Source: Thermodesulfovibrionales bacterium (GTDB taxonomy: Bacteria > Nitrospirota > Thermodesulfovibrionia > Thermodesulfovibrionales > SM23-35). Taken from it: a stretch of DNA of 64,000 bases. Under the pieces are notes generated by a model. The model was given only the letters and a program-made list of their open reading frames with translations. It was not told the DNA's origin and searched no databases. The DNA is taken from NCBI GenBank assembly GCA_963715195.1, contig CAVQRT010000003.1, positions 128,001-192,000 on the forward strand, written 5' to 3'. A program made the translations under genes and the position numbers. This document shows positions 1 through 64,000 of the stretch, in pieces; position 1 is the first letter of the stretch; each line of letters opens with the position of its first letter.

Positions 1-278
1 TATTTGTTTTGCGCGAACTTGACAACAACACCCGCTTCTATATCGAGGGAAACACCCGCTGTTGACAGTAACATTGTCGACGACATAGTAAGGACTGTTT
101 GCGAGTGTCCACGTTGTATTCGTGGATATAGATCCGGAGACAGTTGTGGTTGCATTCAGAACAGAAGGCACTATGATTCCCGAGACAAGAAAGGCGAAAA
201 TAAAAACGATAAAGCTTCTGCATATTACGTTTCTATTTCTTATCGATGCCTTTCAAAGAGTTCCTTGCCCTTTTTCAT
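1..278 (-). CDS. N-terminus of a secreted protein, probably a large beta-helix-type surface protein; runs off the window edge; frameshifted
   Basis: Manual minus-strand translation gives a hydrophobic signal (FIVFIFAFLVSGIIVPSVLNA) then TTTVSGSISTNTTWTLANSPYYVVDNVTVNSG/VSLDIEAGVVVKF. ATG at 278 follows a G-rich RBS. About two indels are needed to join the frames. Confidence 0.6.
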
Positions 279-400
279 TTTCTTGCCCCCCTGTAAATGA
301 AAGCCTTCTGTTCTGTGTATATGCTTTTAATCCCCATAATTACCCGCAACGTATTTCTTCCAGCTGAATGCCTCGTTCTTTTCATTCCTTAACTACCCAT

Positions 401-446
401 AAAAAAACAAAAGGCTGGCACCAACACACACGCCAGCCTCTTTTGT
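401..446 (-). terminator. Intrinsic terminator in the leader of the secreted-protein gene
   Basis: Minus strand GAGGCTGGCG-loop-TGCCAGCCTT followed by TTGTTTTTTT. Confidence 0.65.
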
Positions 447-514
447 ATGAAAATTTGTATTACAAAAAGAATTTACTGAATCAGCATTCTCACGACGTAT
501 TTGAAACAAACTTC

Positions 515-636
515 ATGACCATCCTGGCAGCCTCCCCCAAAGATTTTCTCGTATGAAGAGATTTCCCTTGGTGATTCCCTTCATACTGTGCCCGGAGATT
601 CAGTCCCCCACTTTCCACTGAAAAAAATTGCCTCGT
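515..636 (-). promoter_or_regulatory. Possible degenerate c-di-GMP-I (GEMM)-like riboswitch
   Basis: Minus strand GGCAA...GAAAGTGGGGGACTGAATCTCCGGGC, an 11-bp hairpin GTATGAAGGGA/TCTCTTCATAC, and 3' GGCTGCCAGG; followed by a terminator. P2 pairing is poor. Confidence 0.3.
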
Positions 637-658
637 TATCTCCCCTTCTTTACAAAAC

Positions 659-698
659 ATTAAACCCCATGAGAGGTTACAGATAGGTTACAGAAAAA
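659..698 (-). promoter_or_regulatory. Duplicated promoter element, copy 1 (tandem CTGTAACC, 11-bp period, then TTTAAT)
   Basis: 37/40 identical to 2711-2750; contains GGTTACAGATAGGTTACAG at 675-693. Confidence 0.6.
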
Positions 699-821
699 GC
701 GCTAAAGGCCGAAGTGCTGAAGCTCTGAAAGCTTTTTTCATATATTTATCAAGGTAATAGCACTTTTTATAAAAGTAATTTGCTATCATATGTGTTTTCA
801 GGAAAATGTATAGATATTCAA

Positions 822-2225
822 TCAAATATCATCGACATTCACTACTCTCAGGATGGCTCCTATTTGGTTAACATCATTATTCAGTTTGTCCATCAGCCGG
901 TTTAGATCTAAGCGATGCTCATCCTTATAAAAAAGGAACAGCCCCATCATCTTCTCTCTCTTTCTGTCGCGAGGCTGATTTGATAGTCCCATTTTTTGCA
1001 TCAACGGCATAAGTGTATCGGTTATCTCAGAAACACTGTTAAATCTTTCTGCCGGGTCTTTCCGTATGCTCTTTACGATAACGCTCTGGAGTTCCTCCGG
1101 AAGATCGGGAATCAGAATACGAGGGTCCGGAGTATTTTCGTTTAAATGCAATTGCAGCAATTCCCCAAGATCGTCTTCAGGAAACGGCCTTTTCCCGGTG
1201 AGCAATTCGTAGACCATGATCCCAAGAGAATAGATGTCTGTACGTTCATCAACCGGTTCACCCTGTATCTGTTCGGGAGACATATAAAAAAGAGTGCCGG
1301 GCATATTGAAATCCATGCTGCCTTGCGGACATGCAAGGCCGAAATCGACAATCTTTGCCTGCCCGTCCGGTTGTATATAAATATTGGAAGGCTTGATATC
1401 CTGATGGATGATATCTTGTTTGTGGGCGTATTCCAATCCGGAACACACCTGTAAAATAATATCCAAAAGCACGGAAAGTGATGGCCTCGGCATATTTGCG
1501 AGTAGATATTCAAGAGAAGATCCCTCGAGGAATTCCATGATAATAAAGACCGTCCGGAAACGTTCTTCTATGTCGTACACTTTCACAATATTCGGATTGT
1601 TCAGACGGGCTATGGTCTTTGCTTCGTACTCGAACTTTTCCAAGAACTCCGGATCCATGGCAATATTATGTTTCAGCATCTTTACGGCAACCGGCAATTT
1701 CAGAACAGTATGTACACCCTTATAGACGATGCTCCAGGCCCCCTGGTCAAGGACTTCATGTATGGTATATTTTCCAATGGTTCTGTCGGCGGTAATTTTT
1801 GAGGAAGAGAACCGTTGCGCAACTATTTCGGTCAAAATATTTCTGAGATCGGCAAATTCATGGCAGAGGTTATCGAACTGTTCCCTCGTCAGACTCCATA
1901 AATCCATATCCGTTTCGGCATCAACATGAGTGCTCCTGCGGTTCACCTGTTAAACCGCCATCTCTCCCACCACGTCTCCGGCTTTGAGGCGAGCGACTGC
2001 ATTTAGAGTATTGTCCTTTTCCACATTAACGATGCACGATCCACTTTGGATAATATAAAGACTGTCTCCCTCATCTCCTTGTGTGATAAATCTCTCTCCT
2101 GCTTTAACCTGTTTGAATTCCAAATTGTCCAACAATGGAGCGATTGAATCATGGGGTATAGAAGTCAAGAGTTTTGTACTCAGAAGGAACTCAACAGTGG
2201 ATACCTCGTGATCTCCCCTTCTCAA
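822..2225 (-). CDS. Cyclic-nucleotide-binding domain fused to a Hanks-type Ser/Thr kinase (split by indels near 1940-1955)
   Basis: ORF 1950-2225 has cNMP motifs (ITQGDEGDSLYII, GEMA); ORF 822-1946 continues RSTHVDA and has VAVK, HQDIKPSN, DFG, YMSPEQ. Confidence 0.85.
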
Positions 2226-2262
2226 TGTAAGTCACCTTCCACGATCTTGAAACCCGCCATAG

Positions 2263-2544
2263 TCAGGGGTGGGTGAATTTTACGTCTGTCCACATGACGT
2301 GGGCTTTTACCTTTGAATCCCCCGCCTTGATATTCATCCTCTTCCCAATTGGCAAGGCTATTTTCTTATTCAACTCGATCCCAATTCCATGGTGAGAAGC
2401 ATTCGTGAGAGTTGCATTGACTCTCTTTTTATGAAGTAAAAATGAAAGTGGAATCTGTTTTTCAGTTCGAGGTTCATTCCTGCGCTCAACTCCATGTGAT
2501 GCGACAGACGATATGTCGTGCACTTTTGAATTTTTTCTGCCCAT
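2263..2544 (-). CDS. Stand-alone PilZ-domain protein
   Basis: ERRNEPR (RxxxR) and NASHHG (D/NxSxxG) c-di-GMP motifs. Confidence 0.75.
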   Translation of the reverse strand: MGRKNSKVHDISSVASHGVERRNEPRTEKQIPLSFLLHKKRVNATLTNASHHGIGIELNKKIALPIGKRMNIKAGDSKVKAHVMWTDVKFTHP

Positions 2545-2689
2545 TCTTACCAGATTTCAGGATGCTCCAGAGTTCATCATAGGTGATAAATATTTTTTTC
2601 CCCTTAACTCCAACTTTTTCTGCCACGCCGAGGATACTCCGGGGTTTATTTTTCTCTTTTCGAAAGATCCGGACGACATAGGTTTCCAA
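2486..2689 (-). CDS. Small hypothetical protein (METYVVRIFRKEKNKPRSILGVAEKVG...)
   Basis: TTG start after AAGGGGG RBS; overlaps the PilZ gene; resembles small proteins I recall beside MalT/SARP-type regulators. Confidence 0.6.
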   Translation of the reverse strand: METYVVRIFRKEKNKPRSILGVAEKVGVKGKKIFITYDELWSILKSGKNGQKKFKSARHIVCRITWS

Positions 2690-2710
2690 AATATCCCCCT
2701 TTTGGAGATT

Positions 2711-2750
2711 ATTAAAACCCATGGGAGGTTACAGATAGGTTACAGGAAAA
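2711..2750 (-). promoter_or_regulatory. Duplicated promoter element, copy 2
   Basis: GGTTACAGATAGGTTACAG at 2727-2745; 37/40 identical to 659-698. Confidence 0.6.
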
Positions 2751-2754
2751 TAAA

Positions 2755-2950
2755 GTGCTGAAGGATGAAGGCTGAAGGGTAGAAAAAAGAGAGAACTGGA
2801 GAGCTAAAGACTGAAGTTCTAAAAGCTAAAAAACTCAAGAATGGGGAGCTGAAGGCGAAATAGACTGAAGGATGAAGAAAGTAGAACTGAAGTGCTGAAG
2901 GATGAAGGCTGAAGCTTTAAGTCTAAAGACTAAAGATCTTAAGGCTGAAG
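2755..2950 (+). repeat. Degenerate GCTGAAG-type heptamer tandem repeats
   Basis: Repeated GCTGAAG/GATGAAG/ACTGAAG units; inverted copies (CTTCAGC) at 3321-3367 and a short run at 702-732. Confidence 0.75.
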
Positions 2951-3010
2951 TAGAAACAAACAGAGTCTAAGTTGTTGAATTTAAGATCTTATCGTGCTAT
3001 CCTGTTGGCT

Positions 3011-3373
3011 ATGTCGAATTACAGAAAACTGATCGCATGGCAAAAATCCGACGAGCTTGCTTTAATGGTATACAATGTTACGAAGAATTTCCCTAAGCAG
3101 GAGTTATTTGGTCTTACCTCGCAACTGAGGAGAGCAGCTCTTTCTGTACCCACAAATATTGTTGAAGGATATAATAGAAAAAGCAAAAAGGAATTACATA
3201 GATTTATTGATATCGCATTAGGTTCGCTTGCTGAAACTGAGTATTTAATAGAGTTTTCCCAAAAACTTGGCTATATAAAAGGTGATATTTCTCATATCGA
3301 AACCGCTATCGTTGAAATTGGCTTCAGCCTTCATCCTTCAGTGCTTTTTGCTCTTCAGCGCTTCAGGATTTGA
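3011..3373 (+). CDS. Four-helix-bundle protein (23S rRNA IVS protein-like family); last helix apparently truncated
   Basis: YRKLIAWQKS...FPKQELFGLTSQLRRAALSVPTNIVEG...IALGSLAETEY; ORF runs into the inverted repeat and overlaps the 3' end of the regulator. Confidence 0.85.
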   Translation: MSNYRKLIAWQKSDELALMVYNVTKNFPKQELFGLTSQLRRAALSVPTNIVEGYNRKSKKELHRFIDIALGSLAETEYLIEFSQKLGYIKGDISHIETAIVEIGFSLHPSVLFALQRFRI

Positions 3374-6300
3374 GCCCTGAGTGCTTCTGTTTCAGGTGAA
3401 GGCTCTAGTCCCAGCGCGGCAGAAGTTTTACGACGACGATTGTAAACCGCACGGGCTTCTGCTCTTCTTCCCATACGCTGATAGCGGCCATGAGTCGCTG
3501 GTAAAAGTTTTGGGCGAGGTCATCCACTTCAATGCCCTTGCGAAAAAGGGATTTTGCGCTTTGCACTTCTCCCCTCTTTTCGAAAAAAGGCCAGCCATCT
3601 CAATATTTGAAGAAATCTATTCTAGATGTTCACGAAAAGGATGCTACCCAGGGCTCACCTTCATCAGCCAAAAAATGCCCCGCATTAATTTCAAAGCTCT
3701 TGCGAAAGCGACATGATATTCAATTTGATTTCCCCTGTCATTCCTCCCGTCCAAACAGATCTTCCAAACGATTCAGAATTCTCTGCAGAAACCACGCATC
3801 AACCCAACAGCAACGGTCGATTGTTATTTTTCCATCACTGACGATCAGGGCTTTTTCACTGTGTCTCGGAGTTCACGGAGACGAGATAAGTAGGTTTGAA
3901 AGTGATATGACCGACCATCACCATATGCATCTAGCAGGAACATAAATGAGACGATCTTCTGAAACACCTTTTCCCTCCGCAAGCAATCACTGCTTTCAGA
4001 GCAGAAGCAGTTTCAATAGCACCTCCCCGGAGCCTCACGGGCTGCCCTGCTTTCCTAACCCAAACCGACCCAAGGTATTCAGTGTTTCCAACGGCCAGGG
4101 CCATCGTTCATCAACTGCAAGAAGTATCTGGAGAAGGTGGTCTTGTTTCTTTCGAATAGGAGTCTTTATATATTTTTCTTCAATTCCATGCTCAGTGCTT
4201 TCGTGAGGACAGTTTCCAGAGACACAAGGTTCAAGAGGCATCAATAGATTCATCGATCCTTTTTCTCGTCCTTTCTTCATCCCCTTGCGTATTGCCCTGA
4301 GAGCAGGCACTTCTTTTCCCTTCCTCAGGTAGAAGTATGCCTCAGTAAACAACAGGATGAAGGGCACAAATTCATTGTTGCTTTGCAATCCCAATGGTGT
4401 GAGCTCGTGAAAGACTTTTGAATGCCTGATTATTCTCCCCAAAGGCATTTGCAAGATAGGCTTTCCAGTACATAGGCGACAGAAGGGGTCCATGGATTAC
4501 CGATATCTTCACACAGCCTCAGACATTCTTCAGCATGAGTTGATGTTTGAGAGAGACTACCCTGATACAAGGCTACCCAGGCAGCACAGTAATGGTTGAA
4601 ACTCTTCTCCCAAGGCTTCATCAGGCTTGATGCAGAGATCATTTTTTGAAGACCGCTTTGCCTGAGGACTATTTCCACTTTTTAATGAGCTGATTAACCG
4701 TGTCCCAACAGCATATGTTCCATAACTCTGATTTTAAGGGATCGTGCCAGTTCAAGACCTTTCGACAACCACGTTCCCGCATTGTTTTTACATCGACATC
4801 ACATTAAAAAAAGCGGCCCCGAACCAGATCACAGTTAATATAATCAATGGAGGTGCATCATACCGTTCAATCATGCCCTGCAACGTTTCGAGGGCAATCT
4901 GCAATGCGCCGATTCGCCTAAACTATACAGGTAACTGGCCTCAGCAGTTGACATCATTATTTTCTGATATTCTTCCGAGGTCCTGTCAGTGATGGTGCGG
5001 ATGCAGTTTACCCATTTCTCCGCATCAATAGTTTGAGGTTTCCTCAGGTGAGTATCTTAAAGACGCTTAACACGACTTCGACCTCGGTATCTTCAGAAGG
5101 AATCCCCCATACTGTTGTATCATCCGTTCGCCTTCTTTTACCGAATTGGTCAAGCGATTTCAGACTTCTGGCCGAGTATGATCGATTCCACAGCCCGGCC
5201 CATGCCAGAAAAGACGCTGCCGCTTCATGAGATTCCCGAAAATCATAAAGTGCCTTCTCGAATACCTGCTGGCTCTATCTGGAAAACGGCATTCTGGATA
5301 CGCCTGACCAGGTAGAGCGACCAAGGATCAGCAGGTACAGCTTCTTCAGGAACAATGACCAGCCAGTTTTGGAGCGTCCCGTCTTTCCTGTCTTGTTGAG
5401 GACGGTGCCCATTTTAGAAGATAATGGATATCAGACTTTTTACGTCTCCAGATTCATGAATCAAACGAACGGCATCTTCTGCATGTTCTCATTCTTCAAG
5501 GAGCATTGCGGAATCATGTTTGATCATCGATGACTTGGCTGGGTCCAATGCACTTTTTGCCATGGAAAGTAAAAACTGCCCGGAAAAGCTGGTGATACCG
5601 GTAAGAAGTGCTTCCCTTCAATATTTTTTCGTGTGAGTATTCCTCTATAAAAAAACATCCCCTGATCAGGTCGTCCAGGATGGTATCGACATGTTTCATA
5701 CGAGTAAGTTTAGCGGCCATGTCACTACTCATTACAGGTAAGAAGCATGTCCTGAGCAAGAAGTCCTGCGTATTCTTGTCTGTCTTGAAAAAAACCTCTT
5801 GACCAAAATAGTCAAAGATATTCTGTGACGAAACCGGGACAGGTAGTCTCTCGTTATGAGACTCTGCATCGCTGCTCTTAAGAAAAAGCATGAGCCCGGC
5901 AGCCCAGCCGTTTGTCTTATCAAAAAGAGCACGAAAAACATTTTCCGGAAACCCACCCGGCATCTCCTTCTCAATGAGGTCCCTTGTCTCTTCCACAGTA
6001 AACTTCAGTGCATCCCAACCAATAATATGAGCCGACCCATGAACGATAAGACGTGCGAATGCAGGCGGTGGGTCCTTTCTGCTCAAAATGAAAAAGGTAA
6101 AACCTTCGGGAACCCCTCGTAATACATTGGCGATAATTGCATGAAACCTTGAACTGGCAGGCATTTCATGATAGTTGTCAATAACAAACATAAAAGGTTT
6201 ATTGATTCTGCTAAAGATTGCCTCGAAATAGCGATGGGAAAAAATAAGATCTCCACGTGCATGTTCAGCCGTATAGCGGGGCAATAGATGCCTTTTCTTA

Positions 6301-6605
6301 GGAAATAATTTCCGAAGGGCAATTTCCGTATAATAAAAAAGGTCCCAATGTCTTTATCTCCTTCATCGACCGAATACCATAAACAGGGAATATTGCGGTC
6401 AGATGCATAACTTGAGACAAGCGAAGTCTTGCCTGATCCGGGCCGGGCTCACGACAAAAGTTACCGGTGATTTTCTGCTGTTGTCGAGAATTGTGAAAAG
6501 TCGCCGTCGTGGCAGTATTCCAGCCACAGCAGGGCGGGCTATTTTCGGGAATAAAAGGAATCGTTTTTTGGTACGATTATTTTTTATCCCATCTATTCCC
6601 TCCAT
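3355..6605 (-). CDS. MalT-like P-loop ATPase / helical repeats / C-terminal wHTH-BTAD (SARP) transcriptional regulator; heavily frameshifted
   Basis: PKIARP...LPRRRLF start; reconstructed Walker A PAGSGKT; FVIDNYHE; KTNGWAAGL; YRYHQLFR; WPWPL..TLGRF; FYQRLM; ends LGLEPSPETEALRAQILKR*. Confidence 0.8.
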
Positions 6606-6626
6606 TCAACTAATTCCAGAAAATAT

Positions 6627-7395
6627 TTACACCCTTATCGTATCCCCATCCTTCAATATCCTCATGTGCATGAGGCTGAGTTTCTTCAGTTCATTTTTGA
6701 TAATTCCTTGATACTGTGGTTTTAAATGCGTAATACAGAGCTGCTCCGGTTTCTGTTGTATTTTCGCCAGTTCTTTTACCAGCAATTCCGGCGTCAGGTG
6801 TCCGCTTCGTAACGCCATTGCGCTCAAGGCATTGGGGAATGAAACGTCGATGATGAGGCAATTCAGTTTCTTATTCCCGAGTTTTTCCCACGTTCTTGCA
6901 GACGGCCCCGTATCCCCGGTATAAAAAAATATTCTACTCTTTCCATCTTCGACAAGATATCCAACTGCTGATACAGTGTGATTCACCTCGTATGGAGTAA
7001 TGGTGTAACTGTTCACACGGATTGATTTCCCGGTCGAGAGCTTCACAAGGTTCAGTATCGCATCGTCAGGCTTGGGGAGGATCGTAAATCGGGCCACATG
7101 GCGCTGTTGAACAAGTGCTCCTTTATCATTCTTAAAACCGGGGGGATACGATAGAGCGAGACTTTATTCTGTTTTTTTGAAACGATAATATTATCGGCAA
7201 GAAATGGAATGCTTGCGATGTGATCAAGGTGCGCATGAGTGATGAAGATATGTTTTATTTTCATCTGAGCCTTTTCATCCAGCGCCCCGGTAAAGCTTCC
7301 TGCATCGAATATGATTTCTTCATTCAGAAAGAAAACTCGGGGGTCTTATGCCCCGGCAATTCCGCACCCGAACAGCCTATGACCTTGATTTTCAT
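6627..7395 (-). CDS. MBL-fold (class II-like) 3',5'-cyclic nucleotide phosphodiesterase; frameshifted
   Basis: MKIKVIGCSGAE, THAHLDH, VNHTV, YTGDTG, DVSFPN, SGHLTP, ITHLKP across three frames. Confidence 0.8.
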
Positions 7396-7469
7396 GGTAT
7401 GCTCCTGATTACTTCCGCCAGTCCCACATTTATTGAATTTCGTCCATAAAGTTCCTACCTATATAGTCC

Positions 7470-7542
7470 GTCATTCCCCGACTTGGCCGGGAATCCATTT
7501 CTCGAGACAGCTCCTGATTGTCCGGTCATGCGGGACAATGAC
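7470..7542. repeat. GTCATT...AATGAC REP/MITE-like palindrome doublet
   Basis: GTCATTCCCCGACTTGGCCGGGAATCC...GATTGTCCGGTCATGCGGGACAATGAC. Confidence 0.7.
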
Positions 7543-7563
7543 AAAACATTAATTTATGTTGCT

Positions 7564-10021
7564 TTACGAAGAGACCTTGTATATCCTTACCCCCTGCTCT
7601 TTCCCTTTCACTTTAACCTTTGCGAGATCAATAAATTTCACCCCGCTCATACTACCAGATTCGATGCTCTTTCTGATATGCTCATAGGTAGGTTCTGTAA
7701 TCAGTATCCTCGGTTCATACTGCCGGGTGATCTTTTCCACCCGCGATGCGAGATTGACTGTGTCACCGATGACCGTGTAATCCATCTTCATGCCCTCCAC
7801 ACCGATGTTGCCGACCAGTACTTCACCGGTGTTGATGCCTATGCCGCAGTTGAGAACCGGCTTGCCCTCCTTCTCCCATTTCTTCTGGAGTTCATCGAGC
7901 GTCTTCGAAACCTCGAGTGCGCACTGAACCGCAAGTTCGGCATGGTTCGGCTGCGGAAAGGGAGCCCCCCAGAATGCCATTATCTGGTCGCCTGCAAACT
8001 CGTCTAGCGTGCCCTGCCACTTAAATATCCCGGTGCTCATTTCTGTAAAGTATTCATTCAGGATCGAGACTACTTCCTCCGGCTGCAGTTTCTCTGAGAG
8101 TGATGTGAACCCAATAAGGTCCATGAATAAGATCGTGACAGTCTTCCTGTCACCGCCGAGATTGACTTCTACGTCTTTGTGGATGATATCTTCGACAACC
8201 TGGGGTGAAAGATAACGGGAGAGATTCGTCCGTATGATCTCTTCCTTTTTGATCTGGTCAACGAGCTTGGCGTTTTCGATAGCCACTGCACCGCTGTTCG
8301 CTAAGGTATTCAAAAGATTGATATCCTCACGGGTGTAAAAATGACCCGACTTCTTGTAGCCAGGGCAAGGGCTCCCTTGACCGTATCCTGATGAAGGAGA
8401 GGCAGCACCATGCTTACCCCCATTCTCGAAAACCGGTCAGTGCAGGTATCCCTGATATCTTTGTAGCGAGGGTCTTCGTTTATGTCGTAGATGGTAATCA
8501 GCTTCTTGTTTTGTGAAATGAGATTGACAAACGGGTCATCGTACTGTATGCATTCGTTTTCATTGGTCTGGACTGATCAGTCTCATCGCCGATAAACATA
8601 GTTTGACATTCTTTCTTCTTGTCATCGAGAATAAGCACGCCGGCCTTATCAATAAACATTTCAAGCCTTGCTGTATTGATGAGCTTCCGAATGATTTCGT
8701 TCAGGTCTAGCATCGAGGTCAACGCATTGCTGACTTTCGTGACGGTCTCCTTGTAATCAAACTTCTTCCGGTAAAAGAGCTTGTCAACGGCGGTCTGAAC
8801 CGTCCTGTTGAGTGGATTGAAAAAGAAAACGACAATAATCGCAAAAAGTACCGGGTAGATTTTTTCTGAGTGTTCGCCGAATACCGGCTCGAACGTCGTC
8901 TGACTCCCACCTGCAGCGAGAAATACGTCAGGCCGACGACAGCGGTCATAATAGCATACCCAACTGCCCTTTTGACGTAGACGTCGACATCGAAGAGGTT
9001 GTGCTTTGCTATTGCATACGCGATAGATGCAGGAAATATGATGATGGGAATCGAGGTAAAATTTGTTATGACTTCAAATCCCACCAACGTTTCCCCCAAG
9101 AATGCGGCAAGGGACCAACTGCCGGTATGGGTAGCGCAAGCAAGGCTCCAAAAAGGACCACCTTCGCACGCTGCCTTGCAAGCACTGATGATTTCTTTGC
9201 AAAAGCATGAAGATTGAAACAATTAATGCGAGTGCACTATGAGCGCATAGAAAAGGACAATGGTAGAAGAATGGTAAACGCAGGTTGGGGATAGGAGATT
9301 TGTATAGGCACAACCAGTACTGTCGATATTATATAGGGAATAAGCTGAAAACGCGGACGTTTGTCGACCAACCTCGATCTTTCGGGGAACAACAGGCTGA
9401 GATGGAGAACGACAGCAGGCAGAAAGGCATCGTCGAAAAGATAAGCCTTACAAATCCAAAGTGTGTTGTTTCCAAATCGAAGGACACGAATGATGAAACA
9501 CCTTGAAGGAGACAAGCGCAGAAAAAACCCAGCTGATCATCGCATCGGGCTTGAGATGAAATACGATAATTCCGAGCAAAAGATAGAAGATGCCCAGGAA
9601 AAAAATGATGCCGAAGGTCAACTAGGTCTATGCCTGTAAAACGCATCGTTGGAACAGTTACCGAAATGACTTCGGCTTCTCTCTTAACCTGGTATTGAAT
9701 CGGGGTACCTACCTTAGTATTCAGGACTATTTCCTCGAGGACCTTTGCGGAAGAGACTTCTTTCCCATTGGCCCTAAGAATCTTGTCAGGATATTTCAAA
9801 CCGGCCTGCGTTCCGGTCCAGTGGTACTGACCAATATATCCGACAACCATCCGCTGATTGACGAGAAACCCCGGGAAAGGCTTATCTAACCATTGCACGG
9901 CGTTCCAGATGCATACTGCACCAATAGTCAAGGCAGCAATAATAAGTGCGATAAAAACAACCCTGCCGATGGATTGTCCGCCTGGTAAGTTTTTAGAAAA
10001 AGAGGATATCATGCTATTCAT
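7564..10021 (-). CDS. Membrane-bound class III nucleotidyl cyclase (TM-PDZ-multiTM-GAF-cyclase); frameshifted
   Basis: PDZ-like QAGLKYPDKILRANG; TM segments; GAF (YKKSGHFYTREDINLLNTLANSGAVAIENA); cyclase ILFMDLIGFT, GTLDEFAGD, YTVIGDTVNLASRVE. Confidence 0.85.
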
Positions 10022-10049
10022 ATCTAAAATTCGGATAAGATCTTTCTCC

Positions 10050-10133
10050 GTCATTGCCCGACTTGATCGGGCAATCCAGTATCGAATAAAAAGCTCTAAA
10101 GAACTGGATTATCCGGTCAAGCCGGATAATGAC
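10050..10133. repeat. GTCATT...AATGAC REP/MITE-like palindrome doublet
   Basis: GTCATTGCCCGACTTGATCGGGCAATCCAG...CTGGATTATCCGGTCAAGCCGGATAATGAC. Confidence 0.8.
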
Positions 10134-10260
10134 ACCCACTGGAACGGAGTTCGCCATGAATCTACTCAAGAATAAGCTAATCTCACAAGACAAAAGAATG
10201 CAATAAGTCCTGCCCATTTTTTGGAGAGGAAATTTTCTACGTATGTAAAAATCTTATATC

Positions 10261-11514
10261 TTAAAAATAGACCTGCAGCCCTAATCCTATGTATTGAGAC
10301 TTAAAGATATTATTTGAACCGGCAAATCTGTTTCGATATGAAATGGAGCCAGTGAGGGGAACCGGGAATTTTTTTGCCATATAGAGCGGCAATGTCGAAT
10401 AGGATAATGTGCCGATAAAAACGTGTTCTGTATAATCAGTTTCATCTTCCAGTGATTTGTATGCATATCCTTTATTACCTGAAACATCATCTTTCAAGGC
10501 AAATCCGTATTTATAATTTAAAGTCGCATCAAATCCAGGTGTTATGGTGTATTTCCCTGACACATCAATTTCAATAACATCACCGATGTCCCTATCAACT
10601 TTCTCCTTGTTAGCAGTAATTGGCAGGTCTACATCATCGGGGATTCTTAATTTTTCATGATCAGGCAATATCAAATCATATCTGAATGTTGCGTTGAGCA
10701 CCAAATTCTTTATGCCGGTGTAATCATTGTTTAAACGGAAAAGCAGTGCATAGGCACCAGTTCCTATTGGATAGGCAGTTAAATCATCAGGATCGTCTAT
10801 CTCACCGCTTGGAAACCTCACCCCTCCGGTAAAAGCAAGCCTCCAGTTGTCCGTCTTCAAATATTGATATCTGGCTCCCAATTCAATATCACCTATACCG
10901 TTATTCTTAAAAGTTCCGAACTCCTTATATCCGAAACCGGGAACGTCAATAGTCCCATCCCCATTGATATCAAGGCCCTTAGCTAAAAGAGCTATGACAT
11001 CCTTTTTCGTCAGGGGAACTGTTCCCGGACAGCGAGGGGGACAAGGTTATTTAAAGCAGCATTTTTACCGAACGGTTGCAGCAGAGGTATCCAGACTCGA
11101 TTTCACCTCATTCTTCACCCACCAATACGGCAGTAAAATTCCCACCGAGAGCTTGTCAGTTACACCGTACATGAAGGTCATTTCCGTTATTGTGAAGTAA
11201 TAATCAAACGAAACATCAGTTCTCCCAAGATTTGCGGATCCCGGCGGCATGCCGAAAAAATCTTCTATAAGGCTTAAATCAGTAAAGACGGTGCTATCCA
11301 AAGTGGTATTGTAATCTGTTGCTACGTCCTCGGTATCGCCATCAGGGTCATAACGCTCATTGATCTTGAAATAAAACTTGCCGTCGAGGCTGATATTTGC
11401 CACCCCCTTAGGCAACACTTCAGCGCTGTCGGCATAACAAATAGCAGCGATTGCCAAAAAGATGAGACAGATTAAGAAGCTACTTCCATACATCATGCGT
11501 CCTCGCCTTTTCAT
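10261..11514 (-). CDS. Outer-membrane beta-barrel ('transporter'-like) protein; frameshifted near 10950-11070
   Basis: Signal peptide, AEVLPKGV, YGVTDKLSVG, GIGDIELGARYQ, alternating beta pattern, C-terminal GLQVYF; DINGDGTID loop. Confidence 0.7.
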
Positions 11515-11565
11515 GGTTTTCCCCCTTTTTTGAATTCTCATTGACCATTATATAACATCATGTGC

Positions 11566-13161
11566 CTATTTCAAGAAATATTTACGAACAAGTTCATTCC
11601 ACACAATCATACCGATCACCAGTAAAGAAATAATATAAATAAACCAATCGCCGTATCTGTTGTAAAAGGACCTTTCCGAAGTCAACGGAATTTGCCCCAC
11701 CAGGTATCCCTCGACATCGACGTCTCTTCCCGCTTCGTCCTTGACCCTGCCCACAATCCGCCCGTTCGGTTCGATAATACATGAGACACCGGTCGAAGCA
11801 GTCCTCGCAATAGCCACATGATTTTCGACAGCCCGAAGAACGCTCATCGCTGTCATTTGATAATGTGCTGCCGGAACACGTGTAAAACCTTCATTCGTCA
11901 TGTTGACCATAAAGTCAACCCCTTTTGAAGACATCTCCCGGAATTGATCAGGAAACATATATTCCCAGCAGATGAGGACCCCGAATGTTGTTCCGTTCAT
12001 GTTGAAAATGGTTAATTCATTGCCCGGTTCATGGTCCGTAATATCCGAGATAATCCATGAGGGCCACTTTAGATACTCTCGCATAGGCAGGTATTCATCA
12101 AAGGGAAGGAGGCGTATTTTATCATACCTTCCTATATTTCTCCCTTCCGGTGAGAAAAGAAAGGCAGAATTCGCAACTCTTTTTTTCTTTCTCTTATCCC
12201 TGCTGAACTTATCAAAGCCGCTCGACCCGATTAGAAGGAAATTGCCTGTTTGTTGCGCCAATTCAGAAAGCATTTTGAATCGTTGCCAGTCGTAGGGAAT
12301 CCTTCCGGGCACCGACGAAGAAGGCCACAAGATAAGGTCGGGTTTCGACTCCGCCGCACGCAGCGTTTGATCGGAGTATTTCTGAAAAATCCCCTCCCTG
12401 TACGTAGCATCAAACTTATATTTATCAGTCCAGTACCGGTCGTCCCAGTAAACGTTCCCCTGTACCAGAGCACCTTTCAGAGAAGGAAAACGTTTAGCGT
12501 CCCGCCAAGACAAAGACCCGGAGAAGACAGATAATGCGAATACGGCCAAAACAGCAGCAGCAAGCAGGAATAAGGATCTTCTCAAACTTATTGTCCCAAG
12601 TATTCCCTGAGGAATACTCAAACGAGAAGAAAGAATCGATTCGGTAATTTCTGCGATAACAGTATTCACCGCAACGATCAGAAACGAAACACCGTAAACC
12701 CCCGTGAAAGCGGCAACCTGGATAACAGGAATGACAGAATACTGCGAATATCCCAAAATCCCCCAGGGCCATGATAAAAAACCCACGTGGCTTCGTAAAA
12801 ACTCAAGAGCAACCCATACTGATGGAAAAGTAAGGACATTCCACTTTGGATACTTGTTGTGAAAATAGTGCGCTAAATATCCGAACAAGCCAAAGTATAA
12901 TGCAACACCCACTAATGTAATGCTGAAATGGAGCAGATTGAAAGACTCTATTTTCAGCACCCACCACTGGAGACCGAAATTGAACACGAGACTTGCAGCC
13001 ATTGATGACAGGCATGCCCCGAGAGGGCCTGCTTGCCTGATAACAATAAGAAGGGGCACAAGGGCTATCCAGGCTAAATAGTGCATCTCGAAACCCGGGA
13101 AGATCAATATGAGAAAAGTTGCAGAGAGGAATACTGAACTTATAATGAAAAGGACTCTCAC
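11566..13161 (-). CDS. lnt: Apolipoprotein N-acyltransferase (Lnt)-like protein with the catalytic Glu replaced
   Basis: WIALVPL, WVALEFLRS, LGYSQ, GVYGVSF, VQGN, WPSS (normally WPES), YDKIRLLPFDEY, ICWE, RAVEN, YNRYGDW. Confidence 0.85.
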   Translation of the reverse strand: MRVLFIISSVFLSATFLILIFPGFEMHYLAWIALVPLLIVIRQAGPLGACLSSMAASLVFNFGLQWWVLKIESFNLLHFSITLVGVALYFGLFGYLAHYFHNKYPKWNVLTFPSVWVALEFLRSHVGFLSWPWGILGYSQYSVIPVIQVAAFTGVYGVSFLIVAVNTVIAEITESILSSRLSIPQGILGTISLRRSLFLLAAAVLAVFALSVFSGSLSWRDAKRFPSLKGALVQGNVYWDDRYWTDKYKFDATYREGIFQKYSDQTLRAAESKPDLILWPSSSVPGRIPYDWQRFKMLSELAQQTGNFLLIGSSGFDKFSRDKRKKKRVANSAFLFSPEGRNIGRYDKIRLLPFDEYLPMREYLKWPSWIISDITDHEPGNELTIFNMNGTTFGVLICWEYMFPDQFREMSSKGVDFMVNMTNEGFTRVPAAHYQMTAMSVLRAVENHVAIARTASTGVSCIIEPNGRIVGRVKDEAGRDVDVEGYLVGQIPLTSERSFYNRYGDWFIYIISLLVIGMIVWNELVRKYFLK

Positions 13162-13193
13162 GATATGATCATACTTTATTAATCTGTATCATG

Positions 13194-13221
13194 TAAAATG
13201 CCCCGTAAACGGGGCATTTTA
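13194..13221. terminator. Bidirectional-looking hairpin terminator
   Basis: TAAAATGCCCCG-TAAA-CGGGGCATTTTA perfect 12-bp stem. Confidence 0.75.
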
Positions 13222-13258
13222 CCATAACCATATTCGGATTTAGTCAGACCGAATGTAT

Positions 13259-13749
13259 CTATTTCACAGCAAGCTCAACATCAAATACAGCGTAAAAGGC
13301 AGGAGGGAAGTGACAACATCTACCTGAGCAAATTGCTTTGCAGATTTCAAGGAAACTGTCAGATCGGTATCACCTCCAAAAAATGCATCTATAACCTGTG
13401 GTGCCATTGCTTCAGTAATTTCCGCCTGGTTCAACGCAATATCGTTAATAAGAACTCCTTCTGCCGTGCCATAGAGAAGTACTGGGTCACCGCTTCCCTT
13501 CTGTAATCTCAACACGATCTTTGCATCAGCAATGCTATTAAGAGGATTACCTCCAGGTATCTCGACGTTGTAATATTCTATACAGATAACCCCGTTCAGT
13601 TTTGTCCCGGCTGCATCGGACTGATATGCCATCCCGTGTGGGGGATCACCAGTGTCTGCCTGCTGAGGTGCCCCTGAGCCTCCATATGCCAGTGAGCACG
13701 TAAAGGCTATTACCAAAAGGACCATTCCTATGTTCTTTAGCTGTTTCAT
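13259..13749 (-). CDS. Exported hypothetical protein (probable C-terminal frameshift)
   Basis: GGAG RBS, signal MKQLKNIGMVLLVIAFTCSLAYG; alternative frame ends FPPAFYAVFDVELAVK*. Confidence 0.65.
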
Positions 13750-13889
13750 TTCCTTACTCCTTTCTTCTTGTATTTTTCCTCGATTGAGGGAAGATCTTCT
13801 CTCCCTCAATCACTGTCTCTAAATTCTTTACATGAATGATCCTGTAACCACCTCCTCTTTGCTGTATTCATACCCCATCTCTTTCTCTG

Positions 13890-14768
13890 CTACTGCAGCG
13901 TCACATCTGCCCGGTCAGCCGATGTATAACCCGTCCCGATATACCATGTGACCTTTCCGCCCTTGTTTGTGTATTTGATTGATTGATCAAGGATGACCCC
14001 TGTGCCGCTCTTGTAGTGATAGCCTCCGAACCGGCTGTTATAAGACGAGGTCAGCTGCATCAAATGCCCCGCCTCGTGTGCTATCGTGTGATTGATGTAT
14101 TTGGCATAAAGTTCAGGACGCTCAACTCCTGTGCTGTCCTGACACTGGCTTGCGCCAGTACACACGTCGTCAATGAAATTTATGATCCGCTGCGTGTAAA
14201 TGGTTGAGTAGTCCAAACCGTTCGGTGTCCCATAGTTGGCAAAGCCAAGGACATCCAAATTCGAAACATCCAGACTCTCCGTAATCATGATCGCCTTCTG
14301 CTGCGATGCCGATGTGACTCTCCTGTCAGCATCTGCTTGACCCGGATCAAGTTGGTGAGCAGCAATTCCAAGACCCCCGTCTGCCGCGGTCTTGGTGATG
14401 TATGCCAGGGGATCTGCGGTCATGTTGCTTGGCGCCTCTGGAACAAAAACCACAAACAGGTCCTTCGAATCTGGATCCATACGGTCTGGTCTATTCAATC
14501 CACTATTGGCCCCAGGGAAATGACTCATGTCAGAAAATCCCTCACACTCCAGTTGGTCCGAAAACCCGTCTCCATCAGCATCCTCTAACGGACTAGGACC
14601 TGCAGTGCAGTCCACCAGTGCGTAGGCAGGCACGCTGGAAAGACACAAAGCCAAAGCAAGGACGAGTATAATCATCAGCCAGGAATACTTCCATAAACTG
14701 AAAAAATTTCTCATACCTAAGCTATAGACAACTCGCTTTTCTGTTCTGTAACCATTCTTCTTAAACAT
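13890..14768 (-). CDS. Exported putative zinc metallopeptidase with an acidic Ca-binding loop
   Basis: Signal peptide ending AYA; DADGDGFSD; TIAHEAGH (HExxH). Confidence 0.7.
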   Translation of the reverse strand: MFKKNGYRTEKRVVYSLGMRNFFSLWKYSWLMIILVLALALCLSSVPAYALVDCTAGPSPLEDADGDGFSDQLECEGFSDMSHFPGANSGLNRPDRMDPDSKDLFVVFVPEAPSNMTADPLAYITKTAADGGLGIAAHQLDPGQADADRRVTSASQQKAIMITESLDVSNLDVLGFANYGTPNGLDYSTIYTQRIINFIDDVCTGASQCQDSTGVERPELYAKYINHTIAHEAGHLMQLTSSYNSRFGGYHYKSGTGVILDQSIKYTNKGGKVTWYIGTGYTSADRADVTLQ

Positions 14769-14842
14769 TTTTCCTCTCCTTATCTATATGATTACTGTTC
14801 AATCAAGTCTCTCCTTGGAATTTCTCCATTCTTCCTTTTTCC

Positions 14843-16926
14843 TTATTTCTTATGAATTACGATCGACCCACCGCCGAGAGCAGTAGTGGGTTCAGCCGAT
14901 TCATCAGCGCCGATCATATTGTCGTAAACGATCGTGTCAGCATTATTTTTATCCCAAATCTTGATTCTGAACTTATCAGTCCTCCGCCTCCGTTGATCTG
15001 GCCGTCAATCGCCGTAATCATAAACCCGTAGTTGCCTGAGCCATTAATCGTTCCAGTGCCTTTATACTTTGCCCTTGCGCCGGCAATCACAAGCCAATCA
15101 TAAGAAGAAGAGTGGAAAGTCAGATCCGCAACCTTGAACTGGAACTGAGTTTCGCCAGTTGGAGCGGTAGCACCTTTCTTATATTTGGATACGAATCCAA
15201 AGGTCGCTTTGCCAGTAAGACTTGGATCGGCTGCATAAGCTCCGAGAGGTGAATCGATCCAGCCCCCGCCAGTCACAAAACCACTACTGGCATCATACGT
15301 CACCACGTATTGATAAGTGGCCTCACCGCTTCCTCCCCGGTTATCCTGAACTTTCAGCTTAAGCGTATATACTCCAGGGACACTATATGTATGAGTGCCT
15401 CTGGCCACGCCAGTGCCAGCTCCCTCATTAACTATCCCCTCGCTGTCTGAACTATCTCCCCAGTCCCATGTCGCGATGTGCGTATCAGCAGTATCACCGT
15501 CGGTAAAGTTCGCGCTGACCGATACGGCTAAATTCGACGCAACCGGTTCCGACGGAGCAGTGATATCACCAACTACCGGATTATTGTTTTCGGTAGGAAT
15601 TATTGTGATAATAGTTTCTGGAGAACTGATTGCCCCCACCCACAGGTACGCACATGGATCCTGCAGTGGTGTGCACATTCCGCCCACAATGTCAGGATCC
15701 GTAATATAGTTCGAGTAGGTTGCCGTAATACCATATTGACCCCCGATGAGCACCTGCGAATCGTACATTTCATCAAGATAACAGCCAGTCACCTTGTAAC
15801 ATTGTTCCGCGTCTAGGGTCATAACGTCTGTCGGTATTCCATAGGCTCGCCATACCCTGTCCTTTGGAGGTAGGATATAACGTAAACCATTCAATATATA
15901 CTCAGCTGAGAAAGTCGTATTGTAGCATTCAGGCGTAATAATATCGATTGCTAAGCCACTATCATTGCAGAACTGCGCTTCAACCAATATCTGACTTCCT
16001 TCATTTATGGGTCCCGTCGGCACCGCAATAGTCTCTGTCTTACCATCACAAGCATCTCCAAGGCCATCTCTATCCTGATCTCCTTGATCTGGATTAGGGG
16101 CAGTCGGGCAATTGTCGCAGGCATCTCCTATTCCATCTAAATCTTCGTCTTTTTGATCAGGATTGTAAATTGATACACAGTTATCAACATCATTACAGAC
16201 TCCATCGACATCCGCATCAGGACAGATTCCTGCAATTTTGGATGAAAGGACCGACCCTATTGCACTTCTCTGAGGTGTTTTCGTCAGGAGGACCAAAACC
16301 TCCGCAGGTTGCATCCCGAGAGGGGTATCCGCCGCAAACTCTATAGCAAAAGACGGCAAGGCAGAATATGGACTTTCAATACCTACAAGAGCACCCGGCG
16401 AGAAATAAAAAGTATCCATTTGCGATATCCAGTTCCATTGCACATATGCCTGAGTACCGTCATCAACATAGACTATTTCCCATGCACTATTACTGCAATA
16501 ATAGGTACCGGGTCCATTAATGCCCTTCGTGTAAGCAGTCCCTCCCGTTGGAACATAAAAAGGTGGCACTGCAGATGTATTAAAAAACCCGACCGGTTCG
16601 TATATCCCGATAACTTGACTGCCAGGCTCAATACAATTCTAAAAGACTTTATCCCATAAGCTGAAGTATTCCACATGTCATACTGAATACGTTTAACTCG
16701 GTATAGGCGATTGTGGACAAAAAGAGAGCAATTTTCATCGAGGTATCCCGTCAAATTAGGAGAGTCACTCACATAACCAACTTCAACAGTACCTAAGTCC
16801 CCTTTGAAAGTTGTTTCCGTGCCTCTCAGCGCACTAGCAGTATTTGCCAACAGTAAAAGAGAGATCACACTACAAAAAACAAAAACGAAATTTTTCAACT
16901 TCATGCATCTGTTCATTTTTACTCAT
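14843..16926 (-). CDS. Secreted thrombospondin type-3 repeat / PKD domain protein; frameshifted
   Basis: AGGAGGT RBS and signal ...TASA; DNCxxxxNPDQxDxDxDGxGDACD repeats; PKD WDWGD...[10 protein letters not shown]-terminal GGGWIDSP...[11 protein letters not shown]...[10 protein letters not shown]. Confidence 0.8.
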
Positions 16927-17515
16927 ACCTCCTTTTCGTGGTGTTATGTCAATTGATTAAAGTTTCCAACTAAGAATCGATTTTCATATTAACGCCCTCC
17001 TGACAGCCTCCCCCTTAAATTTTTTCGTACAAAAAAATATCACTTCCCGACTCTATATATTCCAGACCAACAAACTCCCCCCTATTTTTTATAAACCTGC
17101 TACTGTCAGTTCTCTCTTTTACTTTCGGGGATTAATGGTAGAAATAAGTTTATCTATAAATAATACGGAAATACCACAATATTTCAATTATCTAATAGGC
17201 TTAATTATAAATATCTTTAGTTCTAATTAATCCTAAAACTTTAGTTTTATATCGTTTCTTTAGTTCACAATAACAATTGGTTGCTGACAGAGAAAAGTCT
17301 CTTTGCCTTTTGAATGATGCTCACCGTTTTAAGATTATCGTCCGCAGAAAAAACAAATTTATAAAATATTTTGTATTTTATCATAAATAATTCATCACCG
17401 CAATGGAAATATTGCTTTTTTTCTTGGTAATATTGCTCTTTAGAAAAAAAACTTTGAAGGTGGCAGGGAACAAAATGAACTACCCACCAGCAAGCAAGCT
17501 ACGATGTGTGAAAAA

Positions 17516-17669
17516 TGTCATTCCGGCTTGTTTGCCCGCCGTCTTTTTGGAGGGGCCGGAATCTTTCCTCAAACACACACCCCTTTATCCCCTCTTGATA
17601 GAGGGGACCCCGGAAGGATTCTCGCCTCAGGCGAGTCGCCGAGGAGACACGCCAAGCGGGAATGACAGA
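17516..17669. repeat. ~150-bp composite palindromic element, copy 1
   Basis: TGTCATTCCGGCTTG...GCGGGAATGACA with nested CCCCTCTTGATAGAGGGG; near-identical to 18450-18602. Confidence 0.85.
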
Positions 17670-17716
17670 CAAGCGGGGATATTTACTCCGATGAAGGGCA
17701 TCGAGGAATTCTATTC

Positions 17717-18130
17717 TTAAACCGGCCATATTTTAAATGATGTCTTGCCGTGAATACGATATGCACCAAAACCTTTCCGATCAAGAGTGCATATTTCACT
17801 GATGTCCATTTCCTCAGCAAGGGTCACGAGGGTAGCATCAGCAAAATCCATTGGAATATCTGCATACTTTTCCATGAGGGCAGATGCCCGGGATAAGCTC
17901 TCCACTGATTGAGGGATGAGAGTTGCACCACCCCTCACGATAAAGTCAATGCATGATATCTGAGCTTTCACCGAAGAACCAAGCAGATAAATGGTCTCTG
18001 TAAGTACCGGTTCAGTGGTGAAGAGATTACCCTTGAACTCTTTGAAAAATCCTATGCACCGCTCATGGTTTCTCTCGCTTTTGTCCAGCAAAGCCACAAA
18101 TACGCCGGTATCAAGCAGCACGCTACGCAC
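17717..18130 (-). CDS. vapC: PIN-domain toxin (VapC family)
   Basis: LLDTGVFVA, VLTET, MDFADA, TLDRKGF acidic tetrad. Confidence 0.9.
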   Translation of the reverse strand: MRSVLLDTGVFVALLDKSERNHERCIGFFKEFKGNLFTTEPVLTETIYLLGSSVKAQISCIDFIVRGGATLIPQSVESLSRASALMEKYADIPMDFADATLVTLAEEMDISEICTLDRKGFGAYRIHGKTSFKIWPV

Positions 18131-18380
18131 GACGTTTAAATCTTTTCAAAAGGTGCTCCCTGTGTGACTCACCGAGGTCAGGGATGCCGCTCGTAACACT
18201 TCCAAGAAGGCTCTTCACTTTTTCATAGGGACTGCTCTCTTCTTTCTCCCCGGCTTGTTTGACGAAACTTTCCAATGCCATTCGTACAATATCCGCCCGC
18301 TTCAGGTGAAGCTTTTTGGCAAGCAATAATATATCTTTTTCAAGACTATCAGGTAATCTGACCGTCAGTTGAGAGTTCAT
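18123..18380 (-). CDS. Ribbon-helix-helix (CopG-like) antitoxin
   Basis: QLTVRLPD...KRADIVRMAL; GIPDLG tail; overlaps the toxin start. Confidence 0.85.
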   Translation of the reverse strand: MNSQLTVRLPDSLEKDILLLAKKLHLKRADIVRMALESFVKQAGEKEESSPYEKVKSLLGSVTSGIPDLGESHREHLLKRFKRRA

Positions 18381-18436
18381 TGCATTACCTCCTCATTAAT
18401 ATACTTCATTGTAATGCATTGCAGTGCGTTAGTCAA
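18378..18436 (-). promoter_or_regulatory. Sigma70 promoter with inverted-repeat operator for the TA operon
   Basis: TTGACT-17-TACAAT; inverted pair CATTGCATTAC (18378-88) / GTAATGCATTG (18411-21). Confidence 0.65.
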
Positions 18437-18449
18437 CTCTTCTTAAATA

Positions 18450-18602
18450 TGTCATTCCGGCTTGCTTGCCCGCCGTCTTTTTGGAGGGGCCGGAATCTTT
18501 TCTCAAAGACACACCCCTTTATCCCCTCTTGATAGAGGGGACCCGGAAGGATTCTCGCTTCAGACGAGTCGCCGAGGAGACACGCCAAGCGGGAATGACA
18601 GA
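18450..18602. repeat. ~150-bp composite palindromic element, copy 2
   Basis: Direct repeat of 17516-17669. Confidence 0.85.
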
Positions 18603-18713
18603 ATACGCTGGTAGGAGGTCAAGTGTTTTTCTTGGAGACGGAGATCGATGATCTTTTCCCTACGGCCTTCATCCTGAAATCATATCGTATATCAATCGTA
18701 TTCATACCCCACC

Positions 18714-19574
18714 CTACTGCAAATCCAGAAGGGATACATGCATGAAAACTCCTTCAGTCGCGTGCATGAGATCGGAACAGCTCCTCGCATTTTCTATAGC
18801 GATAGAGGCATAAATGGAAAGGGAACGCAGCATCTTTAGGTCTTCCAGGGTAAATAACTTCTGTGAGCTGTAGCTCATATTGATCACGCCAAAAACCGAA
18901 CTTTTCCACCTGAGCGGGACACACAGCAGAGAGGTAATGCCCGCATGCCCTTTCTTAAAGCGCGGGTCAGAAAGGACATTGTTCACCAGTTCAGCCTTGC
19001 CGGTATTGATCACATCTCCTGCGATGCCTACACCGATAGGTAAATCCTCCTTGGGATCCCATACGGTACCGAAAGCAGCCTTGATCAGCAGGGATTTTTT
19101 ATCCTCATCAACAAGCATTATAGAGCCGTTTTCAGCAGTGATAATATTCCGGGCCTCTTCGATGACAAAATTGCAGGTTTCCTCAACATCGATGCACAAT
19201 CCCAGGCGCTTTCTCTTTACCTGCGCAAATTCCTCATCAAGCCTCCGTATTCTCGAGCTCATCGATTCGATAAGCCGCAATACCAGCGTCGGGTCGCGAT
19301 CGATTGTCTGAAAAAGTTTTTGCTTGTCAATGCCCAGTATCCTTGTATCACCGACTGCAGTGGCGGTTGCAGACCGGGGCAGCCGGTCAAAAAGAGCCAT
19401 CTCTCCAAAAATCTCCCCTTGTTCGATGATCGCAATCGGAACTTCTCCTGCGGGCGACTTTTTCGTTATGCTTACGCTGCCGGATTGGACAACATACATG
19501 CGGTCACCCTCTTCTCCCTCCTGAAATATTACGTCTCCGTCTGAATAAACCCTGCCGAGTTCACTTTCTTTCAT
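18714..19574 (-). CDS. cNMP-binding + GAF domain protein with no output domain
   Basis: IFQEGEEGDRMYVV, FGEMALFDRLPRSATA; GAF GIAGDV...DPRF...LLCVPL...IAIENA; start after GGAGG. Confidence 0.85.
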   Translation of the reverse strand: MKESELGRVYSDGDVIFQEGEEGDRMYVVQSGSVSITKKSPAGEVPIAIIEQGEIFGEMALFDRLPRSATATAVGDTRILGIDKQKLFQTIDRDPTLVLRLIESMSSRIRRLDEEFAQVKRKRLGLCIDVEETCNFVIEEARNIITAENGSIMLVDEDKKSLLIKAAFGTVWDPKEDLPIGVGIAGDVINTGKAELVNNVLSDPRFKKGHAGITSLLCVPLRWKSSVFGVINMSYSSQKLFTLEDLKMLRSLSIYASIAIENARSCSDLMHATEGVFMHVSLLDLQ

Positions 19575-19620
19575 AAGACCTCCACCGCTAGGATATCTGT
19601 CTCTACATCTAAAATCATCC

Positions 19621-19708
19621 GTCATTGTCCGGCTTGACCGGCCAATCCAGAACCTATGAATCCCGAAAGAATCCGAAAATGGATTCCCCGATCAAGTCGG
19701 GGAATGAC
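19621..19708. repeat. GTCATT...AATGAC REP/MITE-like palindrome doublet
   Basis: GTCATTGTCCGGCTTGACCGGCCAATCC...GGATTCCCCGATCAAGTCGGGGAATGAC. Confidence 0.8.
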
Positions 19709-19786
19709 TGACTATTGTAACTTCAATGTATATATGGACTCAAACTATTCCCAGCTTGCGTTATTCATGCATAAAATCTGATATGG

Positions 19787-21097
19787 CTACTTTCTGAAAT
19801 ACTCACTCACCAGATCATAAACCATGGGTGCACTCAAGGACCTGAAAAAAATATTCCGGTACCGCTCATTTCCGGTAAACATGTCCCACAACATTGAACT
19901 GAGCCGTTTGGGATATGCTGGATCTGCCTGTTCTTTCCGCACAACCCTGAGCATCCCCTTCGTCAAAGCCTCATATTTCTTATGCAGATCGGTCACTGCA
20001 AAAAGAACTTTTCCATAGCGATTATCGATCATGATGTTCTTATAGACAGGATGGTAATTCTCTTCAAAATTTCTTCTGCTCACTCCATAAAGAATGGCGG
20101 TTTTTGCAGCCGCCTTCCCCATGATATACGCAGCCCCCAGCCCGTCCTTAAACAACCTTGTTGAACCGGCATCTCCACAGAGAACAACCCTGTCGGCAAA
20201 TGCAACCTCGGGAGCCCTGATATTCATCTTCGGAAGGCAACGGCATGCTATCTCGTATGCCCCCTTGCCCGGTAGAACAGACTGCACGACAGGATGATCA
20301 ATAAATGCATTAACCGTATTGTGATCGATATTCTCACCAAGAATACATACGGTCACATAGGTCCCTTTCGGAATGATTGCTGCGAACTTCATGTCCCTCA
20401 CAGGCAGGAGAAAAAGATTAACGGAGGTTCCGAAATATTCGGAGAGGACATTCTTGTCCATATAGATTTCTGAAATCGCGGCAGAAACTGTCTCAGGCTT
20501 CCGGTAACCGAATCCCATCTCTTCGAATATGGCAAAGGTCTGACTTTTTACGCCGACCGCCCCTACCACCAGATCCGGCTCCTGAATCTTTGTCTGCCCT
20601 GAAAATAACACAGGCCTGTTGTTTGCATAGGCAATGCGGTCGATCTTTTCATGATTATGAACCGCTCCTTCACGAATTGCCAGATCAAGGAGAAACCTGT
20701 CGAAGCTCTCTTTCTCGCTTCCGATAATCCCCCTTGGCCCTCCCCCGCGGTATACCGTAGCAATGGTCTTTTCTTTGGCAGGAGTTTCGATATATACATT
20801 CCCGTATTGCGTGTGAAGTTTATAGGAATTGATGCCGCGTTGAACAAGTGAATCCGGCAGGTTGATACCTTCGACAGCCAGATTCTGGACCAGCAGTTCG
20901 GAGATGATACCGCCGCATTTGTTGCAGCCGATTGGCCCGTCCCTGGTGAAATCCTTGGGTTCGTAGATCGTAACATTGACTGACTTTTCCATCATTTTTG
21001 CCATCTTGAGAGCGAAAATGCTGAAAAAGGAGCCTGTGGGCCCTCCACCAACTACGGCAATCTGGGCATCATTACGGAGTATCAATGAATCATCCAC
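19787..21097 (-). CDS. FAD-dependent oxidoreductase, geranylgeranyl-reductase-like
   Basis: VVGGGPTG, CNKCGG, FDRFLL..A...GA, CGDAG...DGLG. Confidence 0.75.
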   Translation of the reverse strand: MDDSLILRNDAQIAVVGGGPTGSFFSIFALKMAKMMEKSVNVTIYEPKDFTRDGPIGCNKCGGIISELLVQNLAVEGINLPDSLVQRGINSYKLHTQYGNVYIETPAKEKTIATVYRGGGPRGIIGSEKESFDRFLLDLAIREGAVHNHEKIDRIAYANNRPVLFSGQTKIQEPDLVVGAVGVKSQTFAIFEEMGFGYRKPETVSAAISEIYMDKNVLSEYFGTSVNLFLLPVRDMKFAAIIPKGTYVTVCILGENIDHNTVNAFIDHPVVQSVLPGKGAYEIACRCLPKMNIRAPEVAFADRVVLCGDAGSTRLFKDGLGAAYIMGKAAAKTAILYGVSRRNFEENYHPVYKNIMIDNRYGKVLFAVTDLHKKYEALTKGMLRVVRKEQADPAYPKRLSSMLWDMFTGNERYRNIFFRSLSAPMVYDLVSEYFRK

Positions 21098-21147
21098 AAC
21101 TATTCACCTGCTATCCGATTTCTGAAGAATTCCCAATGAAAGTACAT

Positions 21148-21220
21148 TGTCATGCTGAACTCGGTTCAGCATCTCATACAATCAATTGGATAGAGATCCC
21201 GAAACAAGTTCGGGATGACA
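21148..21220. repeat. TGTCAT...ATGACA REP-like palindrome doublet (variant)
   Basis: TGTCATGCTGAACTCGGTTCAGCATCTC...GAGATCCCGAAACAAGTTCGGGATGACA. Confidence 0.75.
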
Positions 21221-21415
21221 ATCAACAGTTTCCCGCGGCCGGAAATTCAATCAGTTTTGTCTATTAACTTATATTTTCCGCACTTTGTCAAGCGCTTCAT
21301 GCAAGAAATGTCTTTATTTTCATAAGGTTAATTTGTTCATGTTGACCCAAAAACCGCAGTTTACTGAGAAGATAAGCCTATAAAACCAAGCCAGTCAAGG
21401 CATTTCGATAAGATG

Positions 21416-21444
21416 TTGCACATTATCGTTTTTTCCCGTATGAT
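21416..21444 (+). promoter_or_regulatory. Sigma70-like promoter of the efflux operon
   Basis: TTGCAC-17-TATGAT. Confidence 0.55.
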
Positions 21445-21732
21445 GTGCTTTATTGCCGTTAAGGAATCGGTTAGCTCTTTCCATGGGTAAAGGGACTTGA
21501 CGAAACAAGACCCGGCTTTTTTGATACTGAAAATCAGGCAGATCGGATCTGTTACGGGCAGATTCGGTTTGGTCGCTTCTCTTGCTCTCGGGGTCTCGCT
21601 TTATATCGTAACTGCCTTTCTTATCATCGGCATGAAAAAATGTTGAGAAAGGCTGATAAGATTAATTGCTCAGGATAGAGAGGGGAATGATGATAACAGC
21701 TACAATAGGGATTCAAAAAAAAGGGAGAACGG

Positions 21733-22779
21733 ATGAAAGATAAGAAGATTCGCCGTTTCATCATAGGTCTTTTTATCGCGGTCGTGGCAATTACCGGCAT
21801 CTGGCTGTGGCAGTCCTTAAATCACAGGACCTCGGACAAAGGCCTTGTCCTCTATGGCAATGTGGACATCCGTCAGGTTGATCTGGCATTTAATGCAAAT
21901 GAGAGGATATTACAGGTGCTCGCGGAGGAGGGAGACAGAGTGGAAAAGGGGAAGCTCCTCGCAACACTCGAAACAAACCGGCTGCTTCATGAAGTCGCAC
22001 GTGCCAGGGCGCAGGTAAGTTCTCAGAGAGAAATTGTTGCACGGTTGGAAGCCGGCAGCCGGCCGGAGGAAATCCGCAAAGCACGCGCAGACATGAAAGC
22101 GGCTGAAGCAGAGGCAAAGAACGCTGAAACCAACTATCAACGTATGAGATCACTGGCGGAAGAAAGATCGGTAACGATTAAGCAAAGAGATGATGCTGAA
22201 GCAGCTGCAGCATTCGCAGCTGCACGGGTACAGGCAGCCAGAGAGGTGCTGGAACTTGCGCTTAAAGGCCCGCGCAAAGAGGATATAGCCTCGGCAAAAG
22301 CCTCTCTGAAAGCGTATGAAGAAGAGCTTGCGGTATCGGAGCAGAGACTGGAGTATGCTTCTCTGTATGCGCCGTCTGACGGAGTAATTCAAAACCGCAT
22401 CATGGAACCGGGAGATATGGCTTCCCCGCTGAAACCTGTCTTTACCCTTGCGCTTACCGACCCGGTATGGGTGCGGGCATATGTATCCGGACCTGATCTT
22501 GGGAAAGTGAAATTAGGGATGAACGCAGATGTCCGTACAGACAGTTTTCCGGGCAAAACGTATAAAGGCTGGATCGGCTTTTTATCTCCAACAGCCGAGT
22601 TCACGCCAAAATCTGTTGAAACGACAGAATTGAGAACCAAGCTTGTCTATCAGATAAGGATTTTTGTCTGCAATCCGCAGAACGAGCTTCGTCTGGGTAT
22701 GCCTGCCACGGTAACCATTCCCCTGGATCAGGTTCCCGGAGAAGCCTCTCCTGAACAGAATCGCTGCAAAAACCCCTGA
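21733..22779 (+). CDS. HlyD-family membrane fusion protein (YbhG-like)
   Basis: LYGNVDIRQV, GSRPEEI, AEFTPKSVET..LRT.LVY. Confidence 0.9.
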   Translation: MKDKKIRRFIIGLFIAVVAITGIWLWQSLNHRTSDKGLVLYGNVDIRQVDLAFNANERILQVLAEEGDRVEKGKLLATLETNRLLHEVARARAQVSSQREIVARLEAGSRPEEIRKARADMKAAEAEAKNAETNYQRMRSLAEERSVTIKQRDDAEAAAAFAAARVQAAREVLELALKGPRKEDIASAKASLKAYEEELAVSEQRLEYASLYAPSDGVIQNRIMEPGDMASPLKPVFTLALTDPVWVRAYVSGPDLGKVKLGMNADVRTDSFPGKTYKGWIGFLSPTAEFTPKSVETTELRTKLVYQIRIFVCNPQNELRLGMPATVTIPLDQVPGEASPEQNRCKNP

Positions 22780-24572
22780 TGGTGGACCAACATCCACAAG
22801 TCATCTCCAAAGCCGAAAACAGTGATGCAGTCATCACGCTTACTGATATCAGCAAGTCCTTTGTTTCAGGGAAAAGAACAGTTCAGGCGCTGAATAATGT
22901 AAATGCACTTGTCCAGGGAAGTAGGATAACCGGTCTTGTCGGACCTGACGGTTCAGGCAAGACAACCGTTATGAGACTGATCGTCGGACTTTTGTCGCCG
23001 GATAAAGGCACAGTAACCGTCCTCGGAAGAGATGCAACAGTTGAATCATTGCTGGTACAGGCTTCTGTCGGATATATGCCTCAGAGATTCGGCCTGTATG
23101 AAGACCTTACCGTTTCAGAGAATCTCAACCTTTATGCGGATCTTCAGGGCGTGCCAAGGGATGCACGGAATGAACGCTTCGGGGAGCTCATGCATATGAC
23201 AGGACTGGGGCCTTTTGTTTCCCGCCTGGCAGGACGCCTGTCCGGAGGAATGAAGCAGAAGCTCGGCCTGGCGTGTACCCTCGTGAAGTCCCCGCAACTC
23301 CTGATTCTGGATGAACCAACAGTGGGTGTTGACCCTGTGTCGCGCCGGGAACTCTGGTCAATAGTCTACCGCTTAGTGCGCGAGGAGGGAATGAGTGTTC
23401 TCCTGAGCACATCGTACCTCGACGAAGCAGAACGCTGCAATGAAGTGATCATGATGTTTGAGGGACAGATCCTCGGTCAGGATCTGCCTGCAAAGTTCAG
23501 CAGCGCAATGGAAGGCCGAACATACACTGTCACCGTGCCGGGAATGAAAAGCCGTGTTCTTCAGAAGAAACTTCTTGCACTCTCAGAGGTAACAGATGCG
23601 ATTGTCCAGGGTGACCATGTGCGCCTCGTCATGGCAACGGAGGAAGGTATCGAAGCTGCCGGGCTCCTGCCGGGAAGAGAAATTGTTTCACTCAAGCCCG
23701 TGAAGCCGCGCTTCGAAGATGGGTTCGTTGCAATACTCAGACAACAGCGTTCATCAAGATTTTCCGATAGAGAGAAAAACATGCAATCCGTTCCGTCTCC
23801 CGAAGGAAACGGAACAGACGTTATTGAAGTAAAAGGCCTGAAGCGCAGGTTCGGAGATTTCTATGCGGTGAAAGGGATAACTTTCTCGGTAAAAAGAGGA
23901 GAAGTCTTCGGTCTTCTGGGTCCGAACGGTGCGGGCAAATCAACGACGTTCAGGATGATGTGCGGGTTGTTGCCGCCGACCGACGGCATGTTAAGTGTTG
24001 CAGGACATGATCTGAGACGCGCTCCTGCCGCAGCCCGCGCGCATATCGGATACATGTCTCAGAAGTTTTCCTTATACGGCAACCTGAGTGTCAGAGAGAA
24101 CCTTCATTTTTTCAGCAGTGTCTACGGCATGGCGGGAGCAGCCGGTCATGAAAGAATTCAGTGGGCGCTGGATCAGTTCGAGCTCGGAGATTATGCAGAA
24201 TCTTCGAGCAGCGATCTTTCGCTGGGGCACAAACAGAGGCTTGCCATGGCCTGTTCCCTCATGCACGAACCGGAAATACTCTTTCTCGACGAACCCACCT
24301 CGGGTGTCGATCCGCTGGCGCGGAGGGAATTCTGGCAGCGCATTAACTCACTGGCGGAACAAGGCGTAACAGTAATGGTGACCACACATTTCATGGAAGA
24401 AGCGGATTACTGCGACAGGCTGGCTATTATCGCTTCAGGCAATATCCTCGCGCTTGGAACACCTTCAGAGATCAAGTCAGAAACCAAATCTGCCGAGATC
24501 CCTGAGCCGACCATGGAAGACGCCTTTATCAGCCTCATAAAGAAAAGCGAACAGGAACACCATAAATCATGA
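22779..24572 (+). CDS. Dual-NBD ABC ATPase (YbhF-like)
   Basis: Two Walker A motifs (GPDGSGKTT, GPNGAGKST), LSGGMKQK, two LDEPT.GVDP. Confidence 0.92.
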   Translation: MVDQHPQVISKAENSDAVITLTDISKSFVSGKRTVQALNNVNALVQGSRITGLVGPDGSGKTTVMRLIVGLLSPDKGTVTVLGRDATVESLLVQASVGYMPQRFGLYEDLTVSENLNLYADLQGVPRDARNERFGELMHMTGLGPFVSRLAGRLSGGMKQKLGLACTLVKSPQLLILDEPTVGVDPVSRRELWSIVYRLVREEGMSVLLSTSYLDEAERCNEVIMMFEGQILGQDLPAKFSSAMEGRTYTVTVPGMKSRVLQKKLLALSEVTDAIVQGDHVRLVMATEEGIEAAGLLPGREIVSLKPVKPRFEDGFVAILRQQRSSRFSDREKNMQSVPSPEGNGTDVIEVKGLKRRFGDFYAVKGITFSVKRGEVFGLLGPNGAGKSTTFRMMCGLLPPTDGMLSVAGHDLRRAPAAARAHIGYMSQKFSLYGNLSVRENLHFFSSVYGMAGAAGHERIQWALDQFELGDYAESSSSDLSLGHKQRLAMACSLMHEPEILFLDEPTSGVDPLARREFWQRINSLAEQGVTVMVTTHFMEEADYCDRLAIIASGNILALGTPSEIKSETKSAEIPEPTMEDAFISLIKKSEQEHHKS

Positions 24573-25732
24573 AAGATAAGACCGGAGAATTCAGTCCTGT
24601 CGAAGTCCGGAGAGCAGCCGGCAGGATGCGTCTCCGGGGTCTTGTGCGAAAAGAATTTCTTCAGATCCTGCGGGACCCCAGCAGCATCGCGATCGCTTTT
24701 CTTATGCCGGTCCTGCTCCTGTTCCTGTTCGGTTACGGCGTATCACTCGATGCAGAACATGTGCCGGTCGGAATTGTGGTCGAAAAGCCTGATCAGGACA
24801 CTTCACGGTTTATCGGTTCTTTCATGCAGTCACGTTACTTCGAGCCTGTTCTCATGTTCAGCATGGCTGAAGCAGTTCACGCTCTGGAGTCAGGCACTGT
24901 GGATGCTGTCATTCACCTGAGGCAGGATTTTTCAAAAACCCTGAAGGCTTCCCGGGATGCGCCTGTCCAGGTGATCGTCAACGGAGTGGATGCGAATACC
25001 GCCCGCATCATTTCCGGATACATAGAAGGTGCATGGATCAGGTGGCTTGGTCACGAAGCGAAAGCAACCGGCACCGATCTCAGAATACCAGTGCAGATTG
25101 AGCAACGGGTATGGTTCAACAGCGAACTCAGAAGCCGCAATTACCTCATCCCCGGATTGATAGCCATCATCATGACGCTGATCGGCGCCCTGCTGACCGC
25201 CATGGTTATGGCCCGTGAGTGGGAACGCGGCACAATGGAAGCGCTTATGGTTACCCCTGTTGCGCAAAGAGAAATACTGATTGGTAAGCTCATTCCCTAC
25301 TTTGCTCTGGGCATAGGGGGTATGGCGCTGTCTGTGCTTCTGGCGATCTTTTTGTTTGACGTGCCGTTGAGAGGTTCAGTCTTCGTTCTCTTTGCAGCCT
25401 CATCGCTTTTCCTGCTCACTGCACTGGGGATGGGTCTTCTTATCTCGATTCTTGCGAAGAACCAGTTTGTCGCCGGTCAGGCAGCAATAATCGTGACATT
25501 CCTCCCCGCTTTTATTCTCTCCGGGTTCATCTTCGATATCAACAGTATGCCCGCGCCAATACAGGTGATCACACATATTATTGCGGCACGCTACTTCGTA
25601 GCGATTCTCCAGACAATATTCCTCGCGGGCACTATCTGGTCTGTGATCGCATGGAATTCACTGGCCCTTGTCATCATGTCAACGTTTTTTCTCGGGATCA
25701 CCCGGCGGAAGTTTCGCAAACGTCTTGAATAG
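24569..25732 (+). CDS. ABC-2 permease (YbhS-like)
   Basis: KEFLQILRDPSS, AREWERGTME, LSGFIF. Confidence 0.9.
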   Translation: MKDKTGEFSPVEVRRAAGRMRLRGLVRKEFLQILRDPSSIAIAFLMPVLLLFLFGYGVSLDAEHVPVGIVVEKPDQDTSRFIGSFMQSRYFEPVLMFSMAEAVHALESGTVDAVIHLRQDFSKTLKASRDAPVQVIVNGVDANTARIISGYIEGAWIRWLGHEAKATGTDLRIPVQIEQRVWFNSELRSRNYLIPGLIAIIMTLIGALLTAMVMAREWERGTMEALMVTPVAQREILIGKLIPYFALGIGGMALSVLLAIFLFDVPLRGSVFVLFAASSLFLLTALGMGLLISILAKNQFVAGQAAIIVTFLPAFILSGFIFDINSMPAPIQVITHIIAARYFVAILQTIFLAGTIWSVIAWNSLALVIMSTFFLGITRRKFRKRLE

Positions 25733-25741
25733 AGAATAGAC

Positions 25742-26851
25742 ATGTGGAAACGAGTTTTTGCTCTTACCATAAAAGAATTTCTTGCCCTGCTGAAAGACAA
25801 GAAAAGCAGACTGGTGGTGTTCATCCCTCCCCTGGTGCAGTTGCTCGTCTTCGGCTATGCGGCAACCTTCGACCTGAAGAATGTTCCGTTTGCCGTATAC
25901 AATGAGGACAGTGGAATTGCATCACGGGAACTTCTTGCCCGCTTCAGGGGTTCTCAGAATTTCACCGAAGTCGCTACAATCTATAGTGAAGGGGAACTCT
26001 CCCGCATCATTAACCGGCAAGAAGCGCTCCTTGTGGTTCATATCGGCCCTGAATTCAGCCGCAATCTCTTAAAAGGCCGGCCAGGCTCTGTGCAAATCAT
26101 TATAGACGGCAGGAACTCGAATACGGCCATGCTCGCGCTGAATTATCTAAGGACCATAGTGAACGAGTTTAACAGAACGTGGATCGAACGTTCAGGAGGA
26201 ACGGGATTTCCAGCCCGCCTTGTGATCCGGGCCTGGTTCAATTCCAATCTGGAGAGCCGATGGTTCATTGTCCCTGGCATTATAGGACTTCTCACCCTTG
26301 TGGTTACTACAGTGGTCACCGCCCTCTCGGTCGCCCGGGAACGTGAACAGGGGACATTCGACCAATTGCTGGTAACTCCAATTCGACCGGTTGAAATCAT
26401 CATAGGGAAGAGCCTCCCCGGATTCTTTATCGGACTTGCAGAAGCAACAGTGATCATCCTTGCGACTGTATTCTGGTTCGATATCCCTCTGCGTGGAAAT
26501 GTGCTGACACTCTATACAGGGGTAATCCTCTTCATCCTGTCCGCCATTGGGATAGGACTTATGATATCCTCCCTTGCGGTCACCCAGCAGCAGGGATTAT
26601 TGGGCGCTTTCCTGTTTCTTGTCCCTGCTGTAATTCTGTCAGGCTTCACGACGCCAATTGCCAATATGCCACCGTTACTGCAGGACCTTACACTCCTCAA
26701 CCCCCTGAGATATTTCATGGTGATTTTGCGTGGAGTTTTTCTGGAAGGAAAGCCCTTTCATATGCTGATCAATCAATTCTGGCCAATGGCCATGATCGGC
26801 ATGGCGAATCTTTCTATTGCAGGATGGCTCTTCCGCCATCGCCTCTATTAA
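25742..26851 (+). CDS. ABC-2 permease (YbhR-like)
   Basis: FGYAATFDL, DGRNSN, AREREQGTFDQLLVTP. Confidence 0.9.
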   Translation: MWKRVFALTIKEFLALLKDKKSRLVVFIPPLVQLLVFGYAATFDLKNVPFAVYNEDSGIASRELLARFRGSQNFTEVATIYSEGELSRIINRQEALLVVHIGPEFSRNLLKGRPGSVQIIIDGRNSNTAMLALNYLRTIVNEFNRTWIERSGGTGFPARLVIRAWFNSNLESRWFIVPGIIGLLTLVVTTVVTALSVAREREQGTFDQLLVTPIRPVEIIIGKSLPGFFIGLAEATVIILATVFWFDIPLRGNVLTLYTGVILFILSAIGIGLMISSLAVTQQQGLLGAFLFLVPAVILSGFTTPIANMPPLLQDLTLLNPLRYFMVILRGVFLEGKPFHMLINQFWPMAMIGMANLSIAGWLFRHRLY

Positions 26852-26951
26852 TCCAATAACCCATAAATGTAGATAGGATGAATAAAATTATTTTTGATAC
26901 CTTAAGGAGAATCTTTGTTGATTATTATTTGGGGTAAATACAGTTTTCATG

Positions 26952-26980
26952 TTGACAATGGTTACAAGGCTCTTTAAACT
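26952..26980 (+). promoter_or_regulatory. Sigma70 promoter for the TolC-family gene
   Basis: TTGACA-17-TAAACT. Confidence 0.6.
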
Positions 26981-27005
26981 TTACTCTGAAACGAGGCCAT
27001 AGAGA

Positions 27006-28307
27006 ATGAAATATCTTTGTTTTGCTTCTCTCCGTAGAGTCCTGATATTTTTGCTTGTTCTTCTTCCTGGTCTTCCTGCAGTGTATGCAGAGACTCTTGA
27101 GGATGCATGGAACATCGCGCTCGCATCCGATCACCGTTTGCAGGCAAGCCGTATGAATGTCGAATCAAGCAAACAAACTTTGTCGGCAGCGAAGGCAGCG
27201 CGCTACCCTGCCCTCTCCTTAGAAAGTGGATATACCCTTCTGAACAATGCCCCGGCAGCAGTCCTTGATGAACCCATGGCAGCAATTGATCGTATACCTA
27301 CAGGTGAGGACAAGAGCCTCTCTTATAAGACCACCATGACCCTTCCCCTTTTCACAAGCGGGCGTTTAAGTAAAGGAATTGATACAGCGATCTCAACCCT
27401 TAACAGTGTCATTCAGGATGAAGTGAAAACGCTTCTCGATCTGAAATTGAATGTTGCCGAGGCTTATATCTCGGTCCTGCGGGCACAACGCCTTGTTGGG
27501 GTCGCGGAGACAAATGTGTCGAGCCTCGTATCATATGCAACTGATGTGAAAAACTTTTATGAACAGGGTATGGTCACGAAAAATGACATGCTTGCGGCAG
27601 AGGTCTCGCTCGCTGACGCACGCCAGCGGCTGACTCAGGCTTCGAACGCTTTGAACATCGCCAGGGCCTCTTACAACAGACTGTTGGGACGCCCTCTTGA
27701 TCAACAGTTGAATATCGATGATTTTTCAACCGAACCGGTTAGACCGGATTTTGAGAATCTGAAATCGAAGGCTTTGGAGAAACGGCCTGAACTCATCTCC
27801 CTGTCTGAGCAGGCGCGGGCACTCCAGTATCAGGCCTCCGGCATTCGATCATCCACATTGCCTCAGCTCTTGCTCTCCGGTGGATACAGTTTTACCCAAA
27901 ACAAGTATCAGGTTTACGAGGATGTCTGGTCGGCCACTTTAGGACTCAGATGGGATATTTTTGACGGCGGGATATCGCGGCACAATGCGAGTGCGCTCAT
28001 GCAAAAAGCAGAAGCCCTGAATGAAGTCCGCAAAGACACTGCCTCACTCATATCCCTGCAGGTCCGTCAGGCATGTCTTGATATTGATGAATCTTACAAA
28101 CGCATCGAGGTAACACGCGAGGCTGTTTCCCAGTCAGAGGAGAATCTCAAGGTTGCAAAAGACCGCTACCGGGAGGGAGTCGGCACAAATACGGAAGTCC
28201 TTGATGCAGAAACCCTCAGGACAAGGAGTTACAGCAACCATTACAATGCTTTGTATGATGCTGCGCTGTCAAACATACGGTTAAAATATGTAACGGGAGA
28301 ATTGTGA
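27006..28307 (+). CDS. TolC-family outer membrane efflux protein
   Basis: Signal peptide; two OEP repeats; RYREGVGTNTEVLDAE. Confidence 0.9.
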   Translation: MKYLCFASLRRVLIFLLVLLPGLPAVYAETLEDAWNIALASDHRLQASRMNVESSKQTLSAAKAARYPALSLESGYTLLNNAPAAVLDEPMAAIDRIPTGEDKSLSYKTTMTLPLFTSGRLSKGIDTAISTLNSVIQDEVKTLLDLKLNVAEAYISVLRAQRLVGVAETNVSSLVSYATDVKNFYEQGMVTKNDMLAAEVSLADARQRLTQASNALNIARASYNRLLGRPLDQQLNIDDFSTEPVRPDFENLKSKALEKRPELISLSEQARALQYQASGIRSSTLPQLLLSGGYSFTQNKYQVYEDVWSATLGLRWDIFDGGISRHNASALMQKAEALNEVRKDTASLISLQVRQACLDIDESYKRIEVTREAVSQSEENLKVAKDRYREGVGTNTEVLDAETLRTRSYSNHYNALYDAALSNIRLKYVTGEL

Positions 28308-28314
28308 GAAAAGC

Positions 28315-28409
28315 AGGGTTCGAGGATTCGAGGGTTCAAGGATTCAGGTGACAAAGCAAAGACGATTCTTTTCCACTTGACCCCTGGAATCCTGGACCCC
28401 TTGGACCCT
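28315..28409. repeat. Inverted arrays of degenerate 8-mer repeats between convergent genes
   Basis: GGGTTCGA-GGATTCGA-GGGTTCAA-GGATTCAG versus CCCCTGGA-ATCCTGGA-CCCCTTGG. Confidence 0.6.
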
Positions 28410-28413
28410 GTTG

Positions 28414-28977
28414 TTAAAATATTAGTCCTATCTGTCCGCCGAATCTTTGATTGCTGTAGTTCTTATTCGTGTCACTTCCCTTATCGGTAAATTGTATCTT
28501 TGCGTTGATGCCTAGAAATACCTTACCGATCGTTAGATTTATGTCGCCAAAAAACTGACCGCCGAACAGCCATTCATCCGTCGAATCTGACCCTGAGAAC
28601 TCTTCTTTGGCATAATTGAAAGAACCGCCGGCACCGAAATCCATGATGAGATGATTGATGATTCTGACCGCGTATTTCAGATTTAATTCAATAGGGATGA
28701 AAATAACATCAGAATTTGTTGTGGCTCCGAAAATTGTTACCTTCCCATCATTACTCGTATACCCGACCTCAGCCCCGAGATACAGGTTTTTCTCTATCTC
28801 TTTGTACCCTTCAGCACCGACATACACCCCGTCATCAGTAGCACCATCAAAATGAATCGAATCAATTTTTACCGCGAAATTGTTTCTTCCCAGCGTCATC
28901 TTTTCGGCTGCAAAAGCATCTGCGGATAAAAGTGCAAAAGATGCTGCTACTAAAACCGCTATGACTATTTTTTTCAT
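28414..28977 (-). CDS. Small outer-membrane beta-barrel protein
   Basis: GGAGG RBS, signal ...AFA, beta alternation, terminal GLIF. Confidence 0.75.
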   Translation of the reverse strand: MKKIVIAVLVAASFALLSADAFAAEKMTLGRNNFAVKIDSIHFDGATDDGVYVGAEGYKEIEKNLYLGAEVGYTSNDGKVTIFGATTNSDVIFIPIELNLKYAVRIINHLIMDFGAGGSFNYAKEEFSGSDSTDEWLFGGQFFGDINLTIGKVFLGINAKIQFTDKGSDTNKNYSNQRFGGQIGLIF

Positions 28978-29013
28978 CCAACCCTCCTGTGAGATATAAA
29001 TTACTGTGGATAC

Positions 29014-29042
29014 ACTGTACAATTTTCCTGGCACACTGTCAA
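29014..29042 (-). promoter_or_regulatory. Sigma70 promoter
   Basis: TTGACA-17-TACAGT. Confidence 0.55.
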
Positions 29043-29134
29043 TAAACCCTCTCGCTAAAATTGTATAATAACAACCACATGGTGAAAAGTTGTCGATTTC
29101 ACCCTAACGCATCACTTTCCAAAAGGAGGAACCC

Positions 29135-29797
29135 ATGGATGCAATAGAGTGCATTAAGACAAGAATGAGCATCAGAAAATTCAAACCAGACCCGGTACCT
29201 GCCGATCTTCTCCTGAAAATCATCGATGAAGCCAAGTGGAGCCCGTCATACAAAAACAGCCAACCCTGGGAAGTTGTCATCATATCGGGTGCGAAAAAAG
29301 AGGCCCTCTCCAGTATGCTCGTCGAACTGCTCGAAAAGGGCATTGAACCGCAGCCGGATCTTCCAGCGCCGCTCTCATGGCCACCTGTGATAAGCGCAAG
29401 GATTGATGCGCTCATGAAAAAGCGAAGCCAGGAAACTGGCAAAGACCTGAACGATCCCGAGGTGAGAACAAAATCCAAAAAGGCAAACTTCAGATTCTAT
29501 GGGGCCCCGCACGGGATGCTTCTTTTTCAGGATGCACAGCTGACAGGCTGGTCGATATTCGATATGGGTCTGTTCGCCCAGAGTCTGATGCTCGCGGCCC
29601 ATGCTCATGGACTCGGTACCGTACCCCAGGCATTCCTTACCGATTACGCCAATGAGGTAAAGAAGTTTCTGGATATTGCCGAAACAAAAAGAATGGTGCT
29701 CGGCATATCAATCGGGTATCCTGACCTGGAGTCGCCGGTAAACTCCTTCAGGACCGACAGAGTAGAGACATCCGAGATTGTAAAATTGTTATCATGA
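29135..29797 (+). CDS. Nitroreductase family protein
   Basis: RMSIRKF, SPSYKNSQPW, LMLAAHAHGLGT. Confidence 0.9.
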   Translation: MDAIECIKTRMSIRKFKPDPVPADLLLKIIDEAKWSPSYKNSQPWEVVIISGAKKEALSSMLVELLEKGIEPQPDLPAPLSWPPVISARIDALMKKRSQETGKDLNDPEVRTKSKKANFRFYGAPHGMLLFQDAQLTGWSIFDMGLFAQSLMLAAHAHGLGTVPQAFLTDYANEVKKFLDIAETKRMVLGISIGYPDLESPVNSFRTDRVETSEIVKLLS

Positions 29798-30640
29798 CGG
29801 TTTTTTCCCCGTTTGGAAAGCATGCACAACGCTTGCTGCCACTTCTTCGATAGCCCTGTTTGAAACATCCACAATCCTCCAGCGAGGATACTGTTTGAAG
29901 AACGTCTGGCACCATTCGATCTCATCGAAGACCTTTACAGGATCTGCATATCGTGCCTCGGGCTCCAGTCCAAGCTGCTTCAGCCTTGCCTCTCTGAGTT
30001 TGACAAGACTTTCAACGCTGATAATCAAACCGAAGATTTTCCGCTGGTTGATCTGATTCAGCTCCCGGGGTGTCTCCATATCGGGATGCACAGGAATATT
30101 CGCAACTTTCCAACCCTGGTTAGCCATATAGGTCGATAACGGCGTTTTTCCCGTCCGCGAGAGGCCGATCAGGACAATATCAGCGAGATGAAGACCTTGC
30201 GGCAGCTTGCCGTCATCATGCTTGACAGCGAAATTGATTGCCTCGATCCTCCGGAAATATTCTTCGTCCAGGATATACTGCCTGCCGGGTATCTCCAGCG
30301 GCTTTTCCTTCAGGAATATGGATAATTGGATGATGAAGTTTCCGATGACATCGATTGCCTTTATTCCCCTGCGGTCCGCTTCTTTGATGAGAAAATCCCT
30401 TAAGCTTGGCTGCACAATGCTGAAGGCTATAAGTGCATCGTCGTCTGCAGCATGTTTGATAATTCTCGAAAGGTACGGTTCACCCGTTGCCAGAAAAAAC
30501 GGTTTGACCTCGATGTGTTCACGGTTGAACTGGGCAAGAGATGCCCGTGCAATCCTACTGATCGTCTCGCCGGTTCCCTCACCGACGAGATAAATAACTT
30601 TCTTGCCGTGAGCTTTTTTTGTTGGTGATGATTTTTTCAT
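29792..30640 (-). CDS. ppsR: PEP synthase regulatory kinase/pyrophosphorylase (DUF299), paralogue 2
   Basis: YFRRIEAINFAVKHDDG, GLSRTGKTPLS, KVANIP, AIEE. Confidence 0.9.
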   Translation of the reverse strand: MKKSSPTKKAHGKKVIYLVGEGTGETISRIARASLAQFNREHIEVKPFFLATGEPYLSRIIKHAADDDALIAFSIVQPSLRDFLIKEADRRGIKAIDVIGNFIIQLSIFLKEKPLEIPGRQYILDEEYFRRIEAINFAVKHDDGKLPQGLHLADIVLIGLSRTGKTPLSTYMANQGWKVANIPVHPDMETPRELNQINQRKIFGLIISVESLVKLREARLKQLGLEPEARYADPVKVFDEIEWCQTFFKQYPRWRIVDVSNRAIEEVAASVVHAFQTGKKPS

Positions 30641-30646
30641 TGTGTA

Positions 30647-30746
30647 ATCTCCCCCCGCCCCTCTTTCTGAAAGAGGGGGTTCATTACATTTTCCCCTTTT
30701 GATTTGAAAGCTCCCCCTTTTTTAAAGGGGGAAATAGGGGGATTAC
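30647..30746. repeat. CCCCT...AGGGGG palindromic intergenic repeat (related element near 53620-53680)
   Basis: CCCCTCTTT..AAAGAGGGGG; CCCCCTTTTTTAAAGGGGG. Confidence 0.55.
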
Positions 30747-30801
30747 TGATCCAACCCATGATCCCCATTATTTTTCACATCAACTCTTTAATGAATCGAT
30801 C

Positions 30802-31191
30802 TCAATACTTCCTCATGAAAAATATCGAATTCCCATTTTTCATCAATGTCAACCCTTCCGGATACTCCGAAGACAGTGGTTTCACGATCGCGTCAGCTGA
30901 AATGGTTTTTGCCAGTACCGTCATATAAGGAACAAGCTCCGCAGGGGTCCTCATTGAATAGAGGACATCAATCCCGTCATAGAGAGACAGATCAGGCCCG
31001 GTAATGTCATCAAGAAAAACGTCAAGCCCATTATGCACATATGGCCTGATATCGGTTGCAAAAACCTTCACCCCCCTCTTCTGCAAAGCGAGTGCAACAT
31101 CAGGAAAAAGGCCGATACCGATTTCTGCAGCGTTCGTGTACCGTTCTGCGATGAAGTCTATGAGACCTTCTACTCTTCTACGTGTCTCCAA
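30802..31191 (-). CDS. UPF0146 family protein (archaeal-type)
   Basis: EIGIG, ATDI, DDITGPDLSLY, YSMRTPAEL, IVKPL. Confidence 0.8.
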   Translation of the reverse strand: METRRRVEGLIDFIAERYTNAAEIGIGLFPDVALALQKRGVKVFATDIRPYVHNGLDVFLDDITGPDLSLYDGIDVLYSMRTPAELVPYMTVLAKTISADAIVKPLSSEYPEGLTLMKNGNSIFFMRKY

Positions 31192-33563
31192 AAGAACACC
31201 TCATCAAGAGGGATTTTTGCTATCTTCGCTTTCGTCTTTAGGCCCAAGGCCTTTTCCATCAGTATCTTTTGCTCCATAACAGCCACGTTTTTCCTCGAGG
31301 AGATTACCGTATCAGGATTTACCGATATCGAGGTGGCACCGCAGCGTATCATGAATTCAAGGTAGTCGGGATAAACGCTCGGAGCCTGACCGCAGATGGA
31401 TGTTGTAACGCCGTACTTCCTGCATACGGTCATGGTATAGGCAATAGCTCTCAAAACACCAAGATTCCGCTCATCATATAACTCCTGCACAGATGTGTCG
31501 TTCCTGTCAACGCCAAGTACGAGCATGGTCAGATCATTCGTACCAAAACTCACTCCATCTATTCCCTCCTTGCAGAACTCCTCAATCATAAAAACTGCAC
31601 TGGGAACTTCCACCATAATCCAGAGCTGGAAGCTGTTATCATTCTCATGGTCGAGTCCTTCCTCCTGCATAATACTCACCGTCTTCTTGAATACATCCAG
31701 TGTTCTGACAAAAGGAACCATGACCCAGATGTTGGTGAATCCCATCTTCTCCCGTGCCTGCCTGATAGCCTTTAATTCGAGCCTGAAAATGTCATCCTCT
31801 TTTGTATATCTGTATTCTCCACGATAACCGATCATAGGGTTGGGTCCAACGTTTTTTCGTTCATACTTTTCTCCACCGGGCATTTCAAGAAACTCATCAG
31901 GCTTGAAATCCAGAAACCGATATACCACAGGGCGCGGGAAGAAAGCTTCAGCCACCTGCCCTACACCGTTGGCAAATTTATCGATCATTACCTTGTCTCC
32001 TCCCTCTTCAAGGAGAAGCCTGGGGTGTTTCCCGATGCTGAGCATCAGGTGCTCTGCTCTCATCAATCCTACACCGTCTGCATTGGTCTCCTGTGCAACC
32101 TTTTGAGCGATCTCAGGAATAGAAAGATTCACGTACACTTTTGTTGCAGTTATAATCCGGGCAGACAGATCAACAGAAACGCCAGGGGATTGAACTATAG
32201 CCCCTTCCTGTTCTTTCATAGCTCCCGCAAAAACAAAGCCGCGCTGGCCGTCCACCGTTACTGTCTCACCCTCTTTCAGAACCTTTGTCGCTTTTTCAGT
32301 TCCAACGATACAGGGAACACCAAGTTCTCGGCTTACGATAGCTGCGTGACACGTTTTACCGCCGAGGTTTGTCACCACAGCAGCAGCGATTTTCATCGCG
32401 GGAACCCAGTCAGGGGTTGTCATATCGGTAACGAGTATCTCACCCTTTTGAAATCGTGATATATCCTTCACGTTTACAATAACCTTGCTCTTGCCGGAAG
32501 CCTTACCAGGACTCACACCAATCCCTCTGATGAGTATCTCTTGTTCCATCACATCCTTCCTTTCTTCAACTGTTACTTCTTTTTCCACGCCATAAACTGT
32601 CTCGGGGCGGGCCTGAAGGATAAATATCCTGCCCTTTTCGTCAATAGCCCATTCGATATCCTGGGGCACACCATAGTGTTTCTCTATCTGTAATCCGTAC
32701 CGAGCAATATGCACAATTTCCTGATCGGTTAATGCCTGCCTGTCCCGCAATTCCTGCGGTACCGCTATCCATTTTATCCCCCCCTTTTTATCAGATACAA
32801 TCTGCCGTTCTTTCTTCACAACATGCTTGCCGGAAACAGCCAAAGTACTCTTGTCGACAATATATTCGTCCGGGGTTACCTGACCACTGACGACCGCTTC
32901 TCCCAGCCCGGGTGATGCATTGATGACGATTTTGTCGTGCGCACCGCTCACGGGTTCTATCGTAAACATGACTCCAGAAGCACGGGAGTGTATCATCTCC
33001 TGCACAGCGACACTGATGAGGACTTCGTCGTCTGAAAACCCCTTCTCTTTGCGGTACACAATCGTGCGCGGAGTAAACAGGGAGCTCCAGCATTTTTTAA
33101 CGCTCTCCAGAAGGTTCTTGCCAGTCACGTTCAGAAAGGTATCCTGCTGCCCCGCAAAACTCGCACCCGGAAGATCCTCGGCAGTTGCGGAAGAACGAAC
33201 AGCCACCGGGATATTGTCTTTGCCCCTCTCCCTGCAGAGCTCCTGATATCTTTGAAGGACCTCTTTTTCTATCTCCCGTGGGAGCGGCAGTCCCTGAATG
33301 AGTTTCCTGATTTTTTGTGATACATTGTTCAGTGCATCCATGTCCGCGATGTCTGTTCCGGAGAGAAGCGACTGAATTTTCTTCTGTGCACCCGTTTTTT
33401 CAAGAAACGTTTGGTAAGCATCGGCAGAGAGAGCAAAACCATTGGGAACGGGTACACCGATCTTGCCGAACAGCTCACCGAGGTTGGCACATTTCCCCCC
33501 TACGAGCGGGATATCTTCTTTCCCGATATCTTTGAACCAGAGCACAAAATTACGTTTCACCAT
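31170..33563 (-). CDS. ppsA: Phosphoenolpyruvate synthase
   Basis: VGGKCANLGEL, AVRSSATAEDLP.ASFAGQQ, ILQARPETV, GGKTCHAAIVSRELG, SFGTNDLT, ICGQAPS. Confidence 0.96.
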   Translation of the reverse strand: MVKRNFVLWFKDIGKEDIPLVGGKCANLGELFGKIGVPVPNGFALSADAYQTFLEKTGAQKKIQSLLSGTDIADMDALNNVSQKIRKLIQGLPLPREIEKEVLQRYQELCRERGKDNIPVAVRSSATAEDLPGASFAGQQDTFLNVTGKNLLESVKKCWSSLFTPRTIVYRKEKGFSDDEVLISVAVQEMIHSRASGVMFTIEPVSGAHDKIVINASPGLGEAVVSGQVTPDEYIVDKSTLAVSGKHVVKKERQIVSDKKGGIKWIAVPQELRDRQALTDQEIVHIARYGLQIEKHYGVPQDIEWAIDEKGRIFILQARPETVYGVEKEVTVEERKDVMEQEILIRGIGVSPGKASGKSKVIVNVKDISRFQKGEILVTDMTTPDWVPAMKIAAAVVTNLGGKTCHAAIVSRELGVPCIVGTEKATKVLKEGETVTVDGQRGFVFAGAMKEQEGAIVQSPGVSVDLSARIITATKVYVNLSIPEIAQKVAQETNADGVGLMRAEHLMLSIGKHPRLLLEEGGDKVMIDKFANGVGQVAEAFFPRPVVYRFLDFKPDEFLEMPGGEKYERKNVGPNPMIGYRGEYRYTKEDDIFRLELKAIRQAREKMGFTNIWVMVPFVRTLDVFKKTVSIMQEEGLDHENDNSFQLWIMVEVPSAVFMIEEFCKEGIDGVSFGTNDLTMLVLGVDRNDTSVQELYDERNLGVLRAIAYTMTVCRKYGVTTSICGQAPSVYPDYLEFMIRCGATSISVNPDTVISSRKNVAVMEQKILMEKALGLKTKAKIAKIPLDEVFFWRHVEE

Positions 33564-33569
33564 AAAGCA

Positions 33570-34373
33570 TTACCTCCTTTCCTGCCTCCTCTCAATAATT
33601 TTGTTAGCAACCTCTTCTATGGAACTGTGGGTAACATCAATGATCTGCATTCCCTTAATTCTGTTGAATATTCTGTGGCTGTATTCCAGTTCCTTTTGAA
33701 TATGGGATATATCCAGATAATCGGTGGCACCGGCGTATTTCATTCTTTTCTCCCTGATAAAGGCGAGCCTCTCCGCCGCAATGGTCAAGCCTATTTTTTG
33801 CATATGCAGGGTAAAGATCGTTTCAGGCGGTGTGATCCCAGCAATAATAGGGACATTTGCAACTTTCAGGGTATGGTTGCATGAGAGATACAGACTGGTC
33901 GGGGTCTTTGATGTTCGTGAAACCCCGAAGAGAACAATTTCAGCATCCCCGATCGTATCGATCCCCTGCCCGTCATCGTGCCTGAGGGTAAAATCGATAG
34001 CCTCTGCAAGCCGGATAGACTCTGCACTGACCCTTCTGAGTATCCCGGGACTGAACGTCGGATTCAGATCCCACATTTTTCCTAATCTTTCAAGGAGCGG
34101 CCCGAGAACATCAACGGCAAAAAGATTCATCTGCCGTTTCTGTTTCCGGAGCCAGAGCCTGAGGTCCTGGGATACCAGAGAATACACGATAATACCCTGC
34201 ATCGCTTCCGCCTGCTCCAGAATCGACTTAATCTGTTCTTTGGTTTTGATATACGGAAATTTTTTGAAGACCGGAACAATCTCCTTGAATTGAACCAGGA
34301 CAGCACTGATGATCATTTCAGCGGTTAATCCCGTTGCATCAGAGACAATAAAAACATGCACTTTTTTCTTCAA
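33570..34373 (-). CDS. ppsR: PEP synthase regulatory kinase/pyrophosphorylase (DUF299), paralogue 1
   Basis: VSDATGLTAE, HDDG, GVSRTSKTP, SIEE. Confidence 0.9.
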   Translation of the reverse strand: MKKKVHVFIVSDATGLTAEMIISAVLVQFKEIVPVFKKFPYIKTKEQIKSILEQAEAMQGIIVYSLVSQDLRLWLRKQKRQMNLFAVDVLGPLLERLGKMWDLNPTFSPGILRRVSAESIRLAEAIDFTLRHDDGQGIDTIGDAEIVLFGVSRTSKTPTSLYLSCNHTLKVANVPIIAGITPPETIFTLHMQKIGLTIAAERLAFIREKRMKYAGATDYLDISHIQKELEYSHRIFNRIKGMQIIDVTHSSIEEVANKIIERRQERR

Positions 34374-34397
34374 GCGGCGGAATCTCCTCTCGACATT

Positions 34398-35432
34398 TCA
34401 GAGCTTGATACCCGGCCAGTTCATGACGGGATCGGCGGAACTCACCACGTGCATCCCCGCGCGTGCAAACCTCCGATACGCTTCATCAGCGCGTTCTGTA
34501 TAATCAATAACTCCCGGGACAACAACAGGTGATGAGCAATCCTCAAGCAGGTATACTTTCTCAACCAGCTGCTCATCATGGGTAAGGATATCACTGAGGA
34601 GATCATCGACGGTCCAGGCAACGCAGTGACTCTTCGCCTCTCCTGCAATGATGACTGCATCGAATTCACGGAGCTTCTGCATGAATTTGTCACTCTTCTG
34701 ACCAAGATGTTCCCCCCCCGGTCCATCTCGCACCTCGGGACCGAGCACGGAATAATGCTCGGTAAATGGTTTATCTCCTTTCAGGCGGATGTCGGACTGA
34801 CTGTACCGTGCGACAGAGTGAAAAAAGACCGCTTCCTCAAATGATGCCACAAGGGCATGGCCTATCCCCCCGAGCATCGCATGATATGGCCATACCGTCA
34901 GGTCATATTTCCCGCCCTGCCTGAGCCTCCCGGCATAATACAGAAGGTGATGCTGCCCAAACTCTTGACTGACCTGCAAACTGTAACAGAGCTCCGGGTT
35001 GAATCTCCACAACCCCTTCCCGATGTCTTCTTCCGATATCAGGGTGAAAGGTGCCGGATGTTCACCGCGGTCGTTTATGAGATAAATGCTGTGGAAGATC
35101 TGCATCGTCCGGTGTGTATCCATGGTAGGACAGGTCTGCGTTATAATGTTCAGGTTCCGGTAAAGGAAATCGCAGAGCCTTCGTGTATCCTCGACAGCCC
35201 CGGAACCTGATGGGTCGCCAACATATAATTCAAATCCGGGAATGCAAAAGGTATTTTGAACATCAACTGCGATCAGACATATTCTGAAGTGGTCTTCAAC
35301 AGCGGGTCTGATATCATGCTGCTTCGCCCATTGCTCGGCGTCGTGCGCTAATTGCTGGTAAGCAACTCTCCAGATTTCACCTGTCCTCTGTGTGCTGAAG
35401 TGGGGCGGAACGGGAAGCTCACCTCTTCGCAT
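34398..35432 (-). CDS. Isochorismatase/nicotinamidase-like cysteine hydrolase
   Basis: DVQNTFC, MDTH, WPYH, GEAKSHCV, EDCSS. Confidence 0.85.
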   Translation of the reverse strand: MRRGELPVPPHFSTQRTGEIWRVAYQQLAHDAEQWAKQHDIRPAVEDHFRICLIAVDVQNTFCIPGFELYVGDPSGSGAVEDTRRLCDFLYRNLNIITQTCPTMDTHRTMQIFHSIYLINDRGEHPAPFTLISEEDIGKGLWRFNPELCYSLQVSQEFGQHHLLYYAGRLRQGGKYDLTVWPYHAMLGGIGHALVASFEEAVFFHSVARYSQSDIRLKGDKPFTEHYSVLGPEVRDGPGGEHLGQKSDKFMQKLREFDAVIIAGEAKSHCVAWTVDDLLSDILTHDEQLVEKVYLLEDCSSPVVVPGVIDYTERADEAYRRFARAGMHVVSSADPVMNWPGIKL

Positions 35433-35448
35433 GATCCCCTTCCTTCCG

Positions 35449-35952
35449 TCATTCCGGAACGTTTTTCACCGATCTGAACTTCTCCCGTAAGGCTGCTTCA
35501 ACTTCTTCAGTCACAAAACCCCGAACGGCACCCCCGAAGGATGCCACTTCCTTAATGACGCTTGACGTAATAAAGCCGTACTCTTCACTTGGCATCATAA
35601 AAACCGTTTCAATATCAGCATCAAGCGCCCGGTTCATATGAGCCATCTGCAGTTCAGTCTCGAAATCGGAAATAGCTCTCAGGCCCCGGAGAATGGCATC
35701 TCCTTTCCGCTGCCTGACATATTCGACAAGCAGGCCTTGAAACGCCTCAACCGTTACGCCATCAATCCCTCTCACTGCGTGGTTGATCATATTCAGTCGT
35801 TCCTGAAGCGTGAAGAGAGGATTCTTCTTGTAACTCGGCGCAACAGCAATAATAACTTCATTGAATATCCTGACCGCCCTCCTGACGAGATCAAGGTGTC
35901 CGTTGGTTATGGGATCAAATGTCCCGGGATAAATGGCCCTTTTTTTCATCAT
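35449..35952 (-). CDS. coaD: Phosphopantetheine adenylyltransferase
   Basis: YPGTFDPITNGH, RGLRA.SDF; ATGA overlap with rsmD. Confidence 0.97.
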   Translation of the reverse strand: MMKKRAIYPGTFDPITNGHLDLVRRAVRIFNEVIIAVAPSYKKNPLFTLQERLNMINHAVRGIDGVTVEAFQGLLVEYVRQRKGDAILRGLRAISDFETELQMAHMNRALDADIETVFMMPSEEYGFITSSVIKEVASFGGAVRGFVTEEVEAALREKFRSVKNVPE

Positions 35953-36524
35953 ATGGTTCTTTTGTAGAGTGTCAGCGTGGTATCCCCGTACCGATAACAT
36001 TTATGCAGCGCTAAGAATCCGATCTGATCCGGAAGGTTTTTTTTGAAAAAATGCTCAACGATAACGATGCCGTCTGCTTTCAAAAGCTCCTCCTTTCCAA
36101 GAACGGGCAGGACTTTCTCAATCTCTTCAGATTGATACGGTGGGTCTATAAAAAAAATATCATATTGTTCATGAGCAGATGACGCCCTTGTGAGAAAATC
36201 ATCGGCTCTTCCCTGGAAAATTTGGACATTGTGAGAAAACCCGAAATCATGTGCGTTCCGCTTCATGGTTTCTGTCATGACCGGATCAGGCTCTATGAAA
36301 ACGGCTTTTGCCGCACCTCTCGACAGCGATTCAAAACCCACTGTGCCTGTGCCCGCGTAGAGATCGACAAAAGCGGCCCCTTCAATCCGGTTCCTGAGAA
36401 TATCAAAGAGTGCTTCTCTGACTTTTGCGGAAGTTGGCCTCAGCCGCTCTCCTGGTGAAGCCCTCGCGAAAAGCTTTTTTGTTGCCGTACGTCTCCCCTT
36501 CGCAAAACCTCCGGAGATCCTCAT
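35949..36524 (-). CDS. rsmD: 16S rRNA m2G966 methyltransferase
   Basis: MRISGG, RPT..KVREALF, DLYAGTG, DPPY, YGDT. Confidence 0.95.
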   Translation of the reverse strand: MRISGGFAKGRRTATKKLFARASPGERLRPTSAKVREALFDILRNRIEGAAFVDLYAGTGTVGFESLSRGAAKAVFIEPDPVMTETMKRNAHDFGFSHNVQIFQGRADDFLTRASSAHEQYDIFFIDPPYQSEEIEKVLPVLGKEELLKADGIVIVEHFFKKNLPDQIGFLALHKCYRYGDTTLTLYKRTI

Positions 36525-36675
36525 TTGTCTATATATTACTACAAGAGATATGAGCCTGCAACTTATTGACCCAAGATGCTTTGGAGAACAGATATCAGGA
36601 AACCTTGACGGGCTGCAAAAGAAAAGTTGATAATGCTAAACGAGCAATAACTTCTCAGAAAGACAGGGGGATATC

Positions 36676-37173
36676 ATGGCAGATGAGCATTCGTTTGACA
36701 TTGTGAGCAGAGTCGATATGCAGGAGGTCTTAAACGCTGTTCAACAGGCACTGAAGGAGATAAGCCAGCGCTTCGACTTCAAAGGAAGTAAAAGCAGCAT
36801 CGACCTGAGTAAGGAAAAGGCGGAAATAACCCTCGTGGCAGACGACGATTATAAACTGAAAAGCCTTACGGAAATCCTCAAGGCAAAACTGGTGAAGAGG
36901 AATGTTTCCCTGAAAGCCCTGAATTTCGGCAAGGTTGAGAAAGCTGCAGGTGATACATTACGGCAGCTCATATCCCTTCAGCAGGGGCTGTCACCGGAGA
37001 GGGCAAAGGATATCGCAAAGCTGATAAAAGACACGAAACTCAAAGTTCAGGCGGAGATCCAGAAAGACCAGGTGAGGGTGAGGGCAAAAAAGATTGATGA
37101 CCTCCAGGCGATCATAAAAATGCTGAAAGAGAAGGATCTCGATTTTCACATCGAATATATCAATTACCGGTAA
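36676..37173 (+). CDS. yajQ: YajQ family nucleotide-binding protein
   Basis: SFDIVS, RFDFKGS, C-terminal NYR. Confidence 0.95.
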
Positions 37174-37244
37174 AACTGCCGGACGAAAAGCAGCAGGACG
37201 ATAAGGTTATGCAATACTGTTGAGGCTATGCTCCTGTATGAGTG

Positions 37245-37532
37245 TTACTCGATGATTTTCGGTACCCGGTAGAATTTGCCGGTATGCGAGGGTGCATTCG
37301 AGAGGGCCTCATCCCTCGTAATCGACTGCCGAACCAGATCATCCCTCGTGACATTCTGCAAAGACAGTACATGGGATGTGGGCTGAACAGCGCTCGTATC
37401 GAGCTCATTCAGCTTTTTCATATAATCAAGAATGCTGCTGAGCTGCGACCCGAACCTTTCCTGCTCTTCATCCGAAAGGAAAAGCCTGGCCAAAAGTGCA
37501 ATATGTTCAATTTCACCTTTGGTAATCTGCAT
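37245..37532 (-). CDS. gatC: Asp/Glu-tRNA amidotransferase subunit C
   Basis: HIALLARL, LNELDT, VPKIIE. Confidence 0.95.
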   Translation of the reverse strand: MQITKGEIEHIALLARLFLSDEEQERFGSQLSSILDYMKKLNELDTSAVQPTSHVLSLQNVTRDDLVRQSITRDEALSNAPSHTGKFYRVPKIIE

Positions 37533-37540
37533 GGCCGGAG

Positions 37541-39631
37541 CTAAATTTTTTCGAGATTTGCGAATCTCACAGCAAGCCTCTTAATTCCAAAATTGGGGAA
37601 GTTAACCATTACTTTCTGATCATCCCCGTCTCCGTAAGAGTCACGAACAACCCCTATGCCCCATGCCGGGTGTTTCACCCTGCATCCTGCGTTGTAAAAT
37701 GAGTAGCTTTTTCCCCGCCCGTTCTTCTGCCGACGGGTTACCGTCACAGTATGGTGTCCGCTTATCTTGTCAATCCAGTGACAGCATTCCCTGGGGATGT
37801 CCCTGAGAAAACGCGAAGGTTCCTGATCCTGGAATTTTGCATAGAGCTTCCTCTTGCTGGCTCCGGTCAGCCATAAAACATCCTGGGCACGGGTCATCCC
37901 GACATAGAAAAGTCTGCGCTCTTCGGCAATCTCCTCTTCATTCTTCATTGCTTTGCAATAGGGGAGAACCCCCTCTTCGACCCCGGTAACAAAAACAGCC
38001 GGAAACTCCAGCCCTTTCGCGTTATGCAACGTCATGAGAGATACGCAATCTGCTCCGCATGGATCGTCAAGGCTGGTGATGAGCGAGACGCGGTCAAGAA
38101 AACTCCCGATATCCATGCCTTCTGCAGAAGAAATGAGCTCTTCCACGTTCTTTGCCCGCTCTTCATCGAGGGTGTTCGAATACCCTGATTTCTCATAAAT
38201 ACGTCTCAGCAGATCTGCTGCCGATTTATATCTCACAGAGGCAATTCGATCGATCATCTTGACAAAATCAGCAAACTTTGTCTTCACCGCCTGGGAGAAA
38301 TGGTCTCCGCGAAGATTTGCTTTTACGATATCAAATAATGGAAGGGATTTCTTCTTCGCATCCTGTTCTATCCTGTTCAGGATAGCTGCACCGATTCCCC
38401 GCGCAGGAGTATTGATAATTCTCCTGAAGCTCACATTGTCTCCTTTGTTGGAGACGAAACGCATATATGCGATAAGGTCTTTAATCTCCCTCCTCTTATA
38501 AAAACTGATGCTTCCGAGGATTCGATAGGGGATCCCTTCATCACGCATGGCATCTTCGAGAGCCTTGGCTTGAAGATTGACGCGGTAAAACACCGCAAAA
38601 TCCCTATAGTTGTATGTACCTTTCAGGTAGTATTCTTTGATGGCCTTTGCGATACACCTGGCTTCGTCCGTATACGTCCTGAACCAGCAGAAATGTACCT
38701 TTTCCCCCGTAATACGGTCTGTCCAGAGTTTTTTGGACTGCCTCTTGACGTTCCGTGCAATCACTGCACCTGACACATTCAGAATATGCTGCGTCGAACG
38801 GTAGTTCTGTTCCAGTTTGATCAGCTTTGCACCGGGAAAGTCATGCTTGAAATTCAGGATATTACTTACATTGGCCCCTCTGAACTTATAGATGCTCTGG
38901 TCATCATCGCCCACAACACAAATCCTTTTATGGGCTGAGGCAAGAAGTTTGAGCAGCTCATACTGGGCAAAATTCGTATCCTGAAACTCATCGACGAGAA
39001 TATATGCAAACGTCTTCTGATAGTGTTGGAGAATTTTTGCGTTATCCGTAAACAGCTTCACCGTCAACATGATAAGATCATCAAAATCGAGCGCGTTGCT
39101 CCTCTTCATTTCGTGCTGATACCGGACATATACCTTGGCAAGCTTTTCATCAAAGCCGAAGCCGTCTCCTGAAGCAAGAAACATTTCAGGACTTATCAGG
39201 GAAGACTTCAAAAAGCTGATACGCGAGACGATTCCCTTGTAGAGGGCTTCATAAATCTTGAATTCCTTCAGGATATGCCGTATAAGTTTGCACTGGTCAT
39301 CTTCGTCGTAAATCGAAAAATTGCTTGAATACCCGAGCGCCGGGATCTCTTTGCGCAATATTCTGCTGCATTGTGAATGAAAGGTTCCGATCCAAGCACC
39401 GTTCAGATCTTTATCGAGGAGACCCCGAATCCGATCTTTCATCTCGTTGGCTGCCTTATTGGTAAAGGTCACGGTCAATATTGAATCAGTGGAGATCTTC
39501 TTTGTTTTGTTCAGATATGAAAACTTATGAGCGATAACCCTGGTCTTGCCGCTTCCCGCACCGGCAAATACAAGCAACGGGCTGCTGATATACTGAAGAG
39601 CTTCTTTTTGCTGGGGATTTAGGTCATGCAT
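37541..39631 (-). CDS. pcrA: UvrD/PcrA helicase
   Basis: AGAGSGKT, TFTNKAA, VDEFQDTN, EQNYRST, EERRLFYVGMTRA, C-terminal HP.WG.G. Confidence 0.93.
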   Translation of the reverse strand: MHDLNPQQKEALQYISSPLLVFAGAGSGKTRVIAHKFSYLNKTKKISTDSILTVTFTNKAANEMKDRIRGLLDKDLNGAWIGTFHSQCSRILRKEIPALGYSSNFSIYDEDDQCKLIRHILKEFKIYEALYKGIVSRISFLKSSLISPEMFLASGDGFGFDEKLAKVYVRYQHEMKRSNALDFDDLIMLTVKLFTDNAKILQHYQKTFAYILVDEFQDTNFAQYELLKLLASAHKRICVVGDDDQSIYKFRGANVSNILNFKHDFPGAKLIKLEQNYRSTQHILNVSGAVIARNVKRQSKKLWTDRITGEKVHFCWFRTYTDEARCIAKAIKEYYLKGTYNYRDFAVFYRVNLQAKALEDAMRDEGIPYRILGSISFYKRREIKDLIAYMRFVSNKGDNVSFRRIINTPARGIGAAILNRIEQDAKKKSLPLFDIVKANLRGDHFSQAVKTKFADFVKMIDRIASVRYKSAADLLRRIYEKSGYSNTLDEERAKNVEELISSAEGMDIGSFLDRVSLITSLDDPCGADCVSLMTLHNAKGLEFPAVFVTGVEEGVLPYCKAMKNEEEIAEERRLFYVGMTRAQDVLWLTGASKRKLYAKFQDQEPSRFLRDIPRECCHWIDKISGHHTVTVTRRQKNGRGKSYSFYNAGCRVKHPAWGIGVVRDSYGDGDDQKVMVNFPNFGIKRLAVRFANLEKI

Positions 39632-39769
39632 TAAATTCTCCTTTGATGTTTTCATGTTAACAGATTTGCAGGAACGAAATCTATACACAGCCTGCGTTCG
39701 GGCATTTCCCGGGCATCCCGCGTCCCTTTCCGGAAGGAATCAATGTATTTCTAAAAACGCTTCCCCGGA

Positions 39770-41597
39770 TTATTCAACAGTAACACTCTTTGCAAGATTC
39801 CTCGGCTGATCCACATCACAGCCCCTGAAAACACCGATATGATATGCGAGCAACTGAGCAGGAACAGCCATGAGCAATACCGTCAAATACCGATTCGTCT
39901 GCGGAACCGGGATGCACCTGTCAGAAAATGCGCATATCTGGTCGTCAATCCGGTCTGTAATAGTTATAATCTTCCCCCCCCGGCTTATGACCTCCTGAAT
40001 GTTCGAAGCAATCTTTTCATGGAGGATATCATATGGTGCAAAAACAACAACCGGGAGCTCCTCGTCGATCAATGCTATCGGGCCATGCTTCATCTCTCCC
40101 GCAGGATATCCTTCAGCATGGATATATGAAATCTCTTTCAATTTGAGCGCGCCCTCGAGTGCAACCGGATAGCAGAGCCCCCGCCCGAGATACAAAAAAT
40201 CCGAAGCCTTGCAATAATCCTTCGCAATGGCTCGGATCAAATCATCTGATCTGAGCGTCTCTTCAACCTTTCCGGGTATCGTCAGGAGCTCTTTTATAAA
40301 ATCTCTTGATGCATCCCCGGAGATGGTGCCCCTTATCCTGCCGGCAGCAATTGCAAGGAGATAAAGCCCGATGATCTGGGTCGTAAAAGCCTTTGTCGAC
40401 GCAACGCCGATCTCCGGACCTGAATGTGTATAAAAAACCGCGTCAGCCTCCCGGGAAGACGTACTCCCGACCACATTGCAGATGCTCAGAACCAAGGCAC
40501 CAAGTTTTTTCGCTTCTCTCTGCGCTGCAAGGGTATCAGCCGTCTCGCCCGACTGCGTGATGATGATCATCAAATCAGACGGATTGATGAGCGGACATTC
40601 GGTAGCGGAATTCCGACGCAATATCAACCTCGACGGGAATTCTTGCAATGCTTTCTATCATGTATTTTCCGATAAGTGCCGCATGGTAGGACGTGCCGCA
40701 GGCAACGATGAATATTTTTTGGGCACTGCTTATGGTGTTTTCATCGATGCCGAATTCCTCAAGATAAACATCTCCCCGCTCCGCATTCAACCGACCCCTC
40801 AGGGTATCAGCAATCGCCCGCGGTTGTTCATAGATCTCCTTTAACATGAAATGCCTGAACCCGCCCTTCTCGGCCATGGACGGGTTCCATGAAACCGTCA
40901 CTACATCTTTTTCGAGCGGAGAACCGTCGGTGCCGATGACACTGACGCCCTGCCTCGTAAGGACTGCCATCTCCCCGTCATTGAGGAATATGACATCCCG
41001 TGAATAGTTCAGAAACGCCGGTATATCAGAAGCGAGAAAGTATTCACCGTCCCCCAGACCAATGACAAGCGGACTGTCTTTTCTGACTCCGACGATTTTG
41101 TCGGGCTCTTCTTTCTTGATAACAGCAAGGGCATAGGATCCCTTTACCTCTTTGAGTGCCTCCCGGAGGGCATCCTCCAGAGGATACTGCCGTGCATAAT
41201 CCTCAATCAGATGGCAGAGAACCTCGGTATCGGTCTCCGATGTAAAGGTATACCCCCGATCCTGTAACATTTTTTTCAGAGGAAGATAATTTTCTATGAT
41301 TCCGTTGTGCACCAGCACAATACCATTCGAACGGTGAGGATGGGCATTTTCCTCTGAAGGCCTTCCATGGGTTGCCCATCTTGTATGCCCTATGGTGGTG
41401 TGGCTTACGGGATTTTCTGATTCAAGGAGTGCGACGAGATCATGTATTTTCCCCGAACATCTCCTAACTTCGATATCCTGTTCGGCAAAAAACGCAATCC
41501 CGGCAGAATCGTATCCCCGGTATTCGAGGCGCTTCAATCCCTCCAGTACTACAGGTACCGCATTTCTGTTCCCGATATAACCGATTATTCCGCACAT
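39770..41597 (-). CDS. glmS: Glutamine-fructose-6-phosphate transaminase; one frameshift near 40590
   Basis: MCGI, EYRGYDSAG, HTRWATH; second frame QSGETADT...PRNLAKSVTVE. Confidence 0.95.
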
Positions 41598-41672
41598 ATC
41601 AGTAGGTAGCAGGTAGTTGATATAAGACAGGAAAGAAGTGATACATCTCTCCCCTCGTTACCTGTCTATCTT

Positions 41673-43127
41673 CTACCCTCCCCTGTCTTTGTTTTTGTCT
41701 TTTTTTTGGTGTTTTGTGTTCGTCTTTTGCTGTCTAATGTCTACAATATACTGTCTACTTTTTTGTCTTCTTAGTGCCCAGTCTTCAATATTTGTTTGTT
41801 TAACCCTGCTCAATGCAAGGGCATAGGGAGGGACATCTCCTGTTATGGTAGAACCAGCCCCGACGATAGCGCCACGGGCAATCGTCACCGGAGCGATAAG
41901 CTGAGAATTGCTTCCTATAAAAACATCATCCTCTATGGAAGTGACATGTTTATGATACCCGTCATAATTACAGGTTATGGTGCCTGCTCCGATATTGACT
42001 CCCCTGCCTATCTGTGCATCTCCGAGATATGAAAGGTGGGATGCTTTGGTATGCGGCCCGATCCATGAATTCTTAACCTCGACAAAATTCCCTATTTTTG
42101 CATGCTCGCCGATTGTGCATCCGGGCCGTATGTGAGCAAAAGGGCCAACGGTTGCGTTCTTTTTGATAACAGACCGTTCGATGAGCGTTGAATCCTTGAT
42201 AATGGCACCATCCTCAATAGTACTGTCCAGGATTCGTGCGTTTGGGAAAATCGAGCACCCCCTGCCGATCTTCGTTGCCCCTTCAATGTGCACATGCGGA
42301 TAGATAATCGTTCCTTTCCCGATAAAACTTTTTGCGGAAATGAATGCCGATGCGGCATCAACAAATTGGACCCCCTGGTTGCGCCATTGCTCAGTGATTC
42401 TCCATTTCATCAGTTGCGCCGCTTGATCGAGTTCCCTCCGCGTATTGATCCCGAGGAACTCATCTTCGGAGTCAGTGTGGAAAGCATCTATCATCATGCC
42501 TTTGTCTCTCGCGATATGCACAATATCAGTCAGATAGTATTCTCCCTTTGCCTTATTTATTTTTATTTCTTTGAGAAGACGGAGGGCTTTCGGCTCCATC
42601 GAGTATACACCGCTGTTAACTTCGCGAATCTGCCGCTGGGCAGCTGTTGCATCCCTGTCTTCCACGATCGACATAACTTTTCCCTGCCCGTCTCTCAGAA
42701 CCCTCCCGTATGAACCCGGATCAGTTGCGGTAAACGACAAAAGAGAGATATCATTTTTTTTCTTCCTGTGTTTCGCCAGGAATTTTCTGATTGTTCCCGC
42801 ACTCAGCAAAGGGGAATCTCCATTGACGACGAGCACAGTCCCGTGAAAGCGCCTGAGAGAAGGAACAGCCTGTAACAGTGCATCTCCTGTCCCCTTTGGT
42901 TCTCTCTGTTCAACATATGACAGCGTACCGGGTCCGTCAATAGACCTTCGTATATGTTCAGACTGCTTCCCGACAACCGTAATGATTTTTTGCGGTTTTA
43001 ATTGTTTCAGGGTATCGATAACGTACTGAAGCAGGGGTCTGCCATGAAGGGTATGAAGCACCTTTGGCAGGGATGAATTCATTCGGGTCCCAAGACCGGC
43101 GGCTAAAACAATGCAGGCCACATTCAT
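41673..43127 (-). CDS. glmU: Bifunctional GlmU
   Basis: LAAGLGTRM, EYYLTD, GNFVEVK, HLSYLGD, TCNYDG. Confidence 0.97.
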   Translation of the reverse strand: MNVACIVLAAGLGTRMNSSLPKVLHTLHGRPLLQYVIDTLKQLKPQKIITVVGKQSEHIRRSIDGPGTLSYVEQREPKGTGDALLQAVPSLRRFHGTVLVVNGDSPLLSAGTIRKFLAKHRKKKNDISLLSFTATDPGSYGRVLRDGQGKVMSIVEDRDATAAQRQIREVNSGVYSMEPKALRLLKEIKINKAKGEYYLTDIVHIARDKGMMIDAFHTDSEDEFLGINTRRELDQAAQLMKWRITEQWRNQGVQFVDAASAFISAKSFIGKGTIIYPHVHIEGATKIGRGCSIFPNARILDSTIEDGAIIKDSTLIERSVIKKNATVGPFAHIRPGCTIGEHAKIGNFVEVKNSWIGPHTKASHLSYLGDAQIGRGVNIGAGTITCNYDGYHKHVTSIEDDVFIGSNSQLIAPVTIARGAIVGAGSTITGDVPPYALALSRVKQTNIEDWALRRQKSRQYIVDIRQQKTNTKHQKKDKNKDRGG

Positions 43128-43744
43128 CCTCTCACCTCCGATATCTTCGAGGGCGTAGCGATACCGCCGGAGAGAATAATTTTAATCCCATCCTCTATGG
43201 GGATGTCGGTAAAATAGATGTGTTCATCACGGAATAAAGCAATATCGCCAAAATATATGAGGTTGGTGGGAATATATACTGCTTTCAGATTCGTTTCCCC
43301 TCCGTCACGTTCAGAACTCATAACACACTCTTTGGTAAGGAAACCATATGCATATACACGAGGCCTCGGATATTCAACAATAACGAATTTCTTAAATGAC
43401 GACAGCTTGCTCTCCGGTGAAAAAGCATCGACAAGCTGTTTTACCGAAGTGTATATCCCTTTTAAGAGCGGGATTTTCAGTATCAGCAGTTCAAAATACT
43501 CGATAATCTTCCGGCCGACAACGTTGGTTGATATGATTCCTACGATGAATATGAGCAGAACGGTGGAGATGAAACCGAGGCCATGTACGTGATAACCAAG
43601 AATCCTGTAGTAGAGCGGCTCGAGGAAACCGTCAAGAAAATTAAAAAGCCACCATATAACGAGAAAGGTAATAATGGAGGGTATCAATATGAGAAGGCCG
43701 GCAACGAACCTCCGCTTGAAGGTCGCCCGGATGGAGATTTTCAT
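43124..43744 (-). CDS. DUF502 family membrane protein
   Basis: AGLLILIP, IYTSVKQ, VEYPR, IILSGG. Confidence 0.85.
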   Translation of the reverse strand: MKISIRATFKRRFVAGLLILIPSIITFLVIWWLFNFLDGFLEPLYYRILGYHVHGLGFISTVLLIFIVGIISTNVVGRKIIEYFELLILKIPLLKGIYTSVKQLVDAFSPESKLSSFKKFVIVEYPRPRVYAYGFLTKECVMSSERDGGETNLKAVYIPTNLIYFGDIALFRDEHIYFTDIPIEDGIKIILSGGIATPSKISEVRG

Positions 43745-43745
43745 G

Positions 43746-44501
43746 CTACTTCCCAACTTTTGCCATTACCTCATCTGGCACATCAACGTTTGTGTAGACA
43801 TTCTGGATATCCTCGTGATCTTCGAGGGACTCGGTCAGGCGCATCATCTGCTCGGCGCGCTTTTCATCGATGGTTGCATAATTTTTGGGAAGCATGGTCA
43901 CTTCCGCAAGAGCCACCGCGATAGCGGCATCCTCGATGGCGGTCTTTACGCTCAGAAGATTCTCAGGTGATGTAACAATCTCGAAACTGTCCTCTCTCGG
44001 ATCATTTCTCATGTCCTCTGCACCGGCATCGAGCGCTATAGCCATGAGGGTAATTTCATCGGTCTTTGCCTTCTCGACGAGGATATATCCTTTCTTTTCG
44101 AACATCCATGATACACATCCCACTTCTCCAAGACTTCCGCCGTGTTTTGCCATAATATGGCGTATTTCAGGGGTTGTCCTGTTCTTGTTATCGGTGAGCA
44201 CCTCAAGAAGTATCGCAACTCCTCCGGGGCCGTATCCCTCATACAGGAATTCTTCGTAAGAAACTCCGGGAAGTTCGCCCGTGCCTTTCATGATCGCCCG
44301 CTTGATATTTTCACCGGGCATATTCACTTCTTTTGCTTTTTCAATAGCGGTCCGGAGTCTCGGATTTCCCATGAGATCTCCACCGCCGATACGGGCTGAA
44401 ACAGCGATTTCCTTTACAATCTTCGTAAAGAGCTTCCCCCGTTTGGCGTCTGCGCTCGCTTTTTTATGCTTGATTTGAGCCCACTTGGAATGTCCTGACA
44501 C
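43746..44501 (-). CDS. yebC: YebC/PmpR family protein
   Basis: GTG start [28 protein letters not shown]. Confidence 0.96.
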
Positions 44502-44578
44502 TGTGCCCCCCTGGGAAGATGCTTCTCCTGTTTTGATCAGGAGTATGTTTTTATGATAATGCGCCGGGAAAGATACTG

Positions 44579-45949
44579 TCAAGACTCGATGTTATACTCT
44601 TTGATCTTTGTAAGCAGGGTTTTATAGCTCACCTGAAGGAGCTCTGCCGCCCTGCTCTTATTTCCTCGCGTCTCATGAAGCGCACTGAGAATTCGCTTTG
44701 TCTCTGCAGTCCGCAATGCGTCTTTTGCCACAGATTCGAGCGTGCCATCGGCCGGTGCATGAGCTGTAACAGTCCCATGGGAACCCTCTGAGGTGAGAAC
44801 GAAATGTTCAGGGGTAATCATATCGCCGTCACAGAGAATAACCGCCCGTTCTATAGCATTTTCCAGTTCCCTGACATTTCCCTTCCAGTGATATCCCATG
44901 AGCAAGTCAAGTGCTTCCGTCGAGACAATCTTAACGGTCTTCTTCATTTCGATGCAGTATTTTTTGATAAAATATTCAACCAGGAGTGGAATATCTTCCT
45001 TCCTCTCCCTCAGGGGCGGAACCCTCACGGGAAAGACATTCAGCCGGTAAAAGAGATCTTCCCTGAACTTCTTCTCTTCAACCGCCTGCTCGAGGTCTTT
45101 ATTGCTCGCCGCAACAATCCTCACGTCGAGCGTTATGGATGATATCGCTCCGACCCGCTCGATTTCTCCCTCCTCAATCGCCCTCAGGAGCTTTGCCTGT
45201 ATTGAAAGATCCATGTCTCCGATTTCATCAAGGAATATCGTTCCTTTGTCCGCAAGCTCGAACTTGCCCAGTTTTCTCGCGTCCGCACCGGTAAAAGCTC
45301 CTTTTTCATGTCCGAAAAGCTCGGATTCAAGGAGGGTCCTGGGTATCGCAGCACAGTTGATAGGCACAAATGGATAGTCCTTGCGGCTGCTGATGTGGTG
45401 AATCGCCCGCGCAAAGAGTTCCTTACCGGTACCGCTTTCACCGAGGATAAGCACCGTAGTCTTCGTAGGAGCGACCTTCTGAACAAGCTGGGCCACATCA
45501 ATAATCTTACTGCTTTTGCCGATGATCCTCGGCAGGCCGAATTTCGACGAAACCTCTTCCTTCAGCAGGATATTCTCCGTCACAAGACGCTGGTTCTCGA
45601 GTGCCCGTCTTATGAGTATCATAAGGTGATCTGTATCAAATGGTTTAGTGATAAAATCAAAAGCCCCCTCCTTCATTGCCGCCACGGCAGTTTCAACGGA
45701 ACCGAATGCCGTCATGACAATAACCGGCGTAAGATGATTTTCCCCTTTGGATGCTTTCAAAATGTCGATACCGGACTTATCCGGGAGTTTCAGGTCTGTC
45801 AGGACAAGGTCGATCTTGCCGTCTTTCAGATATTTGATGCCTTTTGCTGCATCTTTGGCAGGAATGACCTTGTACCCTTCAGCCTCAAGGGTTTCCTTGA
45901 GCATTGCAGCCATCGATTCTTTATCTTCTACTACAAGGATCGTCTCCAT
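44579..45949 (-). CDS. Sigma54-dependent response regulator (NtrC/AtoC family)
   Basis: Receiver domain, [22 protein letters not shown], Fis HTH. Confidence 0.95.
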
Positions 45950-45955
45950 GAAATA

Positions 45956-46738
45956 TTATACCTTCGCTTCCCTCATCGAATCCCTGCATGCACATTCCCT
46001 TGCAACAGGTATGAGCGGAAACATCTCCTGCAACAGGGTTTTTAGCTGCGCAGCTGCTGTATTCATGCCGCTGATAACTTCAGCGGCCGTCAATTTTTTC
46101 CCGCTCATTCCTGCAGCGACATTGGTGACAACGGCAATTCCTGCGTAGCACAGTTCTGCCTCGCGCGCGAGGGCCGCCTCAGGCATTGCCGTCATCCCAA
46201 CAATATCAGCACCCAGCAGAGAAAATACCTTTATTTCCGCCCTGGTCTCGAGCCTCGGCCCATTCACGCATACATACGTTCCCGTACCATGCAAGGATAT
46301 TCCGGATTTCTTTCCGGCCTCCAGAAGGGCATCCCGCAAAACAGGACAATAGGGTTCAGTGAAATCGATATGGATGACCCCCTCCTCTCCGTGATGGAAT
46401 GTCGCATCCCTTCCACTGGTAAGATCCAAAATTTGGTCTGGAATCACCATGGTACCGGGGGACAGATGGGGACGCATGCCTCCTGTAGCCCCAATTGATA
46501 TGATCCTTTTCGCTCCGAGTTCTTTGAAGCCCCATATGTTTGCCTTATAATTGATCCGGTGTGGTGGAATGTGATGTGCGGAACCATGCCTGGGGAGGAA
46601 AATGACATCCCTCCCTGCAAAATTGCATATCCGGTACTCGTCCGAAGGCGCTCCATAAGGAGTCATAATCCCGCGCACCTCCTGCGGGTGCACTCCTTCC
46701 ATATCATAGAGTCCACTGCCCCCGATAATTCCAATCAT
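45956..46738 (-). CDS. mtnP: Methylthioadenosine phosphorylase family
   Basis: GIIGGSG, LPRHG..H..PPH.INY.ANI, GPRLET.AE, VGMT. Confidence 0.9.
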   Translation of the reverse strand: MIGIIGGSGLYDMEGVHPQEVRGIMTPYGAPSDEYRICNFAGRDVIFLPRHGSAHHIPPHRINYKANIWGFKELGAKRIISIGATGGMRPHLSPGTMVIPDQILDLTSGRDATFHHGEEGVIHIDFTEPYCPVLRDALLEAGKKSGISLHGTGTYVCVNGPRLETRAEIKVFSLLGADIVGMTAMPEAALAREAELCYAGIAVVTNVAAGMSGKKLTAAEVISGMNTAAAQLKTLLQEMFPLIPVARECACRDSMREAKV

Positions 46739-47048
46739 GCAACTATCTCCTCTCTCCTTGCACAAGAGCAGAATGTTTCATTCTACCATATTGAATTACG
46801 GTAAATATTTCTACTGTATTAAATAATCCACACACCATGGTCAACAGACAACACAGGATGCCACCTTCATTGCTCCACGTCATTAAAGTAATACTTGAGA
46901 TTTCCACCGATATCGTAAATTTAACGACCATTTTCTTTGTTTTCGGAAAAATGTGTATGACATCCCTTTTCTTCCGGTCATGCTGGCACCATACTTGCAA
47001 TCTATGATACGGCTTCACGCGATTTCACACTATACTTTTTATACAAAA

Positions 47049-47930
47049 ATGATGCGTTTACAAAGAACATTGCAACAGGAAGTGAATTTCGAGGGTATCG
47101 GGCTGCATACCGGCAGGCATTCCAGCGTTTCCCTGAAACCGGCACCCCGGGATACCGGCATTCTCTTCATGAGGAAAGACAAGCATTCGACCATTAAAGC
47201 CTCCGTTGACGCGGTCACCGATACCGCATTCGCCACAACAATCGGCTACAACGGGGCAAAAATCAGGACGGTTGAGCATATTCTCGCTGCACTCGCTGGT
47301 CTCGGCATAGACAACACATTTATCGAGGTAGACGGCCCTGAGATTCCCATCCTTGACGGGAGCTCTATCGGATTGACAGAAATGATTCTGAGCAGCGGGA
47401 TTGCGAAACAGAGCAAGAAAAGGCCATTTTTACGAATTACACATCCAATAGCTCTCTCAGACGGTAATGCCGAGATTGCAGTGCTTCCCTTCGACGGGAG
47501 GAGAATCACGTACAGAATCCAGTTTCATCACCATCTCCTCGGAGAGCAAAATCTGAGCATTGATCTTACGGAAGAGAGCTTTGTCGTGGAGATTGCCCCG
47601 GCCAGAACATTTGGGTTCCTCAAGGATGTTGAATATCTGAAAGCGAATGGCTTCGCACGGGGCGGTTCGTTTGACAATGCCATAATCCTGGGTGACAAAG
47701 GCATTTTAAACTCCACAGTCCTTCGCTTTCAAGATGAATTCGTCCGTCACAAAATCCTTGATCTCATCGGAGACCTGTCATTGTTAGGGGTCCCTATTTA
47801 CGGCCACATTATTGCGAATAAATCCGGCCACACCACGAATCTGAAATTTCTGAAAAAACTCCTCTCACGCCCCGATCACTGGGAACTGGAATCGGAATTC
47901 AGCCAGCAACCGGTTCTCACCTGTACTTAA
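47049..47930 (+). CDS. lpxC: UDP-3-O-acyl-GlcNAc deacetylase
   Basis: QRTL, GIGLHTG, TVEH, ARTFGF, HKILDLIGDL, SGH. Confidence 0.97.
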   Translation: MMRLQRTLQQEVNFEGIGLHTGRHSSVSLKPAPRDTGILFMRKDKHSTIKASVDAVTDTAFATTIGYNGAKIRTVEHILAALAGLGIDNTFIEVDGPEIPILDGSSIGLTEMILSSGIAKQSKKRPFLRITHPIALSDGNAEIAVLPFDGRRITYRIQFHHHLLGEQNLSIDLTEESFVVEIAPARTFGFLKDVEYLKANGFARGGSFDNAIILGDKGILNSTVLRFQDEFVRHKILDLIGDLSLLGVPIYGHIIANKSGHTTNLKFLKKLLSRPDHWELESEFSQQPVLTCT

Positions 47931-48008
47931 AATACTGATTTTTCAATAGCTTAGAAAATTAGCTTGAATTTTTCCCCCCGGATGGAGTTTCATATCTGAG
48001 AAGACCGC

Positions 48009-48047
48009 AAAAAGAAGGCTGGAGAATTTCTTCTCCAGCCCAAAAAA
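48009..48047 (-). terminator. Intrinsic terminator after the lysine-rich peptide gene
   Basis: GGCTGGAGAA/TTCTCCAGCC stem followed by TTCTTTTT on the minus strand. Confidence 0.7.
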
Positions 48048-48072
48048 TGTGTGCGTGCGTGCAGATGGAACC

Positions 48073-48156
48073 CTATTTCTTCTTTGCGGTCTTCTTTGGT
48101 GCTTTCTTGGCTGCTTTCTTAGCAACTTTCTTTGTTGCTTTCTTTTTTACTGCCAT
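48073..48156 (-). CDS. 27-aa histone H1-like basic peptide MAVKKKATKKVAKKAAKKAPKKTAKKK
   Basis: AAGGGGGTG RBS, ATG...TAG, xxKK periodicity, downstream terminator; absent from the ORF track. Confidence 0.75.
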   Translation of the reverse strand: MAVKKKATKKVAKKAAKKAPKKTAKKK

Positions 48157-48215
48157 GAACAATCACCCCCTTTCCACCCGCATTTCTGAACTGAGAAATA
48201 CGGGACGCCCTGTGC

Positions 48216-48761
48216 TCAAATTCGTCCGATGAGTGTGATGCGTTTGCCTGAAAGAATCTTTCTCAGGCTGGCATCTCCTTTCTTCTTTTTGAGTCTGTAC
48301 TCCTCTTCATCTATGACTGTACAGTCGATTTTTTGATCAAACCTCTTTTCGAGGTTTTTCAATTCTCGTGCGAGTAATGGCGAGGCACCGATGACAAACA
48401 GATTAACGGCCGACTCGTCATGCCCTTCCGCATAGGGGCCGTGAAGAAAGGCTGCTTTTGCACCTGACGCCCTGAGGACTGCTTTGAGTGCACCGGGGAG
48501 GCCAAGCGATTTGGTAATGAGGTTTTTCAGTTCGGAAAACAGGGGTGATTCCCTATTGGCCTGGAAATATTTGAGGTTGACGATCTTCTCGCTGGTTACG
48601 ATTCCCATCTGTTCAAGCTTGTCAAGTTCCCTCTTGATCCCGGATGGATTCTTTCTGAGCAGTTTCGCGATTTCCCGGATGTAAAACTGTTCATCCGGGC
48701 TGTTGAGGAGCAGGGACAGGAGATCTGCCCGTATCGATGATGAGAATAAACTTTTCAACAT
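48216..48761 (-). CDS. Winged-HTH fused to a degenerate minimal nucleotidyltransferase
   Basis: LFSSSIR..LL...FYIREIA...RELDKL...YFQAN..SPLFSELK; AFLHGPYA...AVNLFVIG. Confidence 0.8.
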   Translation of the reverse strand: MLKSLFSSSIRADLLSLLLNSPDEQFYIREIAKLLRKNPSGIKRELDKLEQMGIVTSEKIVNLKYFQANRESPLFSELKNLITKSLGLPGALKAVLRASGAKAAFLHGPYAEGHDESAVNLFVIGASPLLARELKNLEKRFDQKIDCTVIDEEEYRLKKKKGDASLRKILSGKRITLIGRI

Positions 48762-48780
48762 TGCATTTTACCTCTATAGT

Positions 48781-48809
48781 TTTATACACAAGAAAATTCA
48801 TTTTGTCAA
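48781..48809 (-). promoter_or_regulatory. Sigma70 promoter
   Basis: TTGACA-17-TATAAA. Confidence 0.6.
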
Positions 48810-48889
48810 CAAAAAAATTATATTTAGGAACAGATATTGCGTTTTTGTAAACGATCTCATTTTGGAAACAATTGTTCCTGAATTTTGAA

Positions 48890-49741
48890 CTACCGTTTCA
48901 TTCGGAGCATCTTCCGCACCGTGCTCAGATTTCTCAAATCGGCTGCGCCGTCTTTTTTGGGAGTCTCAAGGATGAGGGGGATGGGAATGAACTGCCTGCT
49001 GGTAATAAATTGCCGCAGACCTTTGAAGCCGATCTTCCCGCGTCCAATGTCTTCATGCCTGTCGATGCCTGACCCTTTCTCCCTCTTTGAATCATTCAGA
49101 TGAATGAGTTTCACCCTCTGAAGACCCATATGAGTCTCAATCTCCTCCGCAATCAACCGTATCCCTCTGTCGTCCCTCATGTCATAGCCTGCTGAAAATG
49201 CATGGCAGGTATCAAAACAGACTCCTGAGATCATGTGCCCTTGAACGCCATGGAGAATTTCAGCAAGATCAGAAATCCGTGAGGATATATCCCCCCGTTC
49301 GCCTGCGGTATTTTCGATCAGCAGGCCCGCTTTCCATGTGCCCGCCTCTGCAAGCTGATTCAGTGAAGCAATTGATCTCTTCCGGGAGAGACGATCGTCA
49401 TCTCCCGATGCACTCCCCGGATGCAGTATTACAAATTCCGCGCCCAACGCATCTGCTCTGTCCATCTCAGCACGAAGCAAAGCAATTGATTTCCTCCTGA
49501 GCGCGGCGTCCTTCGATGCCACATTGATCAGATATGATGTGTGGACATACACCGGTGAGATATCGAGTGTCTGCCTCAGTATTTGAAAGTGCGTCCTGTC
49601 TGCTTCAGGGATATCCTTTATTTCCCACCCCCTCGGATTATGAGAAAATATTTGCATGGTATTGCATCCGAGCGCATATGCCCTTTCCAGGCTGCGGGAT
49701 AACCCCCCGGCGATCGACGTGTGTACTCCAAGTCTGCGCAT
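48890..49741 (-). CDS. nfo: Endonuclease IV
   Basis: GVHTSIAGG, QIF, ENTAG, DTCH, HLNDS, DRH, LETP. Confidence 0.95.
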   Translation of the reverse strand: MRRLGVHTSIAGGLSRSLERAYALGCNTMQIFSHNPRGWEIKDIPEADRTHFQILRQTLDISPVYVHTSYLINVASKDAALRRKSIALLRAEMDRADALGAEFVILHPGSASGDDDRLSRKRSIASLNQLAEAGTWKAGLLIENTAGERGDISSRISDLAEILHGVQGHMISGVCFDTCHAFSAGYDMRDDRGIRLIAEEIETHMGLQRVKLIHLNDSKREKGSGIDRHEDIGRGKIGFKGLRQFITSRQFIPIPLILETPKKDGAADLRNLSTVRKMLRMKR

Positions 49742-49850
49742 GCGGATACAATTACACAACTTCGGAAATTTTTACAAGAAGCAGCCCTGCGTCCTCTGCA
49801 GTGATCTGCCGGGGCCCCATAAAGGAGGAGGTTTGTGTTAGTATTTTTTC

Positions 49851-50483
49851 ATGATAATCATGAACTTCTCTGGATTCTCTCCGGACAATCTTATGCAGAG
49901 AGCCGTCGACACTCTTCTTTGCGGCGGCATTGTTGCCTATCCAACCGAATCGTTTTATGCCCTCGGCGTCAAGTTCGACGCAGAGAAATCACTCAGGAGA
50001 CTCTATGATATAAAACAGAGACCGCATGAGAAGGCACTGCCGCTGATCATCGGGGAGAGATCACTATTGTATTCATTATCATCTTCCGTAAACAGGACTG
50101 CCTTATCCCTCATGGATAAGTTCTGGCCCGGTCCTCTGACACTGGTTTTTCCTGCTTCGGACAATCTGTCGGTCTATGTTACAGCAGGCACTCATGCTGT
50201 TGCGGTCAGGATTCCTGGTGAATCGTTTGCCCTCCGACTTGCAAAAGTTGCACGATTCCCGTTCACTGCCACCAGTGCCAATATTTCGGGGAAACCGCCG
50301 GCTGTCGATGCGGAGACTGTCACAGCATATTTCAACGCAGAGATTGATCTCATAATTGACGGGGGCAGGACAGCGGGAGGATTGCCTTCAACCATTGTGG
50401 ATGTGACCGCTGAACCGGCACGAATACTCAGACAAGGTGCCGTCAAAAGGGAGAATATGGCAGCCTATATTATGCCTGGATAG
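49851..50483 (+). CDS. tsaC: Threonylcarbamoyl-AMP synthase
   Basis: YPTESFYALG, IKQRP, WPGPLT, TSANISG, STIVD. Confidence 0.95.
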   Translation: MIIMNFSGFSPDNLMQRAVDTLLCGGIVAYPTESFYALGVKFDAEKSLRRLYDIKQRPHEKALPLIIGERSLLYSLSSSVNRTALSLMDKFWPGPLTLVFPASDNLSVYVTAGTHAVAVRIPGESFALRLAKVARFPFTATSANISGKPPAVDAETVTAYFNAEIDLIIDGGRTAGGLPSTIVDVTAEPARILRQGAVKRENMAAYIMPG

Positions 50484-50627
50484 ACTGCCATACCTTTCGG
50501 AGGGGAGTATGAGGGATATGTCTTGGATTTATGATATGGATACAAACTGCCAATTGATGTGATCACTATCACTCTCAAAGAAGATTTGTAAAAAAGAGAG
50601 AATCTCTTGGTATTACCGGATTCCGGA

Positions 50628-50849
50628 CTAGGGTTTCCTGGATTCCTTCTTAACTGACGGCTTCCAGCGCAGCAATGAAGCAATCATCACACCGGCGATC
50701 ATGCCGCAGAGCAACGTAAGAAAGATGACGATTGCAAGGGAGGCCTCGAACTGCCAGAAAAGAAACGTTATTACGGCAGGTTCGGCATTCTGGACAGAAA
50801 AAACTGCCGCGAGAACCAAGAGCATCATTAAAAGGACGAGTACCGCCAT
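50628..50849 (-). CDS. LapA family membrane protein
   Basis: FSVQN..P..ITFLFWQFEASLA. Confidence 0.8.
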   Translation of the reverse strand: MAVLVLLMMLLVLAAVFSVQNAEPAVITFLFWQFEASLAIVIFLTLLCGMIAGVMIASLLRWKPSVKKESRKP

Positions 50850-50860
50850 GAATGGTGCCC

Positions 50861-51211
50861 TTATGCTTTTCTGGTGCGACTCGCGCGTTTTGGCTCCGAT
50901 TTCTTTACGTGCCTTCCTTCAAGCTTCAAAATCTTCTCCTCGAGCTTCTTGATTCTGGTTATGATGGACTGAATCTTTTTATCAGACGACAGGTATTTGG
51001 ATTTTTGACTGATGGTATATACCCTTCCACCGAGTTCGGATATCTCCCTCTGCACCTTTGTTTTCAGTTCGAGTATCCTGATTCTTCTTTTTCCCTCTTT
51101 GGTCAATTCTTCTGCTTTGGCTTTGGCAACCGTAACGCCTTCCCTGACCTTGACAATGCCTTCTTTGACGCTCTTCTGAATATCTTTTTTTATCATCTCC
51201 CAGAAATCCAT
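50861..51211 (-). CDS. Hypothetical basic coiled-coil protein
   Basis: GGAGG RBS; ELGGRVY motif; helical heptads. Confidence 0.65.
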   Translation of the reverse strand: MDFWEMIKKDIQKSVKEGIVKVREGVTVAKAKAEELTKEGKRRIRILELKTKVQREISELGGRVYTISQKSKYLSSDKKIQSIITRIKKLEEKILKLEGRHVKKSEPKRASRTRKA

Positions 51212-51318
51212 TCACTTTCCTCCGGAAAATATTATTTCAAAATTCTACCAGACTATTCGAAAAGACTCAAATGCCCATCCTCTGCATTGCTAACTCGTGA
51301 TGGGAAATCGGCCTGCCA

Positions 51319-53304
51319 TTATGTCTTTTCTTTTAAATAATTCAGGGCATTATTCATGCTCTCACGATCTCCTGTAAATAAAAGAAAATCCTCTGTTTTT
51401 AGCCTGAATTCAGGTTCTGGGTTCGTATGCACTGTCTTTCCCCTTCTGACAGCAATGATAGTAACACCCGTTTTTTTCCTGATCTGAAGCTCTTTTATTG
51501 TCTTGTCATTGAGGTGGGAATCTTCAGGAATTCGATATCCGTCTATTTCTATTTCAGGAAGCCACTCATATTTTTCAAAAAGATGCCGCCTCGGCAATTC
51601 AACACCTCTCAGGGCAGTATAGCTGTTACTCCTGACTTTATCGACCATATCGAGGATTGCGTTTCTGGGGAAACTGTATCGGTACAAAACCCTCGAAAAA
51701 ATTTCGATTGATGTCTCAAACTCTTCCGGAATAACCTCGTCAGCTCCGAGCGATTTGAGATCATCAATTTCAATATAATACCGCGTCCTCACGATAATAT
51801 AGAGATCAGGACTTGCCTGTCGTGCAATAGAGACAATCCTCCTCGTTGAAACAGGGTCTGAAATCGCGACAACAAGGAGTCTTGCCTTCTCAACGCTCAT
51901 CTTATGCAGTATCTCCATGCTGGTACCGTCTCCGTAGTAAATCGGCTCTCCCTCTTTCTTCATTTCCCTTACTGTTTCGCTGTTCATTTCCAGCACGAAA
52001 TAAGGGATTTCTGCCTCCCGTAATACCTTTGCCAGGTTTCTTCCGTTCAGACCGAAGCCGACAATGATAACATGGTCGTGCTTTTTTCTCGGACTACCTT
52101 CCCCGGCCAGCACCTTATCTTTTCTGACAAATTTCTTCAGTATCGGCCGCGCAGCTATCCACCCGGATACCGCCGGAGCAGCTTTTACGATGAAGGGAGT
52201 CATGATCATCGTCACGACAGAGGATGAGAGAAATATCTGATAGAATTCGTCGGATATTAATCCTACAGCTTTCCCGGCAATAGCAAGTACAAACGAAAAT
52301 TCTCCAATTTGTGCAAGTCCGAGTCCGGTCATGACAGAGGACCTCAGGGAATTTCCTATAAAAAGAGCAGAAGCCGTTCCTGTAATGATTTTCAGTCCGA
52401 AAATCAACATAACAACCTGTGCGATACCAACGCTATTGGCAACAAGAAACTCGGTATTCATGAGCATTCCAATGGAAACAAAGAATAGTCCCATAAAACT
52501 GTCTTTAAATGGCAATATGTCTGATATTGCCTGATGAGAATACTCCGATTCGGATATAATGAGACCTGCAAGGAACGCTCCAAGCGCAAGGGAAAGACCA
52601 AAACGGGAAGTCAGAAGCGCGATACCGAGACAGAGAAGAATAATGGTGGTCAAAAAGAGTTCCCGGCTTCGCGTCCGGACAACCTGATGCAGGAGGGCAG
52701 GGACGATCCATCTGGAGCTGAGTAATACAATGATAATAATGAGTGCCGCCTTACCCATTTTCATTGCAACGTCAAGGGCATCAATTACATCTCCTGAGAG
52801 GACCGGGATGAGAAGCATCAGAGGTACGATACAGAGGTCCTGGAATATGAGTATGCCCACCATCGTGTGGCCATGGGGTGAGTCTATTTCTCCCCGCTCG
52901 GTAAGTAATTTGAGGACTATCGCCGTAGAACTCAGGGCATAGAGAAATCCAAAGAAGATCGATGTATTAACGTCCCGTATAGCAATGTAAGTCATGGCAG
53001 CAGATGCAGCTATGGTTAAGATGACCTGCGCTCCACCTCCGCCTAAAACAGCTTTTTTGATTTTAACGAGTTTGGTCAGGGAAAACTCGATACCGATTGT
53101 GAAAAGGAGCAGTATGACGCCGATCTCAGCGAGAATCTGTATAAAGTGGACATCTTTTATGAGACCAATCCCGTTCGGACCGATGATGATGCCGGCAACG
53201 ATAAACCCTATGAGCGAAGGTATTTTCAGCTTATACAGCAACAGGATGACTGCTGCTGATGCGATGAAAATCATTTCGAGTGATTGTAAAATTTCGTATT
53301 GCAT
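51319..53304 (-). CDS. CPA2 (Kef-type) cation/H+ antiporter with RCK N and C domains
   Basis: LAEIGV.LLLF.IG.EFS, SSTAIV, FQD, GEFSF, GFGLNG, YGDG, NPEP. Confidence 0.92.
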   Translation of the reverse strand: MQYEILQSLEMIFIASAAVILLLYKLKIPSLIGFIVAGIIIGPNGIGLIKDVHFIQILAEIGVILLLFTIGIEFSLTKLVKIKKAVLGGGGAQVILTIAASAAMTYIAIRDVNTSIFFGFLYALSSTAIVLKLLTERGEIDSPHGHTMVGILIFQDLCIVPLMLLIPVLSGDVIDALDVAMKMGKAALIIIIVLLSSRWIVPALLHQVVRTRSRELFLTTIILLCLGIALLTSRFGLSLALGAFLAGLIISESEYSHQAISDILPFKDSFMGLFFVSIGMLMNTEFLVANSVGIAQVVMLIFGLKIITGTASALFIGNSLRSSVMTGLGLAQIGEFSFVLAIAGKAVGLISDEFYQIFLSSSVVTMIMTPFIVKAAPAVSGWIAARPILKKFVRKDKVLAGEGSPRKKHDHVIIVGFGLNGRNLAKVLREAEIPYFVLEMNSETVREMKKEGEPIYYGDGTSMEILHKMSVEKARLLVVAISDPVSTRRIVSIARQASPDLYIIVRTRYYIEIDDLKSLGADEVIPEEFETSIEIFSRVLYRYSFPRNAILDMVDKVRSNSYTALRGVELPRRHLFEKYEWLPEIEIDGYRIPEDSHLNDKTIKELQIRKKTGVTIIAVRRGKTVHTNPEPEFRLKTEDFLLFTGDRESMNNALNYLKEKT

Positions 53305-53755
53305 GACTCTTACAATAAGAAAGCAGTATGATTCACATCTCTGCACTTATAGCTGTTCTCACGAGTACTGATAAGGAATGCCCGGAAGAGAGAAAACTTC
53401 AGAATTTCAGGATGGCAACAAAAGCTACCTAAATAACCTGCAGAAAGGGTAATCATCAATTCGTCCTGACTTGCATGGAAAATCCACCTGAATACTCATA
53501 ATACACAATCATCCTGATTTATTCATGAAATTTATATCTGCGGGCATTCAACAAATATCCGGAATAGCATTCATGGGTTTGACTTACTCATAAGATCATA
53601 AGTATGAAAACAATAATTATAAAGTCCCTCCTAACCTCCCTTTGCCAAAGGGAGGTTTTATACCCCTCTCTGGTAAAATGGAGTATCTCCTGATGTTTCA
53701 GTATTTTCCAGCTTTGTTATGATAAATGTATGTATGAATTGAATATGAAAATACG

Positions 53756-55570
53756 ATGATGCAACTTATACCATTGAGGGTATGCAGGTTCATGAAAAGC
53801 TCATCCAGCACTATCTCAATTTTTCTCAGGGCAACTTTATTTTGTCTCATATTGTTTGTTGTCGCATTACCTTCCCTTGCAACGGGACAGGTTGAAATAG
53901 TGATAGAAGGTGTAGAGGGAGATGCACTCAAAAACATACAGGCAGCACTCACCCTGCCGGAAAGTATAGTGCAAGACGGTAAGGTGAACCTGCCGTGGCT
54001 TGAGTATTTTAAGCTCCAGGCTGAAGAAAGAATCAGGACCGCTCTCGAACCCTATGGTTACTATAGCCCTGAGATCGATATGATTCTGGAGATCGTTGAT
54101 CAGGAACAGTACCGCCTTTCCATTAAGGTATTCCTGGGGCCCGCGATACGTATCTCACAGGTAAATGTGTCGCTGAAGGGGGATGGATCTGACGAAGCCC
54201 CCTTAAAGGACCTTATAGCTCAATTTCCTCTGAAAAAAGGTGGCATTCTTCTCCAGGGAGAGTATGAAAAAGCAAAAGGTTTGTTGAAGGCCGAGGCTCT
54301 GGAGTCCGGCTATCTTAATGCAGAATTCTCAACCCATGAAATTTTAGTGAACCGAAAAGAGGCTTCGGCGCAAATAGATTTAGTTCTGGAGACAGGCGCT
54401 CAATACCGGTTCGGAGAAACGTTAATCGAAGGAGCATCCCAATACCCGGACGCATTCTTAAAGAGACACCTCGCCTACAAGTCAGGAGAGGTCTTTTCTT
54501 CCGTCAAATTGAGACAGACCCAGCTTAACATCCTTAATTCGGAGCGTTTTCAAGAAGTCACGGCTACACCCGAAAAAGAAAAAACGATAAATTTGCAGGT
54601 GCCTGTTGTGATAAAAACAAAACCTGCCCCCAGCAAAAGGTTGCGGACAGGGATCGGATACGGAACAGATACCGGCGCACGATTTTTTATCAAATATTCT
54701 GATTTAAATAGTCTGAAACGGGGCTATGAGCTGAAACCAGAACTGAACATTTCGGAACGCCTGCAGGGCGTGGGAGTCACATATCGTATCCCCAGCTATC
54801 AACACTTAAACAGCTTTACCGAATTCAAAGCGAATGCCCAGCGCGAGGATACAGATACCTATGAAACACGCATACTATCTCTGGAAGCAAGTCATACGAA
54901 GAGTTTGGGGAAGGGTCTGCTGGGAACTGCCTATCTCAGACTGCACCATGAGGACTCTACGGTAGCCTCTGAAAAGACCAGGTCATTTCTTGTCCTGCCC
55001 GGCATTCGCCTAACCGCAAATCGTCTTGATAACCTGATCCGGCCAACCAGCGGATACCTCTATTCTGCAGAAGTTCGTGGCACACATGAATATCTTGGAT
55101 CTGACACCGGACTCCTCCAGGTGATCATGCAAGCAAGTAACATGGTTTCTCTTCCTCTCCGTTGCTCGTTATTCACCAGGATAAAGGGTGCCTTTACCGC
55201 CCAGGATGAATCGCTGAGCGAAATTCCCGCATCACTCCGTTTCTTTGCCGGCGGTGACAGAAGTGTTCGCGGGTATAAGTATCAATCACTTGGGCCAAAA
55301 GATGAAAAAGGAGAAGTGATTGGCGGGAAACATCTGATCGTGGGCAGTATAGAACTTGAGCGGGCACTCTTCACGGACTGGGGGATAGCTGCATTCTACG
55401 ACGCAGGGAATGCATTTAATGCCCTTTCAGATATTCAATTATTTCAAGGTGCCGGGATTGGAGTGCGTTACTATACGAAAGTCGGGGCGATAAGACTTGA
55501 TATCGCCCGTCAGATCGATATGGATAATCCAAAAACGAGAATACATTTTAGCGTGGGGATCGAACTGTGA
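53756..55570 (+). CDS. tamA: Omp85-family TamA
   Basis: POTRA ALEPYGYY, GYGTDTG, FFAGGDRSVRGY; the true start may be slightly downstream. Confidence 0.9.
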   Translation: MMQLIPLRVCRFMKSSSSTISIFLRATLFCLILFVVALPSLATGQVEIVIEGVEGDALKNIQAALTLPESIVQDGKVNLPWLEYFKLQAEERIRTALEPYGYYSPEIDMILEIVDQEQYRLSIKVFLGPAIRISQVNVSLKGDGSDEAPLKDLIAQFPLKKGGILLQGEYEKAKGLLKAEALESGYLNAEFSTHEILVNRKEASAQIDLVLETGAQYRFGETLIEGASQYPDAFLKRHLAYKSGEVFSSVKLRQTQLNILNSERFQEVTATPEKEKTINLQVPVVIKTKPAPSKRLRTGIGYGTDTGARFFIKYSDLNSLKRGYELKPELNISERLQGVGVTYRIPSYQHLNSFTEFKANAQREDTDTYETRILSLEASHTKSLGKGLLGTAYLRLHHEDSTVASEKTRSFLVLPGIRLTANRLDNLIRPTSGYLYSAEVRGTHEYLGSDTGLLQVIMQASNMVSLPLRCSLFTRIKGAFTAQDESLSEIPASLRFFAGGDRSVRGYKYQSLGPKDEKGEVIGGKHLIVGSIELERALFTDWGIAAFYDAGNAFNALSDIQLFQGAGIGVRYYTKVGAIRLDIARQIDMDNPKTRIHFSVGIEL

Positions 55571-58500
55571 ACAGGAAAGCTCTATATGCAATTTCCCTCA
55601 TAGTGATTATTGTTTTCTTCGCGGTTATAGGAATGTCATCATGGCTGCTCGGAACGAGTCAAGGTGCTTCATGGCTGATCAGGATTATATCGAACCGGGC
55701 TGGCGTGAAGACCGAATTTCGCAAGATAGAAGGGAGACTTTGGGATTCCATCACCCTGGAAGGGATCCAAGTGCGTTGGGATAATGGTAATGCGAAAGTT
55801 GAAAATCTCTTTCTCGAATGGCATCCTCTCATGATATTAACCGGTGCCGTCGGGATAAACAAACTGATTGTGAGCAAGGCGGTACTTCAGGATAACCGTC
55901 CGGATGAAAAGAAACCGCTGAATCTTAGCTGGCCTAAAATAAGCGGGCTCCCGGGAAGGGTAGATGCCTGGATAGATGAACTGGAGATAAGGGAATTTGA
56001 TTATTACAGGCTGGAGGAGACTCATATCAGGGTTGACAGCTTATCTTCTCTTGTCCAGTGGCACGAAGCGACGATAGGTGTGCAGAACCTTGTTTTTGCT
56101 ACACCTGCTATTCATATAAGCGGAAACCTTGAAGCAGGATTTCTATACCCTTCCCTGAAAGCAGATCTTGTTGGGTCTCTTGAGGAGCCGTTTCAGGATA
56201 TCGAACGATTTTCCCTGAAGGCCAAGCTTCTCCCTAGGCATGGGGATGAGCAGTTGCATGGCCTCATAACTGTTAACGGCATGACTGGGGATAAACAGAT
56301 CGCAGCTCTTGCAAGCAAGATCGGGGTAACAAAGACAGCCCTGACTATCACTGATCTTGATTTACGACAGGCAGACAGGCAGGGGATATTAAAAGGAAAA
56401 GGTGAAATCGACTTCAGCAACCCCGAACCAGCGATAGACTTTTCATTCGACATCGAACATCTCGATCTGACGCCGGAAATAAAGACCTCTACCGATATTT
56501 CAGGTACCCTTCTCCTGAAAGGGAAGATTGAAGACTACAGCGGCAATTTTGCTTTAACCAACAGGGGAAACACAGAGTATGAGGCTGCCCTGGCAGGTTC
56601 TTTCCTTGGTGATAAGGAGACGATACAACTAGAGATCACTGAAGGGTCTTTGTTGGGCGGAACGCTCAAGGGCTCCATACAGAGTTCATGGAGTGCAGGC
56701 ATATCCTTTCAGAGCGATTTACAAGCGAGAAACCTGAATCCTGCAATAGTAAGTACAGATTGGAACGGGATGGTAAATCTGAACCTCTCAATGAAAATAG
56801 ACATACCAGATGAAGGCAATCTCCGGGCAGAACTAAGCGGCAAGATTCTTGAGAGCCATCTTCGTGGCAGGGAGTTAACCGGAGAAATCCATGCGAGTAT
56901 ATATGAAGATACAATATTCATAAAGAATTTATTCCTGAAAGGAAACGGATTTGATATTTATGCACAGGGTGACACCGGGAAGCGTCTTGTATTTCATGCA
57001 GACATCACAGATCTATCAGGTCTGGTCCCTGAAGCTGAAGGATATTTCTCTGCAAAGGGATGGCTGAGCAGGAAAAGGAAGCTCCTTTCAGGATCGGTCA
57101 ATGCACTCGGAAATAATATCGTCATTGGTCGGATGCATATTCAAGGGATTACAATCAATGGGCATCTGTCTGAAAATACGGGATCGCCTATACATATCAA
57201 GGCAGACATCACAGGGTTAGACTATGAAAAGATCCGGTTTCGCAAAGCAGTACTTAAGCTTCAGGGAAGGCCCGAGTCTCATAACATGGGAATCAGTGTT
57301 GATTTTCCGGGTTCAGCGTTCCGAGCAGATTTTACAGGTGCTTATCATCAGGGAGCATGGAACGGAAAGATTCTCCGCCTTTCATACAAAGATCCTGCGG
57401 GTATTATGGATTTAGCTTTGTCTGCAGACCTCTCCCTTTCAAAGGATAGATTGTCTCTTTCACCATTAATTATAAAGGGACCTCACGGCGAATCAATTTC
57501 ATTAGAAGGCAAGATGACAATGCATCCAAGGACCGGTTTCGTGAAGTCACAATGGCATCAGTTAAATCTCAGTCGCGCAAACGGGTGGCTTGAGAATGCC
57601 GAGCTGAAAGGACATACTGCGGGTGATCTGCATATAACATGGGAAAGAGGGAAGGTGACTAACATCGAAATGCAGAATACTGCGTCTGGTGCCTTCAAAG
57701 CGCGAGGGAAGACCATGGATATAGAAGATTCGAAATTTCTTCTCAGATGGGACAACCACGGACTAACTGCCTCTGTTCATGCACGGTTTTCGAAGGGAGG
57801 CGATATGAAAGGCTCTATTACGTCTTCTTCGCATCCGGATTTCAGTGTCCCTCAAGAGGGAGAGCTTGATGCAAGCTGGGATGAATTCAGTTTAGTCATG
57901 TTAGATCCGTTCCTTCCCGAGCATACCGATATAACGGGAATAACCTCAGGAACTTTGACGTCGAGATGGGCAAAGAGAGATTTATTATTCCTGTCAGGGA
58001 CAGCAAATGCCCGCGGGACAATCGCATCGGATGGATATCAAATCAATGTGAAAGAGACGTCGCTCAAACTGGATATGAGCGGAAAGAAGATTATCATACA
58101 GCTAAATCTGGAATTAACCAATGGGGGTTCTTTAAACGGACGGTTTGTTTTTCCCACGCCCTTGCAGTTCGCAGTACCTGAACAGGGCACCGTGGATGCA
58201 CAACTGGACGGTATCAATTTATCAATGCTTCAGTCATGGCTGCCCGAAGGACTCGAAGTGAGGGGTATTCTTGCCGGGCAGATGAAGGGAAACCTAATGA
58301 CAGGAGGGAATGTCGACGTTTCGGGCAGCGTTTCAATATCACAGGGAAGCGTCGTGCATGGCAAAGAAGACAGAAAACTCTCCGCCGACATACGAAACGC
58401 AGGAGTCACATGGACTTGGAGCGGAAATGTTTTACAGGGAAATGTCAGTTTAACACTTTCTCAATATGGAAACGTTACAGGACATTTCGAGTTACCTGTT

Positions 58501-59805
58501 CCTGCCAGGATGCCGCCTGAGTTCAAGAAGAAAGAAACACTGCATTTTTCAATTGATGCAGATGTTCAGGAGAAGGGGTTGCTGACATCACTTTTCCCGG
58601 GACTCGTTCAGGAAAGCCACGGTTCCTTGAGGATTGCCGGTGGGACTGACGGTACATGGGAAAATCCAGAGTTTAGGGGAACTGTGCATCTGAAAGACGC
58701 CGGCGCTTATTTCCCGGCTGCCGGTATCACAGTGAAGGACATTGTCCTTCGGGGATATTTTGGAAAAGATACGATAGTACTCGATATGTTCACCGCAAAG
58801 TCTGGCGACGGCACAATCGATGGCGCTGCAACGATAAAAATGAAGGACTGGAAGGTCTCACATTATAAAGTGAATATAACAGGCAAAGGTTTTCAAACCA
58901 TATATCTCCCGGAGTTGCAGTGTGTAACCAGTCCTGAACTGACATTCGAAGGGTCATCGGAAAAACTTTCTGTAAGAGGAGAAATAAAAATACCCGAACT
59001 TTTTGTTCATGGCACAGAGAAGTCTGCTCAGGTAAAACCGAGTGGCGATGTCGTAATTATCGATGCTATTGAAAAACCAGGGAAAGAATTGCCGTTTACG
59101 CTTGATATCGATGTTCACATAGTGCTTGGCAAAAAAGTTTTTGTCAAGGCAGAGGGCATTGATGCACAACTTGAAGGAGACGTATCTCTGACAGCGAAAA
59201 ACCCCGATGAGATCTATGGGAAAGGCCTGATACAAGTGACTAAGGGAGATTTCAGGAGATATGGGATGAACCTCAATATTCAGCGGGGTCGCCTTATTTT
59301 CAGTGGACTCATTACGCGTCCTGGCCTTGATATTGTCGCTGTCCGAACGATCGGCGATGTGAAAGCGGGCGTCACCGTAAGCGGAACGCCCCAATCCCCG
59401 GAAGTCAAACTCTACTCTGAGCCGTCTATGCCGGATACCGACATCCTTGCATACATAGTCCTCGGGCGTCCACTTGGTGGAAATTCAGGAGAATCATCCG
59501 CATTGCTTCAGGCAGCCGGTTTCCTGCTCTCTCAAGGCGAATCAGTGGTGCTCCAGGAGAGGATGAAACGGACTTTCGGCATTGATGTGCTCGACATTGA
59601 AACCGGTGGCGGAGAATTGAACCGTTCCCTCGTTACGCTCGGCAAGTACCTCACACCGAAACTTTTCATCAGTTACGGACAGTCACTCTTTGGTGAAGGT
59701 AGTCTTTTCCGTATCCGTTACAGTCTCTCCAAGCACTGGGAAATCGAGACTCAGACCGGGGAAGAAATGGGGGGAGACATTTATTACAAAATAGATTTCA
59801 AATGA
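55567..59805 (+). CDS. tamB: TamB
   Basis: N-terminal TM; C-terminal LYSEP.M...DIL.Y..LGR, GKYLTPKL..SYG. Confidence 0.9.
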   Translation: MNRKALYAISLIVIIVFFAVIGMSSWLLGTSQGASWLIRIISNRAGVKTEFRKIEGRLWDSITLEGIQVRWDNGNAKVENLFLEWHPLMILTGAVGINKLIVSKAVLQDNRPDEKKPLNLSWPKISGLPGRVDAWIDELEIREFDYYRLEETHIRVDSLSSLVQWHEATIGVQNLVFATPAIHISGNLEAGFLYPSLKADLVGSLEEPFQDIERFSLKAKLLPRHGDEQLHGLITVNGMTGDKQIAALASKIGVTKTALTITDLDLRQADRQGILKGKGEIDFSNPEPAIDFSFDIEHLDLTPEIKTSTDISGTLLLKGKIEDYSGNFALTNRGNTEYEAALAGSFLGDKETIQLEITEGSLLGGTLKGSIQSSWSAGISFQSDLQARNLNPAIVSTDWNGMVNLNLSMKIDIPDEGNLRAELSGKILESHLRGRELTGEIHASIYEDTIFIKNLFLKGNGFDIYAQGDTGKRLVFHADITDLSGLVPEAEGYFSAKGWLSRKRKLLSGSVNALGNNIVIGRMHIQGITINGHLSENTGSPIHIKADITGLDYEKIRFRKAVLKLQGRPESHNMGISVDFPGSAFRADFTGAYHQGAWNGKILRLSYKDPAGIMDLALSADLSLSKDRLSLSPLIIKGPHGESISLEGKMTMHPRTGFVKSQWHQLNLSRANGWLENAELKGHTAGDLHITWERGKVTNIEMQNTASGAFKARGKTMDIEDSKFLLRWDNHGLTASVHARFSKGGDMKGSITSSSHPDFSVPQEGELDASWDEFSLVMLDPFLPEHTDITGITSGTLTSRWAKRDLLFLSGTANARGTIASDGYQINVKETSLKLDMSGKKIIIQLNLELTNGGSLNGRFVFPTPLQFAVPEQGTVDAQLDGINLSMLQSWLPEGLEVRGILAGQMKGNLMTGGNVDVSGSVSISQGSVVHGKEDRKLSADIRNAGVTWTWSGNVLQGNVSLTLSQYGNVTGHFELPVPARMPPEFKKKETLHFSIDADVQEKGLLTSLFPGLVQESHGSLRIAGGTDGTWENPEFRGTVHLKDAGAYFPAAGITVKDIVLRGYFGKDTIVLDMFTAKSGDGTIDGAATIKMKDWKVSHYKVNITGKGFQTIYLPELQCVTSPELTFEGSSEKLSVRGEIKIPELFVHGTEKSAQVKPSGDVVIIDAIEKPGKELPFTLDIDVHIVLGKKVFVKAEGIDAQLEGDVSLTAKNPDEIYGKGLIQVTKGDFRRYGMNLNIQRGRLIFSGLITRPGLDIVAVRTIGDVKAGVTVSGTPQSPEVKLYSEPSMPDTDILAYIVLGRPLGGNSGESSALLQAAGFLLSQGESVVLQERMKRTFGIDVLDIETGGGELNRSLVTLGKYLTPKLFISYGQSLFGEGSLFRIRYSLSKHWEIETQTGEEMGGDIYYKIDFK

Positions 59806-59847
59806 TTTCTTTCGGATTTATCATGCTTCAGGAATCAAGTGCCATCA

Positions 59848-61035
59848 TTATAGTTTCTCTCTTTCAAGCCACTTATTACCCATTTTTTCTATGCCAATAG
59901 CCCCAATTGGAGCTGTTAATAGTATGGAGAGAACAGCAACTGCGAGCATGATGTCTCCCGATTTTACCCCCGCTTCGAGCGGTACTGCTCCTATCGCAGC
60001 CTGAACAGTCGCTTTTGGGATATATGATATTACGCAGAATACCCGCTCCTTGAAAGTCAGATCCGTACCCATAACGCTCACATATGTTCCGATACTCCTG
60101 CCGATCAGGGCTGCAATAATCAGTGCAGCGCCTGCAAGACCGGCCTCCCAGGCCACCGTAATATTGACCTGTGCCCCGACAAGCACAAAAAGGAGGATCT
60201 CTGCAAAAATCCATATCTTAGTCAGCTTATGAGAGATCTTATGGGCACGTATTTCACACTTTTCAATCAGTATGAATCCGATAGTCATAACACCCAGGAG
60301 TGCGGAAAGGGCTACCCTGGTTTTCAATCCTTCCTCTATCCAGGTCAGGAGAACCGAAACCGCAACGACCACTATCGTCATCTTTGTTGCCCTCAGTCTG
60401 AATTTCTCAAACAGGCGGTAGAGCAGGTATCCTGACAGTGCGCCCAGGAGGATTCCAAGAATAATTGATTCCGGTATTTCGAGGAGTTTCACCCATATGT
60501 CTGGATGTGAACCGGTATACATTCCCAGGAGGATTGAGAATACGACGATAACGAAGACATCATCGACAGACGAAGCACCGAGAATCAAGGTTGGGATTCC
60601 TTTCTTTACTCCCCTCTTCTGGTCGATAAATTTCAGCATGAGGGGCACAACAACAGCGGGGGATACCGCAGCGAGGATAGCGCCAAGGATTGCTGCTTCG
60701 AGATATGTAATGCCAAGCAAATACGGTGCAAGCAGCGTAACGATTGCTCCCTCGAAAACCGCAGGCAGGCAGGACATAATGAGTGCTGTTTTTCCAACCC
60801 TGTTCAGCGTGTCCTTCCTGAGTTCAAGTCCTGCCCGCAAAAGGATTACTATGAGCGCGACCATTCTGAGATCAGCAGATATCTTAAGCAACTCCGGCTG
60901 AATGATGTTGAAAACATATGGACCACAGAGGATTCCGACGAGAAGCATACCGAGCAGACCAGGAAGTTTTATTCGGTTAAATAAATAGTCTGAGAGAAGA
61001 CCGAGCAGTACAATGATTGCAATACTAAACGCCAT
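59848..61035 (-). CDS. Cation:proton antiporter (CPA1/NHA-like)
   Basis: ILLRAGL, AVSPAVVVP, SVDD, PKATVQAA. Confidence 0.9.
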   Translation of the reverse strand: MAFSIAIIVLLGLLSDYLFNRIKLPGLLGMLLVGILCGPYVFNIIQPELLKISADLRMVALIVILLRAGLELRKDTLNRVGKTALIMSCLPAVFEGAIVTLLAPYLLGITYLEAAILGAILAAVSPAVVVPLMLKFIDQKRGVKKGIPTLILGASSVDDVFVIVVFSILLGMYTGSHPDIWVKLLEIPESIILGILLGALSGYLLYRLFEKFRLRATKMTIVVVAVSVLLTWIEEGLKTRVALSALLGVMTIGFILIEKCEIRAHKISHKLTKIWIFAEILLFVLVGAQVNITVAWEAGLAGAALIIAALIGRSIGTYVSVMGTDLTFKERVFCVISYIPKATVQAAIGAVPLEAGVKSGDIMLAVAVLSILLTAPIGAIGIEKMGNKWLEREKL

Positions 61036-61075
61036 TCGCCCTCCAATCCCGCGGGCTCGCCTGATACGTTTTTCA

Positions 61076-61116
61076 ATAAAAAACCCCTACCAAAACTGCA
61101 GAGTTCGGTAGGGGTT
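61076..61116 (-). terminator. Terminator forming the fluoride riboswitch expression platform
   Basis: ACCCCTACC...GGTAGGGGT then a T run; 5' arm overlaps the aptamer pseudoknot strand. Confidence 0.85.
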
Positions 61117-61166
61117 ATTATTCCTTAATATACCTAAGGACGGTTCATGGCGAACCCCATCGCCGG
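61108..61166 (-). ncRNA. Fluoride riboswitch (crcB motif)
   Basis: GGCGATGGGGTTCGCC-ATGAACCG-hairpin-TAATAACCCCTAC matches the crcB consensus. Confidence 0.88.
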
Positions 61167-61174
61167 CAAGAATT

Positions 61175-61204
61175 ACTATACTGATGAATATTCATCGTTG
61201 TCAA
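61175..61204 (-). promoter_or_regulatory. Sigma70 promoter with a perfect 14-bp palindrome in the spacer
   Basis: TTGACA-18-TATAGT; GATGAATATTCATC at 61183-61196. Confidence 0.6.
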
Positions 61205-61361
61205 TATGAAAGCACGGCCATCCAGAGAGCAGTGATTCCGGTTTTCCGCTGATCGATAATTTTTATGTTGAAATCATGGGAGAATGCCCGTATCAGGATT
61301 GCATGCCTTCATGAACCGGCAGCCCGTGTTCCGGTTCTCTTCGGGTTGTGTATAATAGTAC

Positions 61362-61682
61362 ATGAATATATGGGCCTTTCTTCTGGGACTCATTGCAGGT
61401 CTCTTCCCGCTCACACTTATCCTGAAGTTTTTCAGGGGGAAGTTTCTGTTCATTGCAAATCCCTATGTTAAGGGCGCAACATTTGGGTTTCTCCTCTGGG
61501 GCACAATCAATATTCTCATCTTTTTCGAAGTTAGGTACAACATCCTGGGTCTCACAGAAATGGAGGAAGGGTTCGGCACGGTAATTTTATTGACCTCCTC
61601 ATTGCAGGGTTTCATAACATCAGGACTTGCGGCAGCCTTCATTTCGAAGCAGCAGTGGAAAAGAAAGGCCCCAAAGTCATAA
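61362..61682 (+). CDS. Hypothetical 3-TM membrane protein
   Basis: Three hydrophobic segments; TGTGTATAAT directly upstream. Confidence 0.6.
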   Translation: MNIWAFLLGLIAGLFPLTLILKFFRGKFLFIANPYVKGATFGFLLWGTINILIFFEVRYNILGLTEMEEGFGTVILLTSSLQGFITSGLAAAFISKQQWKRKAPKS

Positions 61683-61688
61683 GGAACT

Positions 61689-63044
61689 TCAGTGCAACGC
61701 AGAGCCGAGTATCCAGGTGGCAATTGAAAAATAAATAATCAATCCCGTAACATCAGCCACCGAGGTAATCAGCGGATTGCTCACCACCGCGGGGTCTACC
61801 CGAATCCTTGTCAATAAGAAGGGGAGAACCACTCCGATAAAATTTGCAACCAGCACAATCAAAACCATTGCAAGCCCGACCACGATTCCGATCTCTAAAC
61901 CACCCCTGAAGATGCCGAGTACCGAACTTGCGATACCCATGGTGAGTCCCAAAAGCCCTGCCACAGCCATCTCTCTCCCCGTTGCCCAAAGCCACTGACT
62001 CAGTTTAACGTCACCGGTTGCTATGGCGCGAACCATGAGAGTAGCTGATTGAGCCCCTGCATTTCCTCCGGTAGCAATGAGGAGCGGGATGAAGAATGCC
62101 AGCGTAATGGTCGATATGAGCATCTCCTCATACGCAGCGATTACGCCCGATGCGATCAGGTTCACGAAAAGCAGCACTGAGAGCCAGATAATCCTCTTTC
62201 GGTATAAAAGCCAGACACTTGACTCTCTGTAGCTTGTTTTTAACGGGGCGACTGCCGCAACCTTGTGGAAATCTTCGGTTGCCTCCTCCTGGGCTACATC
62301 CATAAGATCGTCAATGGTCGCGATGCCGATAAGGACCCCGCCTGAATCCAGAACCGGAAGTGCAACAAGGTCATAGTGCTGAATCATTCTGACTGCTTCT
62401 TCCCGGTCCTTGAACGCAGATATTCCCACAAATGAGTAATCCATAATTTGACTGACCGGGTCTTCAGGATTCGCGAGGATAAACCTTCGCAAACTCAGGG
62501 CGTCCAGGAGTACCCAGGATCCGTCGGTAACATAGATAACATTGATCGTTTCACTGTCCGTGCCCTTGCTCCGGATGTGTTTGAGCGCCTGTCTGATCGA
62601 CCACTCAGGACGGACAGCAACATAATCAGGCGTCATGAGTCTGCCGACGCTCTCTTCAGGATAGCCAAGGAGCTGAAGCGCTTCTCTGCGGTCATGAAGG
62701 GTAAGCAGATTGAGCATCCTCTGTATAGCCTGACCCGGAAGCTCTTCCAGAAATTCTGTTCTGTCGTCAGGACTCAAAGACGCGAGGATGTTGCGAGCCT
62801 CTTCGTCCGTCAGCTCTGTTAAAAGCCTGTCCTTGTCTTTCGATTCAAGATAGGAAAATAACTCTGCGGCAAGCTGCTTTGGCAGCAGACGGAAAAGTAA
62901 CATCCGTTCACGTTTTTCAGCAGCCGGCATAAAGGCTGCGATATCAGGAGCCGGCAACCCTGCGATGAGTGGCCGAAGTTCTGCCCACTCCTGTCTCTCA
63001 ATCAGTTCCTTGATTTTTGCATTGAGTACTTCTGAATCTGTCAT
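61689..63044 (-). CDS. mgtE: Magnesium transporter MgtE
   Basis: DDRT, YPEESVGRLMT, CBS pair, GGNAGAQ, VDPAVVS.P.ITSVAD. Confidence 0.95.
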   Translation of the reverse strand: MTDSEVLNAKIKELIERQEWAELRPLIAGLPAPDIAAFMPAAEKRERMLLFRLLPKQLAAELFSYLESKDKDRLLTELTDEEARNILASLSPDDRTEFLEELPGQAIQRMLNLLTLHDRREALQLLGYPEESVGRLMTPDYVAVRPEWSIRQALKHIRSKGTDSETINVIYVTDGSWVLLDALSLRRFILANPEDPVSQIMDYSFVGISAFKDREEAVRMIQHYDLVALPVLDSGGVLIGIATIDDLMDVAQEEATEDFHKVAAVAPLKTSYRESSVWLLYRKRIIWLSVLLFVNLIASGVIAAYEEMLISTITLAFFIPLLIATGGNAGAQSATLMVRAIATGDVKLSQWLWATGREMAVAGLLGLTMGIASSVLGIFRGGLEIGIVVGLAMVLIVLVANFIGVVLPFLLTRIRVDPAVVSNPLITSVADVTGLIIYFSIATWILGSALH

Positions 63045-63102
63045 CCGGTTCACCTCCCAGCCGGTATCAGCTTTCCCGCAACTTATTATGACCTACAAAC
63101 CG

Positions 63103-63225
63103 TCACCTCTTCATCAAAAATTCCTGGAGGAGTTTCTTCTCTGCATCGGCGGTACCGATGAGAATAAGTTCACCGCCCTCCCCGAGAGCGGTGGGAAATA
63201 TCTCGCATTTCTTTTTGTCTTTCAT
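63103..63225 (-). CDS. 40-aa small ORF upstream of mgtE
   Basis: AAAGGAG RBS; MKDKKKCEIFPTALGEGGELILIGTADAEKKLLQEFLMKR*. Confidence 0.4.
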   Translation of the reverse strand: MKDKKKCEIFPTALGEGGELILIGTADAEKKLLQEFLMKR

Positions 63226-63434
63226 AATCAGCTCCTTTTACAAAAAATACACGCGTCCGTATTGAGCGAGGCGCAGTTTCGGCTCTTCGTCAGGGAGACC
63301 GCTCTCTGATGTTCCCAGTTCGGGAAGTATTTCCTTTATTGATTGCTGATACTAGTTCATGAGACCTTACTGCTTTTCAGAATGATGGAAGATCTTGGAT
63401 ATTGTTGAAATGGATACGAGATAAATCCGGAATT

Positions 63435-64000
63435 CTATAGATGACTTATATCATCCTTCCCCTCATCGCCCTTCATCTTTTTCTCCAGATATTCTTTGGC
63501 GACATCCTTCCCTCCCAGTCCAAAGGCTAATGACAGCGCAAAGACAATACCTCCGAAAATTATCGCGAAGGCAATGGTGATTGTTTCCTGCCCGATACCG
63601 AGCTGTTCAAGGGCCATGGTAACAGCGAGGAGAAAAATGGCAAGTTTCACAGACTTCCCGACAAGACTGGATAAGGTGAATCCTGCATTGACCGATGCAA
63701 TCAAAGCAGCCCGGCCAAAAAAATTGCCGAGAAAATATCCTAAGAAGAGAATGATGACAGCAACAAAAATATTCGGCAGATAGAGTATGAATCTTTCCAG
63801 AATGCTTTCGATGGCAGGAACACTGAGCATGCGCAATGAAATTATGGAAAAACTGATTATTGTCACCCAGCCGACTGTCCGGGCGAGAATATGAGAAACC
63901 GGTTCTTTGACTCCACCTTTTTTTATCATTTCGACAGCCCCGGATCTTTCTGAAATTTTGTCGAGCTTGATTGCCCGGAAAATTCTCAAAGAAAGTGACT
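63435..64000 (-). CDS. TM-helix repeat protein (MscS-associated/CmpX-like); 5' end outside the window
   Basis: YLPNIFVA, ALEQLGI, LAFGLGGKD.A. Confidence 0.8.
   Translation of the reverse strand, partial: SLSLRIFRAIKLDKISERSGAVEMIKKGGVKEPVSHILARTVGWVTIISFSIISLRMLSVPAIESILERFILYLPNIFVAVIILFLGYFLGNFFGRAALIASVNAGFTLSSLVGKSVKLAIFLLAVTMALEQLGIGQETITIAFAIIFGGIVFALSLAFGLGGKDVAKEYLEKKMKGDEGKDDISHL

Follow-up and report, generated by a model that had tools for sequence, protein, structure and literature searches.

A mobile cassette pairing an Lnt paralogue with a PDZ receptor in a Thermodesulfovibrionales bacterium and its possible role in envelope signalling

So far, AatD of enteric pathogens is the only enzyme reported to N-acylate proteins that lack a lipobox (PMC7478709, PMC7943197); AatD and Lnt are about 10% identical (PMC8689077). 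In enteric E. coli, AatD/CexD is a dedicated Lnt homologue encoded beside a small secreted protein, CexE/Aap (PMC7943197, PMC7478709, PMC13622617). Other described systems share different parts with the locus analysed here. In the NsrA-CyaK/CyaD-Clr pathway of Sinorhizobium meliloti (PMC7529298), an outer-membrane protein and an inner-membrane adenylate cyclase likewise join a proteinaceous cue to a transcriptional output, but with another barrel, a CHASE2 sensor and a CRP output instead of a PDZ-TM-GAF receptor and a SARP-type output, and with no counterpart of the Lnt paralogue or of its small secreted neighbour X. The PEP-CTERM/exosortase system (PMC1569441) likewise couples a multi-TM and GAF receptor, PrsK, with secreted proteins and an enzyme that anchors proteins. 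The AfsK-AfsR/SARP system (PMC10972967) shares a STAND ATPase with TPR and wHTH-BTAD modules, a neighbouring Ser/Thr kinase and heptamers at an 11-bp period, and the cGMP systems of Synechocystis (Cya2) and Rhodospirillum centenum have a class III cyclase in common with it.

The window, i.e. the whole stretch of 64,000 nt that was analysed, corresponds to positions 128,001-192,000 of the forward strand of contig CAVQRT010000003.1 (Thermodesulfovibrionales bacterium, GCA_963715195.1). Its features are collected in Table 1; no described counterpart of the architecture was found, and all its parts are members of known families or resemble them. Pfam places the Lnt, barrel, PDZ, class III cyclase, class II phosphodiesterase (PDE), PilZ, cNMP-binding and Ser/Thr kinase domains on the minus strand of the window, and the GAF, BTAD and beta-helix secreted protein assignments were established from intact copies on two further contigs of the same genome, C4 and C5. 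The nine genes listed in the original prediction, which ended at position 13161, are thus all there, but X, Y and Z were overlooked although they belong to the core, which reaches about position 16916. The co-oriented run that it described is broken by a plus-strand 23S_rRNA_IVP/bAvd gene, and the small ORF is not separate from PilZ, C5 having a single ORF where the window copy is longer by one base.

Table 1. Features of the locus (positions within the window).
Feature	Position	Strand	Remarks
5' end of 1253-aa secreted beta-helix/Big_5 protein	1..278	-	probable SARP target
Second SARP-type box	675..692	-	before beta-helix secreted gene
cNMP-binding domain and Ser/Thr kinase, accessory	822..2225	-	stop from compensating indel pair
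Small SARP-associated protein and PilZ	2263..2722	-	RxxxR and NxSxxG motifs visible; fused on C5
SARP-type box, two heptamers with 11-bp period	2727..2744	-	before small/PilZ gene
23S_rRNA_IVP/bAvd-like four-helix gene	2972..3373	+	opposite-strand insertion; outside the system
MalT-like STAND-TPR protein with C-terminal SARP (wHTH-BTAD) module, accessory	3355..6605	-	many indels; intact on C5
Class II (MBL-fold) phosphodiesterase, accessory	6627..7395	-	Pfam
Receptor: TM, periplasmic PDZ, multi-TM, GAF, class III cyclase	7564..10054	-	833 aa, intact on C4; adenylyl-type lineage
Outer-membrane barrel, COG4313/FapF fold	10261..11541	-	compensating indel pair in the window
Lnt paralogue	11566..13161	-	Lys and Cys of triad kept; Ser at E267 position, Asp at 342; Y388W, D413E
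X, small secreted protein	13259..13749	-	signal peptide without lipobox; Gly/Pro/Ser-rich tether; b-b-b-a-b-b domain; frameshift near 3' end
Y, secreted, metzincin-like HExxH domain at end	13890..14768	-	HExxH in window copy; family alignment; weak metzincin matches
Z, secreted: Ig-like conserved domain, TSP3 repeats, PKD, post-COAP-1-like tail	14914..16916	-	two ORFs, frameshift
cNMP-GAF protein and FAD oxidoreductase	18714..21097	-	family-level cAMP layer upstream of cassette

The conserved unit is a mobile cassette, Z-Y-X-Lnt-barrel-receptor. This was revealed by a locus census anchored on the receptor, with reciprocal anchors on MalT/SARP and on the kinase. In 26 GTDB loci with at least 2.5 kb upstream, those with a short flank being left out, Lnt and X were each found in 25, Y in 23 and the barrel in 18, and homologues of the Z domain in 13 of the 26 with room for it; seven distant receptors (L077-L083), counted apart, had Lnt, X, Y and barrel in 0/7. 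Among the metagenome loci (the best 80 of 176, some of them near-duplicates), Lnt was present in all 49 with room, and X, Y and the barrel in 26, 25 and 20 of the 28 with at least 6 kb. The envelope input that had been proposed (barrel, Lnt-like protein and PDZ receptor) is tightly linked to the cyclase, whereas the nine genes do not form one conserved unit, as the kinase and PilZ each occur at 0/122 receptor loci and MalT/SARP at 3/122. The cassette is found across several phyla, as labelled in the sequence records, in a patchy manner (6/401 genomes of its own phylum). The distance matrices of Lnt paralogue, receptor and barrel correlate modestly (rho 0.41, 0.21 and 0.32), the kin among them being non-independent.

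The Lnt paralogue scores 259 bits on TIGR00546 (cut-off 132.9) and a separate housekeeping lnt lies on another contig (C30). In a tree that contains no AatD sequence, 61 Lnts of the module and one other grouped together with a support of 0.976, separate from the remaining 33; a plasmid search for an AatD outgroup gave none among the matches listed (60 of 496). In contrast to AatD, which is reported in Enterobacterales only, the enzyme analysed here nests among Lnts (TIGR00546). The acceptor-site set of housekeeping Lnt (Y388, G145, V339, G342 and D413) is unmatched in the module Lnts: Y388W is found in 59/61 of them versus 0/34, D413E in 61/61 versus 0/34, and G145 is retained in 9/61 versus 34/34. 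In E. coli, Lnt with Y388W or V339A is inactive, yet the acyl-enzyme still forms (PMC5500890), so these positions would act in acceptor recognition. A change fixed in nature thus coincides with one that separates acyl loading from lipoprotein acceptance in E. coli, which makes the prediction of another acceptor directly testable in that organism.

As in the Aat/Cex substrate, a signal peptidase I site (located in X by a crude script) and the lack of a lipobox characterize X, a lipobox being detected in 0/48 and 1/148 X proteins, and in 0/17 Y proteins. The N-terminal Gly that is invariant in the Aat substrate is frequent in X, at +1 in 17/48 versus 5/65 controls (Fisher p 5e-4, cleavage by crude script). 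In a larger set, with the same crude cleavage, Gly was the plurality residue (52-57/144), and Lys, Ala, Ser and Thr were also found; a FabF-like fragment picked as X at one locus (L129) was removed before these counts. X is hypervariable (528 clusters at 50% identity), which is what one would expect if it were a specificity signal. A profile built from X-family matches recognises 42 of the 63 X proteins of the loci, the remainder being assigned by position, size and motif, and a profile comparison of two X alignments is circular because they have rows in common. For the fold of X, there was no Foldseek match at E<=0.001, the best VIA Z being 6.1 (rmsd 3.0, 67 aligned), and the ESM Atlas gave no usable match. 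In Y, the HExxHxxGxxH motif and the Met-turn are clear in 12/19 aligned proteins; in the clade of the window HExxH is kept, the third His is displaced and the Met is absent, and matches in the PDB are weak.

The barrel was modelled with a pLDDT of 88.5, and Pfam PF13557 is above cut-off for the copy on C4. Its best structural matches, also at the top of the Foldseek results, are FapF (PDB 5O65) and the COG4313 channel Pput2725 (PDB 4RL8), with E values of 5e-13 and 4e-12 and 11-13% identity. The Fap system has amyloid-repeat substrates and a C39 peptidase, FapD, instead of which X, the metzincin and the Ig-like Z are the neighbours here. Likewise, where Aat uses the AatPABC exporter (TolC, adaptor, ABC), the module has this barrel of the 12-stranded type, the metzincin and the receptor, and the AatA/B/C/P families are absent among the genes recurring in at least 3 of 42 GTDB loci.

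The reading that we prefer, with a probability of about 0.4, is that X is N-acylated in the manner of AatD by the Lnt paralogue, transported by the barrel and sensed by the receptor, with a modular output, an accessory cAMP response layer and an intact window copy. X would leave the cytoplasm through Sec and lose its signal peptide to signal peptidase I. The dedicated Lnt paralogue would move a fatty acid from phospholipid to its own Cys and from there to the free alpha-amine at the start of X, often that of a Gly; the acceptor would thus differ from the usual diacylglyceryl-Cys lipoprotein. A barrel of the COG4313/FapF type would carry acyl-X, or an acyl-peptide released from it by Y, across the outer membrane, and the PDZ and membrane domains of the receptor would read acyl-X or its fragment and pass the signal to the output, here adenylyl cyclase. 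In the accessory layer, the PDE would clear cAMP and the cNMP-kinase, PilZ and MalT/SARP proteins would respond to it, SARP, possibly phosphorylated in an AfsK/AfsR-like way, acting at the 11-bp-period heptamer box before the secreted genes and the small/PilZ gene. If so, the cassette predicts an independent N-acylation route that arose inside the Lnt family and is used by environmental bacteria in several phyla. It would also supply a ligand for an unassigned receptor family, PDZ-TM-GAF, and a function for the orphan family of X; the literature searched yielded no signalling pathway that is based on an Lnt paralogue. Counting against this reading are the variable +1 residue, the lack of a barrel in about a quarter to a third of the loci and a locus (L069) with X, Y and receptor but without Lnt within its 7.8-kb contig.

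Somewhat unlikely, but more probable than the alternatives that follow, is surface display, in which acyl-X would be an anchor or chaperone for a secreted Y/Z protease-adhesin delivered through the FapF-like barrel, and the receptor would sense another cue and regulate the cassette, as is thought for PrsK with PEP-CTERM proteins. FapF secretes polypeptides (PMC5557850), and the fold of the barrel is as close to it as to the uptake channel; X has a lipoprotein-like tether plus a folded domain, and a second X-Y pair lies without Lnt or barrel at the far end of the island. The receptor also matches the PrsK profile TIGR02916 (E 7e-16 over residues 157-605), although at 57.9 bits, below the cut-off of 300, and it differs from PrsK in its extra PDZ and in its varying output (here cyclase, in PrsK a His-kinase); no exosortase, PrsR or PEP-CTERM tail was seen. 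Against surface display, the strictest linkage is that of the receptor to the Lnt paralogue, the barrel being lost more often, and the hypervariability of X fits a signal better.

The E267-K335-C387 triad is incomplete in the window, C4 and C5, where Ser is found at 267. Among the module Lnts, Cys387 is kept in 61/61 and Glu267 in 51/61, the ten with Ser267 being the clade of the window itself, and this counts against N-acylation, as E. coli Lnt E267A is inactive (PMC5500890). However, all ten Ser267 copies have Asp342, where two sister copies with Glu267 have Asn342, a gain that looks like a relocated acid. A more far-reaching version of the preferred reading includes this shift of the catalytic acid from Glu267 to Asp342 in the lineage: in a lipopeptide cell-cell signalling of diderms, the repurposed Lnt would N-acylate the hypervariable X, the metzincin would free an acyl-peptide, the COG4313-type channel would carry it across the outer membrane and the PDZ-multi-TM receptor would read it with kin specificity through one of several interchangeable outputs (cAMP, PP2C or His-kinase, and perhaps cGMP in a Glu-type clade). 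This version is doubtful as a whole. Less probable again is that the paralogue, at least in the clade of the window, is a non-catalytic co-receptor or a lipid- or peptide-binding subunit of the receptor, which would agree with Ser267 in all three local copies and with its position almost always adjoining the receptor, but hardly with the conservation of Cys387 and Glu267 or with the apparently moved acid.

For every gene of the locus, one or more of the three co-assembled copies (window, C4 and C5) is free of breaks, and the genes broken differ among the three. In the same genome, 2/49 housekeeping genes are broken, so the breaks are local. At least at the window indels near positions 7085, 7328, 8898, 9072, 9087, 9111, 9620, 11026-11028 and 11070, short-read contigs from other samples match C4/C5. 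The changes private to the window in barrel, receptor and PDE comprise 117 synonymous, 71 non-synonymous, one stop and 14 indels. Many indels cancel pairwise. Most likely, the window copy is intact in the cell and its indels are assembly errors. The original prediction had left open a decayed mosaic; the independent contigs side against the indels, and their artefactual origin is what we infer from this. A real, recently decayed pseudogene cluster in a recombining island is improbable. The density of breaks at the locus, the non-synonymous share in the window (71/188) above those of C4 (75/282) and C5 (19/63), a deleted remnant of a second copy on contig C3 and a fused deletion form in a relative (G002) favour decay, but the breaks in different genes, the paired indels, the 14 indels against 189 mostly synonymous substitutions and the independent contigs do not, and the conservation across phyla would be untouched by it. 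No RNA data set was listed as containing the stretch, and the best DNA sets share <0.1 of its words; scans for sigma-70 promoters and terminators were at chance level (34 vs 33.8 and 21 vs 16.4).

The same receptor bears PP2C or His-kinase outputs elsewhere, so a cyclic nucleotide is not supported as the essence of the system. For its membrane part, the ESM Atlas gave leads below 0.9 only (HisKA_7TM, PDZ). The copy on C4 has the two metal Asp (D649, D693), the purine pair (K689, T764) and the Asn-Arg transition-state pair (N771, R775), and in the order D649, D693, K689, T764, N771 and R775 these are kept in 119, 120, 110, 118, 118 and 120 of the 120 nearest homologues, a residue set that points to a class III cyclase of the adenylyl type. 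At the purine-specifying site (codon 7999-8001), Glu is found in the window copy only, C4 and C5 having Lys; the Glu was thus discarded as a sign of a cGMP system, and cGMP as the messenger is not supported. Cya2 has a Glu-Gly pair (PMC4215837), in contrast to Lys/Thr in the receptor lineage described here. In the wider family, 28/96 cyclases are Glu-type, and a class II PDE lies beside 20/53 Lys-type cyclases versus 0/41 of the Glu/Asp-type (Glu-type 0/28). Nor is a self-contained locus supported, since further cNMP-binding proteins and CRP/FNR regulators are encoded elsewhere in the genome. A single self-contained nine-gene cGMP circuit from barrel to SARP is thus very improbable, as the Glu of the window, the recurrence of the cyclase-PDE-SARP order in C5, G002 and L117 and the Glu-type relatives are set against Lys in both sister copies and most near homologues, receptor loci without kinase or PilZ and Glu-type members without PDE. 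The top cyclase matches in relatives (~58%) belong to another gene, which adjoins bam/lpx genes in 7/8 loci listed. A Pycsar-like defence was dropped, since this cyclase is a membrane receptor whose output can be exchanged.

The PDE, SARP, PilZ and kinase probably constitute a looser cAMP layer, associated at the family level; at unrelated loci the kinase is usually a PilZ-cNMP-kinase fusion. In the intact copy of MalT/SARP, BTAD is detected at E 4e-23 and the AfsR profile over residues 870-1095, but compared with AfsR the domain order is reversed (SARP C-terminal), the host is a diderm and the putative targets are secreted-protein genes. The candidate box, made of heptamer direct repeats over the -35 region, was found at 16/19 SARP loci (9/12 held out) and at 0/48 other loci, and would supply a candidate binding site for this common, unstudied regulator, present in 68/251 genomes of the order. 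The control of secreted proteins that had been predicted is consistent with a SARP binding-site-like repeat before the secreted gene. No such box precedes the core cassette in this genome, whereas in relatives it precedes cyclase genes, so SARP may sit upstream of cAMP and not downstream. A grouping of synthesis, degradation, kinase and regulator in one locus, as originally proposed, has a comparable case in a complete relative (G526), where the same cNMP-kinase lies together with PilZ, a cyclase, an MBL hydrolase and a SARP fragment, but with a different sensor. Relatives also join the same SARP/kinase layer to a CHASE2 cyclase and FecR-TPR-TonB barrel genes, which would correspond to the NsrA architecture.

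Linkage of the core genes, namely those for three secreted proteins (Z, Y and X), an Lnt paralogue (Lnt*), an outer-membrane barrel and a PDZ-TM-GAF receptor, was assessed in a receptor-anchored census of 122 loci, comprising 42 GTDB loci and the best 80 of 176 metagenome loci. Upstream sequence of 2.5 kb or more was available at 26 close GTDB loci, which carried Lnt (25/26), X (25/26), Y (23/26), the barrel (18/26) and Z (13/26); seven distant GTDB receptors, counted apart, had no Lnt, X, Y, barrel or Z. Among the best 80 metagenome loci, Lnt was found in all 49 with 2.5 kb, and those with 6 kb carried Lnt (28/28), X (26/28), Y (25/28) and the barrel (20/28). The receptor output was exchangeable, being a cyclase, a PP2C/SpoIIE phosphatase or a His-kinase. 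Record titles place receptor loci in Nitrospirota, Acidobacteria, Rokubacteria, Scalinduaceae, deltaproteobacteria and Gammaproteobacteria, but within the phylum the receptor was confined to 6 of 401 genomes; from this distribution the core is best described as a mobile cassette.

The original prediction had taken nine genes, from an Lnt-like protein to a secreted protein, as one self-contained system. As a conserved neighbourhood this did not hold in the 122 loci, where the kinase and PilZ were never found near the receptor and MalT/SARP only three times; a PDE was near it in 4/42 GTDB loci (one weak) and 17 of the best 80 metagenome loci. The predicted circuit overlaps a real envelope module that is apparently undescribed, as a full-text literature search, with subscription journals mostly outside its scope, found no described counterpart of the cassette. 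A membrane protein with C-terminal TPRs, presumably TMTC-like, heads the cassette in contig C4 of this genome and in locus L105.

Coordinates of the features (positions in the window, G000:C3:128001-192000, unless a locus or contig is named; L, homology-search loci; G000, this genome; G002, a same-genus genome)
Feature	Position	Strand	Remark
Z	14914-16916	minus	
Y	13890-14768	minus	
X	13259-13749	minus	
Lnt*	11566-13161	minus	
Barrel	10261-11541	minus	
Receptor	7564-10054	minus	
SARP-type box	675-692 and 2727-2744		heptamer direct repeat, 11-bp period; 0.14 expected
Further box	G000:C16:18610		upstream of secreted-protein genes
Small SARP-associated protein	2486-2722		
IVP/bAvd gene	2748-3347	plus	
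160-nt repeat, two copies	17511-18602		around PIN-domain gene (17717-18130)
FAD oxidoreductase and cNMP genes	18714-21097		
Second X-Y pair, then PDE 3' remnant	L001:1050-2702 (G000:C3:113050-114700)		
Secreted-protein run	L001:3338-15642		
Receptor fusion	L024:4707-7957 (G002:C5)		
Cassette-heading TPR protein	L022:12135-14208 (C4); L105:71-2062		
cNMP-Oxidored_q6 fusion	L268:369-2258		

The cassette Lnt is additional to the housekeeping lnt, present once in this genome and in 24/24 relatives. A 95-sequence tree placed all 61 cassette copies in one clade together with a single further sequence (support 0.976; 0.363 for the 61 alone). Cys387 was retained in 61/61 and Lys335 in 60/61, but Y388W (59/61 vs. 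0/34 other Lnt) and D413E (61/61 vs. 0/34) were specific to the cassette copies, H425 was absent from all of them (0/61 vs. 31/34), and positions G145, V339 and G342 also distinguished the two groups. Positions altered in Lnt* line the substrate cavity of E. coli Lnt, in which G145A, V339A, G342A and Y388W are reported not to complement; the acyl-enzyme is still made with Y388W and V339A, a behaviour that the authors ascribe to acceptor recognition (PMC5500890). From substitutions at positions with these mutant phenotypes, we infer that Lnt* would load an acyl chain and serve a different acceptor. Acyl loading is countered by the subclade of the window (10/61), in which Ser replaces Glu267 and Asp342 is gained in 10/10; position 342 is Asn in two sister copies that keep Glu267. 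In this subclade the catalytic acid may have been relocated, or the enzyme may be dead.

The candidate acceptor is X, a secreted protein of 140-200 aa encoded immediately upstream of Lnt* in nearly all loci with room. Its profile matched 528 clusters (50% identity); of the 150 listed, almost all were stand-alone proteins. A lipobox was found in 0/48 locus proteins and 1/148 of the wider family. The predicted structure (pLDDT 87.5) was a b-b-b-a-b-b domain plus a disordered tether of 25% Gly, 15% Pro and 12% Ser. With cleavage sites set by a crude script rule blind to +1, Gly occupied +1 in 17/48 X proteins vs. 5/65 neighbouring secreted controls (p 5e-4) and in 52-57/144 of the wider family. 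In the reported AatD/CexE system, confined to Enterobacterales as reported (PMC7478709), AatD acylates CexE, once cut by SPase I, on its N-terminal Gly (PMC7943197, PMC8689077, PMC13622617). By analogy, the cassette may work in this manner, although it falls outside that system, as Gly at +1 of X is not invariant and AatPABC were absent from the genes recurring in at least 3 of the 42 GTDB loci. The barrel model (pLDDT 88.5) matched the COG4313 channel 4RL8, thought to import amphipathic molecules (PMC4493636), and FapF, which exports polypeptides (PMC5557850). The C-terminal part of Y is a metzincin-like HExxH domain, and the conserved Ig-like domain of Z belongs to no named family. Acylation of X, the role of Y, the direction of transport through the barrel and the receptor ligand are steps of the mechanism that we infer.

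The locus had been proposed as a cGMP (or cAMP) circuit. The purine-specifying site was Glu in the window cyclase and Lys, one base apart, in the copies on contigs C4 and C5. Since Lys was also found in 110 of the 120 nearest homologues (118/120 having Thr at the second site), and since Lys is the hallmark of adenylyl and Glu that of guanylyl cyclases (PMC4215837), this lineage is adenylyl-type by its residues; a cGMP circuit is left unsupported as stated, with Glu private to the window copy. Across 96 receptor-cyclase loci the site was Lys in 53, Glu in 28, Asp in 13 and unread in 2; therefore, a Glu-type clade exists elsewhere and no blanket adenylyl claim is made for the receptor family. 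A PDE neighboured 20/53 Lys-type vs. 0/41 Glu/Asp-type loci. The Glu-type clade (28/96; L044, L047, L049-L051, L120, L127, L139 and others, never with a PDE neighbour) comprises candidate guanylyl cyclases. In L044 a weak PilZ is added at the receptor C-terminus, and Asp defines another clade (13/96).

MalT/SARP genes are common by themselves (68/251 genomes), and none of 19 such loci had Lnt*, barrel or receptor. Four of the 19 carried a CHASE2 cyclase followed by a large secreted gene, FecR-TPR(-TonB barrel) in all three scanned, and the FAD oxidoreductase and cNMP genes recurred at 4/19. CHASE2 cyclase and FecR-TPR-TonB barrel genes adjoin SARP/PDE/cNMP genes in relatives (L084, L085, L086, L100, L267). 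Outside this locus the kinase was mostly a PilZ-cNMP-kinase fusion in unrelated loci (21/251 genomes). The downstream genes thus look like a family-level cAMP layer pairing with either sensor. Nor is the locus self-contained, because other cNMP-binding and CRP/FNR proteins are encoded elsewhere in the genome. The fusions of L269-L273 (~586 aa, PilZ-cNMP-Ser/Thr kinase) are possible c-di-GMP/cNMP integrators, often adjoined by genes that we take to be ExeA/GspB-like. In the complete relative G526, a SARP fragment, PilZ, CHASE2 cyclase, FecR-TPR barrel, MBL hydrolase and a 79% identical kinase are clustered; near it, two cNMP-binding domains are fused to Oxidored_q6 (hydrogenase small-subunit-like). 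The G526 grouping resembles S. meliloti NsrA-CyaK (PMC7529298), assuming a comparable domain layout for NsrA.

The box heptamers precede a -10-like element and track MalT/SARP loci (L084-L102). A matrix built from 11 sites at 7 loci of relatives detected the box in 16/19 SARP loci (9/12 held out), 0/48 other loci and 4/122 receptor loci (42 GTDB plus the best 80 of 176 metagenome). Behind it lie the small protein and secreted genes and, in relatives, also cyclase or oxidoreductase genes. The box fits a SARP-type site, a candidate binding site of the MalT/SARP family, itself unstudied. Because the core cassette has no box upstream in this genome, the predicted SARP outputs here are limited to the β-helix protein and the small/PilZ gene. 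The small protein, without a Pfam family, repeatedly adjoins MalT/SARP genes directly behind the box (also L085, L088, L089, L091, L093, L098, L100, L101). AfsS sits behind AfsR, and its likeness to this protein is an analogy only. AfsK phosphorylates AfsR, with SARP sites comparable to the box (PMC10972967); a cAMP-kinase-SARP relay is plausible, the kinase-SARP step being conjectural.

Cassette and accessory genes lie in a variable island rich in large secreted-protein genes. The predicted domains had Pfam support in the window, with the set completed on the intact C4 and C5 copies; the co-oriented run was broken by an IVP/bAvd gene (Pfam). This four-helix gene has inverted 26-nt repeats on both sides, suggesting an inserted element. 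C5 was colinear with the window at ~93% identity; in C4, Lnt, barrel, receptor and PDE were 86% identical and arranged differently. Breaks were local (found in 2/49 housekeeping genes), no gene was broken in all three copies, many indels compensated pairwise, contigs from four other public runs sided with C4/C5 at window indels among those listed, and window-private changes were mostly synonymous (117 vs. 71 non-synonymous, plus 1 stop and 14 indels). On these grounds we attribute the frameshifts to noise in the consensus of a region where strains are mixed; they may instead record recent decay of the window copy. The second X-Y pair lies at the opposite end of this island; between matching flanks, C4 carries a complete cassette. 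In G002, a cNMP-GAF 5' part is fused to a receptor 3' part, followed by PDE and SARP start, which looks like deletion of the entire core cassette. The secreted-protein run includes MopE-type metal-binding, TSP3, LRR, PD40 and β-helix repeats in series, with a tandem duplication of 1.7 kb.

Follow-up and report, generated by a model that had tools for sequence, protein, structure and literature searches.

The nitrilase superfamily is defined by a Glu-Lys-Cys triad, and a gene for a protein that shares its fold with apolipoprotein N-acyltransferase (Lnt) but has serine in place of the glutamate raises the question of what such a protein might still do. The gene lies in a stretch of 64,000 nucleotides (the window) from a Thermodesulfovibrionales bacterium (GenBank assembly GCA_963715195.1, contig CAVQRT010000003.1, here C3, forward-strand positions 128,001 to 192,000; Table 1). 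A preliminary description had presented it as an Lnt paralogue, either a pseudoenzyme or an enzyme of altered chemistry, perhaps a lipid or lipoprotein sensor heading a unit with a barrel and a cyclase.

Table 1. Features around the Lnt-like gene, with positions counted from the first nucleotide of the window.
Feature	Position	Strand	Basis or remark
MalT-like ATPase regulator fragment	5514..6284	-	1096-aa ORF intact on contig C5; near few homologous loci
Metallo-beta-lactamase-fold, class II cyclic-nucleotide phosphodiesterase-like gene, frameshifted	6627..7395	-	related-strain indel at 7085
Membrane sensor: TM, PDZ, predicted 7TM bundle, GAF, class III nucleotide cyclase	7564..10054	-	frameshifted here
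Predicted outer-membrane barrel, C-terminal Phe	10261..11514	-	PF13557 weak, below cut-off; frameshifted here
Lnt-fold paralogue, LNT_N membrane domain and CN_hydrolase domain	11566..13161	-	531 aa, intact; Pfam
Cys398, E. coli C387 nucleophile, invariant	11968..11970	-	121/121 Glu-less rows
Glu356, E. coli E343, fourth catalytic residue	12094..12096	-	119/121 Glu-less rows
Asp355, E. coli Gly342 column, candidate replacement acid	12097..12099	-	covaries with Glu281 loss
Lys348, E. coli K335, invariant	12118..12120	-	121/121 Glu-less rows
Ser281 (TCT), E. coli Glu267 column	12319..12321	-	codon read and HMMER alignment
Small secreted protein	13259..13749	-	predicted signal peptide ends Ala-Tyr-Gly; mature start Gly-Ser-Gly at 13680
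Secreted HEXXH (HEAGH) protein, predicted metallopeptidase-like	13890..14768	-	motif 14078-14064, conserved position
Large secreted multidomain protein (TSP3, PKD), in pieces	14914..16916	-	variable cassette member

Serine at the catalytic glutamate position

The ORF runs from a GTG start at 13161 to 11566 with no internal stops, and the earlier reading of an intact 531-residue frame with TCT at the glutamate site was confirmed on the minus strand. The codons of W279-P280-S281-S282-S283 are TGG CCT TCT TCG TCG, and TCT differs from GAA and GAG at all three bases, as had been said. A read error, already judged unlikely, is excluded: WPSSS is also present on contigs C5 and C4, and serine occupies the column in 92 of 334 non-redundant homologues. 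In HMMER alignments WPSSS pairs with WPET/WPES of the solved Pseudomonas aeruginosa and E. coli Lnt proteins; the same alignments match YDK to the catalytic lysine, ICWE to the catalytic cysteine and NEGFT to NDAWF, bearing out the two motifs described as kept and the one described as altered. The RNA sequencing run yielded five short contigs, none of which gives depth over the gene, and the sequencing runs searched contained at best 11% of words.

The protein has both the membrane domain and the nitrilase domain fold of Lnt. It scores 259 bits against TIGR00546 (cut-off 132.9), and its AlphaFold2 model (95 sequences; pLDDT 91.2, pTM 0.92) finds E. coli and P. aeruginosa Lnt as its closest structures (Foldseek, VIA-align), with Z 37.5 and an rmsd of 2.9 over 469 residues against E. 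coli Lnt 8b0k. The likeness covers the whole fold, the domain order and the equivalents of K335, C387, E343, E389, N314, P346, R432 and E435. The Glu-Lys-Cys triad is incomplete: Lys348 and Cys398 are there and Ser281 takes the glutamate column, while the fourth catalytic glutamate (E343) and E389 are represented by Glu356 and Glu400. Besides E267 (Ser) and G342 (Asp), the equivalents of G145, W237, V339, Y388, W415, F416 and H425 are changed, and the gene differs from a housekeeping lnt in being an extra copy within a signalling cassette.

That it is a paralogue, and not the only lnt of its genome, follows from a canonical, Glu-bearing Lnt on contig C30 (WPET, PFGEY, NDAWF), 31% identical to the Lnt-like protein; its gene is followed by release-factor- and DnaA-like ORFs, recognised by eye. 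Further WPSSS copies lie on contig C5 (94%) and, frameshifted, on contig C4. Contig C5 agrees with C3 to about 94% along some 20 kb, and contamination of the assembly stands at 6.6%, so these copies may be strain variants; the three in this genome were not treated as independent. Another group of Lnt paralogues (loci L030-L043, e.g. L033:1355-2290 and L039:8846-9754) keeps the glutamate, has YRK and CWENL motifs and lacks the sensor, and two of its genes stand directly behind a lipoprotein gene that looks CsgG-like by eye.

Homologues were pooled from the best matches of each search together with this genome, so that proportions are not population frequencies; of 385 sequences, 357 spanned the key columns, and de-duplication at 90% left 334. 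The glutamate is absent from 121 of the 334, being replaced by Ser (92), Ala (27), Asp (1) or Lys (1). Although these rows share a mean pairwise identity of 43% and only 17 invariant columns, Lys348, Cys398 and Glu/Asp400 are each kept in 121/121, Glu356 in 119/121 and Asn331 in 118/121; the second most conserved cysteine column after Cys398 reaches 49/121. The catalytic residues are not degenerate or drifting, as those of a pseudoenzyme would be, and catalytic-domain dN/dS is about 0.1 for the pairs that could be computed (one pair was saturated). A tree of the non-Glu homologues and a survey of their neighbours, both proposed in the preliminary description, place all 121 Glu-less rows inside one clade of 149 rows (support 99; FastTree, columns 281, 333 and 355 removed) with a conserved cassette. 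In the sequences compared, the missing glutamate is a family trait and not a quirk of one gene.

The best match among 40 relatives searched was no better than E 8e-79, and the 19 of them with loci read all showed canonical Lnt. Across 400 genomes from the phylum, the strongest match outside this genome retains the glutamate (11 of 17 matches read). A separate Glu-bearing Lnt was found in all five other tested genomes with Glu-less members, whose records are titled Nitrospirae, Desulfobulbaceae, Desulfotignum, Desulfuromonadales and Deltaproteobacteria. The Glu-less gene is patchily distributed, as a mobile accessory cassette would be.

Covariation of acids at positions 281, 333 and 355

A new acid at position 355 or 333 is carried by 103 of the 121 Glu-less rows, against 2 of 213 rows with the glutamate. 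It is usually Asp355, in the column of E. coli Gly342; a second Glu-less subclade has Glu333 instead, in the strand that bears Asn331. Within the 149-row clade, 27 rows have Glu281 only, 86 an acid at 355 only and 16 Glu333 only; one combines Glu333 with Asp355, one Glu281 with Asp355, and 18 have none, yet these 18 of the 121 Glu-less rows keep the cysteine and the lysine. Another acidic residue at the site had been named in the preliminary description as grounds against its own reading, and the covarying acid of the 103 rows comes close to being one, as far as an alignment can tell.

A single Glu-less clade was rejected by the AU test (p 4e-7, 46 chosen rows), so site 281 changed more than once; position 281 is, on the sequences, one that switched repeatedly, in one direction or the other. 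In a Pagel test Glu281 and the acid at 355 were correlated (LR 27.1, 4 df; one fitted rate at its bound), column 355 ranked first of 129 variable catalytic-domain columns (runner-up 18.4), and none of 146 simulated independent traits reached 27.1 (maximum 17.1). A strict independent-pairs test, of low power, was not significant (6 pairs, median p 0.125), and an earlier one, likewise of low power, yielded only 2 to 3 starred pairs. It is covariation only that suggests that Asp355 lies close to the active site. Asp355 could be merely a counter-ion for Lys348, and Glu424 (E. coli Asp413), common in Glu-bearing relatives too, is another possible base.

The residues implicated in the handling of the acceptor have changed as well. 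In E. coli Lnt, mutants of G145, V339, G342, Y388 and F416 are described as failing (PMC5500890), as is the W237 mutant, W237 being needed for the acceptor step (PMC6971011), and H425 is a proposed helper residue (PMC5500888). Equivalents of all of these, taken from sequence alignment, are intact in 20/20 canonical rows, and nearly every Glu-less row has them altered; the window protein has S130 for G145, L352 for V339, D355 for G342, W399 for Y388 and T427 for F416. The W237 loop aligns poorly, and no conserved tryptophan occupies the W237 column in Glu-less rows. Both W237 and F416 are retained in most of the wider Glu-bearing, sensor-linked relatives and lost in the 149-row clade. With W237, F416, H425 and G145 gone, an ordinary lipoprotein is an unlikely acceptor, judging by these columns.

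The cassette and its small secreted protein

The cassette consists of a HEXXH protein, a small secreted protein, the Lnt-like gene, often a barrel, and a PDZ-7TM-GAF sensor. Its composition was counted in 37 Glu-less loci, some near-duplicates and many truncated, with profiles built from those same loci. The Lnt-like gene does not head the unit, as had been proposed: a conserved, co-directional small secreted gene lies directly upstream in 24 of the 25 loci with 0.8 kb of upstream sequence, and the HEXXH gene in 21 of the 22 with 2 kb. The proposed tie to the sensor-cyclase gene stood, the sensor being found in 31 of the 37 loci and in 23/23 where 2.5 kb downstream are present; the barrel gene is found in 17 of 37 (many truncated). 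The sensor also accompanies 43 of 52 Glu-bearing relatives, so the link predates the loss of the glutamate; among more distant Lnt loci it was seen once in 17. Canonical lnt loci had cassette neighbours in 0 of 20, a weak control given that 19 of the loci had flanks of only 1.5 kb. Overall, the genes that recur nearby encode the sensor, the barrel, the HEXXH protein, a phosphodiesterase, and STAS and ATPase proteins.

Several loci extend this picture. On the same contig, outside the window, a truncated second cassette (L132, C3:113313-114744) comprises a large secreted gene, an HEXXH gene, a small gene with a predicted Gly start and the first 88 Lnt-like codons only, followed by Fic/Doc-like and helix-turn-helix ORFs (by eye). 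Locus L153 (genome G419) has an Lnt with NDAWF and the glutamate beside a sensor homologue, and the pairing thus extends to near-canonical Lnts. A Glu-bearing, sensor-linked subgroup (L071, L083, L101, L106, L116, L120, L121, L128) has a recurring neighbour family of its own, the one scanned member of which is a B12-binding radical SAM protein.

Frameshifts interrupt the window's copies of the sensor, barrel, phosphodiesterase and small genes. Contigs of related strains have indels at 7085, 9620 (sensor), 11026 and 11070 (both barrel); the sensor is intact on C4 (851-aa ORF) and the barrel on C4 and C5, so assembly error is the likelier cause of the frameshifts. Two apparent fusions were set aside as evidence: the junction of L052 contains unresolved bases, and in L058 the barrel is still preceded by a ribosome-binding site and a start codon.

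The TM-PDZ-membrane bundle-GAF-cyclase layout of the sensor was recognised by Pfam in five loci, and many other loci have sensors that are PP2C-like by a crude motif scan. The sensor model (pLDDT 87.4) has a PDZ part resembling the HtrA/DegS type (Z 13.4, rmsd 1.5). The membrane bundle matches GPCR-like 7TM bundles more weakly; its Z of 11-12 is below the value of about 13 under which matches between helical bundles call for caution, and the likeness is one of arrangement only. Atlas matches of the sensor are unnamed PDZ/7TM clusters; a plasmid search gave no match, and no ComP-type family in NCBIfam or Pfam matched. Distances of Lnt-like proteins and sensors are modestly correlated (rho 0.30, 52 loci), and the sensors that accompany Ser/Asp Lnt-like members share 25% to 59% identity with that of this genome. 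In the cyclase domain (7564-8313), what we take to be the ATP/GTP specificity residue is Glu in the window and Lys in the copies on C4 and C5; the difference may reflect either an error in a single base or a true switch. Seven more ORFs on contigs C2, C3, C14, C19, C26 and C31, away from Lnt-like genes, weakly match the PDZ-membrane profile (27-47 bits).

Among the exported members, an HEXXH homologue matches the M6 metalloprotease domain weakly (E 6.5e-5, far under the cut-off). The barrel's weak PF13557 match is to a family that presumably comprises channels for hydrophobic compounds. Large secreted proteins of the cassettes (L130:8777-9289 and 21 homologous loci) have in common a conserved C-terminal domain with no Pfam match, possibly a sorting signal for the barrel; no such domain was found in the large protein of the window. 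Between the barrel and sensor genes (about 10050-10135) lies a short palindromic repeat that matches many unrelated contigs with high summed depth and looks like a dispersed intergenic element. Beyond the large protein, the window contains a PIN-domain-like and ribbon-helix-helix-like pair (17717-18380; a toxin-antitoxin module by eye), co-directional genes just upstream of the cassette (18714-21097) that encode a cNMP-binding and GAF protein and a flavoprotein of geranylgeranyl-reductase-like type, and an unrelated ABC/TolC operon (21.7-28.3 kb).

The small secreted protein is the candidate substrate. It has no match in Pfam or NCBIfam and no usable match in the Atlas, and the C-terminus of its family (xAVK) lies in another frame here, which indicates a frameshift near the 3' end. 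In all three copies in this genome the mature protein is predicted to begin Gly-Ser-Gly. Under a hand-made cleavage rule that visibly mis-cuts some sequences, applied across related loci, position +1 is glycine at 12 of the 21 loci that have Glu281 and at 4 of the 9 that combine Ser/Ala with an acid at 355; the Glu333 loci give 1 of 9, and those lacking any acid 0 of 4. For comparison, the same residue stands there in 1 of 49 further proteins of the cassettes and in 21 of 212 proteins of the genome. Loci with Glu281 or an acid at 355 (16 of 30) differ from those with neither (1 of 13) at p 0.006 by Fisher's test, uncorrected for kinship. An invariant glycine was rejected, as it is only enriched and found in about half of the loci; several small proteins beside the Glu333 subclade begin with glutamine. 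No recurring lipobox-type start was seen, by eye, among the cassette proteins viewed. The glycine counts fit acylation of glycine by the Glu- or Asp-bearing members and something else in the rest.

Possible roles and known counterparts

The reading that we favour, with a probability of roughly 0.4, is that the protein is a still-active acyltransferase dedicated to its cassette, in which Asp355 would replace Glu281, the small secreted protein would be acylated, and the sensor would read the lipidated form. That the protein turns over as an enzyme seems probable, and if it does, Asp355 would quite probably be its base. The N-terminal glycine of the small protein as acceptor, as for AatD, would fall a little short of an even bet, and a sensor that reads the lipidated product and sets a cyclic-nucleotide or phosphatase output would stand at about even odds. 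Weighing against the favoured reading, E267Q and E267A are described as killing E. coli Lnt (PMC5500888, PMC5500890), AatD is described as retaining its four catalytic residues (PMC7943197), 18 Glu-less rows carry neither new acid, and glycine begins only 4 of 9 small proteins beside Ser/Ala members with Asp355. Of the two alternatives first proposed, altered chemistry or specificity gained support, and the pseudoenzyme was weakened by a new acid, present in 103/121 and almost never alongside the glutamate, and by the invariant cysteine and lysine (121/121).

AatD, an Lnt homologue, is described as acylating the N-terminal glycine of a small signal-peptidase-I product (PMC7943197). Compared by description, the cassette resembles the AatD/CexD system of enteric E. 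coli (PMC7943197, PMC13622617, PMC8689077) in co-encoding a small protein that would be cleaved by signal peptidase I, has no lipobox and, in this genome and many loci, has a Gly/Ser-rich mature N-terminus. The differences are that AatD, in the account given in PMC7943197, keeps all four catalytic residues at 100% conservation whereas the glutamate is absent here, that the glycine of its substrate is described as invariant whereas about half of the present loci have one, and that no AatPABC-type secretion genes recur here, the PDZ-7TM sensor recurring instead.

An unlikely alternative is a covalent co-receptor, in which Cys398 would be acylated once by a lipid or lipopeptide, the loss of the glutamate would slow release and the sensor would read the acylated state; the earlier idea of a lipid or lipoprotein sensor survives in this rival form. 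Cysteine and lysine that stay invariant without a base, the 18 rows without any replacement acid and the sensor as the most constant neighbour would all suit it. It also has a chemical parallel in a nitrilase-family amidase of Nesterenkonia, whose E41Q and E41L mutants have lost the first glutamate, keep the cysteine and lysine and carry covalent adducts on the active-site cysteine (PDB 4IZT, 4IZU, 4IZW, as described in the entries), but those are engineered mutants of a soluble enzyme and this is a natural family. Against the co-receptor, the E267A mutant of E. coli Lnt reportedly forms no acyl-enzyme (PMC5500890). The repeated switching between Glu281 and Asp355 suggests that one acid is wanted, the co-divergence of enzyme and sensor is loose (the rho of 0.30 and the 25% to 59% sensor identities given above), and both apparent fusions are unconvincing.

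Of a similarly low likelihood is an active enzyme with some other acceptor, which would make, remodel or hydrolyse a lipid or acyl-amide signal to be carried by the barrel and bound by the 7TM sensor. It shares the same catalytic conservation with the cassette-dedicated acyltransferase, and it would accommodate the loss in the clade of W237, which serves the acceptor step in E. coli according to PMC6971011, the scarcity of glycine (1 of 13) beside Glu333 and no-acid members, and the weak PF13557 match of the barrel. It leaves unexplained the enrichment of glycine beside Glu- and Asp-bearing members and the small gene kept directly upstream in 24 of 25 loci, and the barrel that it calls for turns up at only 17 of the 37 Glu-less loci, many of them truncated.

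Quite improbable is a non-covalent pseudoenzyme or scaffold that would bind a lipid or lipoprotein and partner the sensor. The changes in the general base and in seven other residues important in E. coli Lnt would be expected of it, but a dispensable nucleophile should drift, and Cys398 is kept in 121/121 against 49/121 for the next cysteine column; Glu281, too, recurs in several lineages, nearly always without Asp355. Very improbable is a spare housekeeping Lnt that N-acylates ordinary lipoproteins: the TIGR00546 score and full Lnt fold would allow it, but every tested carrier (this genome and 5/5 others) has a separate Glu-bearing Lnt, essential residues are changed and no recurring lipobox-type start was seen by eye. 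A sequencing artefact or decaying gene, to which the many frameshifts of neighbouring window genes might point, is refuted by the homologue set, with its family-wide conservation, dN/dS of about 0.1, intact cassettes elsewhere and related-strain indels at several of the breaks.

The cassette-dedicated acyltransferase can be extended into a broader proposal that is possible but rather doubtful: a natural nitrilase-superfamily family whose general base migrated twice and reversibly, from Glu281 to Asp355 or Glu333, would be the signal synthase of a Gram-negative lipoprotein-signalling cassette, in which an acylated small protein, processed and moved by the HEXXH peptidase and barrel, would be read by the PDZ-7TM receptor and converted to a cyclic-nucleotide or phosphatase output. 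Such a system would be a counterpart of ComQXP built from lipoprotein-maturation parts. By analogy only, ComQXPA of Bacillus likewise joins a lipid-modifying enzyme, a secreted precursor and a receptor (PMC9620489). The sensor has the TM1-PDZ-multi-TM receptor layout, and ComP is described with TM1, an extracellular PDZ domain, a multi-helix membrane domain of about 380-400 residues and then a cytoplasmic output (PMC9620489). As far as that account goes, the systems differ in the enzyme (an acyltransferase fold here, a prenyltransferase there), the precursor (a secreted protein of 140-170 residues against a peptide) and the receptor (cyclase- or phosphatase-like output against a histidine kinase, with ten helices predicted in ComP).

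An open-access literature search, with most subscription papers outside its coverage, returned neither an Lnt family lacking the glutamate nor a cassette that pairs Lnt with a PDZ sensor. On sequence grounds the protein is a real, conserved Lnt variant whose catalytic acid appears to have migrated, and it belongs to a signalling cassette undescribed in the literature covered. Glu-less proteins pass the lnt cut-off, and many of their records say apolipoprotein N-acyltransferase, masking the change. The glutamate is indispensable in Lnt and AatD, and the existence of natural Glu-only, Asp355, Glu333 and no-acid forms makes the roles of the two active-site glutamates directly testable. If the favoured reading is true, the cassette would extend non-cysteine protein lipidation beyond enteric pathogens and would supply a candidate ligand for an uncharacterised family of PDZ-7TM receptors.
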